Source: a virus
Lineage: Duplodnaviria > Caudoviricetes
Direction: 5' to 3' (one strand)
DNA length: 62,058 nucleotides
IMG/VR virus record: IMGVR_UViG_3300023170_004698
Span: 1-62,058 of that record
In this document: piece after piece, positions 1 through 62,058 of the stretch
Layout of the letters: each line of letters opens with the position of its first letter
Numbering within the stretch: the first letter of the stretch is position 1
Notes under the pieces: model-generated
Databases searched by the model: none
Told to the model about the DNA's origin: nothing
The model's input: only the letters and a program-made list of their open reading frames with translations
Made by a program: the position numbers and the translations under genes

Positions 1-1383
1 CATGTAAGCGATGCGACGGCGAAGCTCAGCTCTCTTCTTTAATCTTGACTCGTTCATAATGTCCTCCAAAATTGAACTAATTGTTAAATTATCAAAATCA
101 ACGTCATTTATAGAACCATTTCTAACAGTAACGTCTTTTTCATTTGCTGTTACCGACACGGACGCTCCGCCGGACGGATTTGGATTACCGGGCAATAAGT
201 CCCGATTTGAAAAATTAGGGTTTTCTTCAACTGCAGCACCAGGAACCCCATTTATATCAGTGTTAGTTTCAGCCACAAATGGGCCTGAAACATTTTTATC
301 AGAATTTTCGCCAGAAGTAAAAGTTTCACCAGACGGAACACTAACTTCACTTAAATCAAAATTGCGGATGCCATCAGCAAGCTTTCTCCTTATATCGTCA
401 GGAATACCATCATTAGGAATCCTATCTGCAGTCTCGGCCAAATTTCTTAAAGCTTCGCTGGCTGTTTCTGCCGACTTCATCAGACCGTTGTTACTTAGAA
501 AGCTTGTAACAATTCTTCTGCGGTCAGTAATTGAACATCCATCATCACCACAAGCAGTTTTCATTATTCCATCGAGATGTTGCGCTTGCTTTTCGGAAAG
601 CCTTCCAAGCATCTCGGGAACATTTTCAACACCGTAATTTATAAATTCTTGCTTATATTCATTCAAAGAAGCTATACACTTAAGAAGAACAGCCCCAGGC
701 TCAGCAGGCTGAACCACGAGGCTGTATTCGATTGGCTTTAGACCAACATTAATCTCTCCATGAGCAGTGCGGGTAAGAATATGTTGGCAATACTCATTTT
801 GATTTGTTGCTCTGTTATAGCACTCGGTGCATATTGATGTCTCTACAGCGGTACCCATAGAGCCGTAGCGAACAAGTCCTGATTGCACTTTGGCGGCAAG
901 GGAGGGGTAGTTCACCTTATCTAATGCACAAAGGCCTACAACCTGCTTGTACTTTTCGTCGTAATATGTATCTAGTATTATTCCGCGAATGCCATCAACA
1001 GAGCTTGATTCGTGATCTCTGCAGAGCGGCTTGCCAATCCACAGGGGAGTAGCTATTTTTAGCTGCGCTTCTGGAAAAATATCTTTGTTGTTATTTCTGT
1101 GCGGCTTTACGTTGCCGTGCCAGTTCCAGTTTTCGTCAAAAAATCCCCAAGCATCTTCGCTGCCAACCTTCTTTATTTTACCGTTTTCATCTAAAAGAGC
1201 AGACTCAGCGGCCTTCAGAAAGATGATTGAGAAATAAAGAAAGTCGTCGGACTTCGGGGCAATGCTCTTTAGGTTGTTGGCAAGTTTTGTAAACCTTTCA
1301 ACAATCTCAGGATTAGCCTTGATTTCTTCATTAGAATGAGTTTTTACATTGCTATCCGGAGAAAAGCATACTTTTTTAAACAT
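1..1383 (-). CDS. Prohead maturation protease with probable scaffold extension (3' end truncated by window edge)
   Basis: Absent from the ORF track because it runs off the window. My translation from ATG 1383 is open to base 1: MFKKVCFSPDS...NNNKDIFPE...WIGKPLCRDHESSSVDGIRGIILD...GLVRYGSMGTAVETSICTEC...YCQH...IEYSLVVQPAEPGA. The DH, SMG and E.S.V..PA.P.A elements match HK97/herpes-fold prohead proteases, and the gene lies downstream of portal and terminase. Confidence 0.8.
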   Translation of the reverse strand, partial: MFKKVCFSPDSNVKTHSNEEIKANPEIVERFTKLANNLKSIAPKSDDFLYFSIIFLKAAESALLDENGKIKKVGSEDAWGFFDENWNWHGNVKPHRNNNKDIFPEAQLKIATPLWIGKPLCRDHESSSVDGIRGIILDTYYDEKYKQVVGLCALDKVNYPSLAAKVQSGLVRYGSMGTAVETSICTECYNRATNQNEYCQHILTRTAHGEINVGLKPIEYSLVVQPAEPGAVLLKCIASLNEYKQEFINYGVENVPEMLGRLSEKQAQHLDGIMKTACGDDGCSITDRRRIVTSFLSNNGLMKSAETASEALRNLAETADRIPNDGIPDDIRRKLADGIRNFDLSEVSVPSGETFTSGENSDKNVSGPFVAETNTDINGVPGAAVEENPNFSNRDLLPGNPNPSGGASVSVTANEKDVTVRNGSINDVDFDNLTISSILEDIMNESRLKKRAELRRRIAYM

Positions 1384-1397
1384 AGTGCAGGTACCTT

Positions 1398-1413
1398 ATG
1401 ATTATATAATCAT
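1398..1413. promoter_or_regulatory. Perfect 16-bp palindrome ATGATTATATAATCAT just upstream of the protease start
   Basis: Self-complementary sequence read directly. Function inferred only, and the context is AT-rich. Confidence 0.35.
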
Positions 1414-1456
1414 TTATTATATAAAAATTAGTTTTTTAATAATTTTGTGTTAAAAA

Positions 1457-1627
1457 TTATTTATTTTCATATTGTTTTAATATTTTTAGCCGAATATCAC
1501 TTTCTTCTTCTGCATCAGAATCATCTAAATATATAGTATTTTCTTCGGAATTTTCCAATTCTTCAGAATCTTCTTTTGACTTTTTAACCATGATATTCTT
1601 TGTTTTATCGCTAAACTTTATAAACAT
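1457..1627 (-). CDS. Small acidic hypothetical protein (56 aa)
   Basis: Hand-translated MFIKFSDKTKNIMVKKSKEDSEELENSEE...KQYENK*. It starts 2 nt after the upstream stop and is below the track length cutoff. Confidence 0.6.
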   Translation of the reverse strand: MFIKFSDKTKNIMVKKSKEDSEELENSEENTIYLDDSDAEEESDIRLKILKQYENK

Positions 1628-1629
1628 TT

Positions 1630-3891
1630 TTACTCCGAAAGAATAATTATTCCTAAAATATCTTTTGTTATATAAGCTTTTGTCCGATCGATTGTTATTA
1701 TTAGATCATCGGCAGCTCCGGAAACCTTTCCGGTAGACTCTCCAAGCTTTGATGTAAATTCGCCTGAATCTATGACATTAATTAAATCAAACACCTCCAG
1801 TGATGAGGCTGAAAAAACTTTCGATAGATCAGCAAGAGATCCTATAACCTCTTCTGTTGTAGAAATATCTTGAATTGAATTAAGAAGACTTATTGATTCT
1901 TTTATGTTTAGCAAAACTTTTTTGCAAACTTTAGAGTTTCTTTTTGATGATTCGCTGTATTCTCCTGCACTGTTTTTTATAACGGCAGGCTTCTCGACAA
2001 GCCTCTCATAAACAGAAAGATTTTGCTCTAAATTGTCTTTTAGTTTTGCAGCATATTTTTTGGCTCGGTCCAAGTAATTCATGCACTTTTTGGCCACCGC
2101 CTTTGTCTCGTTATCAACGGGCACACCTGCAGTTTTTTCGATTTGGCCAAGAACAATGTCAAAGTTTGTGTGCCTATACCTATCTGAAGCCGCCTGAACA
2201 ATATTTTCATAGCCATAATTGGAAGGAATTTTTATGCACTCAGCATCAGAAAGGTTAATTGTGGCGCCCCCAGTGTAACCTGAGTTTAACCCAACTTCTA
2301 TAGCTTCTTTTATTAGGTCTGAATCATAATTACCACTGTAAACAAAGGCTATTTTATAATCTTCTTTAATATATCTTTTTATTTTATTTAAAAGACCAGA
2401 ATTATTTTTGCTTGTAATATAAATTAAGTCACTTAAGTTAGGTAGGTAATTTTTTCTTATATTTTTATAAAAATTATTTTCATAAAGCTTATTTAAAGAA
2501 ACTTTTATTAAATCACCTGAAGTTAAAAATGACTCAGAAAATAATGATAAAGAAAAAAGCGAGCCTTCACCTTCTATGCTAGACTTTCTATAAAAAGGAA
2601 TCACATCATCTGTTATAAAATCATTTAAATTAAATATTGCAATTTTTTCATCCTGCTCAATAGATGCTTTCTTTATTATGTTTGTCTTTAGCCTGGAATC
2701 ATTAGGATTTTTATTTAAAATAGAAAAATTGCCATAGCTTTGAAGCGAAGAGTCTATAAGGCTAGACGTTTTAACTATACAAGAATAAAGACCCAGGTCA
2801 TTAAGAATAGCGGATTGCTTTTCTATAGATGACTCATCGTAATCTATGAAAATTCTATCACCGATAGACATCCCGAGGGCTTCGGCGGCACCGCCACAGA
2901 CTTCCAAAACATTTTTTGAATTCGCACATGTAAACAAGTCTAGAGATCCAGGCTGAATATTTGAGTATATTTTTTTGATTATATTATTTTCATCCATGAA
3001 AGCTATATCTATGGGGAATTTTACTGAGCCCATATGAAAGGTTAGGCTTTCAGGCTTGTCATATCTAAACAGAAGGCCGCAATTATCTGCCAGTTTAGAA
3101 TATGACTGCAGACCCATGGCCTTGTCGCTATTTGTCTCTGCTATGTTACAGATAAATGAAGAAAAAGAATCATTATCTTTACTGTAATGTTTTACCAGAG
3201 CTTTATTATTCAAGGAATTTTTCTTGACTAAAATCTTCTCTAAAAGTCCGGAGTGTTTGGATATAACTTTAAAACCTGCTTTGATTGCCATTTTTTCAAT
3301 ATCTAAATTCTTTGAAGCAATTAGCATGGCAAATGATTTTGGCTTTAAGTTTGCATATACATTTCTTATGCAAATTTCAGATTCTTCCAGTGAATCAAAT
3401 GGCATAGAATTAAAAAAGCCATCACATTTTGTTCTATGATTGTAAAACATTAAATCAGAATCTACAGATGCAAAACTATTTAGATTTATATCTTGTCTTT
3501 TTTCTTTTGCCAAAGAAATGATGTTTATTCCAATGCTGCGAATTGGAGAAAGCATTTTGTCTGACTGTTTGCCCCAAGTTAGTATTGTTGCATTCTTTTT
3601 AAGTTTTGTTATAAAGGCATTAGACATTAGACTTAGCTGTTCAAACTCAGCCTCCTCTAAATCTCTTATATCCTCATGGAGGGGAAAGAATACTCCCCCA
3701 GAATATTCGTGACCATTATCATAAGTATCTTCTCCGCCAGCGCTCAAAGAATCGTTGAAGGTTCCATAATTTTTTTCTTTAGAACCATCATTTACTATTG
3801 GAGCTATATCTTTGTCTGGATCGCCTTTTGGACTTAGAGATGCCATCTCATGTTCCGCAGATCCTATGTATGGCCAAGATAATTTGTTCAT
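1630..3891 (-). CDS. Multidomain protein containing DUF192 (COG1430), probable head-associated protein
   Basis: GLLFRYDKPESLTFHMGSVKFPIDIAFMDENNII...NVLEVCGGAAEALGMSIGDRI matches the DUF192 pattern (GMLF...FWM...PLDIIF...VLE...G). Helical C-terminus; KKAS and KTAG motifs. Confidence 0.7.
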   Translation of the reverse strand: MNKLSWPYIGSAEHEMASLSPKGDPDKDIAPIVNDGSKEKNYGTFNDSLSAGGEDTYDNGHEYSGGVFFPLHEDIRDLEEAEFEQLSLMSNAFITKLKKNATILTWGKQSDKMLSPIRSIGINIISLAKEKRQDINLNSFASVDSDLMFYNHRTKCDGFFNSMPFDSLEESEICIRNVYANLKPKSFAMLIASKNLDIEKMAIKAGFKVISKHSGLLEKILVKKNSLNNKALVKHYSKDNDSFSSFICNIAETNSDKAMGLQSYSKLADNCGLLFRYDKPESLTFHMGSVKFPIDIAFMDENNIIKKIYSNIQPGSLDLFTCANSKNVLEVCGGAAEALGMSIGDRIFIDYDESSIEKQSAILNDLGLYSCIVKTSSLIDSSLQSYGNFSILNKNPNDSRLKTNIIKKASIEQDEKIAIFNLNDFITDDVIPFYRKSSIEGEGSLFSLSLFSESFLTSGDLIKVSLNKLYENNFYKNIRKNYLPNLSDLIYITSKNNSGLLNKIKRYIKEDYKIAFVYSGNYDSDLIKEAIEVGLNSGYTGGATINLSDAECIKIPSNYGYENIVQAASDRYRHTNFDIVLGQIEKTAGVPVDNETKAVAKKCMNYLDRAKKYAAKLKDNLEQNLSVYERLVEKPAVIKNSAGEYSESSKRNSKVCKKVLLNIKESISLLNSIQDISTTEEVIGSLADLSKVFSASSLEVFDLINVIDSGEFTSKLGESTGKVSGAADDLIITIDRTKAYITKDILGIIILSE

Positions 3892-3932
3892 AATACCCTC
3901 AGATATAGTACTTAATTAAAAAATAGTAAAAA

Positions 3933-4232
3933 TTATAATCTTATTGCTAGCTCACTAAGAACTGTGTTTATAAAATAAGGATCTTTTCCATTTAAAATAT
4001 TTTTAATCAAACCCAAACTAACGCCGATTGCAGCCCCGCCTGGAGCCCGCTTGTTTGATATTTCCATAACATTAAATTCCGATATTTTATTCTTAACATT
4101 TGTAAAAGATCTTTGCCTAACATTTGGAGACATATTATTGATCATGATAGCTATTATGCTCGCAATCTGCTCTGCAACATAAACTGGATTTGTCTCTAAT
4201 ATTTGAGCTTCTTTTTTTATTAAATCAGACAT
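3933..4232 (-). CDS. Hypothetical head-module protein
   Basis: 99-aa ORF in operon; N-terminal IKKEAQ motif. Confidence 0.7.
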   Translation of the reverse strand: MSDLIKKEAQILETNPVYVAEQIASIIAIMINNMSPNVRQRSFTNVKNKISEFNVMEISNKRAPGGAAIGVSLGLIKNILNGKDPYFINTVLSELAIRL

Positions 4233-4234
4233 AG

Positions 4235-4774
4235 CTATGCTCCAAGATCCCTTTCTACAAACTCAAAGGCTAATTGGTAAGCTTCTCTTTTCGCTGTAGT
4301 ATCATCATACTCTGAAGAAAGCTCTAAAAACTTTTGATTATAAGCCTTAACTGCAGACACAATAAGATTATTTTTATTTAAAACATCTGAATTAGAAATT
4401 TTAAGAACTAGATCTTTTAATAAGGCTTCATAGTCTTCACGATTCTGCCGAGCAACCTTTGTTAATAAAAAATCAGCAAACGAAGCCAAAGCATGTTCGC
4501 CCGATTCATCTAGGTCATCGCCAAGCTGAACAAATAGGTCCAGCAAGTTATTATAATCTACCGGAACTTTTCCCGTACTCTTTGGCGCTAAAATTTCCCT
4601 TTCTGTTTCTGACTCTGGCATCGGTATTGCTTGCTCCCCCGGCAGGGAAAGGCCCCTTCCAATATTGGAAAAATTAGCAGAATAACCCTCATCTGGAGGT
4701 GCGGCAGACGGCAGAGGCCCGGACAAAGGAGTTTTTGGCTTATAGTTCTTATTCTTGTATGAAATTTTTTTCAT
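4235..4774 (-). CDS. Hypothetical head-module protein with LD..G...A..D motif
   Basis: 179-aa ORF, ATGA-coupled to the upstream gene; contains LGDDLDESGEHALASFADFLLTKVA. Confidence 0.7.
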   Translation of the reverse strand: MKKISYKNKNYKPKTPLSGPLPSAAPPDEGYSANFSNIGRGLSLPGEQAIPMPESETEREILAPKSTGKVPVDYNNLLDLFVQLGDDLDESGEHALASFADFLLTKVARQNREDYEALLKDLVLKISNSDVLNKNNLIVSAVKAYNQKFLELSSEYDDTTAKREAYQLAFEFVERDLGA

Positions 4775-6210
4775 TTCTTAACTTTCCCATAATCCTTTGA
4801 CATAACTCTATCTGCAAGCGATTTGCCCTTCACCTTTTTAGGTTTAAAGCTTTTTCCTGTTTTCGGATCCTTTAACTTCCCCATGCCTCTTACCAGATCT
4901 GTCGGAGTAAAGTTTACTTTGTCTCCACTTGGCGATACAGTTTGATAAAATGGAGAAGTCGCTGTTTCGGACTTTTTGATAATATTCTGTTTTTCATTTG
5001 CCTTAACAATGAGGTCTACTCTAGTATCTTCATTTTTAAGCTCAATAATAACTTCGCCATCCTCAACTGCTCTATATACATTATTTTTAAAATCAGACTT
5101 TAAGATTATTGAGCATATAACTTTATAACTATTTTCTCTAATAAAACTTGAGTCCATATAATTGTCTTTAAATTCATTTATTACAAAATCGCTACTAAAT
5201 GTTAATTTTTCACTTATAACTAAATCCTTTAAAATTCTTTTTTTATTTTCGTTCATAAATTGTAATTCAGATTCTGTTATTTCAGAGTTATCTCTTTTTA
5301 TTATTCCAAACAAAATTTTATGAACACCAGAATCAGAATCACCAATTCTGTTATTTGCAGAATCAATTGATGAATCAGGATACTCTCCTGAGCCAGCAAA
5401 TCTTTCTACATAATAATTTTGAATGTCATAACCAGCTATGTCTGCTTCAGTCGAGCCTGATTCTGTCGCTTCATCATAACCAGCTTCAGACGAACCCATG
5501 GGCTCTCCAATTGATCTTCTTCTATTTCTTTCTCTATTAAATGGCTGCCTCTGGGCAAATCCGGTGAGTATACTCTCAAATACAAATATCTCTCTGCACA
5601 CATCTATGACAGCACCCTCTAGATTATCTGGAAACTCTCCATTTTCTAGCTCCCTAGACAGCATATGCAAGGATGATATGTTTTTTTCAACAGATTCTCT
5701 TAGAGATGTAGATATTCCTGACATTTCTTTTAAAATATTTGTCACAATATTTATTGGAGCACTCTTGCTGATCCAGCCTTCCGTATCTTCAGATAAACTT
5801 TTTTGAAGATATAAATCTCTTATAACGTTTAATCTTGGATCATCAGAAATCTTGCTTTCAAGATATTCGGTGTTACCGTATTTTGAGCTAAAAAGATTTT
5901 TTGAAATATTATAGAATTTCTTTATAGTCTTATTAAAAGTTGAATAATAATTATTTGAAAGGCTGGAAAGAACTCGCTCTGCAGTGGTATTCATTTTTTC
6001 TGCACCACTATATACATTTGTTACTGATTTTAAATCAGATATACCCGGATCCAAAGAGGGCAGGTTTCCGCCAGCCAAAGCATTTACGAATCCCTTTAGC
6101 TTTTGGTACCAATTTTTACCTCTCGCTCTCTCTATTTTTGCAATGCCACCAGATAGCAGCATTATCCCTTCTGAAAAATCTTTGCTTATGCGCTTATATT
6201 CATCGCTCAT
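4771..6210 (-). CDS. Hypothetical protein downstream of portal
   Basis: 479-aa ORF with AAGGAG RBS; basic C-terminus; no recognised domain. Confidence 0.75.
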   Translation of the reverse strand: MSDEYKRISKDFSEGIMLLSGGIAKIERARGKNWYQKLKGFVNALAGGNLPSLDPGISDLKSVTNVYSGAEKMNTTAERVLSSLSNNYYSTFNKTIKKFYNISKNLFSSKYGNTEYLESKISDDPRLNVIRDLYLQKSLSEDTEGWISKSAPINIVTNILKEMSGISTSLRESVEKNISSLHMLSRELENGEFPDNLEGAVIDVCREIFVFESILTGFAQRQPFNRERNRRRSIGEPMGSSEAGYDEATESGSTEADIAGYDIQNYYVERFAGSGEYPDSSIDSANNRIGDSDSGVHKILFGIIKRDNSEITESELQFMNENKKRILKDLVISEKLTFSSDFVINEFKDNYMDSSFIRENSYKVICSIILKSDFKNNVYRAVEDGEVIIELKNEDTRVDLIVKANEKQNIIKKSETATSPFYQTVSPSGDKVNFTPTDLVRGMGKLKDPKTGKSFKPKKVKGKSLADRVMSKDYGKVKK

Positions 6211-6228
6211 TTTTGGTGCTCCTTACTG

Positions 6229-7926
6229 CTATTCCATACCCGGTGGCGGCCCGCCCATTGGAGGTCCACCGCCTGCGTCTGGAGGCCCACCCACTCCGGG
6301 TAGCCCACCGCCCTCTGGTGCAGCGCCAGCTGCAGCTTCTTCTCCTGGCGGTTCTATTATGGACTTAGCTGGATCTAGGCCCACCAACTCCGATAGCTTC
6401 ATATTGCCAAGAACCTGCTGTTCTTTAGCAAATATTTGCTCATCTATCATTTCCTCTCTAATTCTTCGCCTTTCTTCTTCATAGCTTAAGCCCAAGCTTC
6501 TATGAAGAGTTTGAAGTGAAACCTGTTTGTTACCAACAAATTGGCCAACAGACTGTATGAAGTCTGCCATATCATATAGATTCATATGGTTGAAGTCAAT
6601 TGTGGGAACTAAAAGTCTCTTTTCGCCATCTTTGTATTCAAAGAAATCCTGAATCTCGCATATTGGCGCAAAGATTTTTCTTTCAAGCCACTTTTTCATC
6701 ATATTTCTAAAGATATCATATCTCTGACGAAGAACTTCTAGCCCAACAGATGAGCTTGCATAAGTTGCAGCCTCTTGATCCATAAGTGCCTTTGGCGTCA
6801 TTAGTCCGGCATAAAGATTCGTCATAATTAGTTCTATATCAGTTCCGACATCTAGTGTGGCTCCAGAAAAGCCCGCCCTCTCAATCGTTACGCCATTATG
6901 GGTTACTATTTTAAAATCCTTATCATACTGGGCTTCTTCTAAAACATTCTTAAATGCTTCAATATCAGATTGCGTAGGCCTGTAGTCACCTTCTCCGCCA
7001 AGCTTAACTAGGGTTAGGGGGTTTACCATTCCATCTGCTTGAGCAAACTTCGACTCTCTCAGCTTATCATATAGCATCAAATCTTTATAAACAGATACTA
7101 TTATAGATGTTCCTCTGATATCATATGGGGAGCTTAAAAGCTTGAGGTGAGAAACGTTGAAAGCATCAAGCGGAATATTTTGACCCTTCTTTACATATGA
7201 AAGAATATGCTTTGGAATGTGCTTCTTCATGTTTATATCTGACGGAGAAGTTGAGTTCACTATCCTTATTAAATTCGCATCTGGCCTGAGGGAAACTAGC
7301 GTATGATTTCCTATTACGGATTTTTTAACATGTACATAATCTGGATTGAGTATTGTGATTCTATTCCATACGCCCATGCTTTCGTCCAACTCCGCATAAG
7401 GAAATGACTCTCCCATTTTCCAAAACTCTAATGCTGCTCCATAAACAACAGAATATAGATCTATTCTTTCTGCCATCTCCATAAAAAATTGCTGAACTTT
7501 CTTGTTTTTGCAGGTGATATTGATTTTGCTTATAGGAAATGAGGCGTGAAGATTTATTGCGTTTCTAACAATTGGATGTGTGTCATAGAATACTCTGTTC
7601 CAAGCATTCATTGTCACCCGATCTCGGGGAAGGTTTAAGTTTGCCAGCTGAAATAGGGGTGAATAAATCTCAGGAGCCATCCTGTCGGTAGTAGACGTGG
7701 TTGTTGGCCCCACCATTGGAGAAACTATTGAGGCGCTTTTAATCATGTTGAGGCTATTCTTTCTAAAGGTATGGCTGTGCGCAACTGCGGCATGTAATGA
7801 AGAGTTTTCTTCGGCGTCCATTCTTTTGTTTTCAGAATTTGAAATCTCTGCACGCCTATACTCAGATAAGGACTCTGCTGTTTTTTTCGATATGTCGGTC
7901 GGCGGCCTACTAGTTCTTCTTGACAT
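6229..7926 (-). CDS. Portal protein
   Basis: Immediately downstream of the terminase; portal-like size (565 aa); YDTHPIVRNAINLHA, WLERKIFAPI; Gly/Pro low-complexity tail typical of large-phage portals. Confidence 0.8.
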   Translation of the reverse strand: MSRRTSRPPTDISKKTAESLSEYRRAEISNSENKRMDAEENSSLHAAVAHSHTFRKNSLNMIKSASIVSPMVGPTTTSTTDRMAPEIYSPLFQLANLNLPRDRVTMNAWNRVFYDTHPIVRNAINLHASFPISKINITCKNKKVQQFFMEMAERIDLYSVVYGAALEFWKMGESFPYAELDESMGVWNRITILNPDYVHVKKSVIGNHTLVSLRPDANLIRIVNSTSPSDINMKKHIPKHILSYVKKGQNIPLDAFNVSHLKLLSSPYDIRGTSIIVSVYKDLMLYDKLRESKFAQADGMVNPLTLVKLGGEGDYRPTQSDIEAFKNVLEEAQYDKDFKIVTHNGVTIERAGFSGATLDVGTDIELIMTNLYAGLMTPKALMDQEAATYASSSVGLEVLRQRYDIFRNMMKKWLERKIFAPICEIQDFFEYKDGEKRLLVPTIDFNHMNLYDMADFIQSVGQFVGNKQVSLQTLHRSLGLSYEEERRRIREEMIDEQIFAKEQQVLGNMKLSELVGLDPAKSIIEPPGEEAAAGAAPEGGGLPGVGGPPDAGGGPPMGGPPPGME

Positions 7927-7928
7927 CC

Positions 7929-9743
7929 TTAAATTCTCCTCTTAACATTTGCTATAGTTGCTCTCGGCATATCTACTTTTCTTTCAAGACCCGGCTTTAT
8001 GCTAAAGCCTTTAGTTAAATCAAATTTATAAGCCATATAAGCGTACATTAAAGCCATAAATCCATCATTTGGTACGGGGCCCTTAACAAATGTTTTGACA
8101 GGCTGGCCTCCAACAATTTTGATTTTTGACTCCATTGAAGTACAGTGGTCTATTAACCACTCAAGATATTCATAGCTTTTCCATGGAAACCTTATTTTAC
8201 CTTTTCTAAACAAATCTATTAGTTCGTCAATTAATAAATCTTTATTATAAGAAATTATTAGCTCATCCTCTCTATATTTCATGGGATTTGCAAGGCTTCC
8301 ACTTCCCTGTGCTCCAATAAACCTATCTCTATATAGCGTTTGAATATCGTGAACCACGTCCTGTCCGAAGAACCAGTCAGAAACTCCTCTGGTAATAGAA
8401 AATCTTCTATACATCTCTTTTATAGTGCTTTTTTTATAATCATATGTATTTTGCCTAAGCTTATGAGCGTGCTCGACCAGCAGAGTGCCATCGGGCTGGG
8501 CAGAAAGGATAACGACACAAGAGAACGACTGCCCACCGCTAGAATCAGGGTCGTCATCTTTGCCTCCCCAGTCAACTCCAAGATATGTAGTTTTTTCGTT
8601 CGACTTTATGTTCTTAGAAAAATATCGATCAGGATCCCTGCATAAGTTATAAATTTCCGCCTTAGTAAGAGGTGATCCTGCACCTGAATAAAATTCTCCA
8701 ACAACCTCGTTCTTCCAGATCCTTTCCGTTTGAGCCGGGTTATTTTCCGGCATCAGCTTTTCAATATTCTCTTTTGTAAAATAAGGAATATAAAGCTGAT
8801 TTATATGAAATCCTACAAAATCGCAATTCTCCGGATCTCTAGTACCAACCCACTTGCCCATTCCAATGGCCTCTACCTTTTTCTGCTTAGTTCCGCACAA
8901 AGGACATTGGACTATATTTTCATATAACCAAATAGATTTCCACCTGTCATCATCAGGCAGGTAAAAGGGGTAGGTTTTTCTGCAGTTAATGCATCCTAAG
9001 TGATAGTATCTTTGGTCAGACATATCCCAGATTGTTGCAAAGTGACTATTTTTACCCTTAGGTGTTCCAAAGTAAACTTGAACCCCCTGACCCACTGGGC
9101 CATATTTTGCTGCGGTAAGTATTTTAGTTGCGTTACCTATTGCGTGACCAAGCATATCCTGAACCTCGTCAAACATGGCTACATCAACAGTCATACCACG
9201 AATTCTATCGCCGTCAGTGCCAAGGCTGTCTACCCACAAGGTGCCTGTCTCAAACTGCTTCATCGTAAGATTATCAACGGCATTAGCGCTTGAAAGTTTA
9301 TTTTGCTCTATAAAATTATCCTTTGCAGTTCTTATAAGAGTTTCAAGCTTATCTTGAGAGAATTTTTTGACCTGCCCCAAGGCTGGGAAGAGATGAATAA
9401 CTCGAATATTAGGCTCTGTAAAAAGTCCGCTATTCGTAAAAAAGAGATCAAGCGCTCCAGCCATAACTGTTGCGCCAACCTGACGGCCCTTCTTTATAAC
9501 GACCGGCTTTCCATCTTTTCTAGTTGCATTTAGTGCAATATATCTATATACATCAGACATAAACTTCCAGCCCGAATCTACAATATTAAATTCTGAACCA
9601 TCGAGAGTTAGATTGTTTTTGCAGAAATGGGCTGGGTCAAAATCAAGAAAACTGTTATTAAATTGATTTATTAATTCTTTTTCTTTTTTAGCTTTAGACA
9701 TATTAACCAGAAGGTTGGGCATGATTGAAGTAGTCTGCAACAT
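7929..9743 (-). CDS. terL: Terminase large subunit, lambda GpA-like (probable true start ATG 9701)
   Basis: Walker A VVIKKGRQVGAT, Walker B AMFDEVQ, motif C FGTP, Zn pairs CINC/CPLC, GFHINQLY, RNase H-like LGVDWGG and NDGFMA. Confidence 0.9.
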   Translation of the reverse strand: MLQTTSIMPNLLVNMSKAKKEKELINQFNNSFLDFDPAHFCKNNLTLDGSEFNIVDSGWKFMSDVYRYIALNATRKDGKPVVIKKGRQVGATVMAGALDLFFTNSGLFTEPNIRVIHLFPALGQVKKFSQDKLETLIRTAKDNFIEQNKLSSANAVDNLTMKQFETGTLWVDSLGTDGDRIRGMTVDVAMFDEVQDMLGHAIGNATKILTAAKYGPVGQGVQVYFGTPKGKNSHFATIWDMSDQRYYHLGCINCRKTYPFYLPDDDRWKSIWLYENIVQCPLCGTKQKKVEAIGMGKWVGTRDPENCDFVGFHINQLYIPYFTKENIEKLMPENNPAQTERIWKNEVVGEFYSGAGSPLTKAEIYNLCRDPDRYFSKNIKSNEKTTYLGVDWGGKDDDPDSSGGQSFSCVVILSAQPDGTLLVEHAHKLRQNTYDYKKSTIKEMYRRFSITRGVSDWFFGQDVVHDIQTLYRDRFIGAQGSGSLANPMKYREDELIISYNKDLLIDELIDLFRKGKIRFPWKSYEYLEWLIDHCTSMESKIKIVGGQPVKTFVKGPVPNDGFMALMYAYMAYKFDLTKGFSIKPGLERKVDMPRATIANVKRRI

Positions 9744-10305
9744 CAGACTCTAGCTTTTCATCCCCGTTTTCTGGTATATATTTTACTTCTTTTTTTAAAT
9801 CTTTATTTGCATTAAGAGTGTTTTCTAGTAAGGCTTTGAATTTTTTATTATCTAGTCTAGACTCTATTTCTTGAAAATTTAATTCTGGGTGGTTTCTACA
9901 GTGAGTAATAATAACTGGGACGCTAGCTTCTGGCCTATCAGCAGAGAACTCTTTCATATAGTTTATAACAGACTTCACTTTTGATATGAAATCTGAGTTG
10001 CAAGACTTACAATTATATTTATTGCAAGAGCATCCGGAGCACTGGCATGCACCATCACACGCATTGCATTCAGATGCTTTCTTTGAAATGCTTGCATCTT
10101 CTGTTTCTTTTATAAGCTCAAAACCAGCGCGATTCCTTATGTCAGCCATTTTTTCTTCAATTGTATCGAAGTCATTTCTCTTTTTAAATATGCTCTGAAG
10201 ATTTTCGAGATAATTACCTTTTTTTTCTAAAGTTTTTTCAAAATCAGAAATCCAATCAGCTGTAGTTTTATAGCTTTCACTTAAGCCCTGTCTATTAACT
10301 TTCAT
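9703..10305 (-). CDS. Hypothetical protein with Cys-rich segment
   Basis: CNACDGACQCSGCSCNKYNCKSC follows ISKKAS; RBS AGGAG. Confidence 0.75.
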   Translation of the reverse strand: MKVNRQGLSESYKTTADWISDFEKTLEKKGNYLENLQSIFKKRNDFDTIEEKMADIRNRAGFELIKETEDASISKKASECNACDGACQCSGCSCNKYNCKSCNSDFISKVKSVINYMKEFSADRPEASVPVIITHCRNHPELNFQEIESRLDNKKFKALLENTLNANKDLKKEVKYIPENGDEKLESDVADYFNHAQPSG

Positions 10306-10314
10306 TTTAAGCTC

Positions 10315-11403
10315 CTATGACAAATAGTTTTTCATGAAATCTATGCTAAGCTTTTCATCTTTATCTTCGCCAACTGTTCCGCGATCCTTAAAGAATGGGA
10401 AGCCACTATCCATGCATATCTGGATTATCTCAAGCTCCTCTCTATCTGTTATATCGTACTTTTCTTTTAGAGCTTGATAAACTTCGTCCATTGGTTTGCC
10501 GGCCGACACATGTGCGTTAATCATCATTCCGGTTATTGCTCGCTGGAACGGAGTAATTGTTATAACCATACCTCGACTATGAGGCGTTGTAGCTTCTTTT
10601 ACGATGTCTACGCTCTCTCCTTCGGCGTTTAGCCACATAGGAGCATCAGTTGATGCCTTCTTGGAGTGCTCTTCCTTTATTTTCTTCTTGAGGTTATTAA
10701 GATGATCCTTGAGAGTTATAACATCTCTCATTATATGACCTCTAATTTCCTCAAGTTTTTCTAAATCTAGGACGCTTTCCACATCATCCTTAATTGCTCT
10801 AGATATTTGAGAGTTTAATCTATCTAAAAATACAATAGCTTTTTCGCAGCCAGTTGTGGTGCGCCCATCATGCATAGGTATTTTTGCAGGATACTCGCCC
10901 GAGATATAATCCATAAACTTTGTTAGGTCGCCATCGTTTGCATAGTCTGTCTCTTTTTCTTCAGCTTCTCCGTCAAGCTCATTTGCAGACAAATTTGAGC
11001 CGGGGATTAAATCAGAAAGCTTTGTATCTCCATGCTCTTCTAATAGATCTTCAACATCTTTGTCCAACTCCTCAAGCTCCTCAGCAAGCTCGCCTAAGCT
11101 TTCATCTCCCTCGGCAAGACCCTCAAGAGCCTCCTGGAGGGTCATGTCTTTATATTCTTCTTCGGCAAAGTCATTCTCAGAAAAATCTCCAGTCGGGAAA
11201 ACATCTCCTACGACACCTTCTTCACCTGATCCGAACTCTTCCATGGCTTTTTCGAGAACGCTTAGCTCATCATCCTTATCTTCAGCGTAGCTTATAGAAT
11301 CCATAGCAAAATCTTCCACATAAGCAGAATCTTCATAGTAGGCTTCTTTTTTCATTTTCTCTCCCATTTTTGTATTTTTTATTCTTAAATATTTTTTAGA
11401 CAT
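10315..11403 (-). CDS. Acidic hypothetical head-module protein (probable start ATG 11355)
   Basis: Highly acidic N-half; MKKEAYY preceded by GGGAGAG RBS; KKAS and KEAT motifs. Confidence 0.75.
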   Translation of the reverse strand: MSKKYLRIKNTKMGEKMKKEAYYEDSAYVEDFAMDSISYAEDKDDELSVLEKAMEEFGSGEEGVVGDVFPTGDFSENDFAEEEYKDMTLQEALEGLAEGDESLGELAEELEELDKDVEDLLEEHGDTKLSDLIPGSNLSANELDGEAEEKETDYANDGDLTKFMDYISGEYPAKIPMHDGRTTTGCEKAIVFLDRLNSQISRAIKDDVESVLDLEKLEEIRGHIMRDVITLKDHLNNLKKKIKEEHSKKASTDAPMWLNAEGESVDIVKEATTPHSRGMVITITPFQRAITGMMINAHVSAGKPMDEVYQALKEKYDITDREELEIIQICMDSGFPFFKDRGTVGEDKDEKLSIDFMKNYLS

Positions 11404-11407
11404 AACC

Positions 11408-11848
11408 CTAACCTATTAAGCTATATATACCATAATATATATTAGTATTATTATCATCTGAATAATAATCATTATATTCTTTTGGATAACTGTATTGCGC
11501 CTTTGGCATTTGCCCGATCATAATATGGGGATAATTAGGGCTTCCGTTTAGTCCATCGATGCCAACGGGGGTTTCTTTTCCATCTTCATCGTACTTGCAA
11601 TCAACGGATTTGCCATTATCCATTATCTTATCTGCATATGGGCATTTTTTCGGCTCTTCAATCAAAAAAAGCAAGTCCAAGTTATATTCCATTGCGTCTC
11701 TCAAATCATCATCATCATCAAGATTGCTCAAAGGAATCATAAAGCTGGCAACAGGAGTGTTTTCACGCTCCAGGCAGCCTCCTGCACTCTTGCATCCGAA
11801 AGGTATTTTGAGTCCAAATGGACATTTGTGAAGTTTGCCTCTAATCAT
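11408..11848 (-). CDS. Cys-containing hypothetical protein
   Basis: 146-aa ORF: KCPFGL..PFGC...C, KCPYA, DCKY. Confidence 0.7.
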   Translation of the reverse strand: MIRGKLHKCPFGLKIPFGCKSAGGCLERENTPVASFMIPLSNLDDDDDLRDAMEYNLDLLFLIEEPKKCPYADKIMDNGKSVDCKYDEDGKETPVGIDGLNGSPNYPHIMIGQMPKAQYSYPKEYNDYYSDDNNTNIYYGIYSLIG

Positions 11849-11888
11849 AGTCTTCTTTTAAAATATAATATATTAGTAAAGTTTTGTA

Positions 11889-12644
11889 CTATAGCCCATC
11901 TAAATATCTTTTTACCATTTTTCTGCTTATTATTTCTCTCTTAAACTCTCCAGATAATGGTACTAGATCTAAAATCTCCATTGTTATTAGGTTTTTTAGC
12001 GTTCTTTCGGGATCGATCTTTATTGTTTCCCCAATTACGTTTTCAATATATGCAGGCTTTATCTCTGGATGTTCTGCAAAATACTTTTTATTATTTACAA
12101 CAAAATCTATGATCTCCTGATCTATATCAAAACCAAGCCTAGATGAAAAGTTTATAGCCCTCCAAAGTCTATTTGGATCGTCTGTTAAAGATATCTCTGG
12201 CGGAACAGGTGTTTTTATTATTTTTTCGTCATTATCTTTCTTACCAGAGCCAATGGGGTCTGTTATCTCAAGAGTTTCAAGATTCATATGTAGAGTATTT
12301 ATAGTAAAGTCCCTGCTATAAACTTCTTTCAAATTTTTATCTACATTTCCAATATAATCTACTGCAGATTCTGAAATAAAATTGCTAGAGAAATCAACAA
12401 TATGATCATCTAAATACAGGGTAATGTGTCCATCATCAAAAACTTTAAAGAATTTCTGAAAATGATCGGCAACTAAAACAGCCAGCCTTGTTATATCGGA
12501 TGAGTTAGTTGTAATATCTATGTCTGAATCTAGATCTTTTTTGTTACTTAGATATAAACCTCTAGGTATACCGCCAACGGCGAAGGGCTGAGATATTTTG
12601 TTATTCTCTGCTATTTCAAGAATTGTTTTAAATATCTCTCGCAT
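11889..12644 (-). CDS. Class II tRNA nucleotidyltransferase / poly(A) polymerase family protein (short)
   Basis: AVGGIPR, DIDITT (catalytic DxD), RDFTINTL, DPIGSGKKD, DDPNRLWRAINFSSRL correspond to the class II motifs. Confidence 0.9.
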   Translation of the reverse strand: MREIFKTILEIAENNKISQPFAVGGIPRGLYLSNKKDLDSDIDITTNSSDITRLAVLVADHFQKFFKVFDDGHITLYLDDHIVDFSSNFISESAVDYIGNVDKNLKEVYSRDFTINTLHMNLETLEITDPIGSGKKDNDEKIIKTPVPPEISLTDDPNRLWRAINFSSRLGFDIDQEIIDFVVNNKKYFAEHPEIKPAYIENVIGETIKIDPERTLKNLITMEILDLVPLSGEFKREIISRKMVKRYLDGL

Positions 12645-12649
12645 GCTGC

Positions 12650-14170
12650 TTACTCAACCGGCAGAGCTTCTTCTGGCTCAGGTGCTGTCTCGGGTGCTGG
12701 AGGCTCTTCCGCCTGCTCTGAGGCCCCCTGTGCTGCCCCGGGTAAAGGCCCGCCAGCTTCTAGCAGAGTCTTTGCATTAGACAGCTGACCCATCATTTTT
12801 GTGACGCGAGTTAGGGCGTAGGAAAATGCATCAATTAGCTTGCTCTGAGATTCTGCAAGCTCTGGAAACATAGAGGCGATCCCAATTTTGTCTAGCATAA
12901 TATCAAACTCAGCAAGTTGCCTGATGATCCGCCTATCTGCAAGCATCCCTGCTACCTCATCTAGCTTTCTGGCTGCATCTTCCAAATTTATATTTCCAGC
13001 CAGAGCATCGTACTCCCCGGGCTGAGGTCCGGGAATAGGCTCAATATCCCTAAGCTTTGCAGGCTCGACATCATCTGGCTCAGGAACTTCAACTCCAGAT
13101 TTCTGCTCTTGCTGACTTGGACCGCTTGGCGCAGGCTCCTCCTGCGGAGCGGGAGCGCCAGGTATTGCTTCGGCTTGCCCCTCTGGGCTAGGAGGCGGCA
13201 CCTCTGCTTGCTCTTCGGCTATTTCTTGTGCAATTTTTAGCAGAGTATCTGCGTGAACATCGTGTCCTGCTTTTTTAAATATTCCGGCAGTCCTATGGGT
13301 AACATCACTCATAGTGCTTGCCATTTTAACCCGCTTTATCAAAGAGCTTAATTCAAAAAGATGTTTTGCCATCTCAGAATATTCATCATAAGGAATATCT
13401 CCATCCCTAAGAAGGGTATCGATTCTTTTGCAAGCTCTATTTATTGATTTTTTCCAGTTTACTATTTTTTCTCTCTCTAAACTACCTTCATCTACTTTGG
13501 GCTCTGGCAAGCTACTAGAAGTAAAACTGTCACCAGGCATGTTGTTGCCACGATTTCTGCCAGAAGAGTTATATCCAGTTGTATCTTGGGTATAAAAGCC
13601 ATTTCCAACTAGACCTGATTGAAATAAAGATTCTTTTTTCATTTTATCTTCCTTATTATTAGCATACTTAAGATGTTGGCCGCTACTGAAGTAATCAAAC
13701 CATCTTAAAAACTTTTGCTTTTCTTCGTTATCTAAAATATTACTATAAAATTGCAGGGCAGCTTCTTTTGTTCGCTTTCCGCTTTTGCAATCTTTATATA
13801 TTTTGTGAACTAATTCAAGCCAATTGTTTAAATCGACCTCCTCTGTTAGGCTATCTACAGATAAGCCTGGATTTGGATATGCAATTTTTTTAATTGGAGA
13901 AGATGCAATCTTTATTTTTAGTAGCCCATAAAGAACATCCCCAGCATCACTTGAGTTTTTAATAATATTCGAGGCAGCTTCATTGGAGAGGGCAACCTCC
14001 ATTTTGCGAGCCTCTCGCCTCAGATAGGTGTATCTAGCCAACTCTTCATCGCTAGACACCCCAATATCAGTTAGGTGGGCAGCTCTTTTTGCGATAGGCA
14101 GCAGAAGATCTATATTATCTTCGTTCATGTTTGCTATCTTTTTTCTAAAGTAATTATTTATTTTTACCAT
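12650..14170 (-). CDS. Hypothetical head-module protein, Pro/Glu-rich linker, many K-x-A motifs
   Basis: 506 aa; KIAN, KRAA, KIAS, KIAY, KYAN, KMAS, KKAG, KIAQ; possible internal start at 13642. Confidence 0.75.
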   Translation of the reverse strand: MVKINNYFRKKIANMNEDNIDLLLPIAKRAAHLTDIGVSSDEELARYTYLRREARKMEVALSNEAASNIIKNSSDAGDVLYGLLKIKIASSPIKKIAYPNPGLSVDSLTEEVDLNNWLELVHKIYKDCKSGKRTKEAALQFYSNILDNEEKQKFLRWFDYFSSGQHLKYANNKEDKMKKESLFQSGLVGNGFYTQDTTGYNSSGRNRGNNMPGDSFTSSSLPEPKVDEGSLEREKIVNWKKSINRACKRIDTLLRDGDIPYDEYSEMAKHLFELSSLIKRVKMASTMSDVTHRTAGIFKKAGHDVHADTLLKIAQEIAEEQAEVPPPSPEGQAEAIPGAPAPQEEPAPSGPSQQEQKSGVEVPEPDDVEPAKLRDIEPIPGPQPGEYDALAGNINLEDAARKLDEVAGMLADRRIIRQLAEFDIMLDKIGIASMFPELAESQSKLIDAFSYALTRVTKMMGQLSNAKTLLEAGGPLPGAAQGASEQAEEPPAPETAPEPEEALPVE

Positions 14171-14396
14171 CTTTAATGCTCTCTTGAAGCTCTTCTATTG
14201 CCTTAATCCAATCTGCCTTATTTTTACCAACCATATCATCTAACTTCCGCTTTATATAACCGAGATATTTATCCAAATCTCCATCGGGAATCTTTTTATC
14301 CTCATAATCTTTCGTTGCATCTTTTATCCAGGAACGAAATGAAATTATCGAATTTAAGTCTTCCTTTAGATTTAATGTAACTTTTTTATTTTTCAT
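14154..14396 (-). CDS. Hypothetical protein
   Basis: 80-aa ORF with AGGA RBS, overlapping the next gene. Confidence 0.65.
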   Translation of the reverse strand: MKNKKVTLNLKEDLNSIISFRSWIKDATKDYEDKKIPDGDLDKYLGYIKRKLDDMVGKNKADWIKAIEELQESIKDGKNK

Positions 14397-14414
14397 TTTA
14401 TATTCCTAAATATG

Positions 14415-15098
14415 CTAAACATCTATTACGTCTGCTTCTATAAAGCCCGCAGTCTCTGTATCCGCAGAATTCATGCGCCTATTTAGAGCATCCATAAAAA
14501 CCGGTATAAGATCTGGATCCATCTGATGTAGAATTTCCATAACAGACTCCCTTAGAATTCTTGCTTGCTCATTAATAACATTAATATTAATATTATGCTC
14601 AATTTTATGGTCAGCAACGCCTTCAATATATTTTTTCCAATCTTGCATTAAAGATTTCATTGTGTTTATATATTCTAAAAATATTTTATCTTCTTTTATT
14701 GTCCCGCCAGTTTGAAGAACATTATAGTAGTATTCTATTCTTGAATTAACCAAAGAATCCATTTCCAGAAGCCTTCTCGTTACATCCAGCTCTCCAGAGG
14801 CAATTTCTTCTATCTTCTGCCGGTAAGCAGAAGAGTTTTTAACTATCATTCTAGCCTCAGCTTCGGACGCTTCCTTTGAAACTTCGACTCTCCTATTTTT
14901 TATATCATCAAGAACTTCACCCTTAAGGTTTAGGTGCTCAGTTCTAAACTTTTGCAAAGTCATATAGGATATATGCATTCTTTTTTTTCTAGGATACTTA
15001 TCCTTAAGCCAGGATTCAACGCCCTTTACAGACTCGCCTTCTAGAAGTTTTTTTATAAGCTCTTCTTTATCTGGGTGATTTAAAACTTTCTTACTCAC
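14415..15098 (-). CDS. HTH plus coiled-coil protein, candidate terminase small subunit
   Basis: N-terminal HTH-like HPDKEELIKKLLEGESVKGVESWL...ISYMTLQKFR followed by long helices; in the head/packaging module; GGAG RBS with GTG start. The TerS identity is inference. Confidence 0.45.
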   Translation of the reverse strand: MSKKVLNHPDKEELIKKLLEGESVKGVESWLKDKYPRKKRMHISYMTLQKFRTEHLNLKGEVLDDIKNRRVEVSKEASEAEARMIVKNSSAYRQKIEEIASGELDVTRRLLEMDSLVNSRIEYYYNVLQTGGTIKEDKIFLEYINTMKSLMQDWKKYIEGVADHKIEHNININVINEQARILRESVMEILHQMDPDLIPVFMDALNRRMNSADTETAGFIEADVIDV

Positions 15099-15109
15099 TT
15101 TATCTCCAT

Positions 15110-15149
15110 AAAAAAATATCCCGGCTATATATTACTATGCCGAGATATT
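15110..15149 (-). terminator. Rho-independent terminator
   Basis: Minus strand AATATCTCGGC-loop-GCCGGGATATT (one G-U pair) followed by a T run. Confidence 0.7.
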
Positions 15150-15173
15150 ATTATAATTTTAATAATCAGAATA

Positions 15174-15662
15174 TTATTTGAGCTTAGATATGATTTCGTC
15201 AACCATATTGGCTTCTTTTACGAGCCCTATATTATCAAGATGATTTGCAAAATGTATAAGGCTTGTTTGCATGGAAACATCGCCTGGATTAAAAACCTGA
15301 TCTCCGACCTTAAAGCCTTCATTATAATCGAACTTTTCTCCAGTCAGAGGATTTTCGACAACTCCATCGCCTATCCTTCTTGCCTGCAGGCCGACATAGC
15401 CCGGAACATACCTTGTGGACAGGTGAGGGCTTACCTCTTTGGCTTCTTTCAACTCACTGTCTGAGTGCTCGGGAGTAATGCCGTACAGTCCTTCGAAAGA
15501 TCTATCTGGAGGAGTGTTATATTTTTCGCTTATATACTTATCCCTGGTAGCATCAGTTATTGCGGCACCTTGGAAGCTATTAAATATACCATGCTGATCA
15601 GCTTCTGCTAGCTTAACAATTTTGTTATATAACTTTATTTTTCTTGTTCTTTTGCTAGGCAT
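15174..15662 (-). CDS. Hypothetical head-module protein with AN.LD..GL..EA...D motif
   Basis: 162 aa; VKLAE near the N-terminus; C-terminal LIHFANHLDNIGLVKEANMVDEII. Confidence 0.75.
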   Translation of the reverse strand: MPSKRTRKIKLYNKIVKLAEADQHGIFNSFQGAAITDATRDKYISEKYNTPPDRSFEGLYGITPEHSDSELKEAKEVSPHLSTRYVPGYVGLQARRIGDGVVENPLTGEKFDYNEGFKVGDQVFNPGDVSMQTSLIHFANHLDNIGLVKEANMVDEIISKLK

Positions 15663-15669
15663 GATTCCT

Positions 15670-17229
15670 CTATGATAAAGATATTTTTGAAGTTGATATC
15701 ATTGCGCCCGTCTCGCTTATATCGCCAGAGGACAAGGTTCTAGTAGCCGGTATACACCTTCCCTTGCTATCAAAGGCTACCTTGCTGACTGGCAAGCCGA
15801 GCTTAGGGCAGTAAAGCTGAACAGAGGTTGATATATTTATTAGATCCCCTCTGTCAAAAGCCGCCTTAATTAGGGCATCTCTGCTTGAGCTAGAAGAGGA
15901 ATGCTTTAGGAGCTTTGAATAATGATCTAGTGCTGCAAGGTGCTGAGTTGAATCAAATCGAGACTGTATTGCAGACAGAGCATTCTCTGCGCGCTTGTAG
16001 TCAGACTCTGCAATACCAGACTCCATCTCTCCAATAAGCTGCGAGTAATTTAGTCGCCCCATACTCTCAATTTCCCTTGAAATTTTATTATGAAGGCCAG
16101 ACTCCTCTGCAGTTCTAATCGCAGTCCTCAGGCCTGATCGGTTGAGCTTATAGGACTTTCCAGCAACCTTAAAGGCTGTCGGGATCATGGCAGAGCCATT
16201 TGGCATATCCACGTACACATCCGCACAAACTTGGCCACCGGGGGAAGGTATGCTGGCCTGGTAATGTAAGCCCTTATCATCTGATCCAGCTAGCTTTATT
16301 TGGGCATTTTTCAGACCTAAAGCCGAAAGCTCAGATGAAAGAATTGCAGTTGCTCTAGATACTTCGTTTGAAGAAAATGCCGATGCTGCAGCGATTAAGC
16401 TATTGTCTAAATCAGCATATCTGGCTAGCGCCTCGGGCACATCAGGAGTATCTACCCTGACATTACCTGCTGCGCGCTGACCTGCAAACTCATTTCTTGC
16501 AGCCCTCTTCTTGTGATTATTTTTATCCTTTATGAAAACATAAAGGTTCTCCTTATTAAGGCTGACAAGCTCATCATCCTGAATGAATGACTGTGGCAGG
16601 GAGGGAATACCGTTGGTGATCTGCACTGGAACAGGAACATTGACCTGGGTAAAGTCAGAGGTCTCAATTGATGCCGTGCATAAAACAAAGTGGTCATTTG
16701 CCTTTACCACAGAAACGTTACTAGGTGGGCAGCCGAGTGAAGTAAGCTGAACTTTTGCAAACTTTGCAGCCTTAGATAGAGTGGTATCAGAAAGGGCTGA
16801 AAAAGATGCTTTTTTATCTAGAGAGAAAACGCCTGAAAGCTCTCTGGATAACTCTGAGTCGCCATAAAGAGGCTTTAGTTCATTTTCGTAAGAGATTCTT
16901 GAGTCGAGGCTTGCTACCTTTTGGCGAACAGATTCCGCAGGACTATCAGTCATCATATCGCCAAGCACTTCTCTGAAAACGCTTTTTCCAGAAGAGAGGC
17001 CTGATATGCTGTTATATACCTCTGATATTTCTTTTGATGTGAAAAACTCCTGGGATGAGGCTCTTTTCTCAAAAATATCTCTTGCATAACCCAAGGTTAC
17101 GTCGCCGGGATTATTCTTTTTGGCAAGCTCCACTCTCTGGCAGACGTATCCGGAGGGATACTTGTTTCCGCCGGTTAGCTTATCTAGCGCCCTCTGAGCT
17201 TCTCTTGCTAATTTTTTTATATCGTTCAT
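15670..17229 (-). CDS. Hypothetical structural protein with an internal domain duplication
   Basis: 519 aa with two similar ~60-aa units (see findings); KLAR, KRAS, KVAS, KKAS motifs. Confidence 0.75.
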   Translation of the reverse strand: MNDIKKLAREAQRALDKLTGGNKYPSGYVCQRVELAKKNNPGDVTLGYARDIFEKRASSQEFFTSKEISEVYNSISGLSSGKSVFREVLGDMMTDSPAESVRQKVASLDSRISYENELKPLYGDSELSRELSGVFSLDKKASFSALSDTTLSKAAKFAKVQLTSLGCPPSNVSVVKANDHFVLCTASIETSDFTQVNVPVPVQITNGIPSLPQSFIQDDELVSLNKENLYVFIKDKNNHKKRAARNEFAGQRAAGNVRVDTPDVPEALARYADLDNSLIAAASAFSSNEVSRATAILSSELSALGLKNAQIKLAGSDDKGLHYQASIPSPGGQVCADVYVDMPNGSAMIPTAFKVAGKSYKLNRSGLRTAIRTAEESGLHNKISREIESMGRLNYSQLIGEMESGIAESDYKRAENALSAIQSRFDSTQHLAALDHYSKLLKHSSSSSSRDALIKAAFDRGDLINISTSVQLYCPKLGLPVSKVAFDSKGRCIPATRTLSSGDISETGAMISTSKISLS

Positions 17230-17245
17230 TTTTTATAGTCCTTAA

Positions 17246-17737
17246 TTAATTCTTTTTAAATAAGTCTGGAAATACTTGTTTGATGGCGCTTGCCTTAGCC
17301 TCTAATTGCGCGTCAACAACTTTATTTACAAAAAGAGGATCATTTTCCGCCATATCCAGCAGGGCGGTCTTAAAGGTAAAAACGTCATTTTTAGAAAATC
17401 CGTATTCATCAGAAGAAAACGAACAAATAGGAACTCCCTTATACGCTAGCGTAACAGAGTCAGAGCTATGGTTGCTCTGAGCCGACCATGCGCCAGCCTC
17501 TTTTACTTCATACTTTGGGTGTGAACTTCTAACCAAAAAGGTGGAGTCTCCCTCTTTTTCTACTTTCCATAAATCGTTGTACTGGTCGCCAAACACCTTG
17601 ACCATATCGAAGGCTACCTTTTTTATCTTGACATCTTCAGTAAGCTCAATTCGATCTTTCCTAGTTGGATTTTGCTCTCGATCTTGAGAAAGTTTTAATA
17701 AAATATCGTCTAGCTCAGACATTAAGGGGCTCCTCAT
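17246..17737 (-). CDS. Hypothetical head-module protein (probable start ATG 17722)
   Basis: GAGGAG RBS before MSELDD; KLSQ, KKVAF, KEAG motifs. Confidence 0.7.
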   Translation of the reverse strand: MRSPLMSELDDILLKLSQDREQNPTRKDRIELTEDVKIKKVAFDMVKVFGDQYNDLWKVEKEGDSTFLVRSSHPKYEVKEAGAWSAQSNHSSDSVTLAYKGVPICSFSSDEYGFSKNDVFTFKTALLDMAENDPLFVNKVVDAQLEAKASAIKQVFPDLFKKN

Positions 17738-17807
17738 GTAATTTTGTCTTATTAATAGAAATAAAATGTTGCAAATATATCTTTAACATATGTAAAAATA
17801 TATATTA

Positions 17808-18257
17808 TTAGTAGTATGCCTCTTCTTCAACAGTTTCTTTTTTAATATCAGAGATTTTTTCCAAGATGTCTTTTACTTTTTCGTTGTTCTTGCAAAGCTT
17901 TTGAAGCTTTTTGACAATGCCCCCATATCTTTTTTTCTGATTTCTATAATCTATGTTTCCGTGCATTGCCTTGTGAACTGCAGACTGGGTTATGCCGAGA
18001 TGCTCTGCTATTTCGTTCTGGGTCTTTCCCATAAGCCTCATAAATAAAATCTTCTTTTGATGCTCAGTTAGATAATCGCCATTGATTATATCATATATTT
18101 CGCCAAGAAGCTCTTCCTTAAGCTCTATTAGCCTATCATCTAATGCGTTTGTTTCAAGCATATTGCTTATGCTGTTTTCATTAGAAAAATTATTTAACTT
18201 TGCAGCGTCGAATGAAACCTCAACGATTTTATATTGATAAGACTTACTTTTTCCCAT
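17808..18257 (-). CDS. Sigma70 region-4/LuxR-like HTH DNA-binding protein
   Basis: LTEHQKKILFMRLMGKTQNEIAEHLGITQSAVHKAM. Confidence 0.8.
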   Translation of the reverse strand: MGKSKSYQYKIVEVSFDAAKLNNFSNENSISNMLETNALDDRLIELKEELLGEIYDIINGDYLTEHQKKILFMRLMGKTQNEIAEHLGITQSAVHKAMHGNIDYRNQKKRYGGIVKKLQKLCKNNEKVKDILEKISDIKKETVEEEAYY

Positions 18258-18263
18258 TTTATA

Positions 18264-19022
18264 CTACCACACTTCTGGGATTATTTGCTTAAAGTCTTTG
18301 AAGAAAGTAAGAGTTGACGTGGAGTTATCTGCAAAATATTCATCGACATCCTTGTGGCCATCTGGTAACTTTAAAAATCTAAGCTTAATCCCTTTATTGA
18401 TAAATTTATTATAAATTCTTTCAGCTGATTTTTGACCTGCATCATCTGCATCTAAAATAAAAGTTATTTTATCAGTATATCTTGCAAGCTTTAAGAAGTG
18501 CTTCTTTGAAAAAGCAGTTCCGCATATAGCTACTGAATTTTTAAAACCGTTCTTTGACATAGAAATATAATCAAAGTAACCTTCTGTAACGAAAACATTG
18601 TTTTTTTCCAAGATAGAGTTCTTGGACTTATTTAGCCCGTAGAGTATATCAGCCTTTTTATAGGAGGTGTTTTTATACTTTGGAATACCTACGAGTCTTC
18701 TTTCCTCCTCTTTCAAGAGCGTTCTTCCACTTATACCAACTAGATCATTATATTCTGAGTATATGGGAAAAACTAAATAAAAGTAATTAGAAAAATCACT
18801 TCCTCCAGAAAAGTTTGTTAAGTTAACCTTGGCTAAGAACTCTTCTGACACATAGTTTTTTAATATAGATATATTTTGTGGAAAAAAGCCTATTTTATTT
18901 TCTAAAACATCTCTTTTTTCCAAGCCCCTTTCTTTAACCAGATAATTAATACATTCTTTAGAATTTTTTAAATTAGACTGACATATTTTAACAAGCTTAT
19001 CAAATTCCTGGTGGGCATCCAT
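18264..19022 (-). CDS. dnaG: DnaG primase catalytic core (TOPRIM), lacking zinc-binding domain
   Basis: YLVKERGL, LVFPI, ISGRTL, PKYKNT, VTEGYFDYIS, AICGTA, ILDADDAG, KDVDEY; no N-terminal CHC2 finger. Confidence 0.9.
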   Translation of the reverse strand: MDAHQEFDKLVKICQSNLKNSKECINYLVKERGLEKRDVLENKIGFFPQNISILKNYVSEEFLAKVNLTNFSGGSDFSNYFYLVFPIYSEYNDLVGISGRTLLKEEERRLVGIPKYKNTSYKKADILYGLNKSKNSILEKNNVFVTEGYFDYISMSKNGFKNSVAICGTAFSKKHFLKLARYTDKITFILDADDAGQKSAERIYNKFINKGIKLRFLKLPDGHKDVDEYFADNSTSTLTFFKDFKQIIPEVW

Positions 19023-19025
19023 TGG

Positions 19026-19361
19026 CTACTCTCCATATTCTTTTACGGCAGCAGCCATGGTTTCCGTTATATTAATCTGGCATCCAGATCGGTTGTTGGG
19101 GCAATTCTTTCCCACGAGAACGCTGTTTACCATGACTGCTTGGACTTCTTTTTCACAAGCATTACAAGGGAAAGTAAAGGCCTTGCTCTTTGTGTTTCTG
19201 ATTATATCGCCAGTTGTTTTCATCGACAACTTGCTAAACTCAGAAATATCAGGAAGAACATCTCCACACGTATTACATATTGCATTATTTGTCTCGACAT
19301 CTAAAGAGCAGTCTGTCTGCCCATTGCTTTCTTTGCATTTTGGATTACATCTAACTAACAT
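19026..19361 (-). CDS. Zinc-ribbon protein
   Basis: CNPKC, CNTC, CNAC, CP.....C. Confidence 0.7.
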   Translation of the reverse strand: MLVRCNPKCKESNGQTDCSLDVETNNAICNTCGDVLPDISEFSKLSMKTTGDIIRNTKSKAFTFPCNACEKEVQAVMVNSVLVGKNCPNNRSGCQINITETMAAAVKEYGE

Positions 19362-19362
19362 A

Positions 19363-20502
19363 TTACACCATTCCCAAAAGTGGATTATCCTCTAACTCTT
19401 CTGGCTCTGCCTCTGGCATAGCTTCGCCATTTATGTATATGTTCTGAACACTGGCCAGATAATCATCGACAAGATTATTTTCTACAAAATAAGCAAAAGC
19501 AGCGTCTCTGCCTCTTATTTTTTCCATACCTATCTGATAGCTCTGATTGTTTGGTCTATCAATCAGATTATATTTGATTGCTAGCTCAAAAACCTCTGTC
19601 GCAGTCTCGACTATCCCTTCTTCATACTTAATTTTGTACTCGGCCTGTCTAAAGGGTGCGCCGACTTTGTTTTTCTGAATTTTGGCCCGAACGGTATGCC
19701 CAATCCTCTCTTCATCGTCTCCTTTTATTACGGAGTCGGCAGAAAAAACTGGAGCCATATTTATCATTAAGCTGCAAGCATGCTTTAGAGCCTTTCCTCC
19801 AGGAGAGGTTGATGGGTCACCAAACATTTGCCCTAGATTTACCCTGACCTGATTGATTCCAATAAACGCTACATTGGCCTGGGCTACTACCGGAGTTAGC
19901 TTTTTAAGCTCTGTAGATAAGAATCTAGGTATTGGGGCCATATTTGCCTTACCCACTTCTGCCGATACCTCAAGCGGCGTATTTAAGACAGCAATTGAGT
20001 CAAGGACAATAATTCCTAGATTCTTAAACCTTGGATCACTACCCTCGATTACATGATCAAGGATGCCCTTCATTGCTTTGGATACCTTCTTTGTGGTCTT
20101 GTTTACCTTTACCTTTCCAATAAGGCCTTCAAAAATAGCCTTAGCATCATTTGTTTTGATGACAATGACTCGTGAAGTATCAACACCCTGCTTTTCCGCC
20201 CACTCAGGATCATAAGTATACTCTGCGTCAATGAAAAGAGCTGTATTTTCTGGATTCTTTTGCTGATACTCTCTAATGATTGATAGTGCAAGCATAGTTT
20301 TTCCAGAGCTTTCCTGTCCTGCAAGCTGAGTTATTCTCCCCAGCGGAATTCCTCCGATTCCTATTGCCTCATCAAGCTTTGGGCTTCCGGTGCTGACCGC
20401 CTCATACTTTGTTGCAATATTGCCATCAAAAAAAACAGTGTCTTCTCCAAAGAACTTTAGTATTTCTTTTTCTGCCTCTGTTTGTGTTACTCTTTTTGCC
20501 AT
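19363..20502 (-). CDS. recA: RecA recombinase
   Basis: STGSPKLDEAIGIGGIPLGRI, Walker A GQESSGKT, FIDAE, IIVLDS, INQVR, PGGKALKH, KNKVGAPFR. Confidence 0.95.
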   Translation of the reverse strand: MAKRVTQTEAEKEILKFFGEDTVFFDGNIATKYEAVSTGSPKLDEAIGIGGIPLGRITQLAGQESSGKTMLALSIIREYQQKNPENTALFIDAEYTYDPEWAEKQGVDTSRVIVIKTNDAKAIFEGLIGKVKVNKTTKKVSKAMKGILDHVIEGSDPRFKNLGIIVLDSIAVLNTPLEVSAEVGKANMAPIPRFLSTELKKLTPVVAQANVAFIGINQVRVNLGQMFGDPSTSPGGKALKHACSLMINMAPVFSADSVIKGDDEERIGHTVRAKIQKNKVGAPFRQAEYKIKYEEGIVETATEVFELAIKYNLIDRPNNQSYQIGMEKIRGRDAAFAYFVENNLVDDYLASVQNIYINGEAMPEAEPEELEDNPLLGMV

Positions 20503-20514
20503 AATGACTCCTAA

Positions 20515-22152
20515 TTAATATTTATGTGAAAGCTTTCCTTCTTCTGGCGGGCGCCACCCAGCGGGAGGTTGCCAGCTAGAAGGATTTTCCTTTTGCTCGG
20601 AAACTACTGCACCTGTATTTATAAGCAACATAGAGATGCTGGCAGCATTTTCTAGAGCGGTTCTTGTCACTTTCTTTGGATCAATCACGCCTGCTTTGAC
20701 TAAATCTTCAAAAGTATTTGTAGCAGCATTGTATCCAAAATTTGTGTTATCAGAGGCCAGTACTTTTTCAATTATTTCTCTTGAATCTAAGTCTGCATTT
20801 TCTACGATTTGCGTTATCGGTCTCTTGCATGCATCAATCACCACTTTTACTGCAGGCAAAATATCTTCTGAGAAGGAATCTAGATCAACTAAGCTTGATG
20901 CCCTAAGTAGTGCCGTCCCACCCCCGGGAACATAGCCCTCTTCTATCGCAGCCTTTGTTGCACATATAGCGTCCTCAACCCTATCGCCTTTTTCTCTCAA
21001 CTCAAGTTCTGTGGAGTATCCCACAGATATAATTGCGGCTTTACTTTTTAGAAAAGATATTCTATTTCTTGAGTCTATTAGCATTTTTTCTGATATAAGC
21101 TTCTGAGAATCAGATTCATATATTGCTAGCTTTTCTGCAACTCTGGCGTCATCTTTTCTGCCCTCTACAATCCTTGTAGAATATTGATTTACAATAACTC
21201 TACCTGCAAACCCCAAATCCTTCACTTCCATATCAACAACTGCGCACTCATCTCCAGCGACTACTGTTCCAACTAATGTGGAGAGAGCACTAATCCACTC
21301 TTCCTGAGCAACGCCTAGCACCGGAATCTTCACGGCAACAGCCTTAATTCTCCCCAGCCTGTTGTTGGCAATAAGAGTTTGCAAGACCTCTTTGTTAACA
21401 TCCTTTGCGAGTATAAGGACTGGAACATTTTCTTCGGAAAGTTTATGTAATAGCTTTAGGTAAAGATTAAGATTTGACATTTCCTCATTACATATAAGTA
21501 TTCGGCACTCCTCAAAGGCAATCTCCGCAGCACCCTCAAGGGCAAATCCTGGAGATATCCAGCCATTCTCTAGCTCTATTCCATCGACTATATTTACTGA
21601 GTTTCCAATTCCTGGAGATGCCTTTGCTATAACCGTTCCGTCCATATCTACTGCAACAAATGCTTCAGCAATACTCTCTCCCAAATCAGAGTCATTATTT
21701 GCAGATATAGTTGCAACATTCTTTAGATCATCAAAATTGTTAGCATCACTTTTCATCTCGTCTAACTTTTCAAAGATTGCCTGCTTTGCTGCCTCAACCC
21801 CATTTCTCAGAGAAAGCGGGGAATATCCATTTGATAAAAGCTCGCAGCCATTCTTTAAAATTTCATCAGCAAGAACTGTAGCTGTAGTTGTTCCGTCCCC
21901 AGCTATTGCGGCAGTTCTTCCTGCCGCCTCCTTTATAAGCTGGCAGGATAAATCTTCAACAGGATCGTCTAGAACTATTTCTCTAGCAACAGAAACGCCA
22001 TCCTTTGTAAGGACTGGCGCTCCAACAAACTTGCCCAATATAACGTTTTTACCTTGCGGACCCATAGTTACCGCAACAGTTTTTGATAGCTTTTCAGAAC
22101 CTGCCAAAATCTTTTCCCTAGCAGATTTGCTGTAAGTTAAATCCTTTGCCAT
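20515..22152 (-). CDS. groEL: Group I chaperonin GroEL-like
   Basis: VAVTMGPQGKNV, TKDGVSVA, AGDGTTTATVLA, ATISANND, EDAICATKAAIEEGYVPGGG, GVIDPKKVTRTALENA. Confidence 0.95.
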   Translation of the reverse strand: MAKDLTYSKSAREKILAGSEKLSKTVAVTMGPQGKNVILGKFVGAPVLTKDGVSVAREIVLDDPVEDLSCQLIKEAAGRTAAIAGDGTTTATVLADEILKNGCELLSNGYSPLSLRNGVEAAKQAIFEKLDEMKSDANNFDDLKNVATISANNDSDLGESIAEAFVAVDMDGTVIAKASPGIGNSVNIVDGIELENGWISPGFALEGAAEIAFEECRILICNEEMSNLNLYLKLLHKLSEENVPVLILAKDVNKEVLQTLIANNRLGRIKAVAVKIPVLGVAQEEWISALSTLVGTVVAGDECAVVDMEVKDLGFAGRVIVNQYSTRIVEGRKDDARVAEKLAIYESDSQKLISEKMLIDSRNRISFLKSKAAIISVGYSTELELREKGDRVEDAICATKAAIEEGYVPGGGTALLRASSLVDLDSFSEDILPAVKVVIDACKRPITQIVENADLDSREIIEKVLASDNTNFGYNAATNTFEDLVKAGVIDPKKVTRTALENAASISMLLINTGAVVSEQKENPSSWQPPAGWRPPEEGKLSHKY

Positions 22153-22687
22153 TATCCAACTCCTTGTAAATATGTGTTAGCGCTACAGCAATAGCATCAG
22201 CTTCGTCAAAGCACTCATCTTTTATAGTGCCTGTTTTCTTTTTTCTAATTTTAAAACTTTTAAATTTTTCAACAATAAAATCAAAAGCTTCTTCTTTTGA
22301 AGATATTTTTGTGCCAGCTATTTTGGATAAAACAGATCTTATTGAAATTACAGCATATCTATTAGGCTCAATGTTAATTGCTTTTATTGAGCCAATAGAG
22401 GTTACTTCATTAAATACAGACAAAACAATTATAGTTCTGGCCGTACTTCTTCCTCTTGAGAACTTATTCGCATAAGCCTCTATGGCAACAGAATCTGGAG
22501 ATTTATCAGATAAAAAATCAATTATTTTATCTAAATAATCTGCAGCCCTAACTGACAAAGATCCCTTTGCTGATTTCATTGGCTTTATATGCCCATATTC
22601 TTCTAGCTTGCAAATATTTTCATCATAAGAAAATAATGCCCAACCAACAGTTGAAGATGATATGTCTAATCCAATTACTTTATTCAT
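22118..22687 (-). CDS. ruvC: RuvC-like Holliday junction resolvase
   Basis: IGLDISSSTVGW, VAIE, DEADAIAVA acidic catalytic residues. Confidence 0.85.
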   Translation of the reverse strand: MNKVIGLDISSSTVGWALFSYDENICKLEEYGHIKPMKSAKGSLSVRAADYLDKIIDFLSDKSPDSVAIEAYANKFSRGRSTARTIIVLSVFNEVTSIGSIKAINIEPNRYAVISIRSVLSKIAGTKISSKEEAFDFIVEKFKSFKIRKKKTGTIKDECFDEADAIAVALTHIYKELDNGKGFNLQQIC

Positions 22688-22688
22688 A

Positions 22689-22724
22689 ACAAAAGGCGCG
22701 TAAAGATTATACTTTACGCGCCTT
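22689..22724 (-). terminator. Rho-independent terminator after ssb
   Basis: Perfect 13-bp inverted repeat AAGGCGCGTAAAG/CTTTACGCGCCTT with a 6-nt loop, followed on the minus strand by TTGTT. Confidence 0.8.
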
Positions 22725-22750
22725 AGAAAGTAATTTGTTTTTACAAAAAA

Positions 22751-23371
22751 CTATTCAAAATCAAAGTCAAAATCATCGTCCGAAGCCGTTGACTCCTCAG
22801 ATGTTGAGGAGGTATCTCCGGTAGACCATCCCATTCGCTCACAAACCGTCTCAGCAGTTGAGGGAGAGATTGCCTTTTCAAGATTGACCCTGTCGTTAAA
22901 CTCCATGAACTTCGCCTTGAAGTCAGACGATAAGCTCTCTTTTGGATTCGGCTGCACGCTGTAAAGAGGCTGCTGCCCAGGGGATCCGCGAAGAATGGTA
23001 ACATCATACTGAGTTACCTTGCCCCAGCGACTGTTGTTGTAAAGGGCCTTGATTCCATTATAAATCTGAGGGCCAACTTCAAGAAGGCGGAAGGTATCAT
23101 CGCTACGATCAAGAACCTTGATTAACCAGCGAGCCTGACGCTTAAAACCAGAGTCCTCAAGACGAGAAACAAGCTCAGGGTTATTTACGGGAGAGTTGAT
23201 CTTGCCCTTCTTGCCGTCTGCGCCTACAATCCAATGGATGTAAAACTGAACGGGATTGCCCATAATGCGGACTGTGTTTTCGCCCTCTTCGAGCCTCATG
23301 AAATCAGACTTTCCGCCTGAACCTGAGTCTGCTGAATTCCAATCTACTTCACCAAATACCATATTTGACAT
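22751..23371 (-). CDS. Phage single-stranded DNA-binding protein (gp32-like)
   Basis: DFMRLEEGENTVRIMG...HW, YDVTI.R.G....Y, acidic/aromatic tail DDDFDFDFE; in the replication module. Confidence 0.8.
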   Translation of the reverse strand: MSNMVFGEVDWNSADSGSGGKSDFMRLEEGENTVRIMGNPVQFYIHWIVGADGKKGKINSPVNNPELVSRLEDSGFKRQARWLIKVLDRSDDTFRLLEVGPQIYNGIKALYNNSRWGKVTQYDVTILRGSPGQQPLYSVQPNPKESLSSDFKAKFMEFNDRVNLEKAISPSTAETVCERMGWSTGDTSSTSEESTASDDDFDFDFE

Positions 23372-23442
23372 AATATTACTCCTATTATTGTTTTTGTGGC
23401 AGTTATCGCACCATGCGAATTTAGCCGGGTTTGTTTAAGGAT

Positions 23443-23997
23443 TTACTCCCAAGGACTATCGTTATCATCTATGATGATATCATCATCTTTTCCACTGGAT
23501 GGGAGTGATCCAGCAGATGCATCTATACCATTATACCCAATATTACTAGACATTTCTATAGAATAATCTCTTTTTAGGAATGTTTTTAGAGAGTAGTGCC
23601 AGCCCGAAAAATAGCTTGCCTTATTCTCTAGCCACTTCTTGCAAGCCTTGGCCATTACCAAGTTATTGCAAGCCTCAATATAATCGTCGTCAGCTTGGGC
23701 AAACCACTCTTTGTCTTTAGCTGTTTTGTGGCCAGCAGCCTTAGCTTTATTTAAAGCTGCATTAGACCAAGCTTTATTTTTTTCAGACTCCAATGATCCA
23801 ATAAGCCTATCCAGTTCGATTATTCTTTCTTGGCATAGATTTTGTGCTTCAAGAGTTAAAAGCAAACCTCTTTCTGCAATGTTAAGATCAACTATACCAC
23901 TTTTTGGAAGCATAGATATAATCTTTTTTATTGGTTCTATATCAATATTTGTTATTGAAAAATTATCGCTAAAAGCGACTTTATGCAAAAGCGTCAT
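23443..23997 (-). CDS. UvsY-like recombination mediator (putative)
   Basis: Helical protein with FAQADDDYIEA...KWLENK pattern, adjacent to ssb and near recA. Family call is inference. Confidence 0.5.
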   Translation of the reverse strand: MTLLHKVAFSDNFSITNIDIEPIKKIISMLPKSGIVDLNIAERGLLLTLEAQNLCQERIIELDRLIGSLESEKNKAWSNAALNKAKAAGHKTAKDKEWFAQADDDYIEACNNLVMAKACKKWLENKASYFSGWHYSLKTFLKRDYSIEMSSNIGYNGIDASAGSLPSSGKDDDIIIDDNDSPWE

Positions 23998-24323
23998 TGT
24001 TTCTCCAACCTTTTTTCCAGCCGCTCCAGCCTCTCCAATATATTAGGCGCCGCGCCGATTTGGTCAATAAAATTTTCAACTTTTTTTATTGAGCCTTCTA
24101 GAATTCTAACCCGCTGATTTACCATAACATTTAAAATAAAGTATATAACCATAATGTTTATACGCTGTCCAACTTGCGGCATAATGCCAGTTATTAGACC
24201 ATTTTTATCTGTTTCAAACAAGCCTACAAAATCGCGCTCTCCAACGGCCTCTCTTATCTGCAGGTAATATCTATACTCTGTATCATTTAAATCCAGCCTT
24301 TTATTTCCAACTGCTCTGATCAA
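23994..24323 (-). CDS. Hypothetical protein
   Basis: 109-aa ORF coupled to its neighbours by 4-nt overlaps. Confidence 0.7.
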   Translation of the reverse strand: MIRAVGNKRLDLNDTEYRYYLQIREAVGERDFVGLFETDKNGLITGIMPQVGQRINIMVIYFILNVMVNQRVRILEGSIKKVENFIDQIGAAPNILERLERLEKRLEKQ

Positions 24324-24829
24324 GAGTCTACCCTTCTAACCATTGCTCCTGGCTTATTTATTCTGTTTTCTTTGGCAATTCTTTTCAGCCTTTGTATGCG
24401 AAGATCTTCATCCATCTCTTCTGCGGTTAAGTCTGCCGATGAAGAAATCATTTCTTTTCTAACTTGTTCTCTTATATCTTCGTAAGATTCAGAATCCTCC
24501 TCTTCTTTCTCGCGTTTAGCCACCTCTGCGCTTACTCTGGCCACCTTTTCCTCTCCAGATTCCTCTTCCGGCTCTGAGGCTTCCTCCTTTTCGACATCAA
24601 GGCTCGGCGGGAAAAACTCGATCAACATGAACAAGGCTATATCAAAGATATCATCAGAATCTAATTTGCTAGAAAACGGCTGATTTGTTACTTTATTTTT
24701 AAATATATCTAACCTTCTTTTATGCACCTCTCCCAGCAAGGCGCTTCCGCATGCAGGGCAGCAGTTGTTTGTTATTGCATGACGCATACTTTGCTGCACA
24801 GAAAAATTGCATTTTCTACATTCAATCAT
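24320..24829 (-). CDS. Zinc-ribbon protein with acidic C-terminus
   Basis: CRKC and CCPAC; ATGA overlap with the dnaE stop. Confidence 0.7.
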   Translation of the reverse strand: MIECRKCNFSVQQSMRHAITNNCCPACGSALLGEVHKRRLDIFKNKVTNQPFSSKLDSDDIFDIALFMLIEFFPPSLDVEKEEASEPEEESGEEKVARVSAEVAKREKEEEDSESYEDIREQVRKEMISSSADLTAEEMDEDLRIQRLKRIAKENRINKPGAMVRRVDS

Positions 24830-27800
24830 ATGTTTCTCCCATATACTCTTTCTAATGATGAAAGGGCTAGATCTTTTTGGCCCATGTATTCGTTAACTTT
24901 GCAAATAGCTTTGATTGGCAAGCCTTCTTTTAAGACCATCTTATATTTATCATAGTCATCGGCCCAAAGAGTTAGGCCGCAAGTATCACCATTTACATCT
25001 TCTACTAAATATTTTGCAAATTTTCTACCAACATTTTTGCCATTTTTAATCTTGAATTCTTTTATCTTGGTCTTTATTATAGCCTCAATTTTAACTCTGG
25101 CACCACTATTTTGATCCTCGACCTCTTTTAGCGGAGTAACGAACGGCCCGCCGCTAAAGAAGCTTGAAAAAACCTCATGCAGACTGCCAGAGATCGATCT
25201 TCCAAGAACCTCTCTTTCATAGAGTAGAATTTCTTTTCTATCCCATTCATCGTCAGATACGGCATAGATAAGGCCGGAAATTATATCTGAGAACCTATCT
25301 GTCTCAGGGCCTATATCAAATTTGCCAAATAACTTATCTCTGATATCTTTTGTTATCTTTTTTATCTCAGGATGAGCATCAAGAATGTCTTTTTCAACCT
25401 CTTTCTTTATAGCATTCTTTGCCTTTGATCTATACTTTTGATAATTATCATGCATATCCATTCTTGTAAGATCAAAGGAATCTAGAGCACCAGCCTTTGC
25501 TAAAGATTGAATAACGGTTTTTCCTACAGTTCGGCTGTTGTTTTTTGATACAAATTCTATGAAAGAAGTATACGGCTGCATTTCTACAATTGATTCAATA
25601 GCTTTCTCTCCAACACCTTTAATTGCTGATAGTCCGGTCGATATAACCATATCCTCTAGAACCTTGTAATTGCCGATTGAATCATTAACATTTGGATTTA
25701 CGATTCTTATTCCCATCGACTTGCACTCTGAGAGATATTCCTGAGCCTTATCAGAGTTTGGATCTTCAGAGTTAAGTAGAGCACACATAAATTGTGTAGG
25801 ATAATGACATCTTAACCAAGCGGTATAAAATGAAATGTGAGAGTAAGAAATAGAGTGTGACTTATTGAATGCATAGCCACCAAGAGGCTCGATGTACCTC
25901 TTCCAGATAAGGCAAGCGGTCTTGTAATCCATTCCGGAATTTTCCATACAGTCTTTTACAAAGTTTGCCTCAGTTTTTAGAACAAGGTCTGGATCCTTGC
26001 CCTTTAGCTTGCTGATTTTTCTTAGCGAGTCAGCCTGATTTAGGTCCCATCCGGCGCAATCTTGAGCAATAAACATTGCCTGCTCCTCATAAACGAGGAT
26101 GCCATAGGTTTTCTTCAGTGCTCTTTCGAGCTTAGGATGATCATACTTGGTCGGTTCAAGGCCGAGCCTTCTTTTTGCGTACTTTTTTCTTTCCTCTGGA
26201 AGGCACGAAGGTCTGCCGATAGCGTTAATATCAGATATGTCCTCAATACATTTTGGCTTTAGCTTTATGCAGAAAGGCGTAAGTGATGACTCTAACTGAA
26301 ATACTCCAGCTGTTTCACCTCGACCAAGCATTGCATATACCTTTTGATCGTTAAGATCAATATCCTCAATAGATACGTCCTTCCCCGTAGACGACTTGAT
26401 GAGTCTAAAGGTATTATCTATAACGGTTAGAGTTTTAAGGCCCAGAAGGTCCATCTTAATTAGACCATTAGTTTCGCAGCGATTCTTCTCCCACTGCGTA
26501 ACAACGCCACCCTCATCATCGATTCTTAACGGAACAGTTTTATGAAGAGGCTCCTCTCCAATCACCATGCCGGCAGCGTGAACAGACCAATTTCTAGTTA
26601 GATTCTGTAGCTTTCCGCCATACTCATAAAGATCAGGGTATTTTTGCATATAAGCTGCAAACTGATCGCTCTCGCCCATTGCTTTTTCAAGCGTTTTTGC
26701 GTCAGGCATAATAGAGGTAATGTGATTTGCTATCTTAAATGCAGCCGTTTTATCTCCGCCAAGCCTTAGGCTTCTCGCAACATCCTTGATTACAACCTTC
26801 GGAGACAGGGTGCTCCAGTTTGAGATGGAGGCGACCCTATCCTCTCCGTACTTTTCTTTGATATACTCTTTCACTAGAGAAGGATCTGAAAAGTCAGTAT
26901 CAATATCAGGGAAAGATTTCTTTTGGTTGTTATGGAACCTTTCAAAGATCAAGTCATACTCGATAGGGTCCACGCCCGTAATGCCTGTCAAGTAAGCGAC
27001 AAGCGAGCCAGCAGAGCTTCCTCTGGCTGGACCAACCGGCATTCTTTGCTTAGCCCAATTAATATAGTCGGAAACGATTAGCATGTAAGATGAGAAGTTT
27101 TTGTCTTCAAGAACAGATAACTCCATCTTTACTCGGTCCCAATAAAAATCTCGATCCTCTTCAGACAGGTGGGAGAACTTCTCTTTAAAGCCCTCTATGC
27201 ACTTATAGCGAAGATAAGATTGATCTTCCGGGATTGTCGATCTACTCCTCTCCTTCCAAGAGGAGAACTCAGAATAATCATCCTGATTTTCTACAGGGAA
27301 AGCGGGCAATCTTGGGCCATCGGGCTTTATGTATGACGGCTCTTGACATGACTCCATAATTTTTATTGTATTTGCCATCCCAAGCTCAGCAACATCTCGG
27401 CCAAAGAAGTCGATAATTTCTTCATGAGTTTTTAGATACATATCTTGAACGCCATACCTAAAGCGATCTGGATCATCTACTGCTTTCTTATCCTTGATTG
27501 CAAGCATAAAATCATGATACTTAGCGTGCTCTTTGTCTCGATAGTGAGCATCACATGTAATTACATAAGGAATATCATAATCTCTAGAGATTTTCAAAAG
27601 AGATTGATTCAGCTTTTGCTGATTTACCTCTTTTCCGTTTTTTCCTACGGCATGTAAAGCATGGGGCTGCAACTCAAGAAAGAACCTATCTCCAAAGATA
27701 GACTTAAACATCGAGATGTACCTAAGTGCATTAGCCTCATCTTGCTCAGTGATAAGAGTCTTTGCGATTAGTCCGTTAGAGCAAGCTGTAAGTGCAACAA

Positions 27801-28197
27801 CTCCTTCGTTGTGGTCGCGAATATGCTCCCATGTAATTCTGGGGGTCTTTTTGCCCATATACCCGGCTACCTGATTTTGGAAAGCAAGATAGTTGAGCGT
27901 CAATATATTCTCATAACCTTTTTCATTTTGGGCAAGCAAAACTAAGTGATGGCTTTTCTTTGCCTCTAGATCATCAGCAAAGTAAGCCTCCATACCAGGG
28001 ATCAGCTTTACGCCAGTTTCCTGTGATGCAAGATAAGCGTCATACATTGCAGTCATAGTACCGTGATCTGTAACGGCTACGGCTGGATGATCGACTTCTT
28101 TGGCTCTTACAAATAAATCCTTTACATCATTCATCCCGTCTAGGGGACTTCCTAGCTCAGTATGATTATGCAAAGATATAAAAGGCCCTTTTGGCAT
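24826..28197 (-). CDS. dnaE: DNA polymerase III alpha subunit (family C)
   Basis: PHP domain (LHNHT, AVTDHG, TCDAHY), GPARGSSAGSLVAY, FERF, PDIDTDF, HAAG, KMDLLGL, YAFNKSHS, C-terminal OB fold; no intein seen. Confidence 0.97.
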   Translation of the reverse strand: MPKGPFISLHNHTELGSPLDGMNDVKDLFVRAKEVDHPAVAVTDHGTMTAMYDAYLASQETGVKLIPGMEAYFADDLEAKKSHHLVLLAQNEKGYENILTLNYLAFQNQVAGYMGKKTPRITWEHIRDHNEGVVALTACSNGLIAKTLITEQDEANALRYISMFKSIFGDRFFLELQPHALHAVGKNGKEVNQQKLNQSLLKISRDYDIPYVITCDAHYRDKEHAKYHDFMLAIKDKKAVDDPDRFRYGVQDMYLKTHEEIIDFFGRDVAELGMANTIKIMESCQEPSYIKPDGPRLPAFPVENQDDYSEFSSWKERSRSTIPEDQSYLRYKCIEGFKEKFSHLSEEDRDFYWDRVKMELSVLEDKNFSSYMLIVSDYINWAKQRMPVGPARGSSAGSLVAYLTGITGVDPIEYDLIFERFHNNQKKSFPDIDTDFSDPSLVKEYIKEKYGEDRVASISNWSTLSPKVVIKDVARSLRLGGDKTAAFKIANHITSIMPDAKTLEKAMGESDQFAAYMQKYPDLYEYGGKLQNLTRNWSVHAAGMVIGEEPLHKTVPLRIDDEGGVVTQWEKNRCETNGLIKMDLLGLKTLTVIDNTFRLIKSSTGKDVSIEDIDLNDQKVYAMLGRGETAGVFQLESSLTPFCIKLKPKCIEDISDINAIGRPSCLPEERKKYAKRRLGLEPTKYDHPKLERALKKTYGILVYEEQAMFIAQDCAGWDLNQADSLRKISKLKGKDPDLVLKTEANFVKDCMENSGMDYKTACLIWKRYIEPLGGYAFNKSHSISYSHISFYTAWLRCHYPTQFMCALLNSEDPNSDKAQEYLSECKSMGIRIVNPNVNDSIGNYKVLEDMVISTGLSAIKGVGEKAIESIVEMQPYTSFIEFVSKNNSRTVGKTVIQSLAKAGALDSFDLTRMDMHDNYQKYRSKAKNAIKKEVEKDILDAHPEIKKITKDIRDKLFGKFDIGPETDRFSDIISGLIYAVSDDEWDRKEILLYEREVLGRSISGSLHEVFSSFFSGGPFVTPLKEVEDQNSGARVKIEAIIKTKIKEFKIKNGKNVGRKFAKYLVEDVNGDTCGLTLWADDYDKYKMVLKEGLPIKAICKVNEYMGQKDLALSSLERVYGRNI

Positions 28198-28220
28198 TTA
28201 GCATTCTCCTTGATTTATAT

Positions 28221-28252
28221 AAAAAATGGATGCAAATTTCTTTACACCCATT
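28221..28252 (-). terminator. Rho-independent terminator between the dsbA-like gene and dnaE
   Basis: Minus strand AATGGGTGTAAA-GAAA-TTTGCATCCATT plus T run (G-U pairs, GNRA loop); a second hairpin lies at 28253-28278. Confidence 0.7.
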
Positions 28253-28278
28253 GTAGTCACGGCGCTGAAAATGGCTAC

Positions 28279-28560
28279 TTATTCAGTAACCATATCCTGA
28301 ATATTGTCGTAAATTTCGTTAACAACATCCATATCAAGCTCCTGCTTCGCAGCACGAAGAGCTTGAGTAAGCTCCTTCTTGGGAAGGCTCTTGTTCTTAA
28401 TGAAATCTGCCGACCACTCGCGCCTTGCAGACTGCAGGTCCTTGATCTGAAGCTCGTAAACCATGTATTGTTTTACATACTCCTTAACATCATCCATTGA
28501 CCAAGTGGTGTTTTCGGTGCCGTCATCTGACTCGTTAAAAATTCTCAAAACTCCTGACAT
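28279..28560 (-). CDS. T4 DsbA/GapR (DUF2312)-like dsDNA-binding protein
   Basis: 93-aa helical protein VKEYVKQYMVYELQIKDLQSARRE...LPKKELTQALRAAK; strong AGGAG RBS. Confidence 0.55.
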   Translation of the reverse strand: MSGVLRIFNESDDGTENTTWSMDDVKEYVKQYMVYELQIKDLQSARREWSADFIKNKSLPKKELTQALRAAKQELDMDVVNEIYDNIQDMVTE

Positions 28561-28574
28561 TATTTTCTCCTATT

Positions 28575-31500
28575 TTATTTTATACTGTCGAGGAGGCGAA
28601 TTATTGCCTCGTCCTTAATTATAATCTCCTCGAAAATATCTGTCCTGTATTTTTCAGATTTTTTAATGAAGTTTTTGCAAATAATCCTGGAAGAAATTTT
28701 ATTAAACAAGGATGCAGAGTCAAATATCATGGCTTTCTTTGGATCATATATGCTGTAAACATCTTGGGTCACAAGACTTTCCTCATATTCTTCCATAAAT
28801 GATTCGATTGCATCAAATTTCTTGCTAAAGAATTTTTCAAGAGAATCGGAAAATCTATAAGTTCGGATGACTTTATCGCCTTTACCTTCTGGCTTCCTTG
28901 TTGAGACAAGGCTTTTCAAATCGCCTATATCAAGAATGTCTGATCCGGCTTCAAGGTCTCTTATTGAATCAAAATCTCTCTCACCCTTTCTTCTAAATAT
29001 AGGGCCATCTAAAACGAACTTTGGAATGCCAAATCCGGCCTCATTACCCTGGCGATCGCCGGAAACACTTATCGCCATAAATGGAGGAGTATAATGCCTC
29101 CACTCAGGTATTCTTACATCAAAGGAATTGGAAAATCTTGAAGCCGGGCTACCTACGCTCATGCTAATGCCAGATACCACGCCTGTTTCGTCATCCTTTA
29201 TGACCTCGACGGGGTTTGAATCATCTCTTGCCTCGCCCCATAGAGCGGACATTGAAATCTTTTTTCTGCGAACAAGAAGATCATAAGGATCTAGCAGATC
29301 GGCTCCAGCTAGAGGCTCTCCCTCAGACACGTAGCGCCTCTCTCCCCTATAGCCATTCATTAGCTCGGCTAATTTATCATAACCGTGCAGTGAAGCTATA
29401 AATTCCTTTGTTATATCAATGGCCTCGCTAATGCCACTATATTCATCAATTTCTACAGGTATAATGCTGCTGCCAGCGTATTCTGCTCCAAAGCAAGGGC
29501 TGGATATAAGCATATTTGCCAATACCGGGTTAATAAGAGGAACGTAAAGGCCGGTGTTGGTAGAGAATTTCTCGCCATCCCTCAGGGTTCTCGCCCCTGA
29601 CTCAAGAGCTATATAAAGCGGCAGACTTCTGTACTCATTCATTTTTGACTTTGCATATTTTGAAAAACTTTCTTTTGCACTTCTTTTACCGTCTAAATCT
29701 AGCTTATTATACTTTCTTTGGAATTCCTTGTACTCTTTGTCTATTTGAAGCAAAATATTAGCTGCAGCTTCTGGAGGATCCCTCATTAAGAGATCAGATA
29801 AGTTTATCTCCAGGACACCGCCGCCAGGTATTTGTATTTCAAACGGAATATCGGCAAGCGATACATTTACAGCATCTGTAGGAGCCTTTATTGATTCAAG
29901 TCTATCAAGCAAAATCGGTAGAGGAACCCCTATTCCGCAATTTGCGCCAGGAAGCGGCGGATAGGCCTTTTTTGACGGAGAGACTTGCCCATACTGGCCT
30001 ATATGAATTCCAGACTCAGTGTCTATACCCAGGGAGTCATTTCTGTATCCAGATATATTGCCTGCATCATCTGTGCTTATAAACGTGTTAGGATGATTTG
30101 CAATAGAAACTGCAGCATCCTCTGTTGCTTTTGCTCCAGGTATTTTTGAGCCTCTTCCGACGAATAGTCTCCATCCATTATTGTAAAATTCTTTATGCAA
30201 ATCAGAGAAGGCATCTGATTCGACCATCTGGCTTATTGCTAAAAACTTATCCAAATCGGCAGCATGTATCAATAGGGCATAATCATATGCGGCTATAAGC
30301 TCTCTGCTTATACCTAATATATAGTTCTTCTCTCTACGCCCCCCTTGACCCTTGATTATAATATCTTTTATTACATATATTGGCTTAGATAAGCCTCCGG
30401 AGAGAGCCTTGGGGCTTGGGGTTAGTATGGGGTGGGTTATTGAGGGTAGCAAAATATGAGAATTATCCGGCTCAGCAAAGTAGTTTGAGTATTTGCTGCT
30501 GCCACTAGGGGGTGCCAACGATACTTCAATATTTTTAACGTTAGCTATTACTCTATTTATAATTGATTCTGAGTAACTTTTTTCAGATGCAGTTGAGGCC
30601 TCTGACGCCAAAACTTCCTTGTAAACACTTTTTATATAATCTAAGGCTGCAGATTGGTAGTAGCCCGACCTACAAGCATATGCAGCACCATTATGAACTC
30701 TGCCAAGTTCTTTTATTGCAGATTTTTGCCCATCTACAACCGGAATTATATCATTAACAAGTTTTTTTATAAAAGGCCTAAAGTCATCCTCGGTATATCC
30801 GCGCCCTTCCTTGGTGCCAAATCTTTTTCGAACATCATCCGCGAGGCTTTCACAATCTGCCGATATACTGCTTTCTATTATATCATTAAGAAGAAGATTT
30901 TCAACAGTTATTGAAACTATTGTCTCTGGAGTCATCTCTCCATTTTCTGGGGCAAGACTGCCAAGTGGCTCATACCCTATGTATCTAACTGAATTTTTGC
31001 TAAAGAACTTATTATATATAGAAGATAGCTTTTCTGCAATATAAAATGCTGTAGCAGCAGTTACAATCTGCTTGCCTAGCCACACTTCAGTGATGTTCAT
31101 TACCATTGGGCCAACATTCCCTCCGGATAATTTGCCTATCTCCTTGGCCATATCTTTTACGAACTTTTTGCCCTCGGAGGCTTCTATGGTTTCGGAAGAT
31201 TGGTCGCTACCTTCAGGGATGTCGGACCTATCTACATAAAAAATATTTGAAAATGCACTTACGACATCTTCTATTTTTAATGAAAATAATCTGCTTCTAA
31301 TATCTTGAACTGACTGATCTACAAAAGCATTAACTCTATCGCCTGGCAGGGCATTCAAAATTCCGCTAACTATTAAGCGGTGCAAATAATCTTTAAATGC
31401 TCCTCTGATAGAGTAAATGAAAGCTCTAGCATCTCCTCCAACATCCTGTATTAGCTTCCGCCTGATATTACCTATGGAGTCCCCAACTATTTTTCTATAC

Positions 31501-34500
31501 TGATCGTCTTCATCGTATATCGCCTCAGATGCTCCAGATACAATCTTCGACACAAATCTTTCCAGGTTCTGATCGAAATCTGGTATTTCAATGTCTTCGC
31601 CCTTTACAACCTTCTTTTTGCCTATATCTGCGCCCCAAATCGTGGCGGTTTTAGCATTAGTTGCAGTGGAGGCAATCAAAAGCTCCTGTATTGATACAAT
31701 ATAGCTCTGCACTAAAGCCAGCATTAGAGCCTCATTCTTTTTGGATATTTCCTTCTGCACTTCTATAGCTTCAATAAGCTTTTCTGGATCTGCAGTAAGC
31801 CCCACAAGAGCTTCCTCCGCATTACTACCCTGAGCTTCAACTCTATCTAGGTGACTGGCGACTAATTTTTCTCCGGATTCGGACTTCCTGCCGACAACTA
31901 AGTTGTTCTTTATCCTTCCTGCTTCAGCGCCCTTAAGTAGAGCAGAACGAGATTGCCCCGAAACATTCGACTCAGTGCTATCAATAGGGCTACTTACAAG
32001 GGGAGAACTCATTGGATACATAGATAGAATCTTTCTGCCTACATCATATCTGAGGCTGCCCTTTGAGTCAGGATTTGGAAAATACACAGAACTAATTGGG
32101 TCTTGCCTAAAAATGAAATCTCTATAATCTGTAAGGCCTGCTTCAACCTCTTGCTCTGAGGCATACTTGATTGGAGCATTTTCCATTCTCAGTATAGCAC
32201 CAAGTTGGTTTTGCCCAGACTTGCCAAGTATATTCAGCTTCACAATATCCTTGACCTTCTCTTTTGTCAGAGGTATATCTATATATTTATTTGCAAAAGA
32301 TATTGAATCAGATATTTTAAAGTTGTGACCATGTACGCACTTCAATTCTATATCTTTTATAAAGCCGAAATAATCATCAAGATTTAATTGCTCACGCTTT
32401 GTCTTGGTAGTGCTAGTTGCCATTGCTTCTTTTAAGAGTAGCGATATTTTTTGTGACCTAGAAATTAAATCATCAGTTACAAGGTCGTCAAATGAAAAGT
32501 CTACACCTGATCCCTCTGGCCCAGATTCATTATACGCATGCTTTATCATTACAAATGGCAATACATCAGAAACATCTACACCCATTTGCATCATAGATTC
32601 TATGGTTCTGTTGTACTTTTCTGGATCATTTTCTATTAAATCTTTTATTTTTTCTGCGAAGTTAGCTCTATCAAACTGTGATATGCTAGTTTTTGCGCCA
32701 CAATAGAGGCTTAATATTTTTTTATCCTCATCAACCGCCTGCTCCACTGGGTGTCTGTAGCTCTGAATATCTTGAGCAGTGTCAGCAACTGGTATTGGCA
32801 TAGCCAAAAGTTTATACTTTTCAATGTTACGGCGTGCATCATCTGGGCTTTCAATCTCTATTTCTGAAGGACAAACAAATGATCTTGAAGAAAACCTGAA
32901 ACCACCTGACGCTTGACGGCTTGATAGCTCTAGCATTTTATCTCTTGCGGCTTGAGTCATTGATCCGCTTTTTACGGCATCATCAAGGTAGAGGCTAAGG
33001 CCTGAAATCACCTGATTTCCCTCAGAAAGGCCGCAAGAGAAGGGGCTTGAAATTTCTTCTGATTCAACCGTATCTCCGCTCAAAATTGCGATTGCTTCGT
33101 TGCGGCTAGCCTCGCTAGATACTTCATTCGGTATATTCGCAGCATAATCTGATAGAGCGCTAATTAGTTCAGACTCTAAGTCGGCCGGGCTAGATAAAGC
33201 TATTTCATTTGCTATCTCATTTATATCATTGATGTACTTTTGGTGAATTTCATTATTTTTATCAAGCCCTAACGCTTTTATGAATACTGTTAAACTTTCT
33301 CTTATGTTTATAATTGATCCTTTCCCGGTACTTTGATCAAACTTTAGTGCTGCAGGATCTACCTCGGGTCCGAATGGACACCTGATCCTTGATGTTGCAA
33401 TAAGTGATGATGGAGTGGATAGTTTTTTGCCACCCATTCTTTTTAAGACAAAAGCCTTTCGCTTTAATGCCTCTATATGCCTAAAATAATCTCCACTGCT
33501 CCAATCTTCTTCTATCTGCTCCCAGGTTTTTGGGGCCGAAATATTTCTAACTCTTTGCCCTAATTTTTCCGCCAACTCTTCAAGCTCTAGAACCTCTTCT
33601 TCGCTAAGATCAAATGGTCCCGCATTAATTAGCTCATCAAAAGTTATAACTCCTCCGCCACCAGCGGGAGTTCTGGTTAGAGAGTAGGTATCGATTTTTA
33701 TTTTGCTTATAGGATCTTTGGCTTTTCGGCCTTGCTCATCAGAATCTTCGCCCCCGAAGCCTTCCATCCTCTTTTTTGTGTCATATTTTCTATAGACTTC
33801 TTTGTTACAAACCGGACACTTATTTAAGTACCTTTTTATTTCAGTTTTAACAAACATACCATTCTTTAGCTTAAGGAAAAGAAAAGAACTTCCTATGTCA
33901 AATGCTATTTCGGAAACATTAGTATTTATAGGGCTGCTAATGTCTAGCGATAAGTCCAGTATTTTTCTTGAAATCTCAGAGTTTATAATTTTCTCAAAGC
34001 CTTCGCTAAATCCATCTCGTTGATATTTTACTTCGGACCTTTCCTTCTCTAAAAGTAACTCATATCTTCTTTCAAAAACATTGTTCCTTAGTCCTGGCCT
34101 AATTATGTTTACTATTGCGTTTACGAAGCGATCGCCCAACCCTCTATCTTTTAGCAGCATAAACTGATCAGCAAATCTCTCGTCTTCAACTACTGAATTT
34201 TTGTCTATATAAAAATTGGTTATCAGGCATCTGCTTATAATAGCATCTAAAGATGCCTTTTCATAGCCTGCATAGTTTGTCCTTAAATATCTTACAACTT
34301 GATTATCTCTAGATTTTATTGATGCAAAAAAGTAATCAATTTTCTTTATAAGAAATCTTCTATATACATTTATTTTTTTAGCAATATCAGCATCAATTAT
34401 ATCGGAATCCGACAAATCAGGAATATCATAGATTCGATTAGATGACTCAATTATAGATGCAACTTCTTCGTCTAGGACTCTTTTAATTGCAGCTATTTTG

Positions 34501-35633
34501 GTATCATCCACCTCAAGAAGAAAAGACTCAGAATCAGAACCAGGTATTTCAGTTATACCTATGGCATCTTCCATATTTTTGAATTTTCCAAAAAATATAG
34601 ATCCATCAAAGTCAAGAAAGCTGCTGCTGCCTATTCTCTCATAAAAAGAGCCAGGATCGTTAGAGTTCGGGATAGATCGATATAACTCTCTTGATTCTTT
34701 TTTTGGATCAATGCCTACGGCAGATTTATACTTATCTACACTTGATACCGCAAACTCTGTGTTGGGCGTAGACTTTGGAATAATCTTCTTATTCTTTGGA
34801 GCAAAGATTGAAGCATAAACTTCACTGTCGGAAGCTTCGAAATATCCTTTGATAATCTCAGAGTCTCTTTCTGATGTTATATAAACTGTTTCATCTAAAG
34901 AATTTGAAAAATCTAAAGATATTTCTGGCTCAGCTTCTACGGGCGACTCTTCCTCGGCTTCTTCCACTGGCGCCTCTTCAGAGACAGGCTCCTCGTAAAT
35001 AATGGCCTCTTCTTGTGGCTCTGCAGGAGTGAATGAATCTTTATTTTTTAAATATACCTTCTGGAGTTTTCTAAACTTTTCAATTCCAGAAACAGATGAT
35101 AGATCTCTTATAAGTTCGTTAACCCCATCTGTTATTACTATCTCCAAATTTTCTTTATCGTAAGCGCTAAAGCTGTCAAAGTAATCTATGAGGCTTCCGC
35201 AAAACTCTCTAAGCTCATCTAGGTTTGACTCAAAGTTACCGCTTCTGTCAGCCTTAGTAGTTGCAACAGATGCTTCCATCTCCTCAGTTACAACGCTATC
35301 CAATCTATTTATTATGTCCCTGGAGGCATCTACAAGGTCAGACATATCCTGCAGGTTTTTTTGATTGCCATTTATAATGATAGATTTATCTTGAATAAAA
35401 TTATCTGGAAAAACAGATACAAACATGCTCTCCAGGCTTTCTTCATTAAAAGAGCCGTCGTCTTCGGGGATCTCGCTATAGTGGGACTCCTCCTGCTCAG
35501 TGGCCGAAGTTATTGCGGAAGCAACCGAAACTACGTCATTTATCTGCTTCATGTGACTTAAGGCTCTAACCTTTATCCATCGAACACTTCTGAGAATTCC
35601 GATTATCTTTTTTGCATCTTGCACGTTTTTCAT
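28575..35633 (-). CDS. Very large hypothetical protein (2352 aa)
   Basis: Uninterrupted ORF; dispersed Cys motifs (CPVC, RCPF, SCG, VCP, YCG, KCVHGH); no catalytic motif recognised. Confidence 0.85.
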   Translation of the reverse strand: MKNVQDAKKIIGILRSVRWIKVRALSHMKQINDVVSVASAITSATEQEESHYSEIPEDDGSFNEESLESMFVSVFPDNFIQDKSIIINGNQKNLQDMSDLVDASRDIINRLDSVVTEEMEASVATTKADRSGNFESNLDELREFCGSLIDYFDSFSAYDKENLEIVITDGVNELIRDLSSVSGIEKFRKLQKVYLKNKDSFTPAEPQEEAIIYEEPVSEEAPVEEAEEESPVEAEPEISLDFSNSLDETVYITSERDSEIIKGYFEASDSEVYASIFAPKNKKIIPKSTPNTEFAVSSVDKYKSAVGIDPKKESRELYRSIPNSNDPGSFYERIGSSSFLDFDGSIFFGKFKNMEDAIGITEIPGSDSESFLLEVDDTKIAAIKRVLDEEVASIIESSNRIYDIPDLSDSDIIDADIAKKINVYRRFLIKKIDYFFASIKSRDNQVVRYLRTNYAGYEKASLDAIISRCLITNFYIDKNSVVEDERFADQFMLLKDRGLGDRFVNAIVNIIRPGLRNNVFERRYELLLEKERSEVKYQRDGFSEGFEKIINSEISRKILDLSLDISSPINTNVSEIAFDIGSSFLFLKLKNGMFVKTEIKRYLNKCPVCNKEVYRKYDTKKRMEGFGGEDSDEQGRKAKDPISKIKIDTYSLTRTPAGGGGVITFDELINAGPFDLSEEEVLELEELAEKLGQRVRNISAPKTWEQIEEDWSSGDYFRHIEALKRKAFVLKRMGGKKLSTPSSLIATSRIRCPFGPEVDPAALKFDQSTGKGSIINIRESLTVFIKALGLDKNNEIHQKYINDINEIANEIALSSPADLESELISALSDYAANIPNEVSSEASRNEAIAILSGDTVESEEISSPFSCGLSEGNQVISGLSLYLDDAVKSGSMTQAARDKMLELSSRQASGGFRFSSRSFVCPSEIEIESPDDARRNIEKYKLLAMPIPVADTAQDIQSYRHPVEQAVDEDKKILSLYCGAKTSISQFDRANFAEKIKDLIENDPEKYNRTIESMMQMGVDVSDVLPFVMIKHAYNESGPEGSGVDFSFDDLVTDDLISRSQKISLLLKEAMATSTTKTKREQLNLDDYFGFIKDIELKCVHGHNFKISDSISFANKYIDIPLTKEKVKDIVKLNILGKSGQNQLGAILRMENAPIKYASEQEVEAGLTDYRDFIFRQDPISSVYFPNPDSKGSLRYDVGRKILSMYPMSSPLVSSPIDSTESNVSGQSRSALLKGAEAGRIKNNLVVGRKSESGEKLVASHLDRVEAQGSNAEEALVGLTADPEKLIEAIEVQKEISKKNEALMLALVQSYIVSIQELLIASTATNAKTATIWGADIGKKKVVKGEDIEIPDFDQNLERFVSKIVSGASEAIYDEDDQYRKIVGDSIGNIRRKLIQDVGGDARAFIYSIRGAFKDYLHRLIVSGILNALPGDRVNAFVDQSVQDIRSRLFSLKIEDVVSAFSNIFYVDRSDIPEGSDQSSETIEASEGKKFVKDMAKEIGKLSGGNVGPMVMNITEVWLGKQIVTAATAFYIAEKLSSIYNKFFSKNSVRYIGYEPLGSLAPENGEMTPETIVSITVENLLLNDIIESSISADCESLADDVRKRFGTKEGRGYTEDDFRPFIKKLVNDIIPVVDGQKSAIKELGRVHNGAAYACRSGYYQSAALDYIKSVYKEVLASEASTASEKSYSESIINRVIANVKNIEVSLAPPSGSSKYSNYFAEPDNSHILLPSITHPILTPSPKALSGGLSKPIYVIKDIIIKGQGGRREKNYILGISRELIAAYDYALLIHAADLDKFLAISQMVESDAFSDLHKEFYNNGWRLFVGRGSKIPGAKATEDAAVSIANHPNTFISTDDAGNISGYRNDSLGIDTESGIHIGQYGQVSPSKKAYPPLPGANCGIGVPLPILLDRLESIKAPTDAVNVSLADIPFEIQIPGGGVLEINLSDLLMRDPPEAAANILLQIDKEYKEFQRKYNKLDLDGKRSAKESFSKYAKSKMNEYRSLPLYIALESGARTLRDGEKFSTNTGLYVPLINPVLANMLISSPCFGAEYAGSSIIPVEIDEYSGISEAIDITKEFIASLHGYDKLAELMNGYRGERRYVSEGEPLAGADLLDPYDLLVRRKKISMSALWGEARDDSNPVEVIKDDETGVVSGISMSVGSPASRFSNSFDVRIPEWRHYTPPFMAISVSGDRQGNEAGFGIPKFVLDGPIFRRKGERDFDSIRDLEAGSDILDIGDLKSLVSTRKPEGKGDKVIRTYRFSDSLEKFFSKKFDAIESFMEEYEESLVTQDVYSIYDPKKAMIFDSASLFNKISSRIICKNFIKKSEKYRTDIFEEIIIKDEAIIRLLDSIK

Positions 35634-36931
35634 TTGGTTATGCTCCCAATAATCCCTTTTATTTTATCTACTCTAGATTCCTGGTCATTACCAGATGGTT
35701 TCTTGACAAAGAATTGGTTATTATATTCTTCTTTTAACTCTTTTATTAGTAATTCTATATATTTTTTTGCTTCACTGATTTTTTCAGCTTCAGATCTTGT
35801 TGCTGCAATTAGTATCTTACTTTTATCTGAATCTATTTTTATGCTGTTATTTGACAAATTAATAGAGCTTATGGTTTCTTGATTTAAAGAATCTGCAACA
35901 TGAATAGAGTCTTGCTCTACGCCAAATAGTCTGCAAATTTCTAACTCAAGATCTTCATCAAGGTGGGTGGAAATTATTTTCCAGGCCGGCACTGTAGATA
36001 TAGCTTTCTTGTAAAGACCATCATCGTCCTTCAGGTTAAAAAAGCTCCGCTCAATAATTGCGTCAAGACAAACTTCTCGATCAGAATACAGAGTCCTGTA
36101 AAGAATCTCTGTTGTTTCATTTCCAACTCTATTCATTGGAGTAACTATGCCCCAGCCTCTCTGTGTAGACTTCTTAGAAATGGGCCGGCCAGTCTTAGAG
36201 AAAAACCCCTCGCCGTCTTTTAGTAGTCTTTTTAGCGATAATTGATCATCTGAAAATTTATCAAATATATCTACGATGGGGTAGATCGATAACATAAACT
36301 CATTATTATCGACAGATTTTGTAAGAGCATAGGCTTGCTCTATTGAGTCATTATAAAATTTAAATATATGATTTAATGCATCATCATAGAATGAATCAAC
36401 TTTATTTTTGAGATTCATAAAGTTTGATTTTGACATTTCTTTAGAGATTTTGCTTTCAAATCTTTTTGCCTCAACAAGCATGTGCCGAGATAAGCAGCAA
36501 ATCATTATTTTAATTCTAGCTTTTGCTTTTTCAAAAATTGCACCGTTATTTTTTTTAGCCAAATACTCTGCATATTTATCTATATTATTTGATAATATCT
36601 CAACATTGAGCAGCTTTTTGTGGACATCTCTTAAGTAATAAATCTTTTTATAGAGATTGCTTATCTGAGATAAAGCAACAAAGTTGTTATCAGGCTGTAT
36701 AGAAAACTTATAATTAAATGATGGACGATCTATCTTAAATAGCGTTAGTGCATCGCGAGCCTCTTCGATAGAAGAAAAATAAATTTCTTCAAATGCAAAC
36801 GCAATATACGCCTCTTCTTTTGCTATAAGTCTATCCTTATAGGCAGTGCTTTTTGAAGCACGCAAAAGAGATAGCTTATATTCAGCTATCTCTTTTTCAT
36901 TTTTAATAAATTTTAGTATTTTATCATTCAT
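35630..36931 (-). CDS. Hypothetical protein (433 aa)
   Basis: ORF translationally coupled to both neighbours. Confidence 0.75.
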   Translation of the reverse strand: MNDKILKFIKNEKEIAEYKLSLLRASKSTAYKDRLIAKEEAYIAFAFEEIYFSSIEEARDALTLFKIDRPSFNYKFSIQPDNNFVALSQISNLYKKIYYLRDVHKKLLNVEILSNNIDKYAEYLAKKNNGAIFEKAKARIKIMICCLSRHMLVEAKRFESKISKEMSKSNFMNLKNKVDSFYDDALNHIFKFYNDSIEQAYALTKSVDNNEFMLSIYPIVDIFDKFSDDQLSLKRLLKDGEGFFSKTGRPISKKSTQRGWGIVTPMNRVGNETTEILYRTLYSDREVCLDAIIERSFFNLKDDDGLYKKAISTVPAWKIISTHLDEDLELEICRLFGVEQDSIHVADSLNQETISSINLSNNSIKIDSDKSKILIAATRSEAEKISEAKKYIELLIKELKEEYNNQFFVKKPSGNDQESRVDKIKGIIGSITK

Positions 36932-37709
36932 CTCTAATATCTAGATCTTTAAGCCTTATGTCAGATAATAAATCAGATATTACATTGTTCTTTACTAGTC
37001 TCTTTAGCTTTTGACTTGCAGCCCAACCAGTTATGCCAACTTGGCTTGCCGCGTATTCCTTTGAATGCCCCTCTATCCATACTAGCTTTAGTATTTTAAA
37101 TGTTTTTTCATCTAGTGATTTTTCTAATCTTTCTAGGGCTATATCAATGTCTGCCTTGTCATATTCATTTATTCCGTCGAAGTAGAAGTTGTCAGAATTA
37201 GAAACCATTCCATCGTAAGCTATTTGCTCCCCACTGTTTGTGAGCAAGTCTTTGTTTAAGGATGAAAAAGAATATTCAGATCTAGAGGACCTATATTCTG
37301 GTTTTGGCGGCGAATCGCAAACCTTGCATATATTTTCATAGGCATCTATATCTGGCAACTCACATGAGCAGTGAGTATTTTCATCTGACATTTTCAAGAG
37401 GGAAGCATCATTACTAAGCTTGTTTAAGCTTTTTATTTTTGAAATAACCTTATACTTTATATGAGTTGTTAGGAATGAGCTTAACTTTACATTTTTGTCG
37501 GGGTCGTAAGCATTTATGCCCTCTATTGCTATAAGAGATACCTCTTGCTTTATATCCTCAAATGAGTAACCGGGCATGAAAGCTCTTGAGGCCCAGCCAC
37601 AAAGTAGTGGGTCTATTCTTTTTAGAATTTTGTCGTAACCCTCTTTCGTTATTTTGCTGATGAATATTTCTTCATCATACATTCTGACTAAACCTTCAAA
37701 CTTTTTCAT
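36924..37709 (-). CDS. Phage sigma70-family factor with Cys4 insert
   Basis: Region 2 FEDIKQEVSLIAIEGINAYDPDKNVKLSSFLTTHIK; region-4 HTH EGHSKEYAASQVGITGWAASQKLKR; insert CSC...CKVC. Confidence 0.85.
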   Translation of the reverse strand: MKKFEGLVRMYDEEIFISKITKEGYDKILKRIDPLLCGWASRAFMPGYSFEDIKQEVSLIAIEGINAYDPDKNVKLSSFLTTHIKYKVISKIKSLNKLSNDASLLKMSDENTHCSCELPDIDAYENICKVCDSPPKPEYRSSRSEYSFSSLNKDLLTNSGEQIAYDGMVSNSDNFYFDGINEYDKADIDIALERLEKSLDEKTFKILKLVWIEGHSKEYAASQVGITGWAASQKLKRLVKNNVISDLLSDIRLKDLDIRDE

Positions 37710-37712
37710 TTA

Positions 37713-38483
37713 TTACTCCGCCCATGCATCTTGACATATAGATCTGTAATCACAATATCTACATAATATAGAGGGCTTTTTCACCCAGGTCTTATCCTCG
37801 TATATCAAGCTGGACCTCTTGTGAAGCTTCTCATTACACTTGTCCATGTCGTATGAATTAAACTCATAATCTTTGGATGCAGATTTGTGCTTTAGCATAA
37901 CATAAGAACCATACACTTTTTTGACATCTTTAAATTTACGCCTTAGTGCTTCCGCATAAACTAAAAGCTGAAAGTCATTCAAGTACTTTGGATCTTTACT
38001 TGTTTTGTAATCTACAACAGCGTAAACACCTTCGGATACCCTATCGACTCTATCTATATAGCCTCTTACGACTGTATTCTCATTCAGATTAAAGCTATAA
38101 GGCATTTCGTTCGCCAAAACATTTGGAAGCTCGTCAAGCCCCCTGAGGTTATCAAGATAATCTTGAATCATTACCTTTAGCGCCATGGTGCCTGGCATTT
38201 CTCCTGACGGCATCCAAGTGTCTTGCTGTAGCAGCCTCAGGTCAAACTCTTTTACGCCTGCGACAAAGCACTCTTTCATTAGCGCCGGAAAGTCTGCTCT
38301 ATCTACGTGGTCCTTGAGCAGCCCCTCATGGAAAAGCTCTATAATCCTGTGAGCGCAAGACCCAAGCTCTGTAAATGCCCATTTCTCAACTTTTACATCT
38401 GGCTTTTCAATATACCTGTAATGGTACTTTTTGGGACACTTCTTGTGAGTGTCCAAAGACGATACTGAAAACTTCGTTATCAA
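37713..38483 (-). CDS. PD-(D/E)XK exonuclease, Cas4/AddB/RecB-like with Fe-S cysteines
   Basis: SVSSLDTHKKCP..Y, GSCAH, GYIDRVD, VVDYKT, QLLVYA, CRYCDYRSIC. Confidence 0.9.
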   Translation of the reverse strand: MITKFSVSSLDTHKKCPKKYHYRYIEKPDVKVEKWAFTELGSCAHRIIELFHEGLLKDHVDRADFPALMKECFVAGVKEFDLRLLQQDTWMPSGEMPGTMALKVMIQDYLDNLRGLDELPNVLANEMPYSFNLNENTVVRGYIDRVDRVSEGVYAVVDYKTSKDPKYLNDFQLLVYAEALRRKFKDVKKVYGSYVMLKHKSASKDYEFNSYDMDKCNEKLHKRSSLIYEDKTWVKKPSILCRYCDYRSICQDAWAE

Positions 38484-38507
38484 AATATTCTCCTATTTTG
38501 CTTAAGC

Positions 38508-38535
38508 ATTATAAACACAACAGGATACTTGGCAA
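38508..38535 (-). promoter_or_regulatory. Host sigma70-type promoter TTGCCA-16 nt-TATAAT
   Basis: Near-consensus -35/-10 in the intergenic region upstream of the nuclease/sigma operon, followed by an AGGAG RBS. Confidence 0.65.
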
Positions 38536-38562
38536 CACTTCTGATTAAAGCTCGGCTGGTCG

Positions 38563-39362
38563 TTATTTTATATAGTGCGGCCAGCGCAGAGCCTCCTCTC
38601 CAAGCTTATATCTAAACTCTATTGTTTTTTTGTCCGCGACAAATGAGTCTCCGGGACTTTCTTGTGGAGCATACACTATAACAGAATCTGCTCCCGACCA
38701 TATAATTGAGGATATATCTCTATCGAATATTTCATCTTGCATAATCTGAACGCCCCTTACAGCATAGAGACTAAGTCTTTGCCTTTAAATTCATCTCTCA
38801 TTTTCATCCTATCTATAGGAGTGCAGGCAACAACATCAATGTGGTCATACCGCCTTTCTGATACTGGTATTATATTCCTATAGCCTCCGTCATATCCCAG
38901 GTGCTCCTCGCCCTTGTGCGCAAAAGTTCCTGGTATCATTATTCCTGCCTGACAGCATGATGCCTGAACAGCATCGTGATACTCTCTGTCTAATCTCATA
39001 TCTTCTGCTTTTAAATTGAAATACTCTCCTGTTGTACCCGAAACGACCCCTGCCCTATATGGAATCTTAACCCTGTCTAGGCTAAGATATTTTTCAAGCT
39101 TCTTTCTAAGCGGAGCCATATCATAATACCCATTAAAGGGCCAATACCACCTTGGCCTCAAAAAGGCTCCAACTCCATCGACTGCGTCCCATACCTCTCT
39201 CAGTTTATCTAAATCATCTTGTGCTGCCATAGCTCCATTTATTGAGCCAACCGAAACTCCATAAATTGCATCATAATAATTTCTGCTGCAAAGCTCCTCT
39301 ATAACCGGAACCTGGACTGCTCCCCTAAAGGCTCCTCCCGACAATAATAATGCCCTACTCAT
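38563..39362 (-). pseudogene. Patatin-like phospholipase split by an apparent 1-nt frameshift near 38760
   Basis: LLLSGGAFRG, GVSVG (GxSxG), DGG. The ORF stops at 38757, but another frame continues RGVQIMQDEIFDRD...VYAPQESPGDSF...YKLGEEALRWPHYIK* to 38563, resembling a patatin C-terminus. Confidence 0.75.
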
Positions 39363-39429
39363 TATTCCTCCCTTAGAAGCGAAAACTGCCCCTATAGATA
39401 TTTCTGAGTATTAATAAAATAAACCTAAA

Positions 39430-42400
39430 TTAGGGAGGCGAAGATTTGTAAGGGTGCCCAGACGGAAGCTGACCCTCAAGACCCCACTTCCATGCAAGAT
39501 ACCCCTCGGCTTTCTCGATGTCCGAGATGTCGGTCCCGCCTGTACCGGGCAAGCCCGCGACGGCGAAGAACTCGGCCATTTGGCCGTTCAGTTCCTCACT
39601 GGATCGGTTTCGCATCAGCCGAAGTTGTTGGCTGGCTTGGACGTTGTTGTCGTAGTCGTTGACCGGAGTGAAGGCGTCGGAGCCATTCGCGCGGCAAGAA
39701 ATCTGGTTCCCGGTCTTGTTGAAGATGGCAACAACGATTGCCCACGACCCGAGACTGAGGCTCTGGAGGTTCCAGTCCTGCTTGTTCCCGATGGTGCTGC
39801 TGATCCGGTTGGAGGACAGGGCGTCGAGATCCAGTTCTCCCGGCCATGACCCCGTGGCTCCAGAGGAAACCGCGTAGTCCCGCTTCGGAGAAGATGCCGT
39901 CTCATAGGACCACAGGGAGTCCTTCGTGCCGTCTGCAACATCGGGGCGGAACACGCCGATGGCCCAGTGGTTCCCCGAAGACACCTGTGTGCTGAATGTC
40001 GTGCTTTGAAGGTACTCGCCGCTGCCGTCGAAATCGAAGGTGTTGAGGCCATTCCTGCCAGCGACCACCCGCGTCGGAGTCCCGCCAACGGAGAGGGTGT
40101 AGGTCCCTGCCTTGTCCGTCACCGCAGTCAGGGTGCTGCCACTGAGCGTGTAAGAGGAGGTGTCGGAGGCATCGACCCAAGCCACAATGCTCACATCTGT
40201 CGGCTCCCAAGAGCTTGTTGGCGAGCTAGTTATGCTGTTCGACGCACTAGAAGCGCCATTCGAATTGATGGCCCTAACCTCTACAGAATAACTAACCCCA
40301 TTAACTAGACTTCCGATAACAAACGGACTAGAGGTTGTACTAGCAGAGAACCATGATCCAGTACCATTAATTCGATACTCTACATCAGTAATGGCCGAAC
40401 CACCAGTACCATTAAGAGTGAAGTCCACAGAAAGCTGTGCATCCCCCGGCGTCAAAGATACAAGGGTCGGAGCATCGGGGATGGTCGAAGGCGTACCTGG
40501 AACAGCCGCCGATGAAGTGCCGTTACCTTCTGCATTTACCGCCCGAACCACGACCGAGTAGGTTTGGCCGTTGGTCAGACCCGTGATGGTAAACGGCGAA
40601 ACCGCCGTACCAGCCGAAACGAAGGCACCACCGTCGAGGCTGTACTCGTAGTCCGTGATGGCCGATCCACCGTCGCTTCCAGCCGTGAAGGCAACCGTCA
40701 GTTGCTCATCTCCCGAGGTCACCGAGTCGATAGTCGGAGCAGCCGGGGTCGTCGCCGGGGTCGCGTTGGTGACCGTGGAGGGAGTTCCTGTACCATTCGC
40801 GTTCACGGGACGGATCTGGATCGGGTAGGTGACCCCGTTCGTAAGCCCGGTGATCGTGAACGGGCTGGTCGGTACCGAGTCGGACAGCACGGACAGCAAC
40901 GTCCAGTCAATCTCAGCACCATCAATGTCACCACCATCGAAAGTCCAGAAAGACATCACAACGTCTGCGCTCGTGATGCCATAACCTTGGTCGCCTGTGG
41001 ACTGCTTGTAGGCAGTCCAGTCGGCGTAGGTCACGGTTGACTCGTCGCCAGCGGCGACCCCGAGGTCCCCGTTCCTACCGAACCCGAGCCTGATGTCGTT
41101 GCCGCTTGAAGTCACCTCCAAGAACGCACAGACAGTCCCATAGATAGATGGGGTGGTGCTCATGCTGTTACCGGTAGTGGATCCGCTGATAATTCTGAAC
41201 TCAACGCCAGTTCCAAGGTTGTTACATATACCGACGAGGTAGGTGTCGCCCTTGAAGATTTCTCCAGTGCTGGCGGCAGAGACGTTGTTCAACTCAAACG
41301 TATTCGTCCAGTTGTCACCCTTGATGCCGATGGCGAAGATGTTGTTGGTTCCAACAGCTTCTCCAAGGAAGTCGGTGAAGAAAGCGTTGTCCAGCACAAG
41401 GCGCTCACCTGCGCCAAGCTGCTCGTCAAGGCTGATCCAGCCGTGCTCGCCTGCATCCATCACGTTGGTACCCGTCTGGTTGGAAGCAGGACCTTCCTGC
41501 GTGATTCCGGTGATGGCCGTCGTTCCCGCACTCACCCAGTTGGTCCCATCAAGTGTGTACTCGATGTCGGTCAGAGCAGACCCGCCGTCGTCGCCAGCCG
41601 TGAAAGCCACGGTGAGTTCTCCGTCGCCAGCCGTGATGGCGTCAATGGTGGGCTGTGAAGGCGCCGTCGAGGGGATCGCCGTCGTAGCAGCGGACGGGGT
41701 GCCCGTGCCGTTGGCGTTGACCGCCTGCACCACCACATCATAGGACGTTCCGTTGGTGAGTCCCGTGATGGTAAACGGGGAAACAGCCGTGCCTGCCGAG
41801 ATGAATGGTCCTCCGTTGAGGCTGTACTCGTAGTCGGTGATCGCGGAGCCACCGTTGCTGCCGGTCACGGACACTGTGAGTTCCTGATTTCCCGTCGTGA
41901 TCCCAGAGATGGTCGGCTGACCTGGAACCGTAGATGGAGTTGCTGAAAATATAGAAGATGACTCTCCTGAGCCATTGTCATTAACTGGTCTAATCTGAAT
42001 ATTATATTCAACACCATTAACAAGTGGCGATATTACAAGCGGGCTTGCAGTTGATCCAATAGAAATCCACGTACTCCCACCATCAGTAGTATACTCGTAA
42101 TCGGTTATTTCGCTACCTCCATCATTTCCGGGAGTCACAGATACAGAAACCTGCCCATCTCCTTCCGCAATAGAATCTATCGTAGGCTCTGATGGTGTAC
42201 TTGTAAATGTTGAGCCAGTTACAGTTAATTCTTCGCCTATATAAGGCTCATCTCCGATATAAACATACAGCTCATCACCATACGGGGGCGACGGTATTGC
42301 TGGGTCAACTACCCACTCTAAATAAGCGCCATCATCGCCAGGGTTTCCCTCCCTAGTTATACCATCTTCATATGAAGTTATTCCATCATATGTAAAGCCT

Positions 42401-43467
42401 ATGGCATCATCTGACTCAAGGCTTTCATCATATACAAAGCGATAAGTTTCGCCAGCCTCTATTTCTGGAAAATCCTCAGAGCCATTGTAAAGAATCGTTC
42501 CCTCTGGATATTCCGTTACTATTATCCAATTGTCAGGGAGCGTTTGTGATGCAGTGGATTGGACCGGATCTTTCACTGTGAGAATTGATCCAACTGATGC
42601 AGTAGGGGTGCTCAAGCCTGGACTCTCAATCCATCTGTAAACAAACCTGCCCCCACATCCTCTGCGATTAGATGGATATCCACTTTTAATTACTGTGTTT
42701 TCGAGCTTTTGCTTTGAAATGATCCACCTTGAATCAACACTTTCGTAATAAAAGGATACATATTCTTTTGTCACGGGGTTATAATAACTTCGAACATAAT
42801 TGCCGGTGACGATAGGCTCTTTTTGTCCCAGCCTCTCTGTAAACAAATTTGATGTAGGATCAAATGAATTATAAGTCCTATTTATTAACTTTACCTGTTG
42901 ATTATTAAGCGCCTCATCTGTAGAACCATCTATAATAATAAGTTTTGCTTTTGAGTCAAAATACACATTATCATTTACAGACGAAGATGAAAACGAATCA
43001 TCATCAGTAGGTGCTTCTGCAAAATTTATAAAAGAAACAGAAGTTTCGTTGTCACCCTCTGCAATAGAGGCCTTTATGTCTAAGTCAACAAAATCTGTTG
43101 AGCTTTCCTGAGCGGCATAGCCTTCTGCGTCAAAAGACAGATTGTTTACAGAGCTAGATCCAAAAGGAAGAACGGATATTCCTTCTCCTATATTTCTTGG
43201 ACCATCCAGTTCAGTTGAATCCGAGCTATATAATTGGGTCAAAACTTCAGAAGAGCCATCTGCAGAAAGGGCTATGGCCTTAACGGTTAGAGTAAGGCCG
43301 GAAGTAGGAAGATAAACTTTACCCAAAGCTATTAGGGACTCTATTGTTGGATCTGTACCGTCAAGAGTATAAAAGATATTTGCAGGAACATCTGTTTCAA
43401 ATTCAATATATTCTGGTATACCAGAAATAATCTGCTCTTCACTCTCAAGTAAAGTTAATACTATCAT
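39430..43467 (-). CDS. Large virion/surface protein: Fn3-associated domain, five fibronectin type III repeats, C-terminal LamG/ConA-like domain
   Basis: IFYTLDGTDPT; repeats P..PTI.....G...L.V......GGS.ITDYEY.....PFTI.GL.NG..Y....R.VN..G; C-terminal AWVDASD...GQMAE...EGYLAWKWG. Confidence 0.85.
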   Translation of the reverse strand: MIVLTLLESEEQIISGIPEYIEFETDVPANIFYTLDGTDPTIESLIALGKVYLPTSGLTLTVKAIALSADGSSEVLTQLYSSDSTELDGPRNIGEGISVLPFGSSSVNNLSFDAEGYAAQESSTDFVDLDIKASIAEGDNETSVSFINFAEAPTDDDSFSSSSVNDNVYFDSKAKLIIIDGSTDEALNNQQVKLINRTYNSFDPTSNLFTERLGQKEPIVTGNYVRSYYNPVTKEYVSFYYESVDSRWIISKQKLENTVIKSGYPSNRRGCGGRFVYRWIESPGLSTPTASVGSILTVKDPVQSTASQTLPDNWIIVTEYPEGTILYNGSEDFPEIEAGETYRFVYDESLESDDAIGFTYDGITSYEDGITREGNPGDDGAYLEWVVDPAIPSPPYGDELYVYIGDEPYIGEELTVTGSTFTSTPSEPTIDSIAEGDGQVSVSVTPGNDGGSEITDYEYTTDGGSTWISIGSTASPLVISPLVNGVEYNIQIRPVNDNGSGESSSIFSATPSTVPGQPTISGITTGNQELTVSVTGSNGGSAITDYEYSLNGGPFISAGTAVSPFTITGLTNGTSYDVVVQAVNANGTGTPSAATTAIPSTAPSQPTIDAITAGDGELTVAFTAGDDGGSALTDIEYTLDGTNWVSAGTTAITGITQEGPASNQTGTNVMDAGEHGWISLDEQLGAGERLVLDNAFFTDFLGEAVGTNNIFAIGIKGDNWTNTFELNNVSAASTGEIFKGDTYLVGICNNLGTGVEFRIISGSTTGNSMSTTPSIYGTVCAFLEVTSSGNDIRLGFGRNGDLGVAAGDESTVTYADWTAYKQSTGDQGYGITSADVVMSFWTFDGGDIDGAEIDWTLLSVLSDSVPTSPFTITGLTNGVTYPIQIRPVNANGTGTPSTVTNATPATTPAAPTIDSVTSGDEQLTVAFTAGSDGGSAITDYEYSLDGGAFVSAGTAVSPFTITGLTNGQTYSVVVRAVNAEGNGTSSAAVPGTPSTIPDAPTLVSLTPGDAQLSVDFTLNGTGGSAITDVEYRINGTGSWFSASTTSSPFVIGSLVNGVSYSVEVRAINSNGASSASNSITSSPTSSWEPTDVSIVAWVDASDTSSYTLSGSTLTAVTDKAGTYTLSVGGTPTRVVAGRNGLNTFDFDGSGEYLQSTTFSTQVSSGNHWAIGVFRPDVADGTKDSLWSYETASSPKRDYAVSSGATGSWPGELDLDALSSNRISSTIGNKQDWNLQSLSLGSWAIVVAIFNKTGNQISCRANGSDAFTPVNDYDNNVQASQQLRLMRNRSSEELNGQMAEFFAVAGLPGTGGTDISDIEKAEGYLAWKWGLEGQLPSGHPYKSSPP
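40220..42200 (-). repeat. Five tandem Fn3 coding repeats (about 90 aa each; the third is interrupted)
   Basis: Protein repeats, with clear DNA similarity between about 40580-40673 and 41762-41856. Confidence 0.85.
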
Positions 43468-43500
43468 ATCTTCCTCTATATATTCATAGAGATTAGCATA

Positions 43501-45606
43501 TTATCTTCTTGTAAATACAATCTCTGTATCACCATTTATTTTAGTAGAGTCGATAACATTGTCAAACTTTTCTTTTAAGGATTCATCATGAGTGATTACC
43601 ATAATTTTATACTTTTCCTCAAGTGATCTTATGACATTCACGAATAAAGTTTCTACGCCATACCTATCTAGTGGCGAGTTGATTTCGTCTAGCAATAAGA
43701 ATTCCAAAGAAGATCCCCCATATCTTGAAGATATCTCACTCAAGGCAATCCTTAGAGCAAGAGATATTCTGAATTGCTCTCCGCCACTTAGGGACTTAAA
43801 GCTTTGCAGGTTGCCATCCTTTCTAACTTTTAGATCCAGAGTCTCTATTATAGAGGATCCATCCGACCCGAGCCTCTGAGTTTCCAGGACTATCGTTGCC
43901 GGCTCGTTGCACATTGAAGAAAGAGTGATATTTGATGTTTTCTCTAGGTCCTCAATAATTGCATCAAGAAGAATGGATTGAATGCCATTCTTTCCGAACA
44001 TTTTAGATAGCTTTAGGAAAAGCGATGCCCGCTCCATCTTTGAAGTTATCTTCTTTTTATCCTTAAGGATTTTGTCAACCACTTCCTTAAGAAGCGATTC
44101 TCTCTCTATCAGTCTGCCAAGCTCCCTATCCTCAGATGATAAAGTCTCCTTAAGCTCAATTTCTTCCTTTTCCGACTTTTTCAACTCTTCCCTTAGATTC
44201 TGAAAGTCTTCATTTTTAATAGAATCTAATATTGAAAGATTCGCTGATATATTAATGTTGGAAGAGGAAATCTTATCATTTATTTCCTGCAGCCTAACCT
44301 CTTGTTTTTTATAGTTTGAAACAAGAAGATTCAAGGTTGGCTCACAATCTTTTAGCTTTTCTTGCGCCAAAAGAATTTTCTTATTTACCTTAACCGTTTC
44401 CTGCAGAACATTTAAATCTTTTTCATGCTCTATGATTGAGTTAATAGCTGTAACTTTTTTACCATTATAAAGAGCTTTTTTATCCTCAATATCTTTTACC
44501 AACTTAGAGTATAGATCTTCGTCAATTCCTTGCTGGCAAACATAACACTTGTCGGGTGTAATGGAGATTTCCTCTAGAGATGCAACAAAGTCTTCGCATG
44601 ATTTCTTTTCTACCTTAAGACTTATCAGACTGTCCTTTAGCTTTTGTATATTTGATTCGTCAACATCTCTAAGCTCCTTTGTTGAAAGAAAAGACTTTAT
44701 TTTTTCTACATTTTCCTCATACCTTTCTTTTTCAGACTTTGTCTCTGCAAGCTGCTCCTCTTGGCTCTTTTTAGACTTTTCAAGATAGGCCACCTCTTCC
44801 CTGAGCTTTGCAAGATCATCAATTACTTTGTCGTAAGTATCTGTATCTAAAGATGATTTTAGCTCGCTGTAACGCTTTGAGAGAGCTTCTTTTGACTTTG
44901 CTAGTGCTGATATATTTTCGTTTAACGAAGCTATTATTGAATTTTTATCTTTTATCTCAGCCCTGAGATTTACAAGATTCTCATATTGCTCGTCATAAGC
45001 CTCAGTAGACTTCTTTAAAACTTTACATTCATCAGATATTTCTTTTGATACTTTCTTTGCAGATTTCTCATACTGGTCCCATCTGGAAATATCTATTATA
45101 GACTTAAGGATCTCCTTCTTTCTGGAAGGCTCTGCCTCTGCAAATTCGGATATATCATTTTGCCTAAAGTAAACAGAGTTTACAAACGTTTTATACTCTA
45201 ACTTAATTAGGTCTTCTATTTTTGAATTTGTGTCTCCGGCAGTTGAGCCGGATATGTCTACCCAGTCACCCGCCTTGTCAAGAGCATACAAAGATACGCC
45301 TGATGTAGAACTCATCCTATTTCTAGTTCTAACTACCCGATACTTTGCGTCATTATGAATAAACTCAAGAGAGACGGAGCAATCTGTTTCGCCCCATCTT
45401 ACAATGTCATCCATCATGGACTGTCTAGACTTATTAAACAAACACCAAAGCATCGATTCAAATATAGAGCTTTTACCTGATCCATTAGACTTTTCATAGT
45501 CGCCCTCAGTGTTGCCGATAAGTAATGCAGAATTAAACGTAGTAAAATCTATCTCACTATCCTTGTGAGAGAAAAAGTTCCGCATATGTAATCTGGTTGG
45601 AATCAT
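43501..45606 (-). CDS. sbcC: SbcC/Rad50 (gp46-like) SMC ATPase
   Basis: NFFSH, NGSGKSS, coiled coils with Zn hook CYVC, LSGGE, LLLDE, VITH. Confidence 0.95.
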   Translation of the reverse strand: MIPTRLHMRNFFSHKDSEIDFTTFNSALLIGNTEGDYEKSNGSGKSSIFESMLWCLFNKSRQSMMDDIVRWGETDCSVSLEFIHNDAKYRVVRTRNRMSSTSGVSLYALDKAGDWVDISGSTAGDTNSKIEDLIKLEYKTFVNSVYFRQNDISEFAEAEPSRKKEILKSIIDISRWDQYEKSAKKVSKEISDECKVLKKSTEAYDEQYENLVNLRAEIKDKNSIIASLNENISALAKSKEALSKRYSELKSSLDTDTYDKVIDDLAKLREEVAYLEKSKKSQEEQLAETKSEKERYEENVEKIKSFLSTKELRDVDESNIQKLKDSLISLKVEKKSCEDFVASLEEISITPDKCYVCQQGIDEDLYSKLVKDIEDKKALYNGKKVTAINSIIEHEKDLNVLQETVKVNKKILLAQEKLKDCEPTLNLLVSNYKKQEVRLQEINDKISSSNINISANLSILDSIKNEDFQNLREELKKSEKEEIELKETLSSEDRELGRLIERESLLKEVVDKILKDKKKITSKMERASLFLKLSKMFGKNGIQSILLDAIIEDLEKTSNITLSSMCNEPATIVLETQRLGSDGSSIIETLDLKVRKDGNLQSFKSLSGGEQFRISLALRIALSEISSRYGGSSLEFLLLDEINSPLDRYGVETLFVNVIRSLEEKYKIMVITHDESLKEKFDNVIDSTKINGDTEIVFTRR

Positions 45607-46772
45607 TAAGCCTCCATTATGTTTTTTGCTTCTTTAAGCATATCCTCTAAGGCTGCTTTGCTTAACCCCTGCTTTTCTACAAAAGCCTTGAACATAGAAT
45701 AGTCATCTTCATGTTCAAGAACAGAGTTATCTCTGACTATTCTTTTTGCAACAACCTCTATTATAACCTTTGAAACAAAGAATGCTCCAGCGGCATACAG
45801 CTTATCCGATATAGACTTTTTATCTACTGCCGGCAACACTCTTTCATCAATGGTAAACTTAAACCTAACTATTTTCTCTTTTAGATCTATCAGTCCAATC
45901 TCTTCATCAATTCTGTCAGATATATCTGAGAAGTCTGCGCCAGACAGATCTACAGAACGCTCAACCAACTCTCTGCTGGGAACTTTCCTGAACGAAGCCT
46001 TTTTGGTGGATAAGTCATAATCGATAAAATACTTATCAACGTTTGCGTCACCAAAGTTTGACCTCTCCATTGACCCGGTATAGATGCATACCGGAGACTT
46101 CTTTCTTAGCACTCTAAACTGGTGTAGATGCCCCATTAGCGCAACATCGCACCCTTCAAATGCTGAAGGTCTAGCCATAAGCTCTGAGCCTCCAAAGTCA
46201 TTATAACTTCCTTCATAAAAGAAATTATGACCCACAGCAATAGTTGGATTTTGATTTTTAACGCCATCTATAAGAGATTTTATTTCTGCTTCAAACCCCT
46301 CGGACTTTTCCTTATTACCCTTGCCGGGATACATTCGGTGATCCCTAAATGGTAAAAGCAAAAGATTTGAAGAATCTCCGTCATTATTTGAAACCTCTAT
46401 AACCTCTGGATTTAAAACCATTCTTACATTTGGATAATCTGCAGCGGCCAAAGAAGTTATAGAACTAGTAAAGCTTGAGCCGTTTCTGCGATAATCATGA
46501 TTTCCCATTATCACAAAAGTAGAAACGCCAGCATTAGAAAGCTTTTTTAGGGCGGCGTCAACAATAGCCATATGCCTAACATCAGGATCTCTATGCTCAA
46601 ATATGTCTCCAGTTTGAATAAAGATATCTGCTTTAGACGATATTGTGTAATCAACTATATGATTTAAGCTTTTTACATAGTCATTAATTCTAGTGTTTCC
46701 ACCATTGCCGTCTGGTCTGCCCAGGCCGAATATGGCTCCGATATGTGCGTCGCCGCATATAACTGCTCTCAT
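45606..46772 (-). CDS. sbcD: SbcD/Mre11 (gp47-like) nuclease
   Basis: GDAHIG, TGDIFE, GNHD, GH, GHLH, YTGS..R..FGD. Confidence 0.95.
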   Translation of the reverse strand: MRAVICGDAHIGAIFGLGRPDGNGGNTRINDYVKSLNHIVDYTISSKADIFIQTGDIFEHRDPDVRHMAIVDAALKKLSNAGVSTFVIMGNHDYRRNGSSFTSSITSLAAADYPNVRMVLNPEVIEVSNNDGDSSNLLLLPFRDHRMYPGKGNKEKSEGFEAEIKSLIDGVKNQNPTIAVGHNFFYEGSYNDFGGSELMARPSAFEGCDVALMGHLHQFRVLRKKSPVCIYTGSMERSNFGDANVDKYFIDYDLSTKKASFRKVPSRELVERSVDLSGADFSDISDRIDEEIGLIDLKEKIVRFKFTIDERVLPAVDKKSISDKLYAAGAFFVSKVIIEVVAKRIVRDNSVLEHEDDYSMFKAFVEKQGLSKAALEDMLKEAKNIMEA

Positions 46773-47305
46773 TTTTTATTATATCTCCTAAAGGTGGATT
46801 GCTTTACTTTTAATAAAAGTTTTTTTGCAGACATTGTGTCGTACCTATCTATCTCGGATATGTACTCATCCGTCTTTTTCATTACCATCTCAATCCACTC
46901 CAGATCATCTGGATGGGCTTTCATCAGTCCTCTAAAGTAATGAGATATTTCCAATAATACTGAAAAGATCGTACTCTTTGCATATGCTTTTGATTTTTTT
47001 AAATCATTTTTATCTACAAAAGAAGACAAATCTCTTATTGAATCAGCGAAGCCTTTGCCGGTACACAGAATATAAAAGTCAATAACATTATTTGAAGCAT
47101 TGCAGCCAAAGCAATAAAAGTTATTTCTATCATCATCTATATAAAGTGATCCCGTCCTTTCAAGACCTCCCTTGTGATCTGGGCTTGGACACTTACAGCG
47201 ATGCGTAAAGTTGCCTGTATTTGTATCCTCTAGCGAGATTCCTACGGATTCTGCTACATCAGATATCTTTACATTCATAAGAATTTGTTCTTTTGAAAAA
47301 TACAT
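46769..47305 (-). CDS. Stand-alone CHC2 primase zinc-finger protein
   Basis: CPSPDH...ERTGSL...FYCFGC...NVIDF.....G..F..SI..L matches the DnaG N-terminal zinc-binding domain; no TOPRIM domain. Confidence 0.85.
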   Translation of the reverse strand: MYFSKEQILMNVKISDVAESVGISLEDTNTGNFTHRCKCPSPDHKGGLERTGSLYIDDDRNNFYCFGCNASNNVIDFYILCTGKGFADSIRDLSSFVDKNDLKKSKAYAKSTIFSVLLEISHYFRGLMKAHPDDLEWIEMVMKKTDEYISEIDRYDTMSAKKLLLKVKQSTFRRYNKK

Positions 47306-48411
47306 TAGAAACCAAAAAATATAAATATTCCAGATGTCCCTGATTTCTTTAGATCCAAACTGGCTAGCTCTCTGTCAATATCGCTAATGTTTGGTGCTCG
47401 AAATAGGGTTGGTTCGGAACTTCTGCCATCCAGCATAAGCCCAACTCCAATGTTGTCTATTTTTTCTGCACCAGATTTGTCCAAAATAACTCGACTATCA
47501 ACAGCCGATGCAACACGCATCGCAACTCTGCCCGGAAAGTTTGCTTTAATTAACCCAGATATGACAGAGGTTGCTGGGCGCTGAGTTGCCAAGATAATAG
47601 ATATACCTGCTGCTCGCCCCTTTTGCGCAAGCATGCTCAACTCTTTTTGCAAACCCTTCTCTTGCAGAACCAAGTCAGCCCACTCGTCTATAACTAGACA
47701 AATTGGATGCATTGTGTTTCTTCCAGATTTATCAATCGCCTCGGTCGCACTCCTTAGGCCATTCTTCCTAAGGGCGGAAAACCTATAATTCATAACTCCG
47801 ATAAGCGACTTAATCGTAGATGATATATCCTCTACCGAATTTGAAATGTTCTTAACATCCTTATATGGAGAATATCTTTCAAACTCAACCATCTTCGGAT
47901 CACACAAGTAAAGGGAAGTCTTATTATTTAGCAGAGACATAATAAACGAATGCAGCAAAACACTCTTTCCAGAACCAGTTGTGCCACCAACAATTAAGTT
48001 TGGAATTTTATTAAGATCCTTATATACCAAGTCTCCAGACTCTGCGATCCCTACAAATAATGGCATATAGAAGTTTTTGTCATAGCCATTCAGCATATCT
48101 CCAAAACTTGGAGAGATAATCTCTTCCCGCTGTACGGATAGCCTGTACGTTCCCTCGCTCATTACAAGCGAGCCTGTTGGCACCGTGTAAGCTCCAAGGG
48201 CAAGACCAATATCTTCAAGCAGCCTATTTACCTTTGAGGCTCTAACTCCTGGTGCAAGCTTTATATAATAATAATCAAAAAATCTACCCCTATTCATAGA
48301 GATAGATGTAACATTTACTTTGAAGGATTTTAGTATATTTAGAAGCCTAGACTCCTCTAGGTTATATACCTGAAAATCTACTCCGCATTTTTCCGGCAGT
48401 CCCATCAACAC
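47305..48411 (-). CDS. FtsK/SpoIIIE-like DNA translocase motor (no TM or gamma domain)
   Basis: PNLIVGGTTGSGKSV, DPKMVE, LVIDEWADL, LAQKGRAAGI.IILATQRP, IKANFPGR, DSRVILD..GAE. Confidence 0.9.
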   Translation of the reverse strand: MLMGLPEKCGVDFQVYNLEESRLLNILKSFKVNVTSISMNRGRFFDYYYIKLAPGVRASKVNRLLEDIGLALGAYTVPTGSLVMSEGTYRLSVQREEIISPSFGDMLNGYDKNFYMPLFVGIAESGDLVYKDLNKIPNLIVGGTTGSGKSVLLHSFIMSLLNNKTSLYLCDPKMVEFERYSPYKDVKNISNSVEDISSTIKSLIGVMNYRFSALRKNGLRSATEAIDKSGRNTMHPICLVIDEWADLVLQEKGLQKELSMLAQKGRAAGISIILATQRPATSVISGLIKANFPGRVAMRVASAVDSRVILDKSGAEKIDNIGVGLMLDGRSSEPTLFRAPNISDIDRELASLDLKKSGTSGIFIFFGF

Positions 48412-48589
48412 CCCTCAGCTTTTGCAAGACATCTTCAAGGGCCTTCTTATAGGCCACAAGGGCAATATAGGCACGATCACCGGATAAGTCAAGAGAAAGT
48501 TTTGACGACCGATCCTCAAGGGATCTGATTAAAGCAGCCTCCTCCTGTATTTTTTTCATCAGCCATTCGGATAGCTCTTTCTCATTCAC
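48362..48589 (-). CDS. Hypothetical protein
   Basis: 75-aa ORF coupled to the upstream gene. Confidence 0.6.
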   Translation of the reverse strand: MNEKELSEWLMKKIQEEAALIRSLEDRSSKLSLDLSGDRAYIALVAYKKALEDVLQKLRGVDGTAGKMRSRFSGI

Positions 48590-48939
48590 TTTCTAGCTCC
48601 CTGATTTTTCTTAACTCTTTTTATCTCTCGCTCTAATTCTGCGAGCTTTGCCTCTAGTCTTATATTTTCATCTCTTAGCTTCAGGGAGGATCTGAGAGAC
48701 AGAACGATTAAGCCGAAGATACCCTCTCCAGGGTTCTCTTCATCAAGCTTATCCGCAGCCACAAGAAGCCGGTTTAAAACAGAGACAACATTATTGTGAT
48801 AAGCGGGGGTTTGATTATCGGGGTGAGTCTTATCTTTTAGCAGAGACTTAAAATCATCGAAGGCTTTCTCGACCGTATTTCTGGCAGCAGCCTTAGACTG
48901 TAGGTATTTATTGTTAGTTGGTATGTTTACATTGCTCAT
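48586..48939 (-). CDS. Hypothetical coiled-coil protein
   Basis: 117 aa with GGAGG RBS. Confidence 0.7.
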   Translation of the reverse strand: MSNVNIPTNNKYLQSKAAARNTVEKAFDDFKSLLKDKTHPDNQTPAYHNNVVSVLNRLLVAADKLDEENPGEGIFGLIVLSLRSSLKLRDENIRLEAKLAELEREIKRVKKNQGARK

Positions 48940-49261
48940 AGAAGTCCTCCTCTAGCATAAGCATCAAATATATTCCGCAAGACTTATGCATTTTGATGAA
49001 TGCTTGAATCCTGTGAAGTTTTTCTTCTTCTATTATACCAAACTGTCTGTATAATAAGTTTATAATATTTATATTCTTGTTATAGTCAAAGCTGGGGCCG
49101 TCAAATAAACCGCAGGCTTTCTCTAAAAATGTAATTATTTTTTCCCTTTGAGAGCCGCCCACTTTAGATAAATCTATGATCGGGTTAACGACAGAGTTGC
49201 AATAAGCAAATCCATTTTCATCGGCAAAACCGTTGCAGCCTAATATAATCATTATATTCAT
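48914..49261 (-). CDS. Hypothetical protein
   Basis: 115-aa ORF in operon. Confidence 0.65.
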   Translation of the reverse strand: MNIMIILGCNGFADENGFAYCNSVVNPIIDLSKVGGSQREKIITFLEKACGLFDGPSFDYNKNINIINLLYRQFGIIEEEKLHRIQAFIKMHKSCGIYLMLMLEEDFYEQCKHTN

Positions 49262-49291
49262 TAACTCTGCCCAAGAGGACTATAATCATTT

Positions 49292-51811
49292 TTATTCCCA
49301 AATCCATAAAATTCTTGTCCCAACAAGCCTTATTGTTGAGGCTCGAGTTTCTAGGCTGAGCCCGTCAAAGTAGGAGTTTCCCGGGGGATCAGCAGGAAAA
49401 TCAGTGACAGTTAATCTGAACGTTGCGAAGCCATCCGATGGCTCTCCTACGTCTATTTTTAAAGGAGAAAAATCACTAACCATGACCGTTCCATCTGGTA
49501 GTCCACTCGCCAAGGGCGGAGAATTATAAGAATGAAGATTAGAAAGATCGCCCGAGTTTGGAACATCGTTGTCTACTGCGGCGTTCCAGGAAATTCCCTG
49601 AAGCAACTCGCCATCCGACACTGATTGTATCACATAGTTAGTACCGCTGTTTCCATATGAAGCCGTAACTCTAAGATTAACAATTTCGCCATCTTGATTG
49701 CCTCCCTGTATAATAAAATATGCAGTAATCCGACAAGAAGAGGGTGTGTCTGAATTTGTTGTAGTTTTCGTGGCAAATAATGGCACTGAATCCTTATATC
49801 GGTCATTCGGGTTAGCAGCATCTGGCAAAGCGCTCTGCTGAGAACCATCGGTGGAAGTACCAACACCGCCACTAAGCTGTCCATCGACAGGTAGTGATAC
49901 TGTGGCGTAAAAAACGCAACTATCATTAGTGGTATTATCTATAACATACTTGTAAGCTATATCTCGATTCGCAGTATTGAGTAGGGTATATTTTGGCGCC
50001 CTGCCAACGATGCCATTCTTGGGAACCCAATCTCCTGCACTTAACCACTGAGAGTAAACTCTGTTTGGAGCAGAAATAACAATACTATCAGTCCCAAGGT
50101 TGCCTTTTAATAATATGTTATTTCCGGCAAATATTGTTAGGGTTTCGCTGCCCGCAGCCTGGGCCGCAGGAACTGTGTCTCCGGTTATGACCCCCTCTGA
50201 CTTTGAGCCAGTAAGCCCAGCATTGTCCAAATTTATTTGATCAAAGGAATTAGCTCCAGCTGCCGGACCCCACTCTGGATACCCGTCGCCATTTATTTTT
50301 AATATATCGTTTTCATCTCCATTTGGAACATAATAAACATCTCCTTCATGATAGGGAGGGGAACCCGTCTGTGGCCAAGAATCCCCCAGCCCTCGGTCCC
50401 ATACCATTAATTGTCCCACGCCATTTTTTAGGTCGTTAATCCGCAGGGGAGAGTAGCCTTGCGGGGGATCGTCTTCTATGCTAAGCTCCTTGATATGCAG
50501 CCTTCTGGCCGGGGTGGTGAAGCCTCCGGGAGTGGGAGGATCAGAATAATCAACTGCCCCTATTCCAACATGGGCTCGATCATCAAATATGGAGTGAGAG
50601 CTTATTAGCACGGCCCTCTCAAGTCCGGTGTTTGGATTGTTTGTTCGCAGTATCATAGAGCCCGCATTAATCCCGTGGACAACTCCAGTAGCAGGACCGG
50701 CACCATAGGTGAGGTGGCGAGCAACAATTGAGGAAGTAAGCTGGTCAGCAGAGCCGGAGTCTACTCCGCCAAATCTAATCTCTGCCCTCCTATCTAGATT
50801 GTTATCTGAGCCAGTTGTGTTTTTGATTCTAAGAATCGGTCCAGAGGCCCCCGTTCCACCCGGCACGTCGTTATAAGTGAGTGCGTCATCACCAGCAAAT
50901 CCTGCGGGTACTAAATTATCATGAAACTGAATAGATCTATAACTTCCACCTGGAGTACCACCTGTTGACGATATTGTTATAGTATCACCCCCTGCATTTC
51001 CATCCAAGGTAATATTTGTGCCAGCACTTAGAGTTAGGGTGTCAGTTGTTGTATCAGCCGTTATGGTTGCATCTCCAGTTTGTGTTCCGCCTCCTGCGTT
51101 ATTTAGAGCAACAGAATCGAAAAGATTTTGATCAGGCCCGATGGAGGCGTCTGAATAAATGTCCCCATTTCCATCGACAACCAGAACGGTTCCTGAGCCA
51201 GCGCCAATCCCCTCAATCCTTAGGGGCGGATTAGAGTTATCAACTATATGAGCCTTTCTCTCTGGAGTATTGGTTCCTAATCCAAATCTCTCATTTGTAT
51301 AATCATAAAATAAATCTTGATTTCCACTAAATGCACCGGCTTCATTAAATTGTATTGAGCCGTCTATGCCTCCTGCTGAATTAGATAAATCAAGGTAATA
51401 ACATCTTTCGCCAGTTACAGGGTCTTCGGTATATTCTGGAATGGCAAGAATCTCTAGATCAAAACCTCCTGCCGCAGCAGCAGCACGACGCGCAGCAGGA
51501 GATCCGTAGACGGCATCAGAGTAACATAATATATTTGAATACCTAACTGCCGGAGTTGTACCATCTGTTCCGCCGAGGTTTGCATTGCCAAGATAACCTC
51601 TAATGTGGGCACCAGATGTTAGCAGGATCTTTGAGGCATGACCATCCTCATGCTTTCCGTCATGTACGTGTCCAAATACCAGCGGATCAAATTCATCCAC
51701 TGTTTCGTTGTACCCAAACTCTCCACCATAAATTTTATTCATGGTATCCGCAGTAACGATGGTTACTGCGGAGGTATATCTAGTTAACTTTGTGTCATTA
51801 TCTGTTGCCAT
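49292..51811 (-). CDS. Tail fibre/spike-like protein 1
   Basis: G/T/D-rich; GSIQFN..G.F.G and RFGLGTNTP...HI fibre motifs; N-terminus paralogous to the adjacent gene. Confidence 0.75.
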   Translation of the reverse strand: MATDNDTKLTRYTSAVTIVTADTMNKIYGGEFGYNETVDEFDPLVFGHVHDGKHEDGHASKILLTSGAHIRGYLGNANLGGTDGTTPAVRYSNILCYSDAVYGSPAARRAAAAAGGFDLEILAIPEYTEDPVTGERCYYLDLSNSAGGIDGSIQFNEAGAFSGNQDLFYDYTNERFGLGTNTPERKAHIVDNSNPPLRIEGIGAGSGTVLVVDGNGDIYSDASIGPDQNLFDSVALNNAGGGTQTGDATITADTTTDTLTLSAGTNITLDGNAGGDTITISSTGGTPGGSYRSIQFHDNLVPAGFAGDDALTYNDVPGGTGASGPILRIKNTTGSDNNLDRRAEIRFGGVDSGSADQLTSSIVARHLTYGAGPATGVVHGINAGSMILRTNNPNTGLERAVLISSHSIFDDRAHVGIGAVDYSDPPTPGGFTTPARRLHIKELSIEDDPPQGYSPLRINDLKNGVGQLMVWDRGLGDSWPQTGSPPYHEGDVYYVPNGDENDILKINGDGYPEWGPAAGANSFDQINLDNAGLTGSKSEGVITGDTVPAAQAAGSETLTIFAGNNILLKGNLGTDSIVISAPNRVYSQWLSAGDWVPKNGIVGRAPKYTLLNTANRDIAYKYVIDNTTNDSCVFYATVSLPVDGQLSGGVGTSTDGSQQSALPDAANPNDRYKDSVPLFATKTTTNSDTPSSCRITAYFIIQGGNQDGEIVNLRVTASYGNSGTNYVIQSVSDGELLQGISWNAAVDNDVPNSGDLSNLHSYNSPPLASGLPDGTVMVSDFSPLKIDVGEPSDGFATFRLTVTDFPADPPGNSYFDGLSLETRASTIRLVGTRILWIWE

Positions 51812-51821
51812 TTTAAATCAC

Positions 51822-54092
51822 TTAAGGTTGTTCTCTATATAGGTTTATATTTATTTCTGTTACATCCAATCTAACAGATAATGCCTCACCGTACAGAATC
51901 GATCCAGAACTTGTACCGGCACCACCGTTATTAAGAAATGTTCTGTTTTCAACAACAAACGAGAATCCGTAACCAGGAGGCAGTGCGGGCGGGCCAATCA
52001 ACCCGGGTGACCTATTTGTTGGCGAGGCGGTATCATGTGTAAAATATATTCTAAAATCATCATTTGGATTTGTAGTTCCGGGAGCCTTTAGCCTAACTCT
52101 TCCAAAGCCATATAGATCTCTTGAGTCGTGTGTTATTATAAATGAATCCGTGTTATATAATATTGAGCCATCCTCTTGAGTTGTAATTCCAGAGTGAAGC
52201 TCGAAAGTAACGGAGTGCCTAATTGTTCTTGGCGGCCCAAAGGCTGGCGCCGGATCAATTTCAGAAAATGAAAGTGTGCCCATCGCCTTGATAGAGTAAG
52301 ATGAATTTATTCTTGGCCTAAACGGTCTGTTTGCAGAGTAAAAATCTTCTCCGTTATCCAGGTTAGCTATCATTGTCTGGGGAGTGTTCAGCGCCCCGCT
52401 GATTGGGGGGCCGAGGTCTGTTTGGTCATATCCCTTAAAATTTCCAAACATTGTCATCGTAAAAGTTTGTGCCCCGCCCCGCTCGGGAACCAATATTGTC
52501 CATTCATTGGGCGGGGGAGGGAACGTCGTGCCAAATGTATTTAGTGGGGCACGAGAATCGAAAAAAGTTCCTGACGCCTGAACTCTTTGGCCGTACCCAT
52601 AACCAAATGCGTAATATCCAGAAACAGAAGTATAAGTCGGAATCTCATTTGTGTCATAAACATCTCCTGATGTTGCGATCTTACTGTCGTAAGCTGCCTC
52701 TATTATAGAATAGTCAGCATCGACTATAGAGCATTCGTCGCCAGCTAGGATTGCATTAGAAGTACGCGTCCCAGTAGCTGCTCCAGCAGATATACTATTA
52801 TCAATTCCTGACAAAATCGTTGAGGAAGATACTTCATTTATTTGATTGTTAAATCCGCCAAATATTATCGAGCCAATCCCTGTGGTGCCAAATTTAGATG
52901 CAAAATTCCAAACTCCTGTAATTTCGTTCCCACTGCCGCTTAATATCGAAGAATACAGGGCACTCTCTATCGAATTATTTTCACCCCCAATAATCGAGGA
53001 GTATAATGATACATCTATCAGATTGTCTTGGCCACTAGATATCAGATTGCTATCACCAGGAAAAGATGATCCAAATACCGGGGGGACTGCGCTAACGTCA
53101 ATTACATTTTGAACACCCGAAAGAATTACTGAATTGCCATTATCTTTAATTGTAGAATTTGATGCCGTACCCATGAGTGATAAAGAGGCGTTAACCATAG
53201 AGCCATTTTCCCCAAGGGAAACAGAGCCCGGAGATGTGCTTGATATTGTATTATTAAAACCTGCTGCAAAACTGTTTGATGCATCAACCTGATTTCCCTC
53301 TCCGATCGATATCGAATAATCTCCAGAAACCGTATTATTAAAAACAAGCGCAACAGAATTGAGGCCGCTAACCTCATTTCTAAAGCCTGCTGCAAATGAT
53401 CCATCGCCAGAGGCTGTATTATTTATTCCAAAAGCAGCAGAAAATTGACCCCTATTTGCTTCATCCCACTGGGTTGAATTAACCGAGCCTGCCCTAAAGG
53501 CTGAAAGGCTTTTATCAAAAAGAAACCTACTATTGCCGTTTGTTCCGTCATTTATATCTTCTAAAGATGGTGAGCCAAAAACAAAGTCTCTGCCTGTTGT
53601 CTCGCCCCAAACGCCCGGGATATCAACATATGATGTGCCATCGTAAGTCTGGCTTCTTTGTCTTATTAGAATATTTTCCGATATCCCAGAGTCGGCAGAG
53701 CTTGGGGCATCATCTTCAATGAATGTAAAGTCCGTCCTAATTCCGGTTAAATCAAGATAATAATAAGTGACTCCGTCTATTATCTCATACTCTGGAATTG
53801 CCTCGCTTTGATATAGGGTTTCTCTTACATTTCTTTTTGTAACCGCATCGTCAGCAAGATTAATGTTTAAAAGCTGATTCTCTACATGATCCACAAGATC
53901 TATCTTGCCAGCATGCCCATCCGCTTTTACGCCATCATGAACGTGGCCAATAATCCTTGGGTCATCAGGGTGTAGGTTATCAGCTTCGGAAGATCCGTAT
54001 AATCCTCCAAATATAGAGTTAGCATAATCTGCAGTAACAATTGTTGTTGCTGACTTAAACTTTGTTAGTTTAGTATCGTTGTCTACAGCCAT
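51822..54092 (-). CDS. Tail fibre/adhesin-like protein 2 with YadA-head-like beta-roll repeats
   Basis: FDKSLSAFRAG; repeats SAAFGINNTASGDGSFAAGFRNEVSG, SISIGEGN, S.I.GG.NN.I. Confidence 0.75.
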   Translation of the reverse strand: MAVDNDTKLTKFKSATTIVTADYANSIFGGLYGSSEADNLHPDDPRIIGHVHDGVKADGHAGKIDLVDHVENQLLNINLADDAVTKRNVRETLYQSEAIPEYEIIDGVTYYYLDLTGIRTDFTFIEDDAPSSADSGISENILIRQRSQTYDGTSYVDIPGVWGETTGRDFVFGSPSLEDINDGTNGNSRFLFDKSLSAFRAGSVNSTQWDEANRGQFSAAFGINNTASGDGSFAAGFRNEVSGLNSVALVFNNTVSGDYSISIGEGNQVDASNSFAAGFNNTISSTSPGSVSLGENGSMVNASLSLMGTASNSTIKDNGNSVILSGVQNVIDVSAVPPVFGSSFPGDSNLISSGQDNLIDVSLYSSIIGGENNSIESALYSSILSGSGNEITGVWNFASKFGTTGIGSIIFGGFNNQINEVSSSTILSGIDNSISAGAATGTRTSNAILAGDECSIVDADYSIIEAAYDSKIATSGDVYDTNEIPTYTSVSGYYAFGYGYGQRVQASGTFFDSRAPLNTFGTTFPPPPNEWTILVPERGGAQTFTMTMFGNFKGYDQTDLGPPISGALNTPQTMIANLDNGEDFYSANRPFRPRINSSYSIKAMGTLSFSEIDPAPAFGPPRTIRHSVTFELHSGITTQEDGSILYNTDSFIITHDSRDLYGFGRVRLKAPGTTNPNDDFRIYFTHDTASPTNRSPGLIGPPALPPGYGFSFVVENRTFLNNGGAGTSSGSILYGEALSVRLDVTEININLYREQP

Positions 54093-54097
54093 TTAAT

Positions 54098-54403
54098 TTA
54101 CTCAAGATTTTTAAAGTGTTTTTTTATCTTCTCACTAACTTTAAACTTAACTGACTTGTATGACTTCAGCATCATTTCTTCTTGAGTTTTTGGATTGCGA
54201 ACAGGCCTGGGGCTATGCTCGTATAAATAAAATTTTCCAAAACCGACTAGAGATACTTCATTGCCTTCTTCGAGTGATGAGACAACTTCCTCAAGAGCAA
54301 CCTCTAAGATATCCAGAGATTCCTTCTGGGTAAGAAGGGTCCTGCTTGAAATTCTTTTGGCTAGTTCTTTTTTGTTTATCATAAAATTCTCACTCGTACA
54401 CAC
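54098..54403 (-). CDS. hup: HU/IHF family DNA-binding protein (probable start ATG 54382)
   Basis: NKKELAKRIS, VSLVGFGKF, RNPKT, VKFKVS. Confidence 0.92.
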   Translation of the reverse strand: MCTSENFMINKKELAKRISSRTLLTQKESLDILEVALEEVVSSLEEGNEVSLVGFGKFYLYEHSPRPVRNPKTQEEMMLKSYKSVKFKVSEKIKKHFKNLE

Positions 54404-54446
54404 GCACGCATGCGTTAGTCAATGTATTATAATTTATTAATAGCAA

Positions 54447-54668
54447 TTATATGATTTCTTCTTCATCAAACTTTATCGGCAGATTTCTTGACTTAGAATA
54501 ATCTGAATCAAGTTTATCTGGATTTTTAACATAGAAATCATAAACTATATTTATATCTCCCTCGTCTAATCCTTCTGGATCTATTCCGTAGTTCTCATAT
54601 ATTTTATATATTTTCTTTAAAAGATTTTCATCTATTTTATCTTTTTTTTTGTCTTTTTCCTCAGCCAT
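54447..54668 (-). CDS. Hypothetical protein
   Basis: 73-aa ORF in operon. Confidence 0.6.
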   Translation of the reverse strand: MAEEKDKKKDKIDENLLKKIYKIYENYGIDPEGLDEGDINIVYDFYVKNPDKLDSDYSKSRNLPIKFDEEEII

Positions 54669-54670
54669 TT

Positions 54671-55051
54671 TCAGACCTTACTCTCTGAAGAGGTCTTTAT
54701 TATTCCACTGCATATATCGATCATTTGACTAACTGGCATCTTTTGCTTAAAAACATTTACGCAGTACGCACACCAAACAACGTTGCCAACTGTATATCCA
54801 GCCTCTGGGTCTATACAGTCTAAACTCATTTTCATTGGATCGTTTACTGCTCCACAGCTTTTCCTGATAATGTTTAACTCTAAACCGGAATAATGACATC
54901 TCCCATCTTGCTCTTTAAATAAGGTAATAAGATAATCTTTATCTATATTAAACGGAACTTTTCTTTTCTCGGACCTACTTTTGGCTTTTCGAAAAGCCTC
55001 ATAGAAAGCTGTATCAGGATATTTCTTACATCTTTCTTGCCAACTTTCCAA
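54671..55051 (-). CDS. HNH-like (His-Me finger) endonuclease family protein
   Basis: AKSRS.KR..PFNI, GRCHYSG, SLDCID...GYTVGNVVWCAYCVN..K; the usual SLDRID has R replaced by C. Confidence 0.7.
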   Translation of the reverse strand: MESWQERCKKYPDTAFYEAFRKAKSRSEKRKVPFNIDKDYLITLFKEQDGRCHYSGLELNIIRKSCGAVNDPMKMSLDCIDPEAGYTVGNVVWCAYCVNVFKQKMPVSQMIDICSGIIKTSSESKV

Positions 55052-55052
55052 G

Positions 55053-55322
55053 TTACTCTCCTACTGGCTTATTGTAAATACTCACCATAACTTTTGTTGA
55101 TAACTTAGCGCCAGCGGCTTTCATAACTGTTCTAACAGAGTTTGCAATTCGCCCACCCTTACCAATAAGCTTGCCCACGTCCTCTGGGCCAACCTTGACC
55201 TCAAATGAAACGCCAGACTCAGTTTCTTCTGCTGTTATATCAAGCAACTCGGTATCATCTATTATAGAAAGAACAATCGACTTAAGCGTTTCTTCTAACT
55301 CTCGAAAAACAGGACTCAACAT
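55053..55322 (-). CDS. khpA: KH-domain RNA-binding protein KhpA/YlqC family
   Basis: EVKVGPEDVGKLIGKGGRIANSVRTVMKAAG (GxxG loop). Confidence 0.88.
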   Translation of the reverse strand: MLSPVFRELEETLKSIVLSIIDDTELLDITAEETESGVSFEVKVGPEDVGKLIGKGGRIANSVRTVMKAAGAKLSTKVMVSIYNKPVGE

Positions 55323-55846
55323 TACTTCTCCTTAACCTCTATTGTTATTACTTTTTCTTCTGCCCTTGGAGGTATGACTATCTCAAGCAGACCATTGACC
55401 ATAGATGCGGTCATTCTCGCGGGCTCAAATGACGTGTGGATATAGTATCTTGTTTGAAAATTTCTTCTGGCTATACCCCTGAGGATCATTCCTCGCTGAA
55501 CCGCAACGCTTGGAGTTAATGCAGGGTAATCTTCAGAGTCTTCAGGGCTCAGATTGGGCGACTGAGTCGGGCCATCTAGCTTTTCACATACTCCGCTTAC
55601 CTCAACCTCATTCCCGTGTACGCTTATTGCTATATCACTCGGGCTATAACCCGCTAAAGCAAAGGCCATATGAAAACCTTCTTGATCACACCACTGATCA
55701 CACCTTGGGAATTTTCCAGATGAAGAAACCTTTTTATTAGAACAAACTTCTCTGTAAAATTCATCATCGCTCCATAGTAGATTCCAAACTCTACCGGGCA
55801 CTGAAATTCTAACTGCCTCTGCTTTTGCTGCGGTATTTTTACTCAT
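55322..55846 (-). CDS. Small heat-shock protein (Hsp20/IbpA-like)
   Basis: FP.....ALAGYS..DI.I, RGIARRNF, ASMVNGLLEIVIP. Confidence 0.88.
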   Translation of the reverse strand: MSKNTAAKAEAVRISVPGRVWNLLWSDDEFYREVCSNKKVSSSGKFPRCDQWCDQEGFHMAFALAGYSPSDIAISVHGNEVEVSGVCEKLDGPTQSPNLSPEDSEDYPALTPSVAVQRGMILRGIARRNFQTRYYIHTSFEPARMTASMVNGLLEIVIPPRAEEKVITIEVKEK

Positions 55847-56162
55847 TACTATCTAATCCCTCTTCTTCAATTGCTGATTCAAAATAAAAGGTAACTGCGT
55901 TAAGCATATCGACAAAGGAGTATGCAGCCCAACTAAAAACGCTAGAAGAAAAACCTGCATACACCGGGTTTATGTCAAAGAAAATAGAAAAGAAAAAGCC
56001 AACCCATAATCCCGTACACATTGGGCAGCTTAAAAGCTCTTTTAAAAACTCCGACTTAGAAAATATAAAATTTCTTACCGGTTCTAATAGGGAGCTTCCA
56101 ACTATTCCAGCAGTCGCTCCAGAACACGTTAACAAAAATAATAAAAATTCAACAATACTCAT
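55839..56162 (-). CDS. Membrane protein, DUF1360-like
   Basis: Hydrophobic helices with LLSCPMCTGLWVG. Confidence 0.7.
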   Translation of the reverse strand: MSIVEFLLFLLTCSGATAGIVGSSLLEPVRNFIFSKSEFLKELLSCPMCTGLWVGFFFSIFFDINPVYAGFSSSVFSWAAYSFVDMLNAVTFYFESAIEEEGLDSNE

Positions 56163-56220
56163 TTCACCTTCATCTCATATATATACTTATTTTATCTATA
56201 ATAATCAATAATAATTTTGG

Positions 56221-56320
56221 TTTTTACGACCACCGAAGCCCCTTGTCAAGCTTTTGCCCGAAAATGCCCCGCGCTAACGGGGCCTCGCAAATACTATAGT
56301 CACAGAAGCGATTTGGTCAA
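56221..56320 (-). promoter_or_regulatory. Tandem sigma70-like promoters flanking a GC hairpin
   Basis: TTGACC-16-TATAGT (56320-56293), hairpin GCCCCG/CGGGGC plus ATTTT (56283-56261), TTGACA-17-TAAAAA (56249-56221). Confidence 0.55.
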
Positions 56321-56386
56321 CATCTTATTTTACCGGATTAAATATTCGTTTATTATTTTTTTATTTCAGATAACTCAGCCTAGTGA

Positions 56387-56896
56387 CTACCTATACTTTG
56401 GGTTATAGTCGCTCAATAAATTAAATAACTTACCGGGGCTCATATCTGGAATGTTATACATCTTCATTTCGTCCCACATAATAATTCTAGAATAAAGGAG
56501 CGCGTGAGCTATCCATTCTGAGCAATACCACCTACCTGCCCTTCTTATCTTGAATGGACTAAGGTGAGATAGAAGCATGCCCGACCAATCATATTTATTT
56601 CCAATTGTTTCTTTTACAAATTTATTTAGCTGATCTTTTTGATAACCTCTAACAGGCTCCCTCCAGCTAAGCGGAAGTTCTATAAAGTCCCATTTGCTTT
56701 CATCATAATCATAAATTATTCTTGGTGTAACTCTAGAATTATATACGGGACTTATTGTTATCCAAGTTATTCCATCTGGCATAATCAACTCTGCATGAGA
56801 ATATTTGCTGCCCGTATACCACCTTATAATCTTATGAGCTGTTCCCTCGCCATTTTTATAAAAGGCTATCTTAATTAGATTATTATCCTTAATCAT
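56387..56896 (-). CDS. Permuted papain-like NlpC/P60 (YaeF/YiiX-like) amidase
   Basis: IAFYK, YSHAEL (His), KYDW.G, WYCSEW (Cys after His, the permuted order). Confidence 0.85.
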   Translation of the reverse strand: MIKDNNLIKIAFYKNGEGTAHKIIRWYTGSKYSHAELIMPDGITWITISPVYNSRVTPRIIYDYDESKWDFIELPLSWREPVRGYQKDQLNKFVKETIGNKYDWSGMLLSHLSPFKIRRAGRWYCSEWIAHALLYSRIIMWDEMKMYNIPDMSPGKLFNLLSDYNPKYR

Positions 56897-56911
56897 GCGA
56901 GGGCTCCGTTA

Positions 56912-57160
56912 TCAATTGTCTATTGTTCTATCCAATTTGGCCGAAGATATAGTCAATATAATATCTTTTGTGTCTTTGTCAAAATAAAATAACAGCGTAT
57001 CCGTTACATCAACATCATCTAACTCTGAATCCTTAATGACTAACCTTCCTCCCGCCGATTTTGTTAGTGCAGCCAAAAGGTGAAATGCCATTTGATCATC
57101 GCTCATTCCTTTTCTTTTGTCATCATCCATCGTCAAATATATCATCCTTAAATTTGACAT
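56912..57160 (-). CDS. Hypothetical protein
   Basis: 82-aa ORF; the start may be the internal ATG near 57106. Confidence 0.6.
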   Translation of the reverse strand: MSNLRMIYLTMDDDKRKGMSDDQMAFHLLAALTKSAGGRLVIKDSELDDVDVTDTLLFYFDKDTKDIILTISSAKLDRTIDN

Positions 57161-57380
57161 AGTCGTCTATCTCTGATGGCTTTAAATTTTTTAAAGACCA
57201 GGATATTGACATCTCTAATCCAAGATCTTTTATTTCCTTTGGGACCAAATCTTTTATAACTATATCTATCTTTCTTTTAACCGAAGTATCTTCTGAATAT
57301 CTTTTCTTTAAAAACTTGGTTAATTCTCTGTTTAAAATACCCATTTTTACCTCACTCGATTCCACAAATTTTTCTGCCAT
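57123..57380 (-). CDS. Hypothetical protein (probable start ATG 57344)
   Basis: GAGGT RBS before MGILN. Confidence 0.6.
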   Translation of the reverse strand: MAEKFVESSEVKMGILNRELTKFLKKRYSEDTSVKRKIDIVIKDLVPKEIKDLGLEMSISWSLKNLKPSEIDDYVKFKDDIFDDG

Positions 57381-58317
57381 TGACAGTTGCTATCTTAACC
57401 AGTTCGCCTATATCATAAAAGTGAGTTGACTCCAAAAGGAATCTTAGCTCGACCATCATATCTCCATCTGAGAAGGGCTTATATACGTCGCATATGTTAT
57501 CGGAGCCAATAGCCACCTCGATGCCTAGCGGCACCATTTCATCTATGGGCGTCACGGCGTTGTGCTGGGGCGCTAGGGCTTCGCTTCTGCGGTGGTCGAT
57601 CCAGGCCGAGGGGCAGCTAACGAAGCTCAGGCCCGCATCCTGACACATCTTGTAGACTTCTTTTCTGTAAGACTTTTTGTGAGCAGCAAGACTAATGGAG
57701 TGTACCGCCGTAACTCTTCCCTCCAGTCCATGCTCCATGGTCTTTCTGGCAAGAAGCTCTGTTTCTTTTTCCTCTGGAGAATTTAGTTGGTCAACATGAA
57801 CGTGAACTCTTTGACCTCCAGACTTCGCAGCTTGCATTAGAATATCTATATGTTCAGCCTCTGATCCTTCGTCCTTTCTTGGTAGCCCACCGATTACGTC
57901 GAAGTGACTTGAGTAATTATAAAACCACCTTTTTGCATCCGGCTCTATTACTCCGCTAAGAGTTTGGCAGGCAATTTTAAGAGTAAACTTATCTGACCAA
58001 TCTTTCTTTGCTCTTTTTGCAGCCATGAGCGCTCGGTCATGTGATATAGGATCGCAGTCTATAAAAGTCAGCCCGCTAGTTACACCCATCTTTATCTGAT
58101 TATAAATAGCTTCTGATATATGATTATAGTACCTTTCCTCAGATGCTGTTTTCTTATATTCATTTACCAGCTCCCACTTTTCAAACAAGTGGGCATTTAC
58201 CCTATCATTCTCGAAATCTCCCGTTGATGCAGTATAAGCTCTATCAAAATGAGCATGAGCATTGCAAAAACCACCGCTTCTCTCTATCAGCATTCTTAAT
58301 CTATCTAAAGTATACAT
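57352..58317 (-). CDS. Cytosine deaminase (CodA)-like amidohydrolase
   Basis: NAHAHFDRA (HxH), HVHVDQ, RVTAVH, GSDNI.D...PF. Confidence 0.85.
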   Translation of the reverse strand: MYTLDRLRMLIERSGGFCNAHAHFDRAYTASTGDFENDRVNAHLFEKWELVNEYKKTASEERYYNHISEAIYNQIKMGVTSGLTFIDCDPISHDRALMAAKRAKKDWSDKFTLKIACQTLSGVIEPDAKRWFYNYSSHFDVIGGLPRKDEGSEAEHIDILMQAAKSGGQRVHVHVDQLNSPEEKETELLARKTMEHGLEGRVTAVHSISLAAHKKSYRKEVYKMCQDAGLSFVSCPSAWIDHRRSEALAPQHNAVTPIDEMVPLGIEVAIGSDNICDVYKPFSDGDMMVELRFLLESTHFYDIGELVKIATVNGRKICGIE

Positions 58318-58332
58318 AAACTTCCTACTTCG

Positions 58333-58524
58333 TCATTCGTCACAACCCTTCTTTAATTCAGAAAGAAAGTGTTCAATCTCTAAGGCAACGCTATCATAAT
58401 CTCGCCGCTCCAGCGGACCAAAGTGCCTATCCCAAGTATAAACCTTTTCTTTAAGATATCTAGACAAAGGGTGTTCTGCTTTTAATTCGTCGGCTTCTTT
58501 TTTTGAAGAATCACTCATCCTCAT
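58333..58524 (-). CDS. Hypothetical protein
   Basis: 63-aa ORF overlapping the upstream gene end. Confidence 0.55.
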   Translation of the reverse strand: MRMSDSSKKEADELKAEHPLSRYLKEKVYTWDRHFGPLERRDYDSVALEIEHFLSELKKGCDE

Positions 58525-58828
58525 ATAGCTCCAAAGTTTCCCAGTCTAATATTTTGGAATCATTGTTATAGATATACTCTTCTACTCCAAAGATTGAGTC
58601 AAATGCGCAAACTGCCTCTCCAGTTGCTCTATCAATAATCATAAAAACCTGCTTTGGAGGATTAGCTTCTTTATTTTCTCTTTCAGCTGTTTCGGCCAGA
58701 TACTTTGTGAATTCTTCTCCAAGCTCATTATTTTCGATGAAATATTCCATTAGGTGAGCAAGCGTTTCTTTACTCCAACCTTGGCCATCGATTATTTCTT
58801 TTCTTTCGCAGTTTTTATAGCTCTTCAT
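58511..58828 (-). CDS. Hypothetical protein
   Basis: 105 aa with GGAG RBS. Confidence 0.65.
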   Translation of the reverse strand: MKSYKNCERKEIIDGQGWSKETLAHLMEYFIENNELGEEFTKYLAETAERENKEANPPKQVFMIIDRATGEAVCAFDSIFGVEEYIYNNDSKILDWETLELYEDE

Positions 58829-58839
58829 AAGTTCTCCAA

Positions 58840-59946
58840 TTATTTAACTAAAATTGCAGGAGTCGTACCCGTTATATTGCCCTCTCCATCATCTGTATTT
58901 CCATATCCAAAATCATATTCGTTTACTACATCAAATTGCATCCAGATATTCTTGCCTCCGGATTTGCTTGTTTTTGTATCGTAAATATAAGCGTATGTCC
59001 ATCCGGTTATTCTTACGTTTCCGGTCATATTCTGGCCGCAATTCGCCTCAACTATTGGGACAACGCCACCTACATTGTTACCCCAATTTCTAGCAGATAT
59101 GTCGCTTTGCGAAGCAAGGTTTGCGGACGACCCATCCCGAAGGTAGGGACCTGGGAAATATTCATACGGCCATTCGCTTGGATCAACATTCCAAATTTTT
59201 TCATTTATTATATCAGATATGAATCGCACAGCAGCATTATTTTGACCATTTGCAATATATATATTGTTATTTTGGGTATCTCCATCAGATTCATCATAAA
59301 CAGACGCTGTTCCGCCGGAGCACTGATCCGAAAGCTGGCCCACTATTTCGCTTGTGCTAGGAGTAGAGTAAGGCGAGCCCCAACCAATCGTGTTTAGATT
59401 TGTTAGATCTAAAGATAATGGAGGCGGATTCTCCTCGCCTGATAAAGAGTTAAAGTGACAACTCGGAATGGCAAATGGCAGATAACACTCGACGTGTTTC
59501 GCAACACCACCGACAGGCCTAACAGCAATAGACTCAGCCCCTGAGCTTAAAGCGGAAACTCCGAAAGCTGCATGAGATAGAACTGAAGAATAATTGTGAC
59601 TTCCAGACAGCCTGACTGCATTTATATCTCTATGATATACAGTAGATAGCTCAGTGAACACATCGTCTTCATATCGACCAAAAATTATATTATCAATATC
59701 TATTTTGTAATCAAAATATATAGTGCTGTTTTCTACAATATGATTTATTTCATATACAGAATACTCAAGACCCTCTCTTGTGCCATCCAATCTTTGAGCA
59801 CCAGACATTGCAGCTAAGTCAAAAGTTGACTGCATTTGTGTATTTATAGTTTTTTGCAGCCCAATATCTATGCTAAGTGCTGCAAATCCAAGCATTGGAA
59901 TTAATGCCATAGCGGTTATTGTTGACTGGCCTCTTCTACCTCTCAT
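58840..59946 (-). CDS. tadG: TadG-like Tad/Flp pilus pseudopilin/tip protein
   Basis: MRGRRG|QST, hydrophobic helix, then SIDIG.....QMQSTFDLAAMSGA (Tad N-terminal signature); extracellular domain with paired Cys. Confidence 0.85.
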   Translation of the reverse strand: MRGRRGQSTITAMALIPMLGFAALSIDIGLQKTINTQMQSTFDLAAMSGAQRLDGTREGLEYSVYEINHIVENSTIYFDYKIDIDNIIFGRYEDDVFTELSTVYHRDINAVRLSGSHNYSSVLSHAAFGVSALSSGAESIAVRPVGGVAKHVECYLPFAIPSCHFNSLSGEENPPPLSLDLTNLNTIGWGSPYSTPSTSEIVGQLSDQCSGGTASVYDESDGDTQNNNIYIANGQNNAAVRFISDIINEKIWNVDPSEWPYEYFPGPYLRDGSSANLASQSDISARNWGNNVGGVVPIVEANCGQNMTGNVRITGWTYAYIYDTKTSKSGGKNIWMQFDVVNEYDFGYGNTDDGEGNITGTTPAILVK

Positions 59947-59947
59947 T

Positions 59948-60316
59948 TTAAAACTCTCTTATTAGGACCTTCGCCTTATGCTTATGCATATCTGGAGCTG
60001 GAGTAAATCCAAACATTGGAACATACTCTGATTCTGCATCCACAGTAACGTATTCTCCAGATAGGTTTATTCGAAATGTTGCAAGCTGCCCTGTGTTTGC
60101 AAAGTAAGAGTCTATAGCCACTCTCAGAACAGTCTCGTGCTCGTCTGGATAAAGAGATAAATGCTCTGCCGCAGTAGAGCAGGCCTTAACTAAGGTTGCC
60201 TGACGATGATAATAAACTCCGTAATCTATTGATGCAGACAAAAGCATAAAAATTATAATCAATGAAAAAACTGATTCAACAGCAATGCTTCCTCTGCGAT
60301 TTATTTTCCTCTCCAT
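59948..60316 (-). CDS. tadE: TadE-like pseudopilin
   Basis: NRRG|SIAVE (Glu at +5), hydrophobic helix, IDYG. Confidence 0.8.
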   Translation of the reverse strand: MERKINRRGSIAVESVFSLIIIFMLLSASIDYGVYYHRQATLVKACSTAAEHLSLYPDEHETVLRVAIDSYFANTGQLATFRINLSGEYVTVDAESEYVPMFGFTPAPDMHKHKAKVLIREF

Positions 60317-60753
60317 TATATACTCTCCGTTATAATGAAGGATGAAGCAGTTAGAGTTATTTCGTCAGAAAAGATTCCCATTGGAGTAATCTTGCTATAC
60401 TCAACAAATGAGTTAACAATAATTCTATCTCCATCTATTTCATATTGAAAGTAAGGTTCTCCCGGCATACCCATCGACTTCCAGGTTTCGGCAGATGCTT
60501 GCGCTTCATCAGGAAAGGCAGAATCAACTTTATCTATGCCGTGCATTGCTAAGCTTCTAGATAAGTCTATTGTCATCTCATTTGCAATAATATTGTTGCA
60601 GAAAAACCACCCGCACTCAAATAGTCCGAACATTGCCATAAATAGGATGGGAGCGGTTAAAGCGAACTCTATTGCGTTAGAGCCTCTTCTGAGTTTACGT
60701 TTCATTTCTATCTCCACGCCTATACCTATACTTAAAAATAGTATATTTTTCAA
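60316..60753 (-). CDS. tadE: TadE-like pseudopilin (probable start ATG 60705)
   Basis: MKRKLRRG|SNAIEFALTAPILFMAMFGLFECG, the canonical G.A.EFAL..P motif. Confidence 0.88.
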   Translation of the reverse strand: MKNILFLSIGIGVEIEMKRKLRRGSNAIEFALTAPILFMAMFGLFECGWFFCNNIIANEMTIDLSRSLAMHGIDKVDSAFPDEAQASAETWKSMGMPGEPYFQYEIDGDRIIVNSFVEYSKITPMGIFSDEITLTASSFIITESI

Positions 60754-60761
60754 TATAATAT

Positions 60762-61112
60762 TTATTCCTCAGATGACAACAATTCTTCAACCGGAACAAA
60801 AAGATCAAAACCATCATCATCGGCCGGGTGATTAATCGTTTCTACAAAGATTGCATTTGCCTTTTCTCTCATGTGATAAAAGCAGGGACCTCTATCTCCA
60901 TTTGGTAGTGGCAACTTATCCTTTGAGGGCCAGCCTGGACTCTCCACCCACATAGCAACGCTGGTGTTTCGACATATGCCCCTGTAATAGACTCTGTCCT
61001 TGAGCTTGTCTCTGGGAATCATCCCAATCGACTCAAGCTCTTTGAGCTGTTCTTCGCCAATTACTTTGTGTTCTCTTAGGTAGCGATATATCTTTCTTAG
61101 ATTTTTATTCAT
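60762..61112 (-). CDS. Hypothetical phage protein
   Basis: 116 aa; YRGICRNTSVAMW...INHPADDDGFDLFVP. Confidence 0.7.
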   Translation of the reverse strand: MNKNLRKIYRYLREHKVIGEEQLKELESIGMIPRDKLKDRVYYRGICRNTSVAMWVESPGWPSKDKLPLPNGDRGPCFYHMREKANAIFVETINHPADDDGFDLFVPVEELLSSEE

Positions 61113-61126
61113 TCTTTATCCTCAAT

Positions 61127-61483
61127 TCATCCGCACATATAACAGTCCACAAGACCTCGCTCAACCGGACAGTATTCTGTTCCGGTGCCGCCGCAAACAG
61201 AGCATTCTTTCTCCGCATCATATCCTCCATATTCTTCTGTAAGCTGGACCAACTCTGTTAGCGCTGCTCGCTGTTGATCTTGGCTCACAAAATCAAATAG
61301 AATCTTTTCCCAAGTATGCCGGTTTTTGTGAGTTATCTGATGTGGCTTTTGCTGACCAATTTGAATGTAACCAACAATATCTTTGCCCGGCTGAGTTCTT
61401 AGCCAATCAAGAACTTTGCTTGTGCTGGTTGGGCTCTGCGGATTCCAAACCAAAAGCTCAAACATCGGGTGTTTTTCGCTCAT
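61127..61483 (-). CDS. Hypothetical protein with DnaJ-like CxxCxGxG tail
   Basis: CSVCGGTG...CYMCG. Confidence 0.65.
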   Translation of the reverse strand: MSEKHPMFELLVWNPQSPTSTSKVLDWLRTQPGKDIVGYIQIGQQKPHQITHKNRHTWEKILFDFVSQDQQRAALTELVQLTEEYGGYDAEKECSVCGGTGTEYCPVERGLVDCYMCG

Positions 61484-61842
61484 TCTTCGTTTTCCATAAT
61501 TTCTTTAAGCTTTCGCAAAATGGCCTCAGCAGCCGAGTGCCTAGCGTCACGATGCCCGATCTTATAGGCTCTGTCCTCTGGGCTTGGATTCCGAAATTCA
61601 ATGGGAACATTGCACCTGATGTTCATAACTTCTCGATGCAAAGCTTGCCCCAACATATCAAGGTCAACCATGGTTCTGCTGTCCTTTTTGGGAGCACCTT
61701 TCCACTCATTCCAACTACAATCATAGCATTCATAGTAAGATGCAAGTCCCCCATTCACATAAGTCGGAGGAACAAAATCTATGTTTTTGCTGTTACAATT
61801 TGGGCACTCTTTCATAATGGCCTCCTCACCGTGAGTGAGCAC
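61480..61842 (-). CDS. Zinc-ribbon hypothetical protein (probable start ATG 61815)
   Basis: GAGGAGG RBS before MKECPNC; CYDC. Confidence 0.7.
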   Translation of the reverse strand: MLTHGEEAIMKECPNCNSKNIDFVPPTYVNGGLASYYECYDCSWNEWKGAPKKDSRTMVDLDMLGQALHREVMNIRCNVPIEFRNPSPEDRAYKIGHRDARHSAAEAILRKLKEIMENEE

Positions 61843-62057
61843 AATCGAACCTGCCCATCCCTCTTATTGCGACTGCGAAAGTCTGCAATGCACTGAGCAC
61901 TTAGCATATCCATGGGAATGTCCAAACGTCCAATTTCGTCAAATACAACCATGTCATAAAGATGAAACTGATCGCTGTCCATAATTTGACGCAGTGTTGA
62001 CAGATCATGAATAGCAACGCAGTCTGTTGCAATATCACGGATGTGATCATCAATAAA
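61812..62057 (-). CDS. Partial hypothetical protein (5' end outside window)
   Basis: Open frame FIDDHIRDIA...LCSLTVRRPL* ending in an ATGA overlap with the next start. Confidence 0.55.
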   Translation of the reverse strand, partial: FIDDHIRDIATDCVAIHDLSTLRQIMDSDQFHLYDMVVFDEIGRLDIPMDMLSAQCIADFRSRNKRDGQVRLCSLTVRRPL

Positions 62058-62058
62058 A

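Follow-up and report, generated by a model that had tools for sequence, protein, structure and literature searches.

The window analysed here, a 62,058-nt stretch of DNA, is a whole IMG/VR record (IMGVR_UViG_3300023170_004698) that is classed as a virus and is 19% complete according to CheckV. It harbors phage genes for a portal protein, TerL, GroEL, a PolIII-alpha-like DNA polymerase, SbcCD and an FtsK-like protein. All listed ORFs of at least 200 aa lie on one strand, the GC content is ~39% over most of the length, and neither an integrase nor a tRNA was seen in the window. For the terminase and the polymerase, identity to any GenBank phage does not exceed 25% and 36%, respectively, and IMG/VR contains 89 terminase relatives of the lineage. 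Close to the end of the contig (1.3 kb away) and about 5 kb from tail-fibre-like genes (49292–54092), we could observe three contiguous genes (Table 1), which a first-pass annotation made from the sequence alone had described as a Tad pseudopilin cassette of the order TadE-TadE-TadG.

Table 1. The minor pilin cassette and the variable slot around it (positions refer to the window)
Feature	Position	Strand	Remarks
Variable slot	56874–60741		contains the cassette, two small ORFs, an amidohydrolase gene and two further small ORFs; flanked by conserved genes 56387–56896 and 60762–61112
TadG-like large minor pilin	58840–59946	−	368 aa
TadE-like minor pilin 2	59948–60316	−	122 aa; start overlaps the stop of gene 1
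TadE-like minor pilin 1	60316–60705	−	129 aa; ORF open back to a TTG at 60753
Short AT-rich spacer upstream of the trio	60706–60779	−	Shine-Dalgarno sequence and one promoter-like site, TTGTCA-16-TATATT

The ORFs are found on the minus strand where the annotation had placed them, and the profile search that it proposed for TadE and Tad put all three proteins above the Pfam cut-offs. Minor pilins 1 and 2 matched TadE (PF07811, cut-off 22.9) with 36.6 bits (E 4.9e-9) and 28.8 bits (E 1.4e-6), and the same genes scored 38.6 and 30.7 bits with TadE in a six-frame search. The large protein matched Tad (PF13400, cut-off 22.3) with 26.5 bits over residues 6–52. PF09977 (Tad_C), which look-alike Atlas clusters carry in 14–74% of their members, gave no match to it at E≤1. 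None of the three proteins matched a PHROG family at E≤0.001 or reached an NCBIfam cut-off. The annotation had let the first gene run to the TTG at 60753. This codon is probably not the start; the ATG at 60705 is the most likely one, since a GGAGA lies 5 nt upstream of it and the homologues of gene 1 are 129–133 aa long.

A prominent feature of both TadE proteins is the class III leader, consisting of a basic stretch, Gly at −1, Glu at +5 and a hydrophobic helix. It reads RRG/SNAIEF in minor pilin 1 (the slash marks the predicted cleavage site), where Gly−1, Glu+5 and Phe+6 do not vary among the six aligned homologues, and RRG/SIAVE in minor pilin 2, where Gly−1 and Glu+5 are invariant in all eight sequences. 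A six-frame scan of the window for G-x4-E with a hydrophobic stretch returned only the two TadE genes and one site internal to the GroEL gene. The TadG-like protein displays the motif RRGQ...DIG...DLAAMSGA, which has Gly at −1 and lacks Glu at +5, as in its relatives. The motifs quoted in the first-pass annotation are all found in the translations, but their description as intact prepilin signatures is supported for the two TadE genes only. Four cysteines of the TadG-like protein (154, 163, 209 and 303) are invariant among 13 sequences.

An AlphaFold2 model of the TadG-like protein (mean pLDDT 86.9) shows a helix at residues 4–51, strands from residue 86 and beta-rich domains up to residue 367, which corresponds to a layout of an N-terminal hydrophobic helix, a pilin-like sheet and a C-terminal domain of ~215 aa. 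The model had no match in the PDB or in BFVD at E≤0.001. In a feature search, the five nearest Atlas clusters shown carry PF13400 in 91–100% of their members. The three proteins were also co-folded, as the annotation had suggested. Three runs gave ipSAE values of 0.84, 0.85 and 0.86 compared with 0.12 for the best control, values that stem from shallow alignments (13, 6 and 8 rows) and may reflect likeness to other pilin bundles. In calibration, 58 of 80 solved complexes attained the mark used for such co-folds, as did 2 of 110 mismatched pairs. Between the runs at least 94% of the contacts agree, the partner pLDDT is at least 87, and the interface is made up of the N-terminal helices (residues 7–52, 10–46 and 11–56 of the three chains) together with C-terminal strands. 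The prediction supports a heterotrimer held together by a helix bundle, without demonstrating it.

The gene downstream begins 11 nt past the stop of the cassette with no terminator between them, so that the cassette does not look like an independently transcribed moron. Promoter-like sites are not in excess in the region (10, as compared with a mean of 10.8 in shuffled sequences), and the same is true for terminators. An RNA library (run X16), which may contain DNA, yielded four short contigs, one of which (342 nt) lies inside the TadG-like gene; stretches outside these contigs carry no information on expression.

The trio is encoded outside any tad locus within the window. Peptidase_A24, Flp_Fap, T2SSF and Secretin had no Pfam match there at E≤0.1, and for T2SSE there was just a 16.9-bit P-loop match within the FtsK-like gene, below the cut-off. 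The annotation had likewise reported no Flp pilin, TadV, CpaF, TadB/C or secretin in the window. This absence alone proves little, because the incomplete record leaves 81% of the genome unseen. The analysis covered 16 related phage records as well, which are 19–68% complete and up to 232.5 kb long. None of them harbors T2SSE above the cut-off, T2SSF or Peptidase_A24, and none has a TadE or TadG-like gene. The cassette, which the annotation had proposed to look for in related phages, did not turn up in these records. In all three metagenome loci that have upstream sequence (L003, L004 and L005), the E-E-G trio is kept together. Since 0 of 16 relatives carry it, the cassette is dispensable.

The cassette resides in a variable slot between conserved genes. 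In a record whose terminase is 95% identical (G032), the 3868 bp of the slot are replaced by 742 bp with one unrelated gene of 194 aa, and contigs of runs X14 and X18 part from the window exactly at position 60760. The junctions of the cassette are the same in the independent contigs L003 and L005. The flanks of locus L004 are phage-like, and its match to the window is limited to positions 58840–60718. In its 2.4 kb of upstream sequence we find genes for a deoxyribonucleotidase and a kinase-like ATPase, small ORFs and one ORF of 96 aa that matches no PHROG, with no Tad genes among them. These junctions of the cassette also recur in contigs of runs that were not flagged as a possible source of the DNA, near-identical in X4 and 94% identical in X14. 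Metagenome runs X4 to X8 contain the DNA of the window almost in full. The trio is an accessory insert that is inherited as an exact three-gene unit, and it forms a self-contained, phage-borne module among the accessory genes of a marine lineage of uncultured jumbo phages.

The cassette is evidently under purifying selection. Relative to L003, dN/dS was 0.08 for minor pilin 1, 0.22 for minor pilin 2 and 0.08 for the TadG-like gene, values that are not near 1 and give no sign of the degeneration that the annotation had named as a counterargument. Within the TadG-like protein, conservation was 0.66–0.69 for the C-terminal domain as compared with 0.62 for the helix. The GC content of the region (0.39–0.42) resembles that of the remaining window, which agrees with the earlier description of the genes as AT-rich like the phage. 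An amino-acid composition of the AT-rich type was seen in only the nine closest (54–96% identity) of 144 full-length relatives examined, and a quick tree puts these nine and the window protein on one side of a branch with an SH-aLRT of 99. Judged by these sequences, the cassette is not recent host DNA.

The closest relatives of the TadG-like protein are ordinary cellular TadG-like proteins with the same full-length architecture. Some of these adjoin a secretion ATPase (contig C225 of genome G001), and another contig of the same genome, C256, harbors a stand-alone TadG-TadE-TadE set with no T2SSE match. Source names were carried by three of 20 clusters looked up, two of which gave a taxon: the named relatives nearest to the protein come from a Rhodobacterales MAG (cluster representative, 37% identical) and a Myxococcales MAG (35%). 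Searches of 50,697 GenBank phage records by blastn and tblastn, with the cassette or with each protein, detected no homologue. Neither the TadG-like protein nor its alignment gave a match in IMG/VR scans, which possibly left out the window's own record. When a pattern derived from the 13-row TadG-like alignment was run against GTDB genome contigs, a single locus was found. The genome carrying it has a GC content of 73% and is unlikely to be the host, given the GC content of the phage over most of the window.

These findings suggest that the trio is a phage-encoded tip or priming complex of the Tad (type IVc) class that uses the peptidase and the pilus machine of the host, a reading to which we give a probability of roughly 60%. 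From the genes we infer host processing, incorporation into the pilus and a benefit, as follows. During infection, the three proteins would enter the inner membrane of the host by their N-terminal hydrophobic helices, and the host prepilin peptidase would cut both small subunits behind their conserved Gly. [quoted passage not shown] By analogy with prophage FimU, which does this for type IVa pili, the most likely benefit is that the tip is masked or replaced as a receptor, so that superinfection or the adsorption of tip-binding phages would be blocked. Altered adhesion of the infected cell would be the second option. An arms-race version of this benefit seems weakened by the sequence comparison, in which the presumably exposed domain turns out to be conserved instead of hypervariable.

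A more far-reaching idea, which we regard as doubtful, is that a viral tip with its own binding specificity re-arms the host Tad pilus. Infected cells might then attach to particles or to neighbouring cells or, if the host were a Tad-using predator, seize different targets, and in either case progeny would be released beside new hosts. If true, this would mean that a virus reprograms a bacterial organelle of adhesion and contact by supplying the tip alone.

Other explanations have to be weighed against a host-dependent tip. The three proteins could act as dominant-negative 'poison' pilins that enter the Tad platform of the host and block polymerisation, so that pili are lost and the receptor is masked by jamming. 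The leader motifs, the missing machinery and the predicted helix bundle likewise fit entry into the host machine. Phages are moreover known to put type IV pili out of action, and truncated PilA-like proteins of phages have been suggested to be assembly blockers (PMC12952977). Jamming, however, would need the N-terminal helices only, yet the C-terminal domain is at least as conserved, the four invariant cysteines are retained, the whole trio is retained in 3 of 3 loci, and full-length cellular relatives share its architecture. Of the two options named in the annotation, re-tipping fits better than jamming, which we consider rather unlikely, given that conservation of the C-terminal domain is on a par with that of the helix. 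A use that is specific to the phage and separate from the host Tad pilus (such as a virion appendage, or a membrane complex that serves in lysis, in DNA entry or in exclusion at the inner membrane) seems less probable still. The proximity of the tail-fibre-like genes would be in line with such a use, as would the lack of PDB and BFVD matches of the TadG-like domain at E≤0.001. On the other hand, Gly−1 and Glu+5 are strictly kept in both small subunits, and there would be no reason to keep a class III leader unless a prepilin peptidase and a pilus platform took part. The cellular nature of the nearest relatives, some of them beside a secretion ATPase, and the lack of any PHROG family match also speak against it.

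It seems very improbable that the trio belongs to a complete Tad-like apparatus of the phage, with further genes for the ATPase, the platform, the peptidase, the pilin and the secretin in the unseen part of the genome. The low completeness of the record and the position of the cassette near the contig end are compatible with this, but it is at odds with the 16 related records, all of which lack the three machinery families as well as TadE and TadG-like genes, with the gain or loss of the trio as an exact three-gene unit, and with the upstream sequence of L004, which has no Tad genes. It is hardly credible, finally, that the trio arose by chimeric assembly or is a piece of host DNA and does nothing for the phage, a possibility that the annotation had itself raised. 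Tad minor pilins are cellular elsewhere, and no homologue was detectable in the GenBank phages. Base composition and strand agree with the phage, though, the junctions recur in L003 and L005 and in contigs of runs X4 and X14, and both the low dN/dS values and the shift in amino-acid composition to the AT-rich type would not be expected under this explanation.

Canonical TadE, TadF and TadG proteins (in Aggregatibacter, or of the CpaJ/K/L type in Caulobacter) are encoded inside a tad operon beside the genes for the ATPase, the platform, the peptidase and the secretin. The phage trio has the Pfam families, the leader motif of the small subunits and the size classes in common with them. It differs in having no machinery genes nearby or in related phages. 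A difference in gene order is also apparent, E-E-G in the phage as compared with G-E-E in high-GC cellular relatives (L007 and contig C256 of G001).

A closer parallel is provided by the Kil system of Myxococcus xanthus, which is Tad-like and in which the tips serve to kill prey on contact, together with the Kil machine and T3SS*. Its Tip1-4 clusters (kilL/kilM/kilN) are stand-alone trios that are predicted to form interchangeable heterotrimeric tips, and they are reported to be confined to Myxococcota (Herrou et al. 2025, PMC12075869). Both the Kil Tip clusters and the phage trio comprise two small and one large minor pilin of the TadE/F/G type, encoded apart from the machine. In both cases a heterotrimer is predicted in which the N-terminal helices form a bundle and a large C-terminal domain sits at the end, and in both there are conserved cysteines and a large domain with no relative in the PDB. 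In contrast to the chromosomal Kil Tip clusters of the bacterium, the trio is carried by a phage.

The annotation had known of no such system characterised in phages. This holds for the Tad class in so far as no publication on Tad minor pilins encoded by phages turned up in our literature searches, but not for pilus tips in general. P-FimU, which is encoded by prophages of F10-like phages of Pseudomonas aeruginosa, replaces a minor pilin of the host type IVa pilus; it was shown experimentally to be incorporated at the pilus tip and to block tip-binding phages (Sztanko et al. 2026, PMC12952977). Pilin-like genes are noted there in virulent phages, too. The terms Tad, TadE and Flp do not occur in the paper, and its supplementary table of pilin-like phage proteins could hold entries of the Tad type. 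P-FimU and the trio have in common that a phage supplies minor pilins that rely on the host machine, a dependence that we infer from the gene content in the case of the trio. There is no sequence relation between them: Pfam finds only TadE and Tad in our proteins, and the best NCBIfam type IV match was to ComGE (E 0.48). P-FimU is a single type IVa subunit of temperate phages, whereas the trio represents a full three-subunit Tad (type IVc) set in a jumbo-phage lineage. The phage FimU proteins are also described as diverse, in contrast to the conserved, presumably exposed domain of the trio.

The trio would join two recent ideas, namely that three-subunit Tad tips are interchangeable (2025) and that phages can replace a subunit of the pilus tip and thereby keep out competing phages (2026, type IVa). 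A mobile Tad tip set in marine jumbo phages would widen tip replacement to include the Tad class and an entire tip complex, and a host-dependent tip would imply that the host of this widespread uncultured phage lineage has Tad pili. The cassette also offers a compact system for how Tad tips are primed and exchanged.

The first-pass annotation had described three contiguous Tad-type genes, and both the ORF positions and the Pfam scores bear this out (see the table). The start of the first gene is most likely the ATG at 60705, with a predicted product of 129 aa, because a GGAGA lies five bases 5' of it and homologues measure 129-133 aa. All prepilin-type motifs quoted in that annotation were found in the sequence. 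Its description of the signatures as intact holds for both TadE-like proteins, where Gly -1 and Glu +5 are invariant (6/6 and 8/8 collected homologues), but not for the TadG-like protein, which keeps Gly -1 and lacks Glu +5 in the window phage and its relatives alike; cleavage of this subunit is therefore only putative. A motif scan revealed no other class III leaders in the window.

Cassette genes and other features of the window
Feature	Position	Strand	Evidence
Cassette	58840-60753	-	three tightly packed ORFs
TadE-like gene 1	60316-60705 (most likely start)	-	Pfam TadE, 36.6 bits, above curated cut-off
TadE-like gene 2	59948-60316	-	Pfam TadE, 28.8 bits, above curated cut-off
TadG-like gene	58840-59946	-	Pfam Tad PF13400, 26.5 bits, above curated cut-off
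Amidohydrolase-family gene	57352-58317		Pfam Amidohydro_1, E 1.3e-8
Two large ORFs, tail-fibre- or adhesin-like	49292-54092		~5 kb downstream of cassette; matches: baseplate-wedge connector PHROG (one ORF), YadA-head repeats at cut-off (second ORF)
1345-aa ORF	39430-43467		fibronectin type III repeats, minor-tail PHROG matches; in a stretch of 47-57% GC (~39% over remaining window)
2352-aa ORF, longest in window	28575-35633		no Pfam family at E<=0.001
PolIII-alpha-like DNA polymerase	24826-28197		PHROG, E 1.5e-289
GroEL-type chaperonin	20515-22152		PHROG, E 2.4e-121
753-aa ORF	1630-3891		DUF192 domain (E 6.3e-21), sole recognisable feature

By sequence comparison, the cassette is accessory: it sits as an insert at a variable site, and some members of the lineage carry it while others lack it. 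Upstream sequence was present in three of six metagenome loci with a TadG-like relative, and all three (L003, L004 and L005) showed the order TadE-TadE-TadG. In L003 and L005 the upstream neighbour is identical in kind to that of the window. The flanks of L004 are phage-like (deoxyribonucleotidase, DNA methyltransferase and kinase-like ATPase), and 58840-60718 is the only stretch it has in common with the whole window. G032, a related 232.5-kb phage record with a 95% identical terminase, conserves both genes flanking this variable slot, while 3868 bp of the window (56874-60741) are swapped for 742 bp with one unrelated 194-aa gene. Contigs of two other sequencing runs part from the window exactly at 60760. 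It is these observations that identify the cassette as an insert. The slot also contains a second, separate indel, the amidohydrolase-family gene: it is missing from L003, and a contig of run X18 links 57398 to 58120, deleting 721 bp of it.

The genes are under purifying selection. Relative to L003, a locus with 85% identity, they show dN/dS values of 0.08, 0.22 and 0.08 in the order TadE-TadE-TadG, not the value near 1 that degeneration would produce. We found 12 relatives of the TadG-like protein at 40-96% identity in a set of 5.8 billion proteins, and 276 at E<=0.001 (33 at E<=1e-30) in a search of 1.84 billion cluster representatives. An alignment of 13 sequences has four invariant cysteines, as would be expected of an exported, disulfide-bonded protein, and conservation of the C-terminal domain equals that of the N-terminal helix. 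Among 144 full-length relatives, only the nine closest (54-96% identity) have an amino-acid composition of the AT-rich type, and a quick 65-row tree separates these nine and the window's protein from all other rows by a branch with an SH-aLRT of 99. The genes have thus long resided in AT-rich genomes, consistent with one acquisition. Two pairs in the sister group of this phage clade (P0010 with P0043, P0013 with P0014) are each recorded with one and the same length for the longest contig (19962 and 5430, respectively), so two diverged TadG-like genes may share one contig.

The window is one entire IMG/VR virus record. CheckV rates it 19% complete, and the whole phage genome is therefore probably larger than 300 kb. 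Every listed ORF of at least 200 aa lies on the minus strand, and the genes include portal, large terminase, GroEL, PolIII-alpha-like polymerase, SbcCD and an FtsK-like ATPase. Best identities to 50,697 GenBank phage records did not exceed 25% for the terminase and 36% for the polymerase; in IMG/VR the terminase had 89 relatives, and 80 of them were retained. The lineage is marine, uncultured and apparently common. Several salt-marsh metagenome runs contain contigs of near-identical DNA, and three of these runs may be the source of the record; contigs of run X4 fit 17 of 33 pieces of the window at 99% or more. Run X14, labelled as a marine metagenome and belonging to a different study and year, yielded a 2530-nt contig spanning 57792-60321 at 94% identity. 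A metatranscriptome library gave one 342-nt contig that aligns without mismatch inside the TadG-like gene, which is a weak hint of transcription, since such libraries can contain DNA.

Profile searches of the window were negative for Peptidase_A24, Flp_Fap, T2SSF and Secretin, and T2SSE gave only a 16.9-bit P-loop match within the FtsK-like gene. Together with the motif scan, this agrees with the earlier statement that the Tad machinery is missing, and no full tad operon is present in the window. Because the record is a fragment, 16 related records (64-233 kb, 19-68% complete) were searched as well; none had TadG-like, TadE, T2SSE above cut-off, Peptidase_A24 or T2SSF, and hence none had the cassette.

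The AlphaFold2 model of the TadG-like protein (35-row alignment; mean pLDDT 86.9, pTM 0.76) begins with a helix at 4-51, to which a second helix and a pilin-like sheet are added; its C-terminal part is rich in beta structure. There was no PDB or BFVD match at E<=0.001. In the ESM Atlas, the closest clusters consist of Tad/Tad_C proteins of many phyla, and the top structural neighbour (TM 0.67/0.76) is a cluster seen mostly in Myxococcota. Co-folding of the trimer, proposed in the first-pass annotation, used three mature-length chains. Three runs scored 0.84, 0.85 and 0.86 against 0.12 for the best control. When the tool was calibrated, 58 of 80 solved complexes attained the mark of the trio, as did 2 of 110 mismatched pairs; the alignments used here are shallow, however, and resemblance to other pilin bundles may add to the score. 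The runs agreed in at least 94% of contacts with partner pLDDT of at least 87, and the predicted interface comprises the three N-terminal helices and C-terminal strands. The models support binding of the subunits to each other.

We favor, at a probability of about 0.6, the reading that the phage supplies a Tad tip or priming complex of its own. Its subunits would be cut by the host prepilin peptidase, and the host Tad machine would assemble the complex. The earlier interpretation had offered re-tipping or jamming of the host pilus; the phage-borne trio, the lack of machinery in the searched records and the predicted trimer support it in part. Jamming by the phage subunits is the doubtful half, because the conserved exposed domain of the TadG-like protein suits a functional tip better than a simple plug. 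A use of the trio by the phage independent of any pilus seems less probable still. A full Tad apparatus elsewhere in the phage genome is very unlikely, given the 16 negative records and the modular indel pattern of the cassette, and host DNA or an assembly chimera is hardly credible.

For such a tip, the most likely benefit would be masking of the receptor against rival or sibling phages, with altered adhesion second. Conservation of the exposed TadG-like domain speaks against rapid arms-race evolution of this surface. If the cassette serves competition between phages, the nearby putative receptor-binding genes (49292-54092) may matter.

Replacement of a pilus part by a phage has been published for type IVa pili: Sztanko et al. 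(PMC12952977) demonstrated experimentally that a prophage FimU is incorporated into the pilus and stops tip-binding phages, and they also list PilA-like genes in virulent phages. The main text of that article does not contain the terms Tad, TadE or Flp, and searches of the main text of other articles turned up no Tad minor pilins encoded by phages. The earlier claim that such a system is not characterised in phages thus stands, in the texts searched, for Tad minor pilins but not for pilin replacement as such. For Myxococcus, Herrou et al. [quoted passage not shown] The phage trio, known from sequence and models, has the same anatomy. Cellular relatives resemble this arrangement too, since a 7.7-Mb bacterial genome with three full-length TadG-like paralogues has one in a stand-alone G-E-E trio; another adjoins a secretion ATPase. 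A high-GC metagenome contig (L007, 1-1529) likewise carries a 35%-identical TadG-like gene and then two TadE-like genes, the reverse of the phage order E-E-G. Of 31 related genomes, 27 have TadG-like matches, and single genomes have as many as nine; the high-GC bacterial genome G009, with three tandem paralogues on contig C92 (19852-23318), has nine in all and thus exceeds the set of four tips described for Myxococcus. In a lineage without a cultured member, the finding connects the idea of an adaptable Tad tip with that of phages replacing pilus parts.
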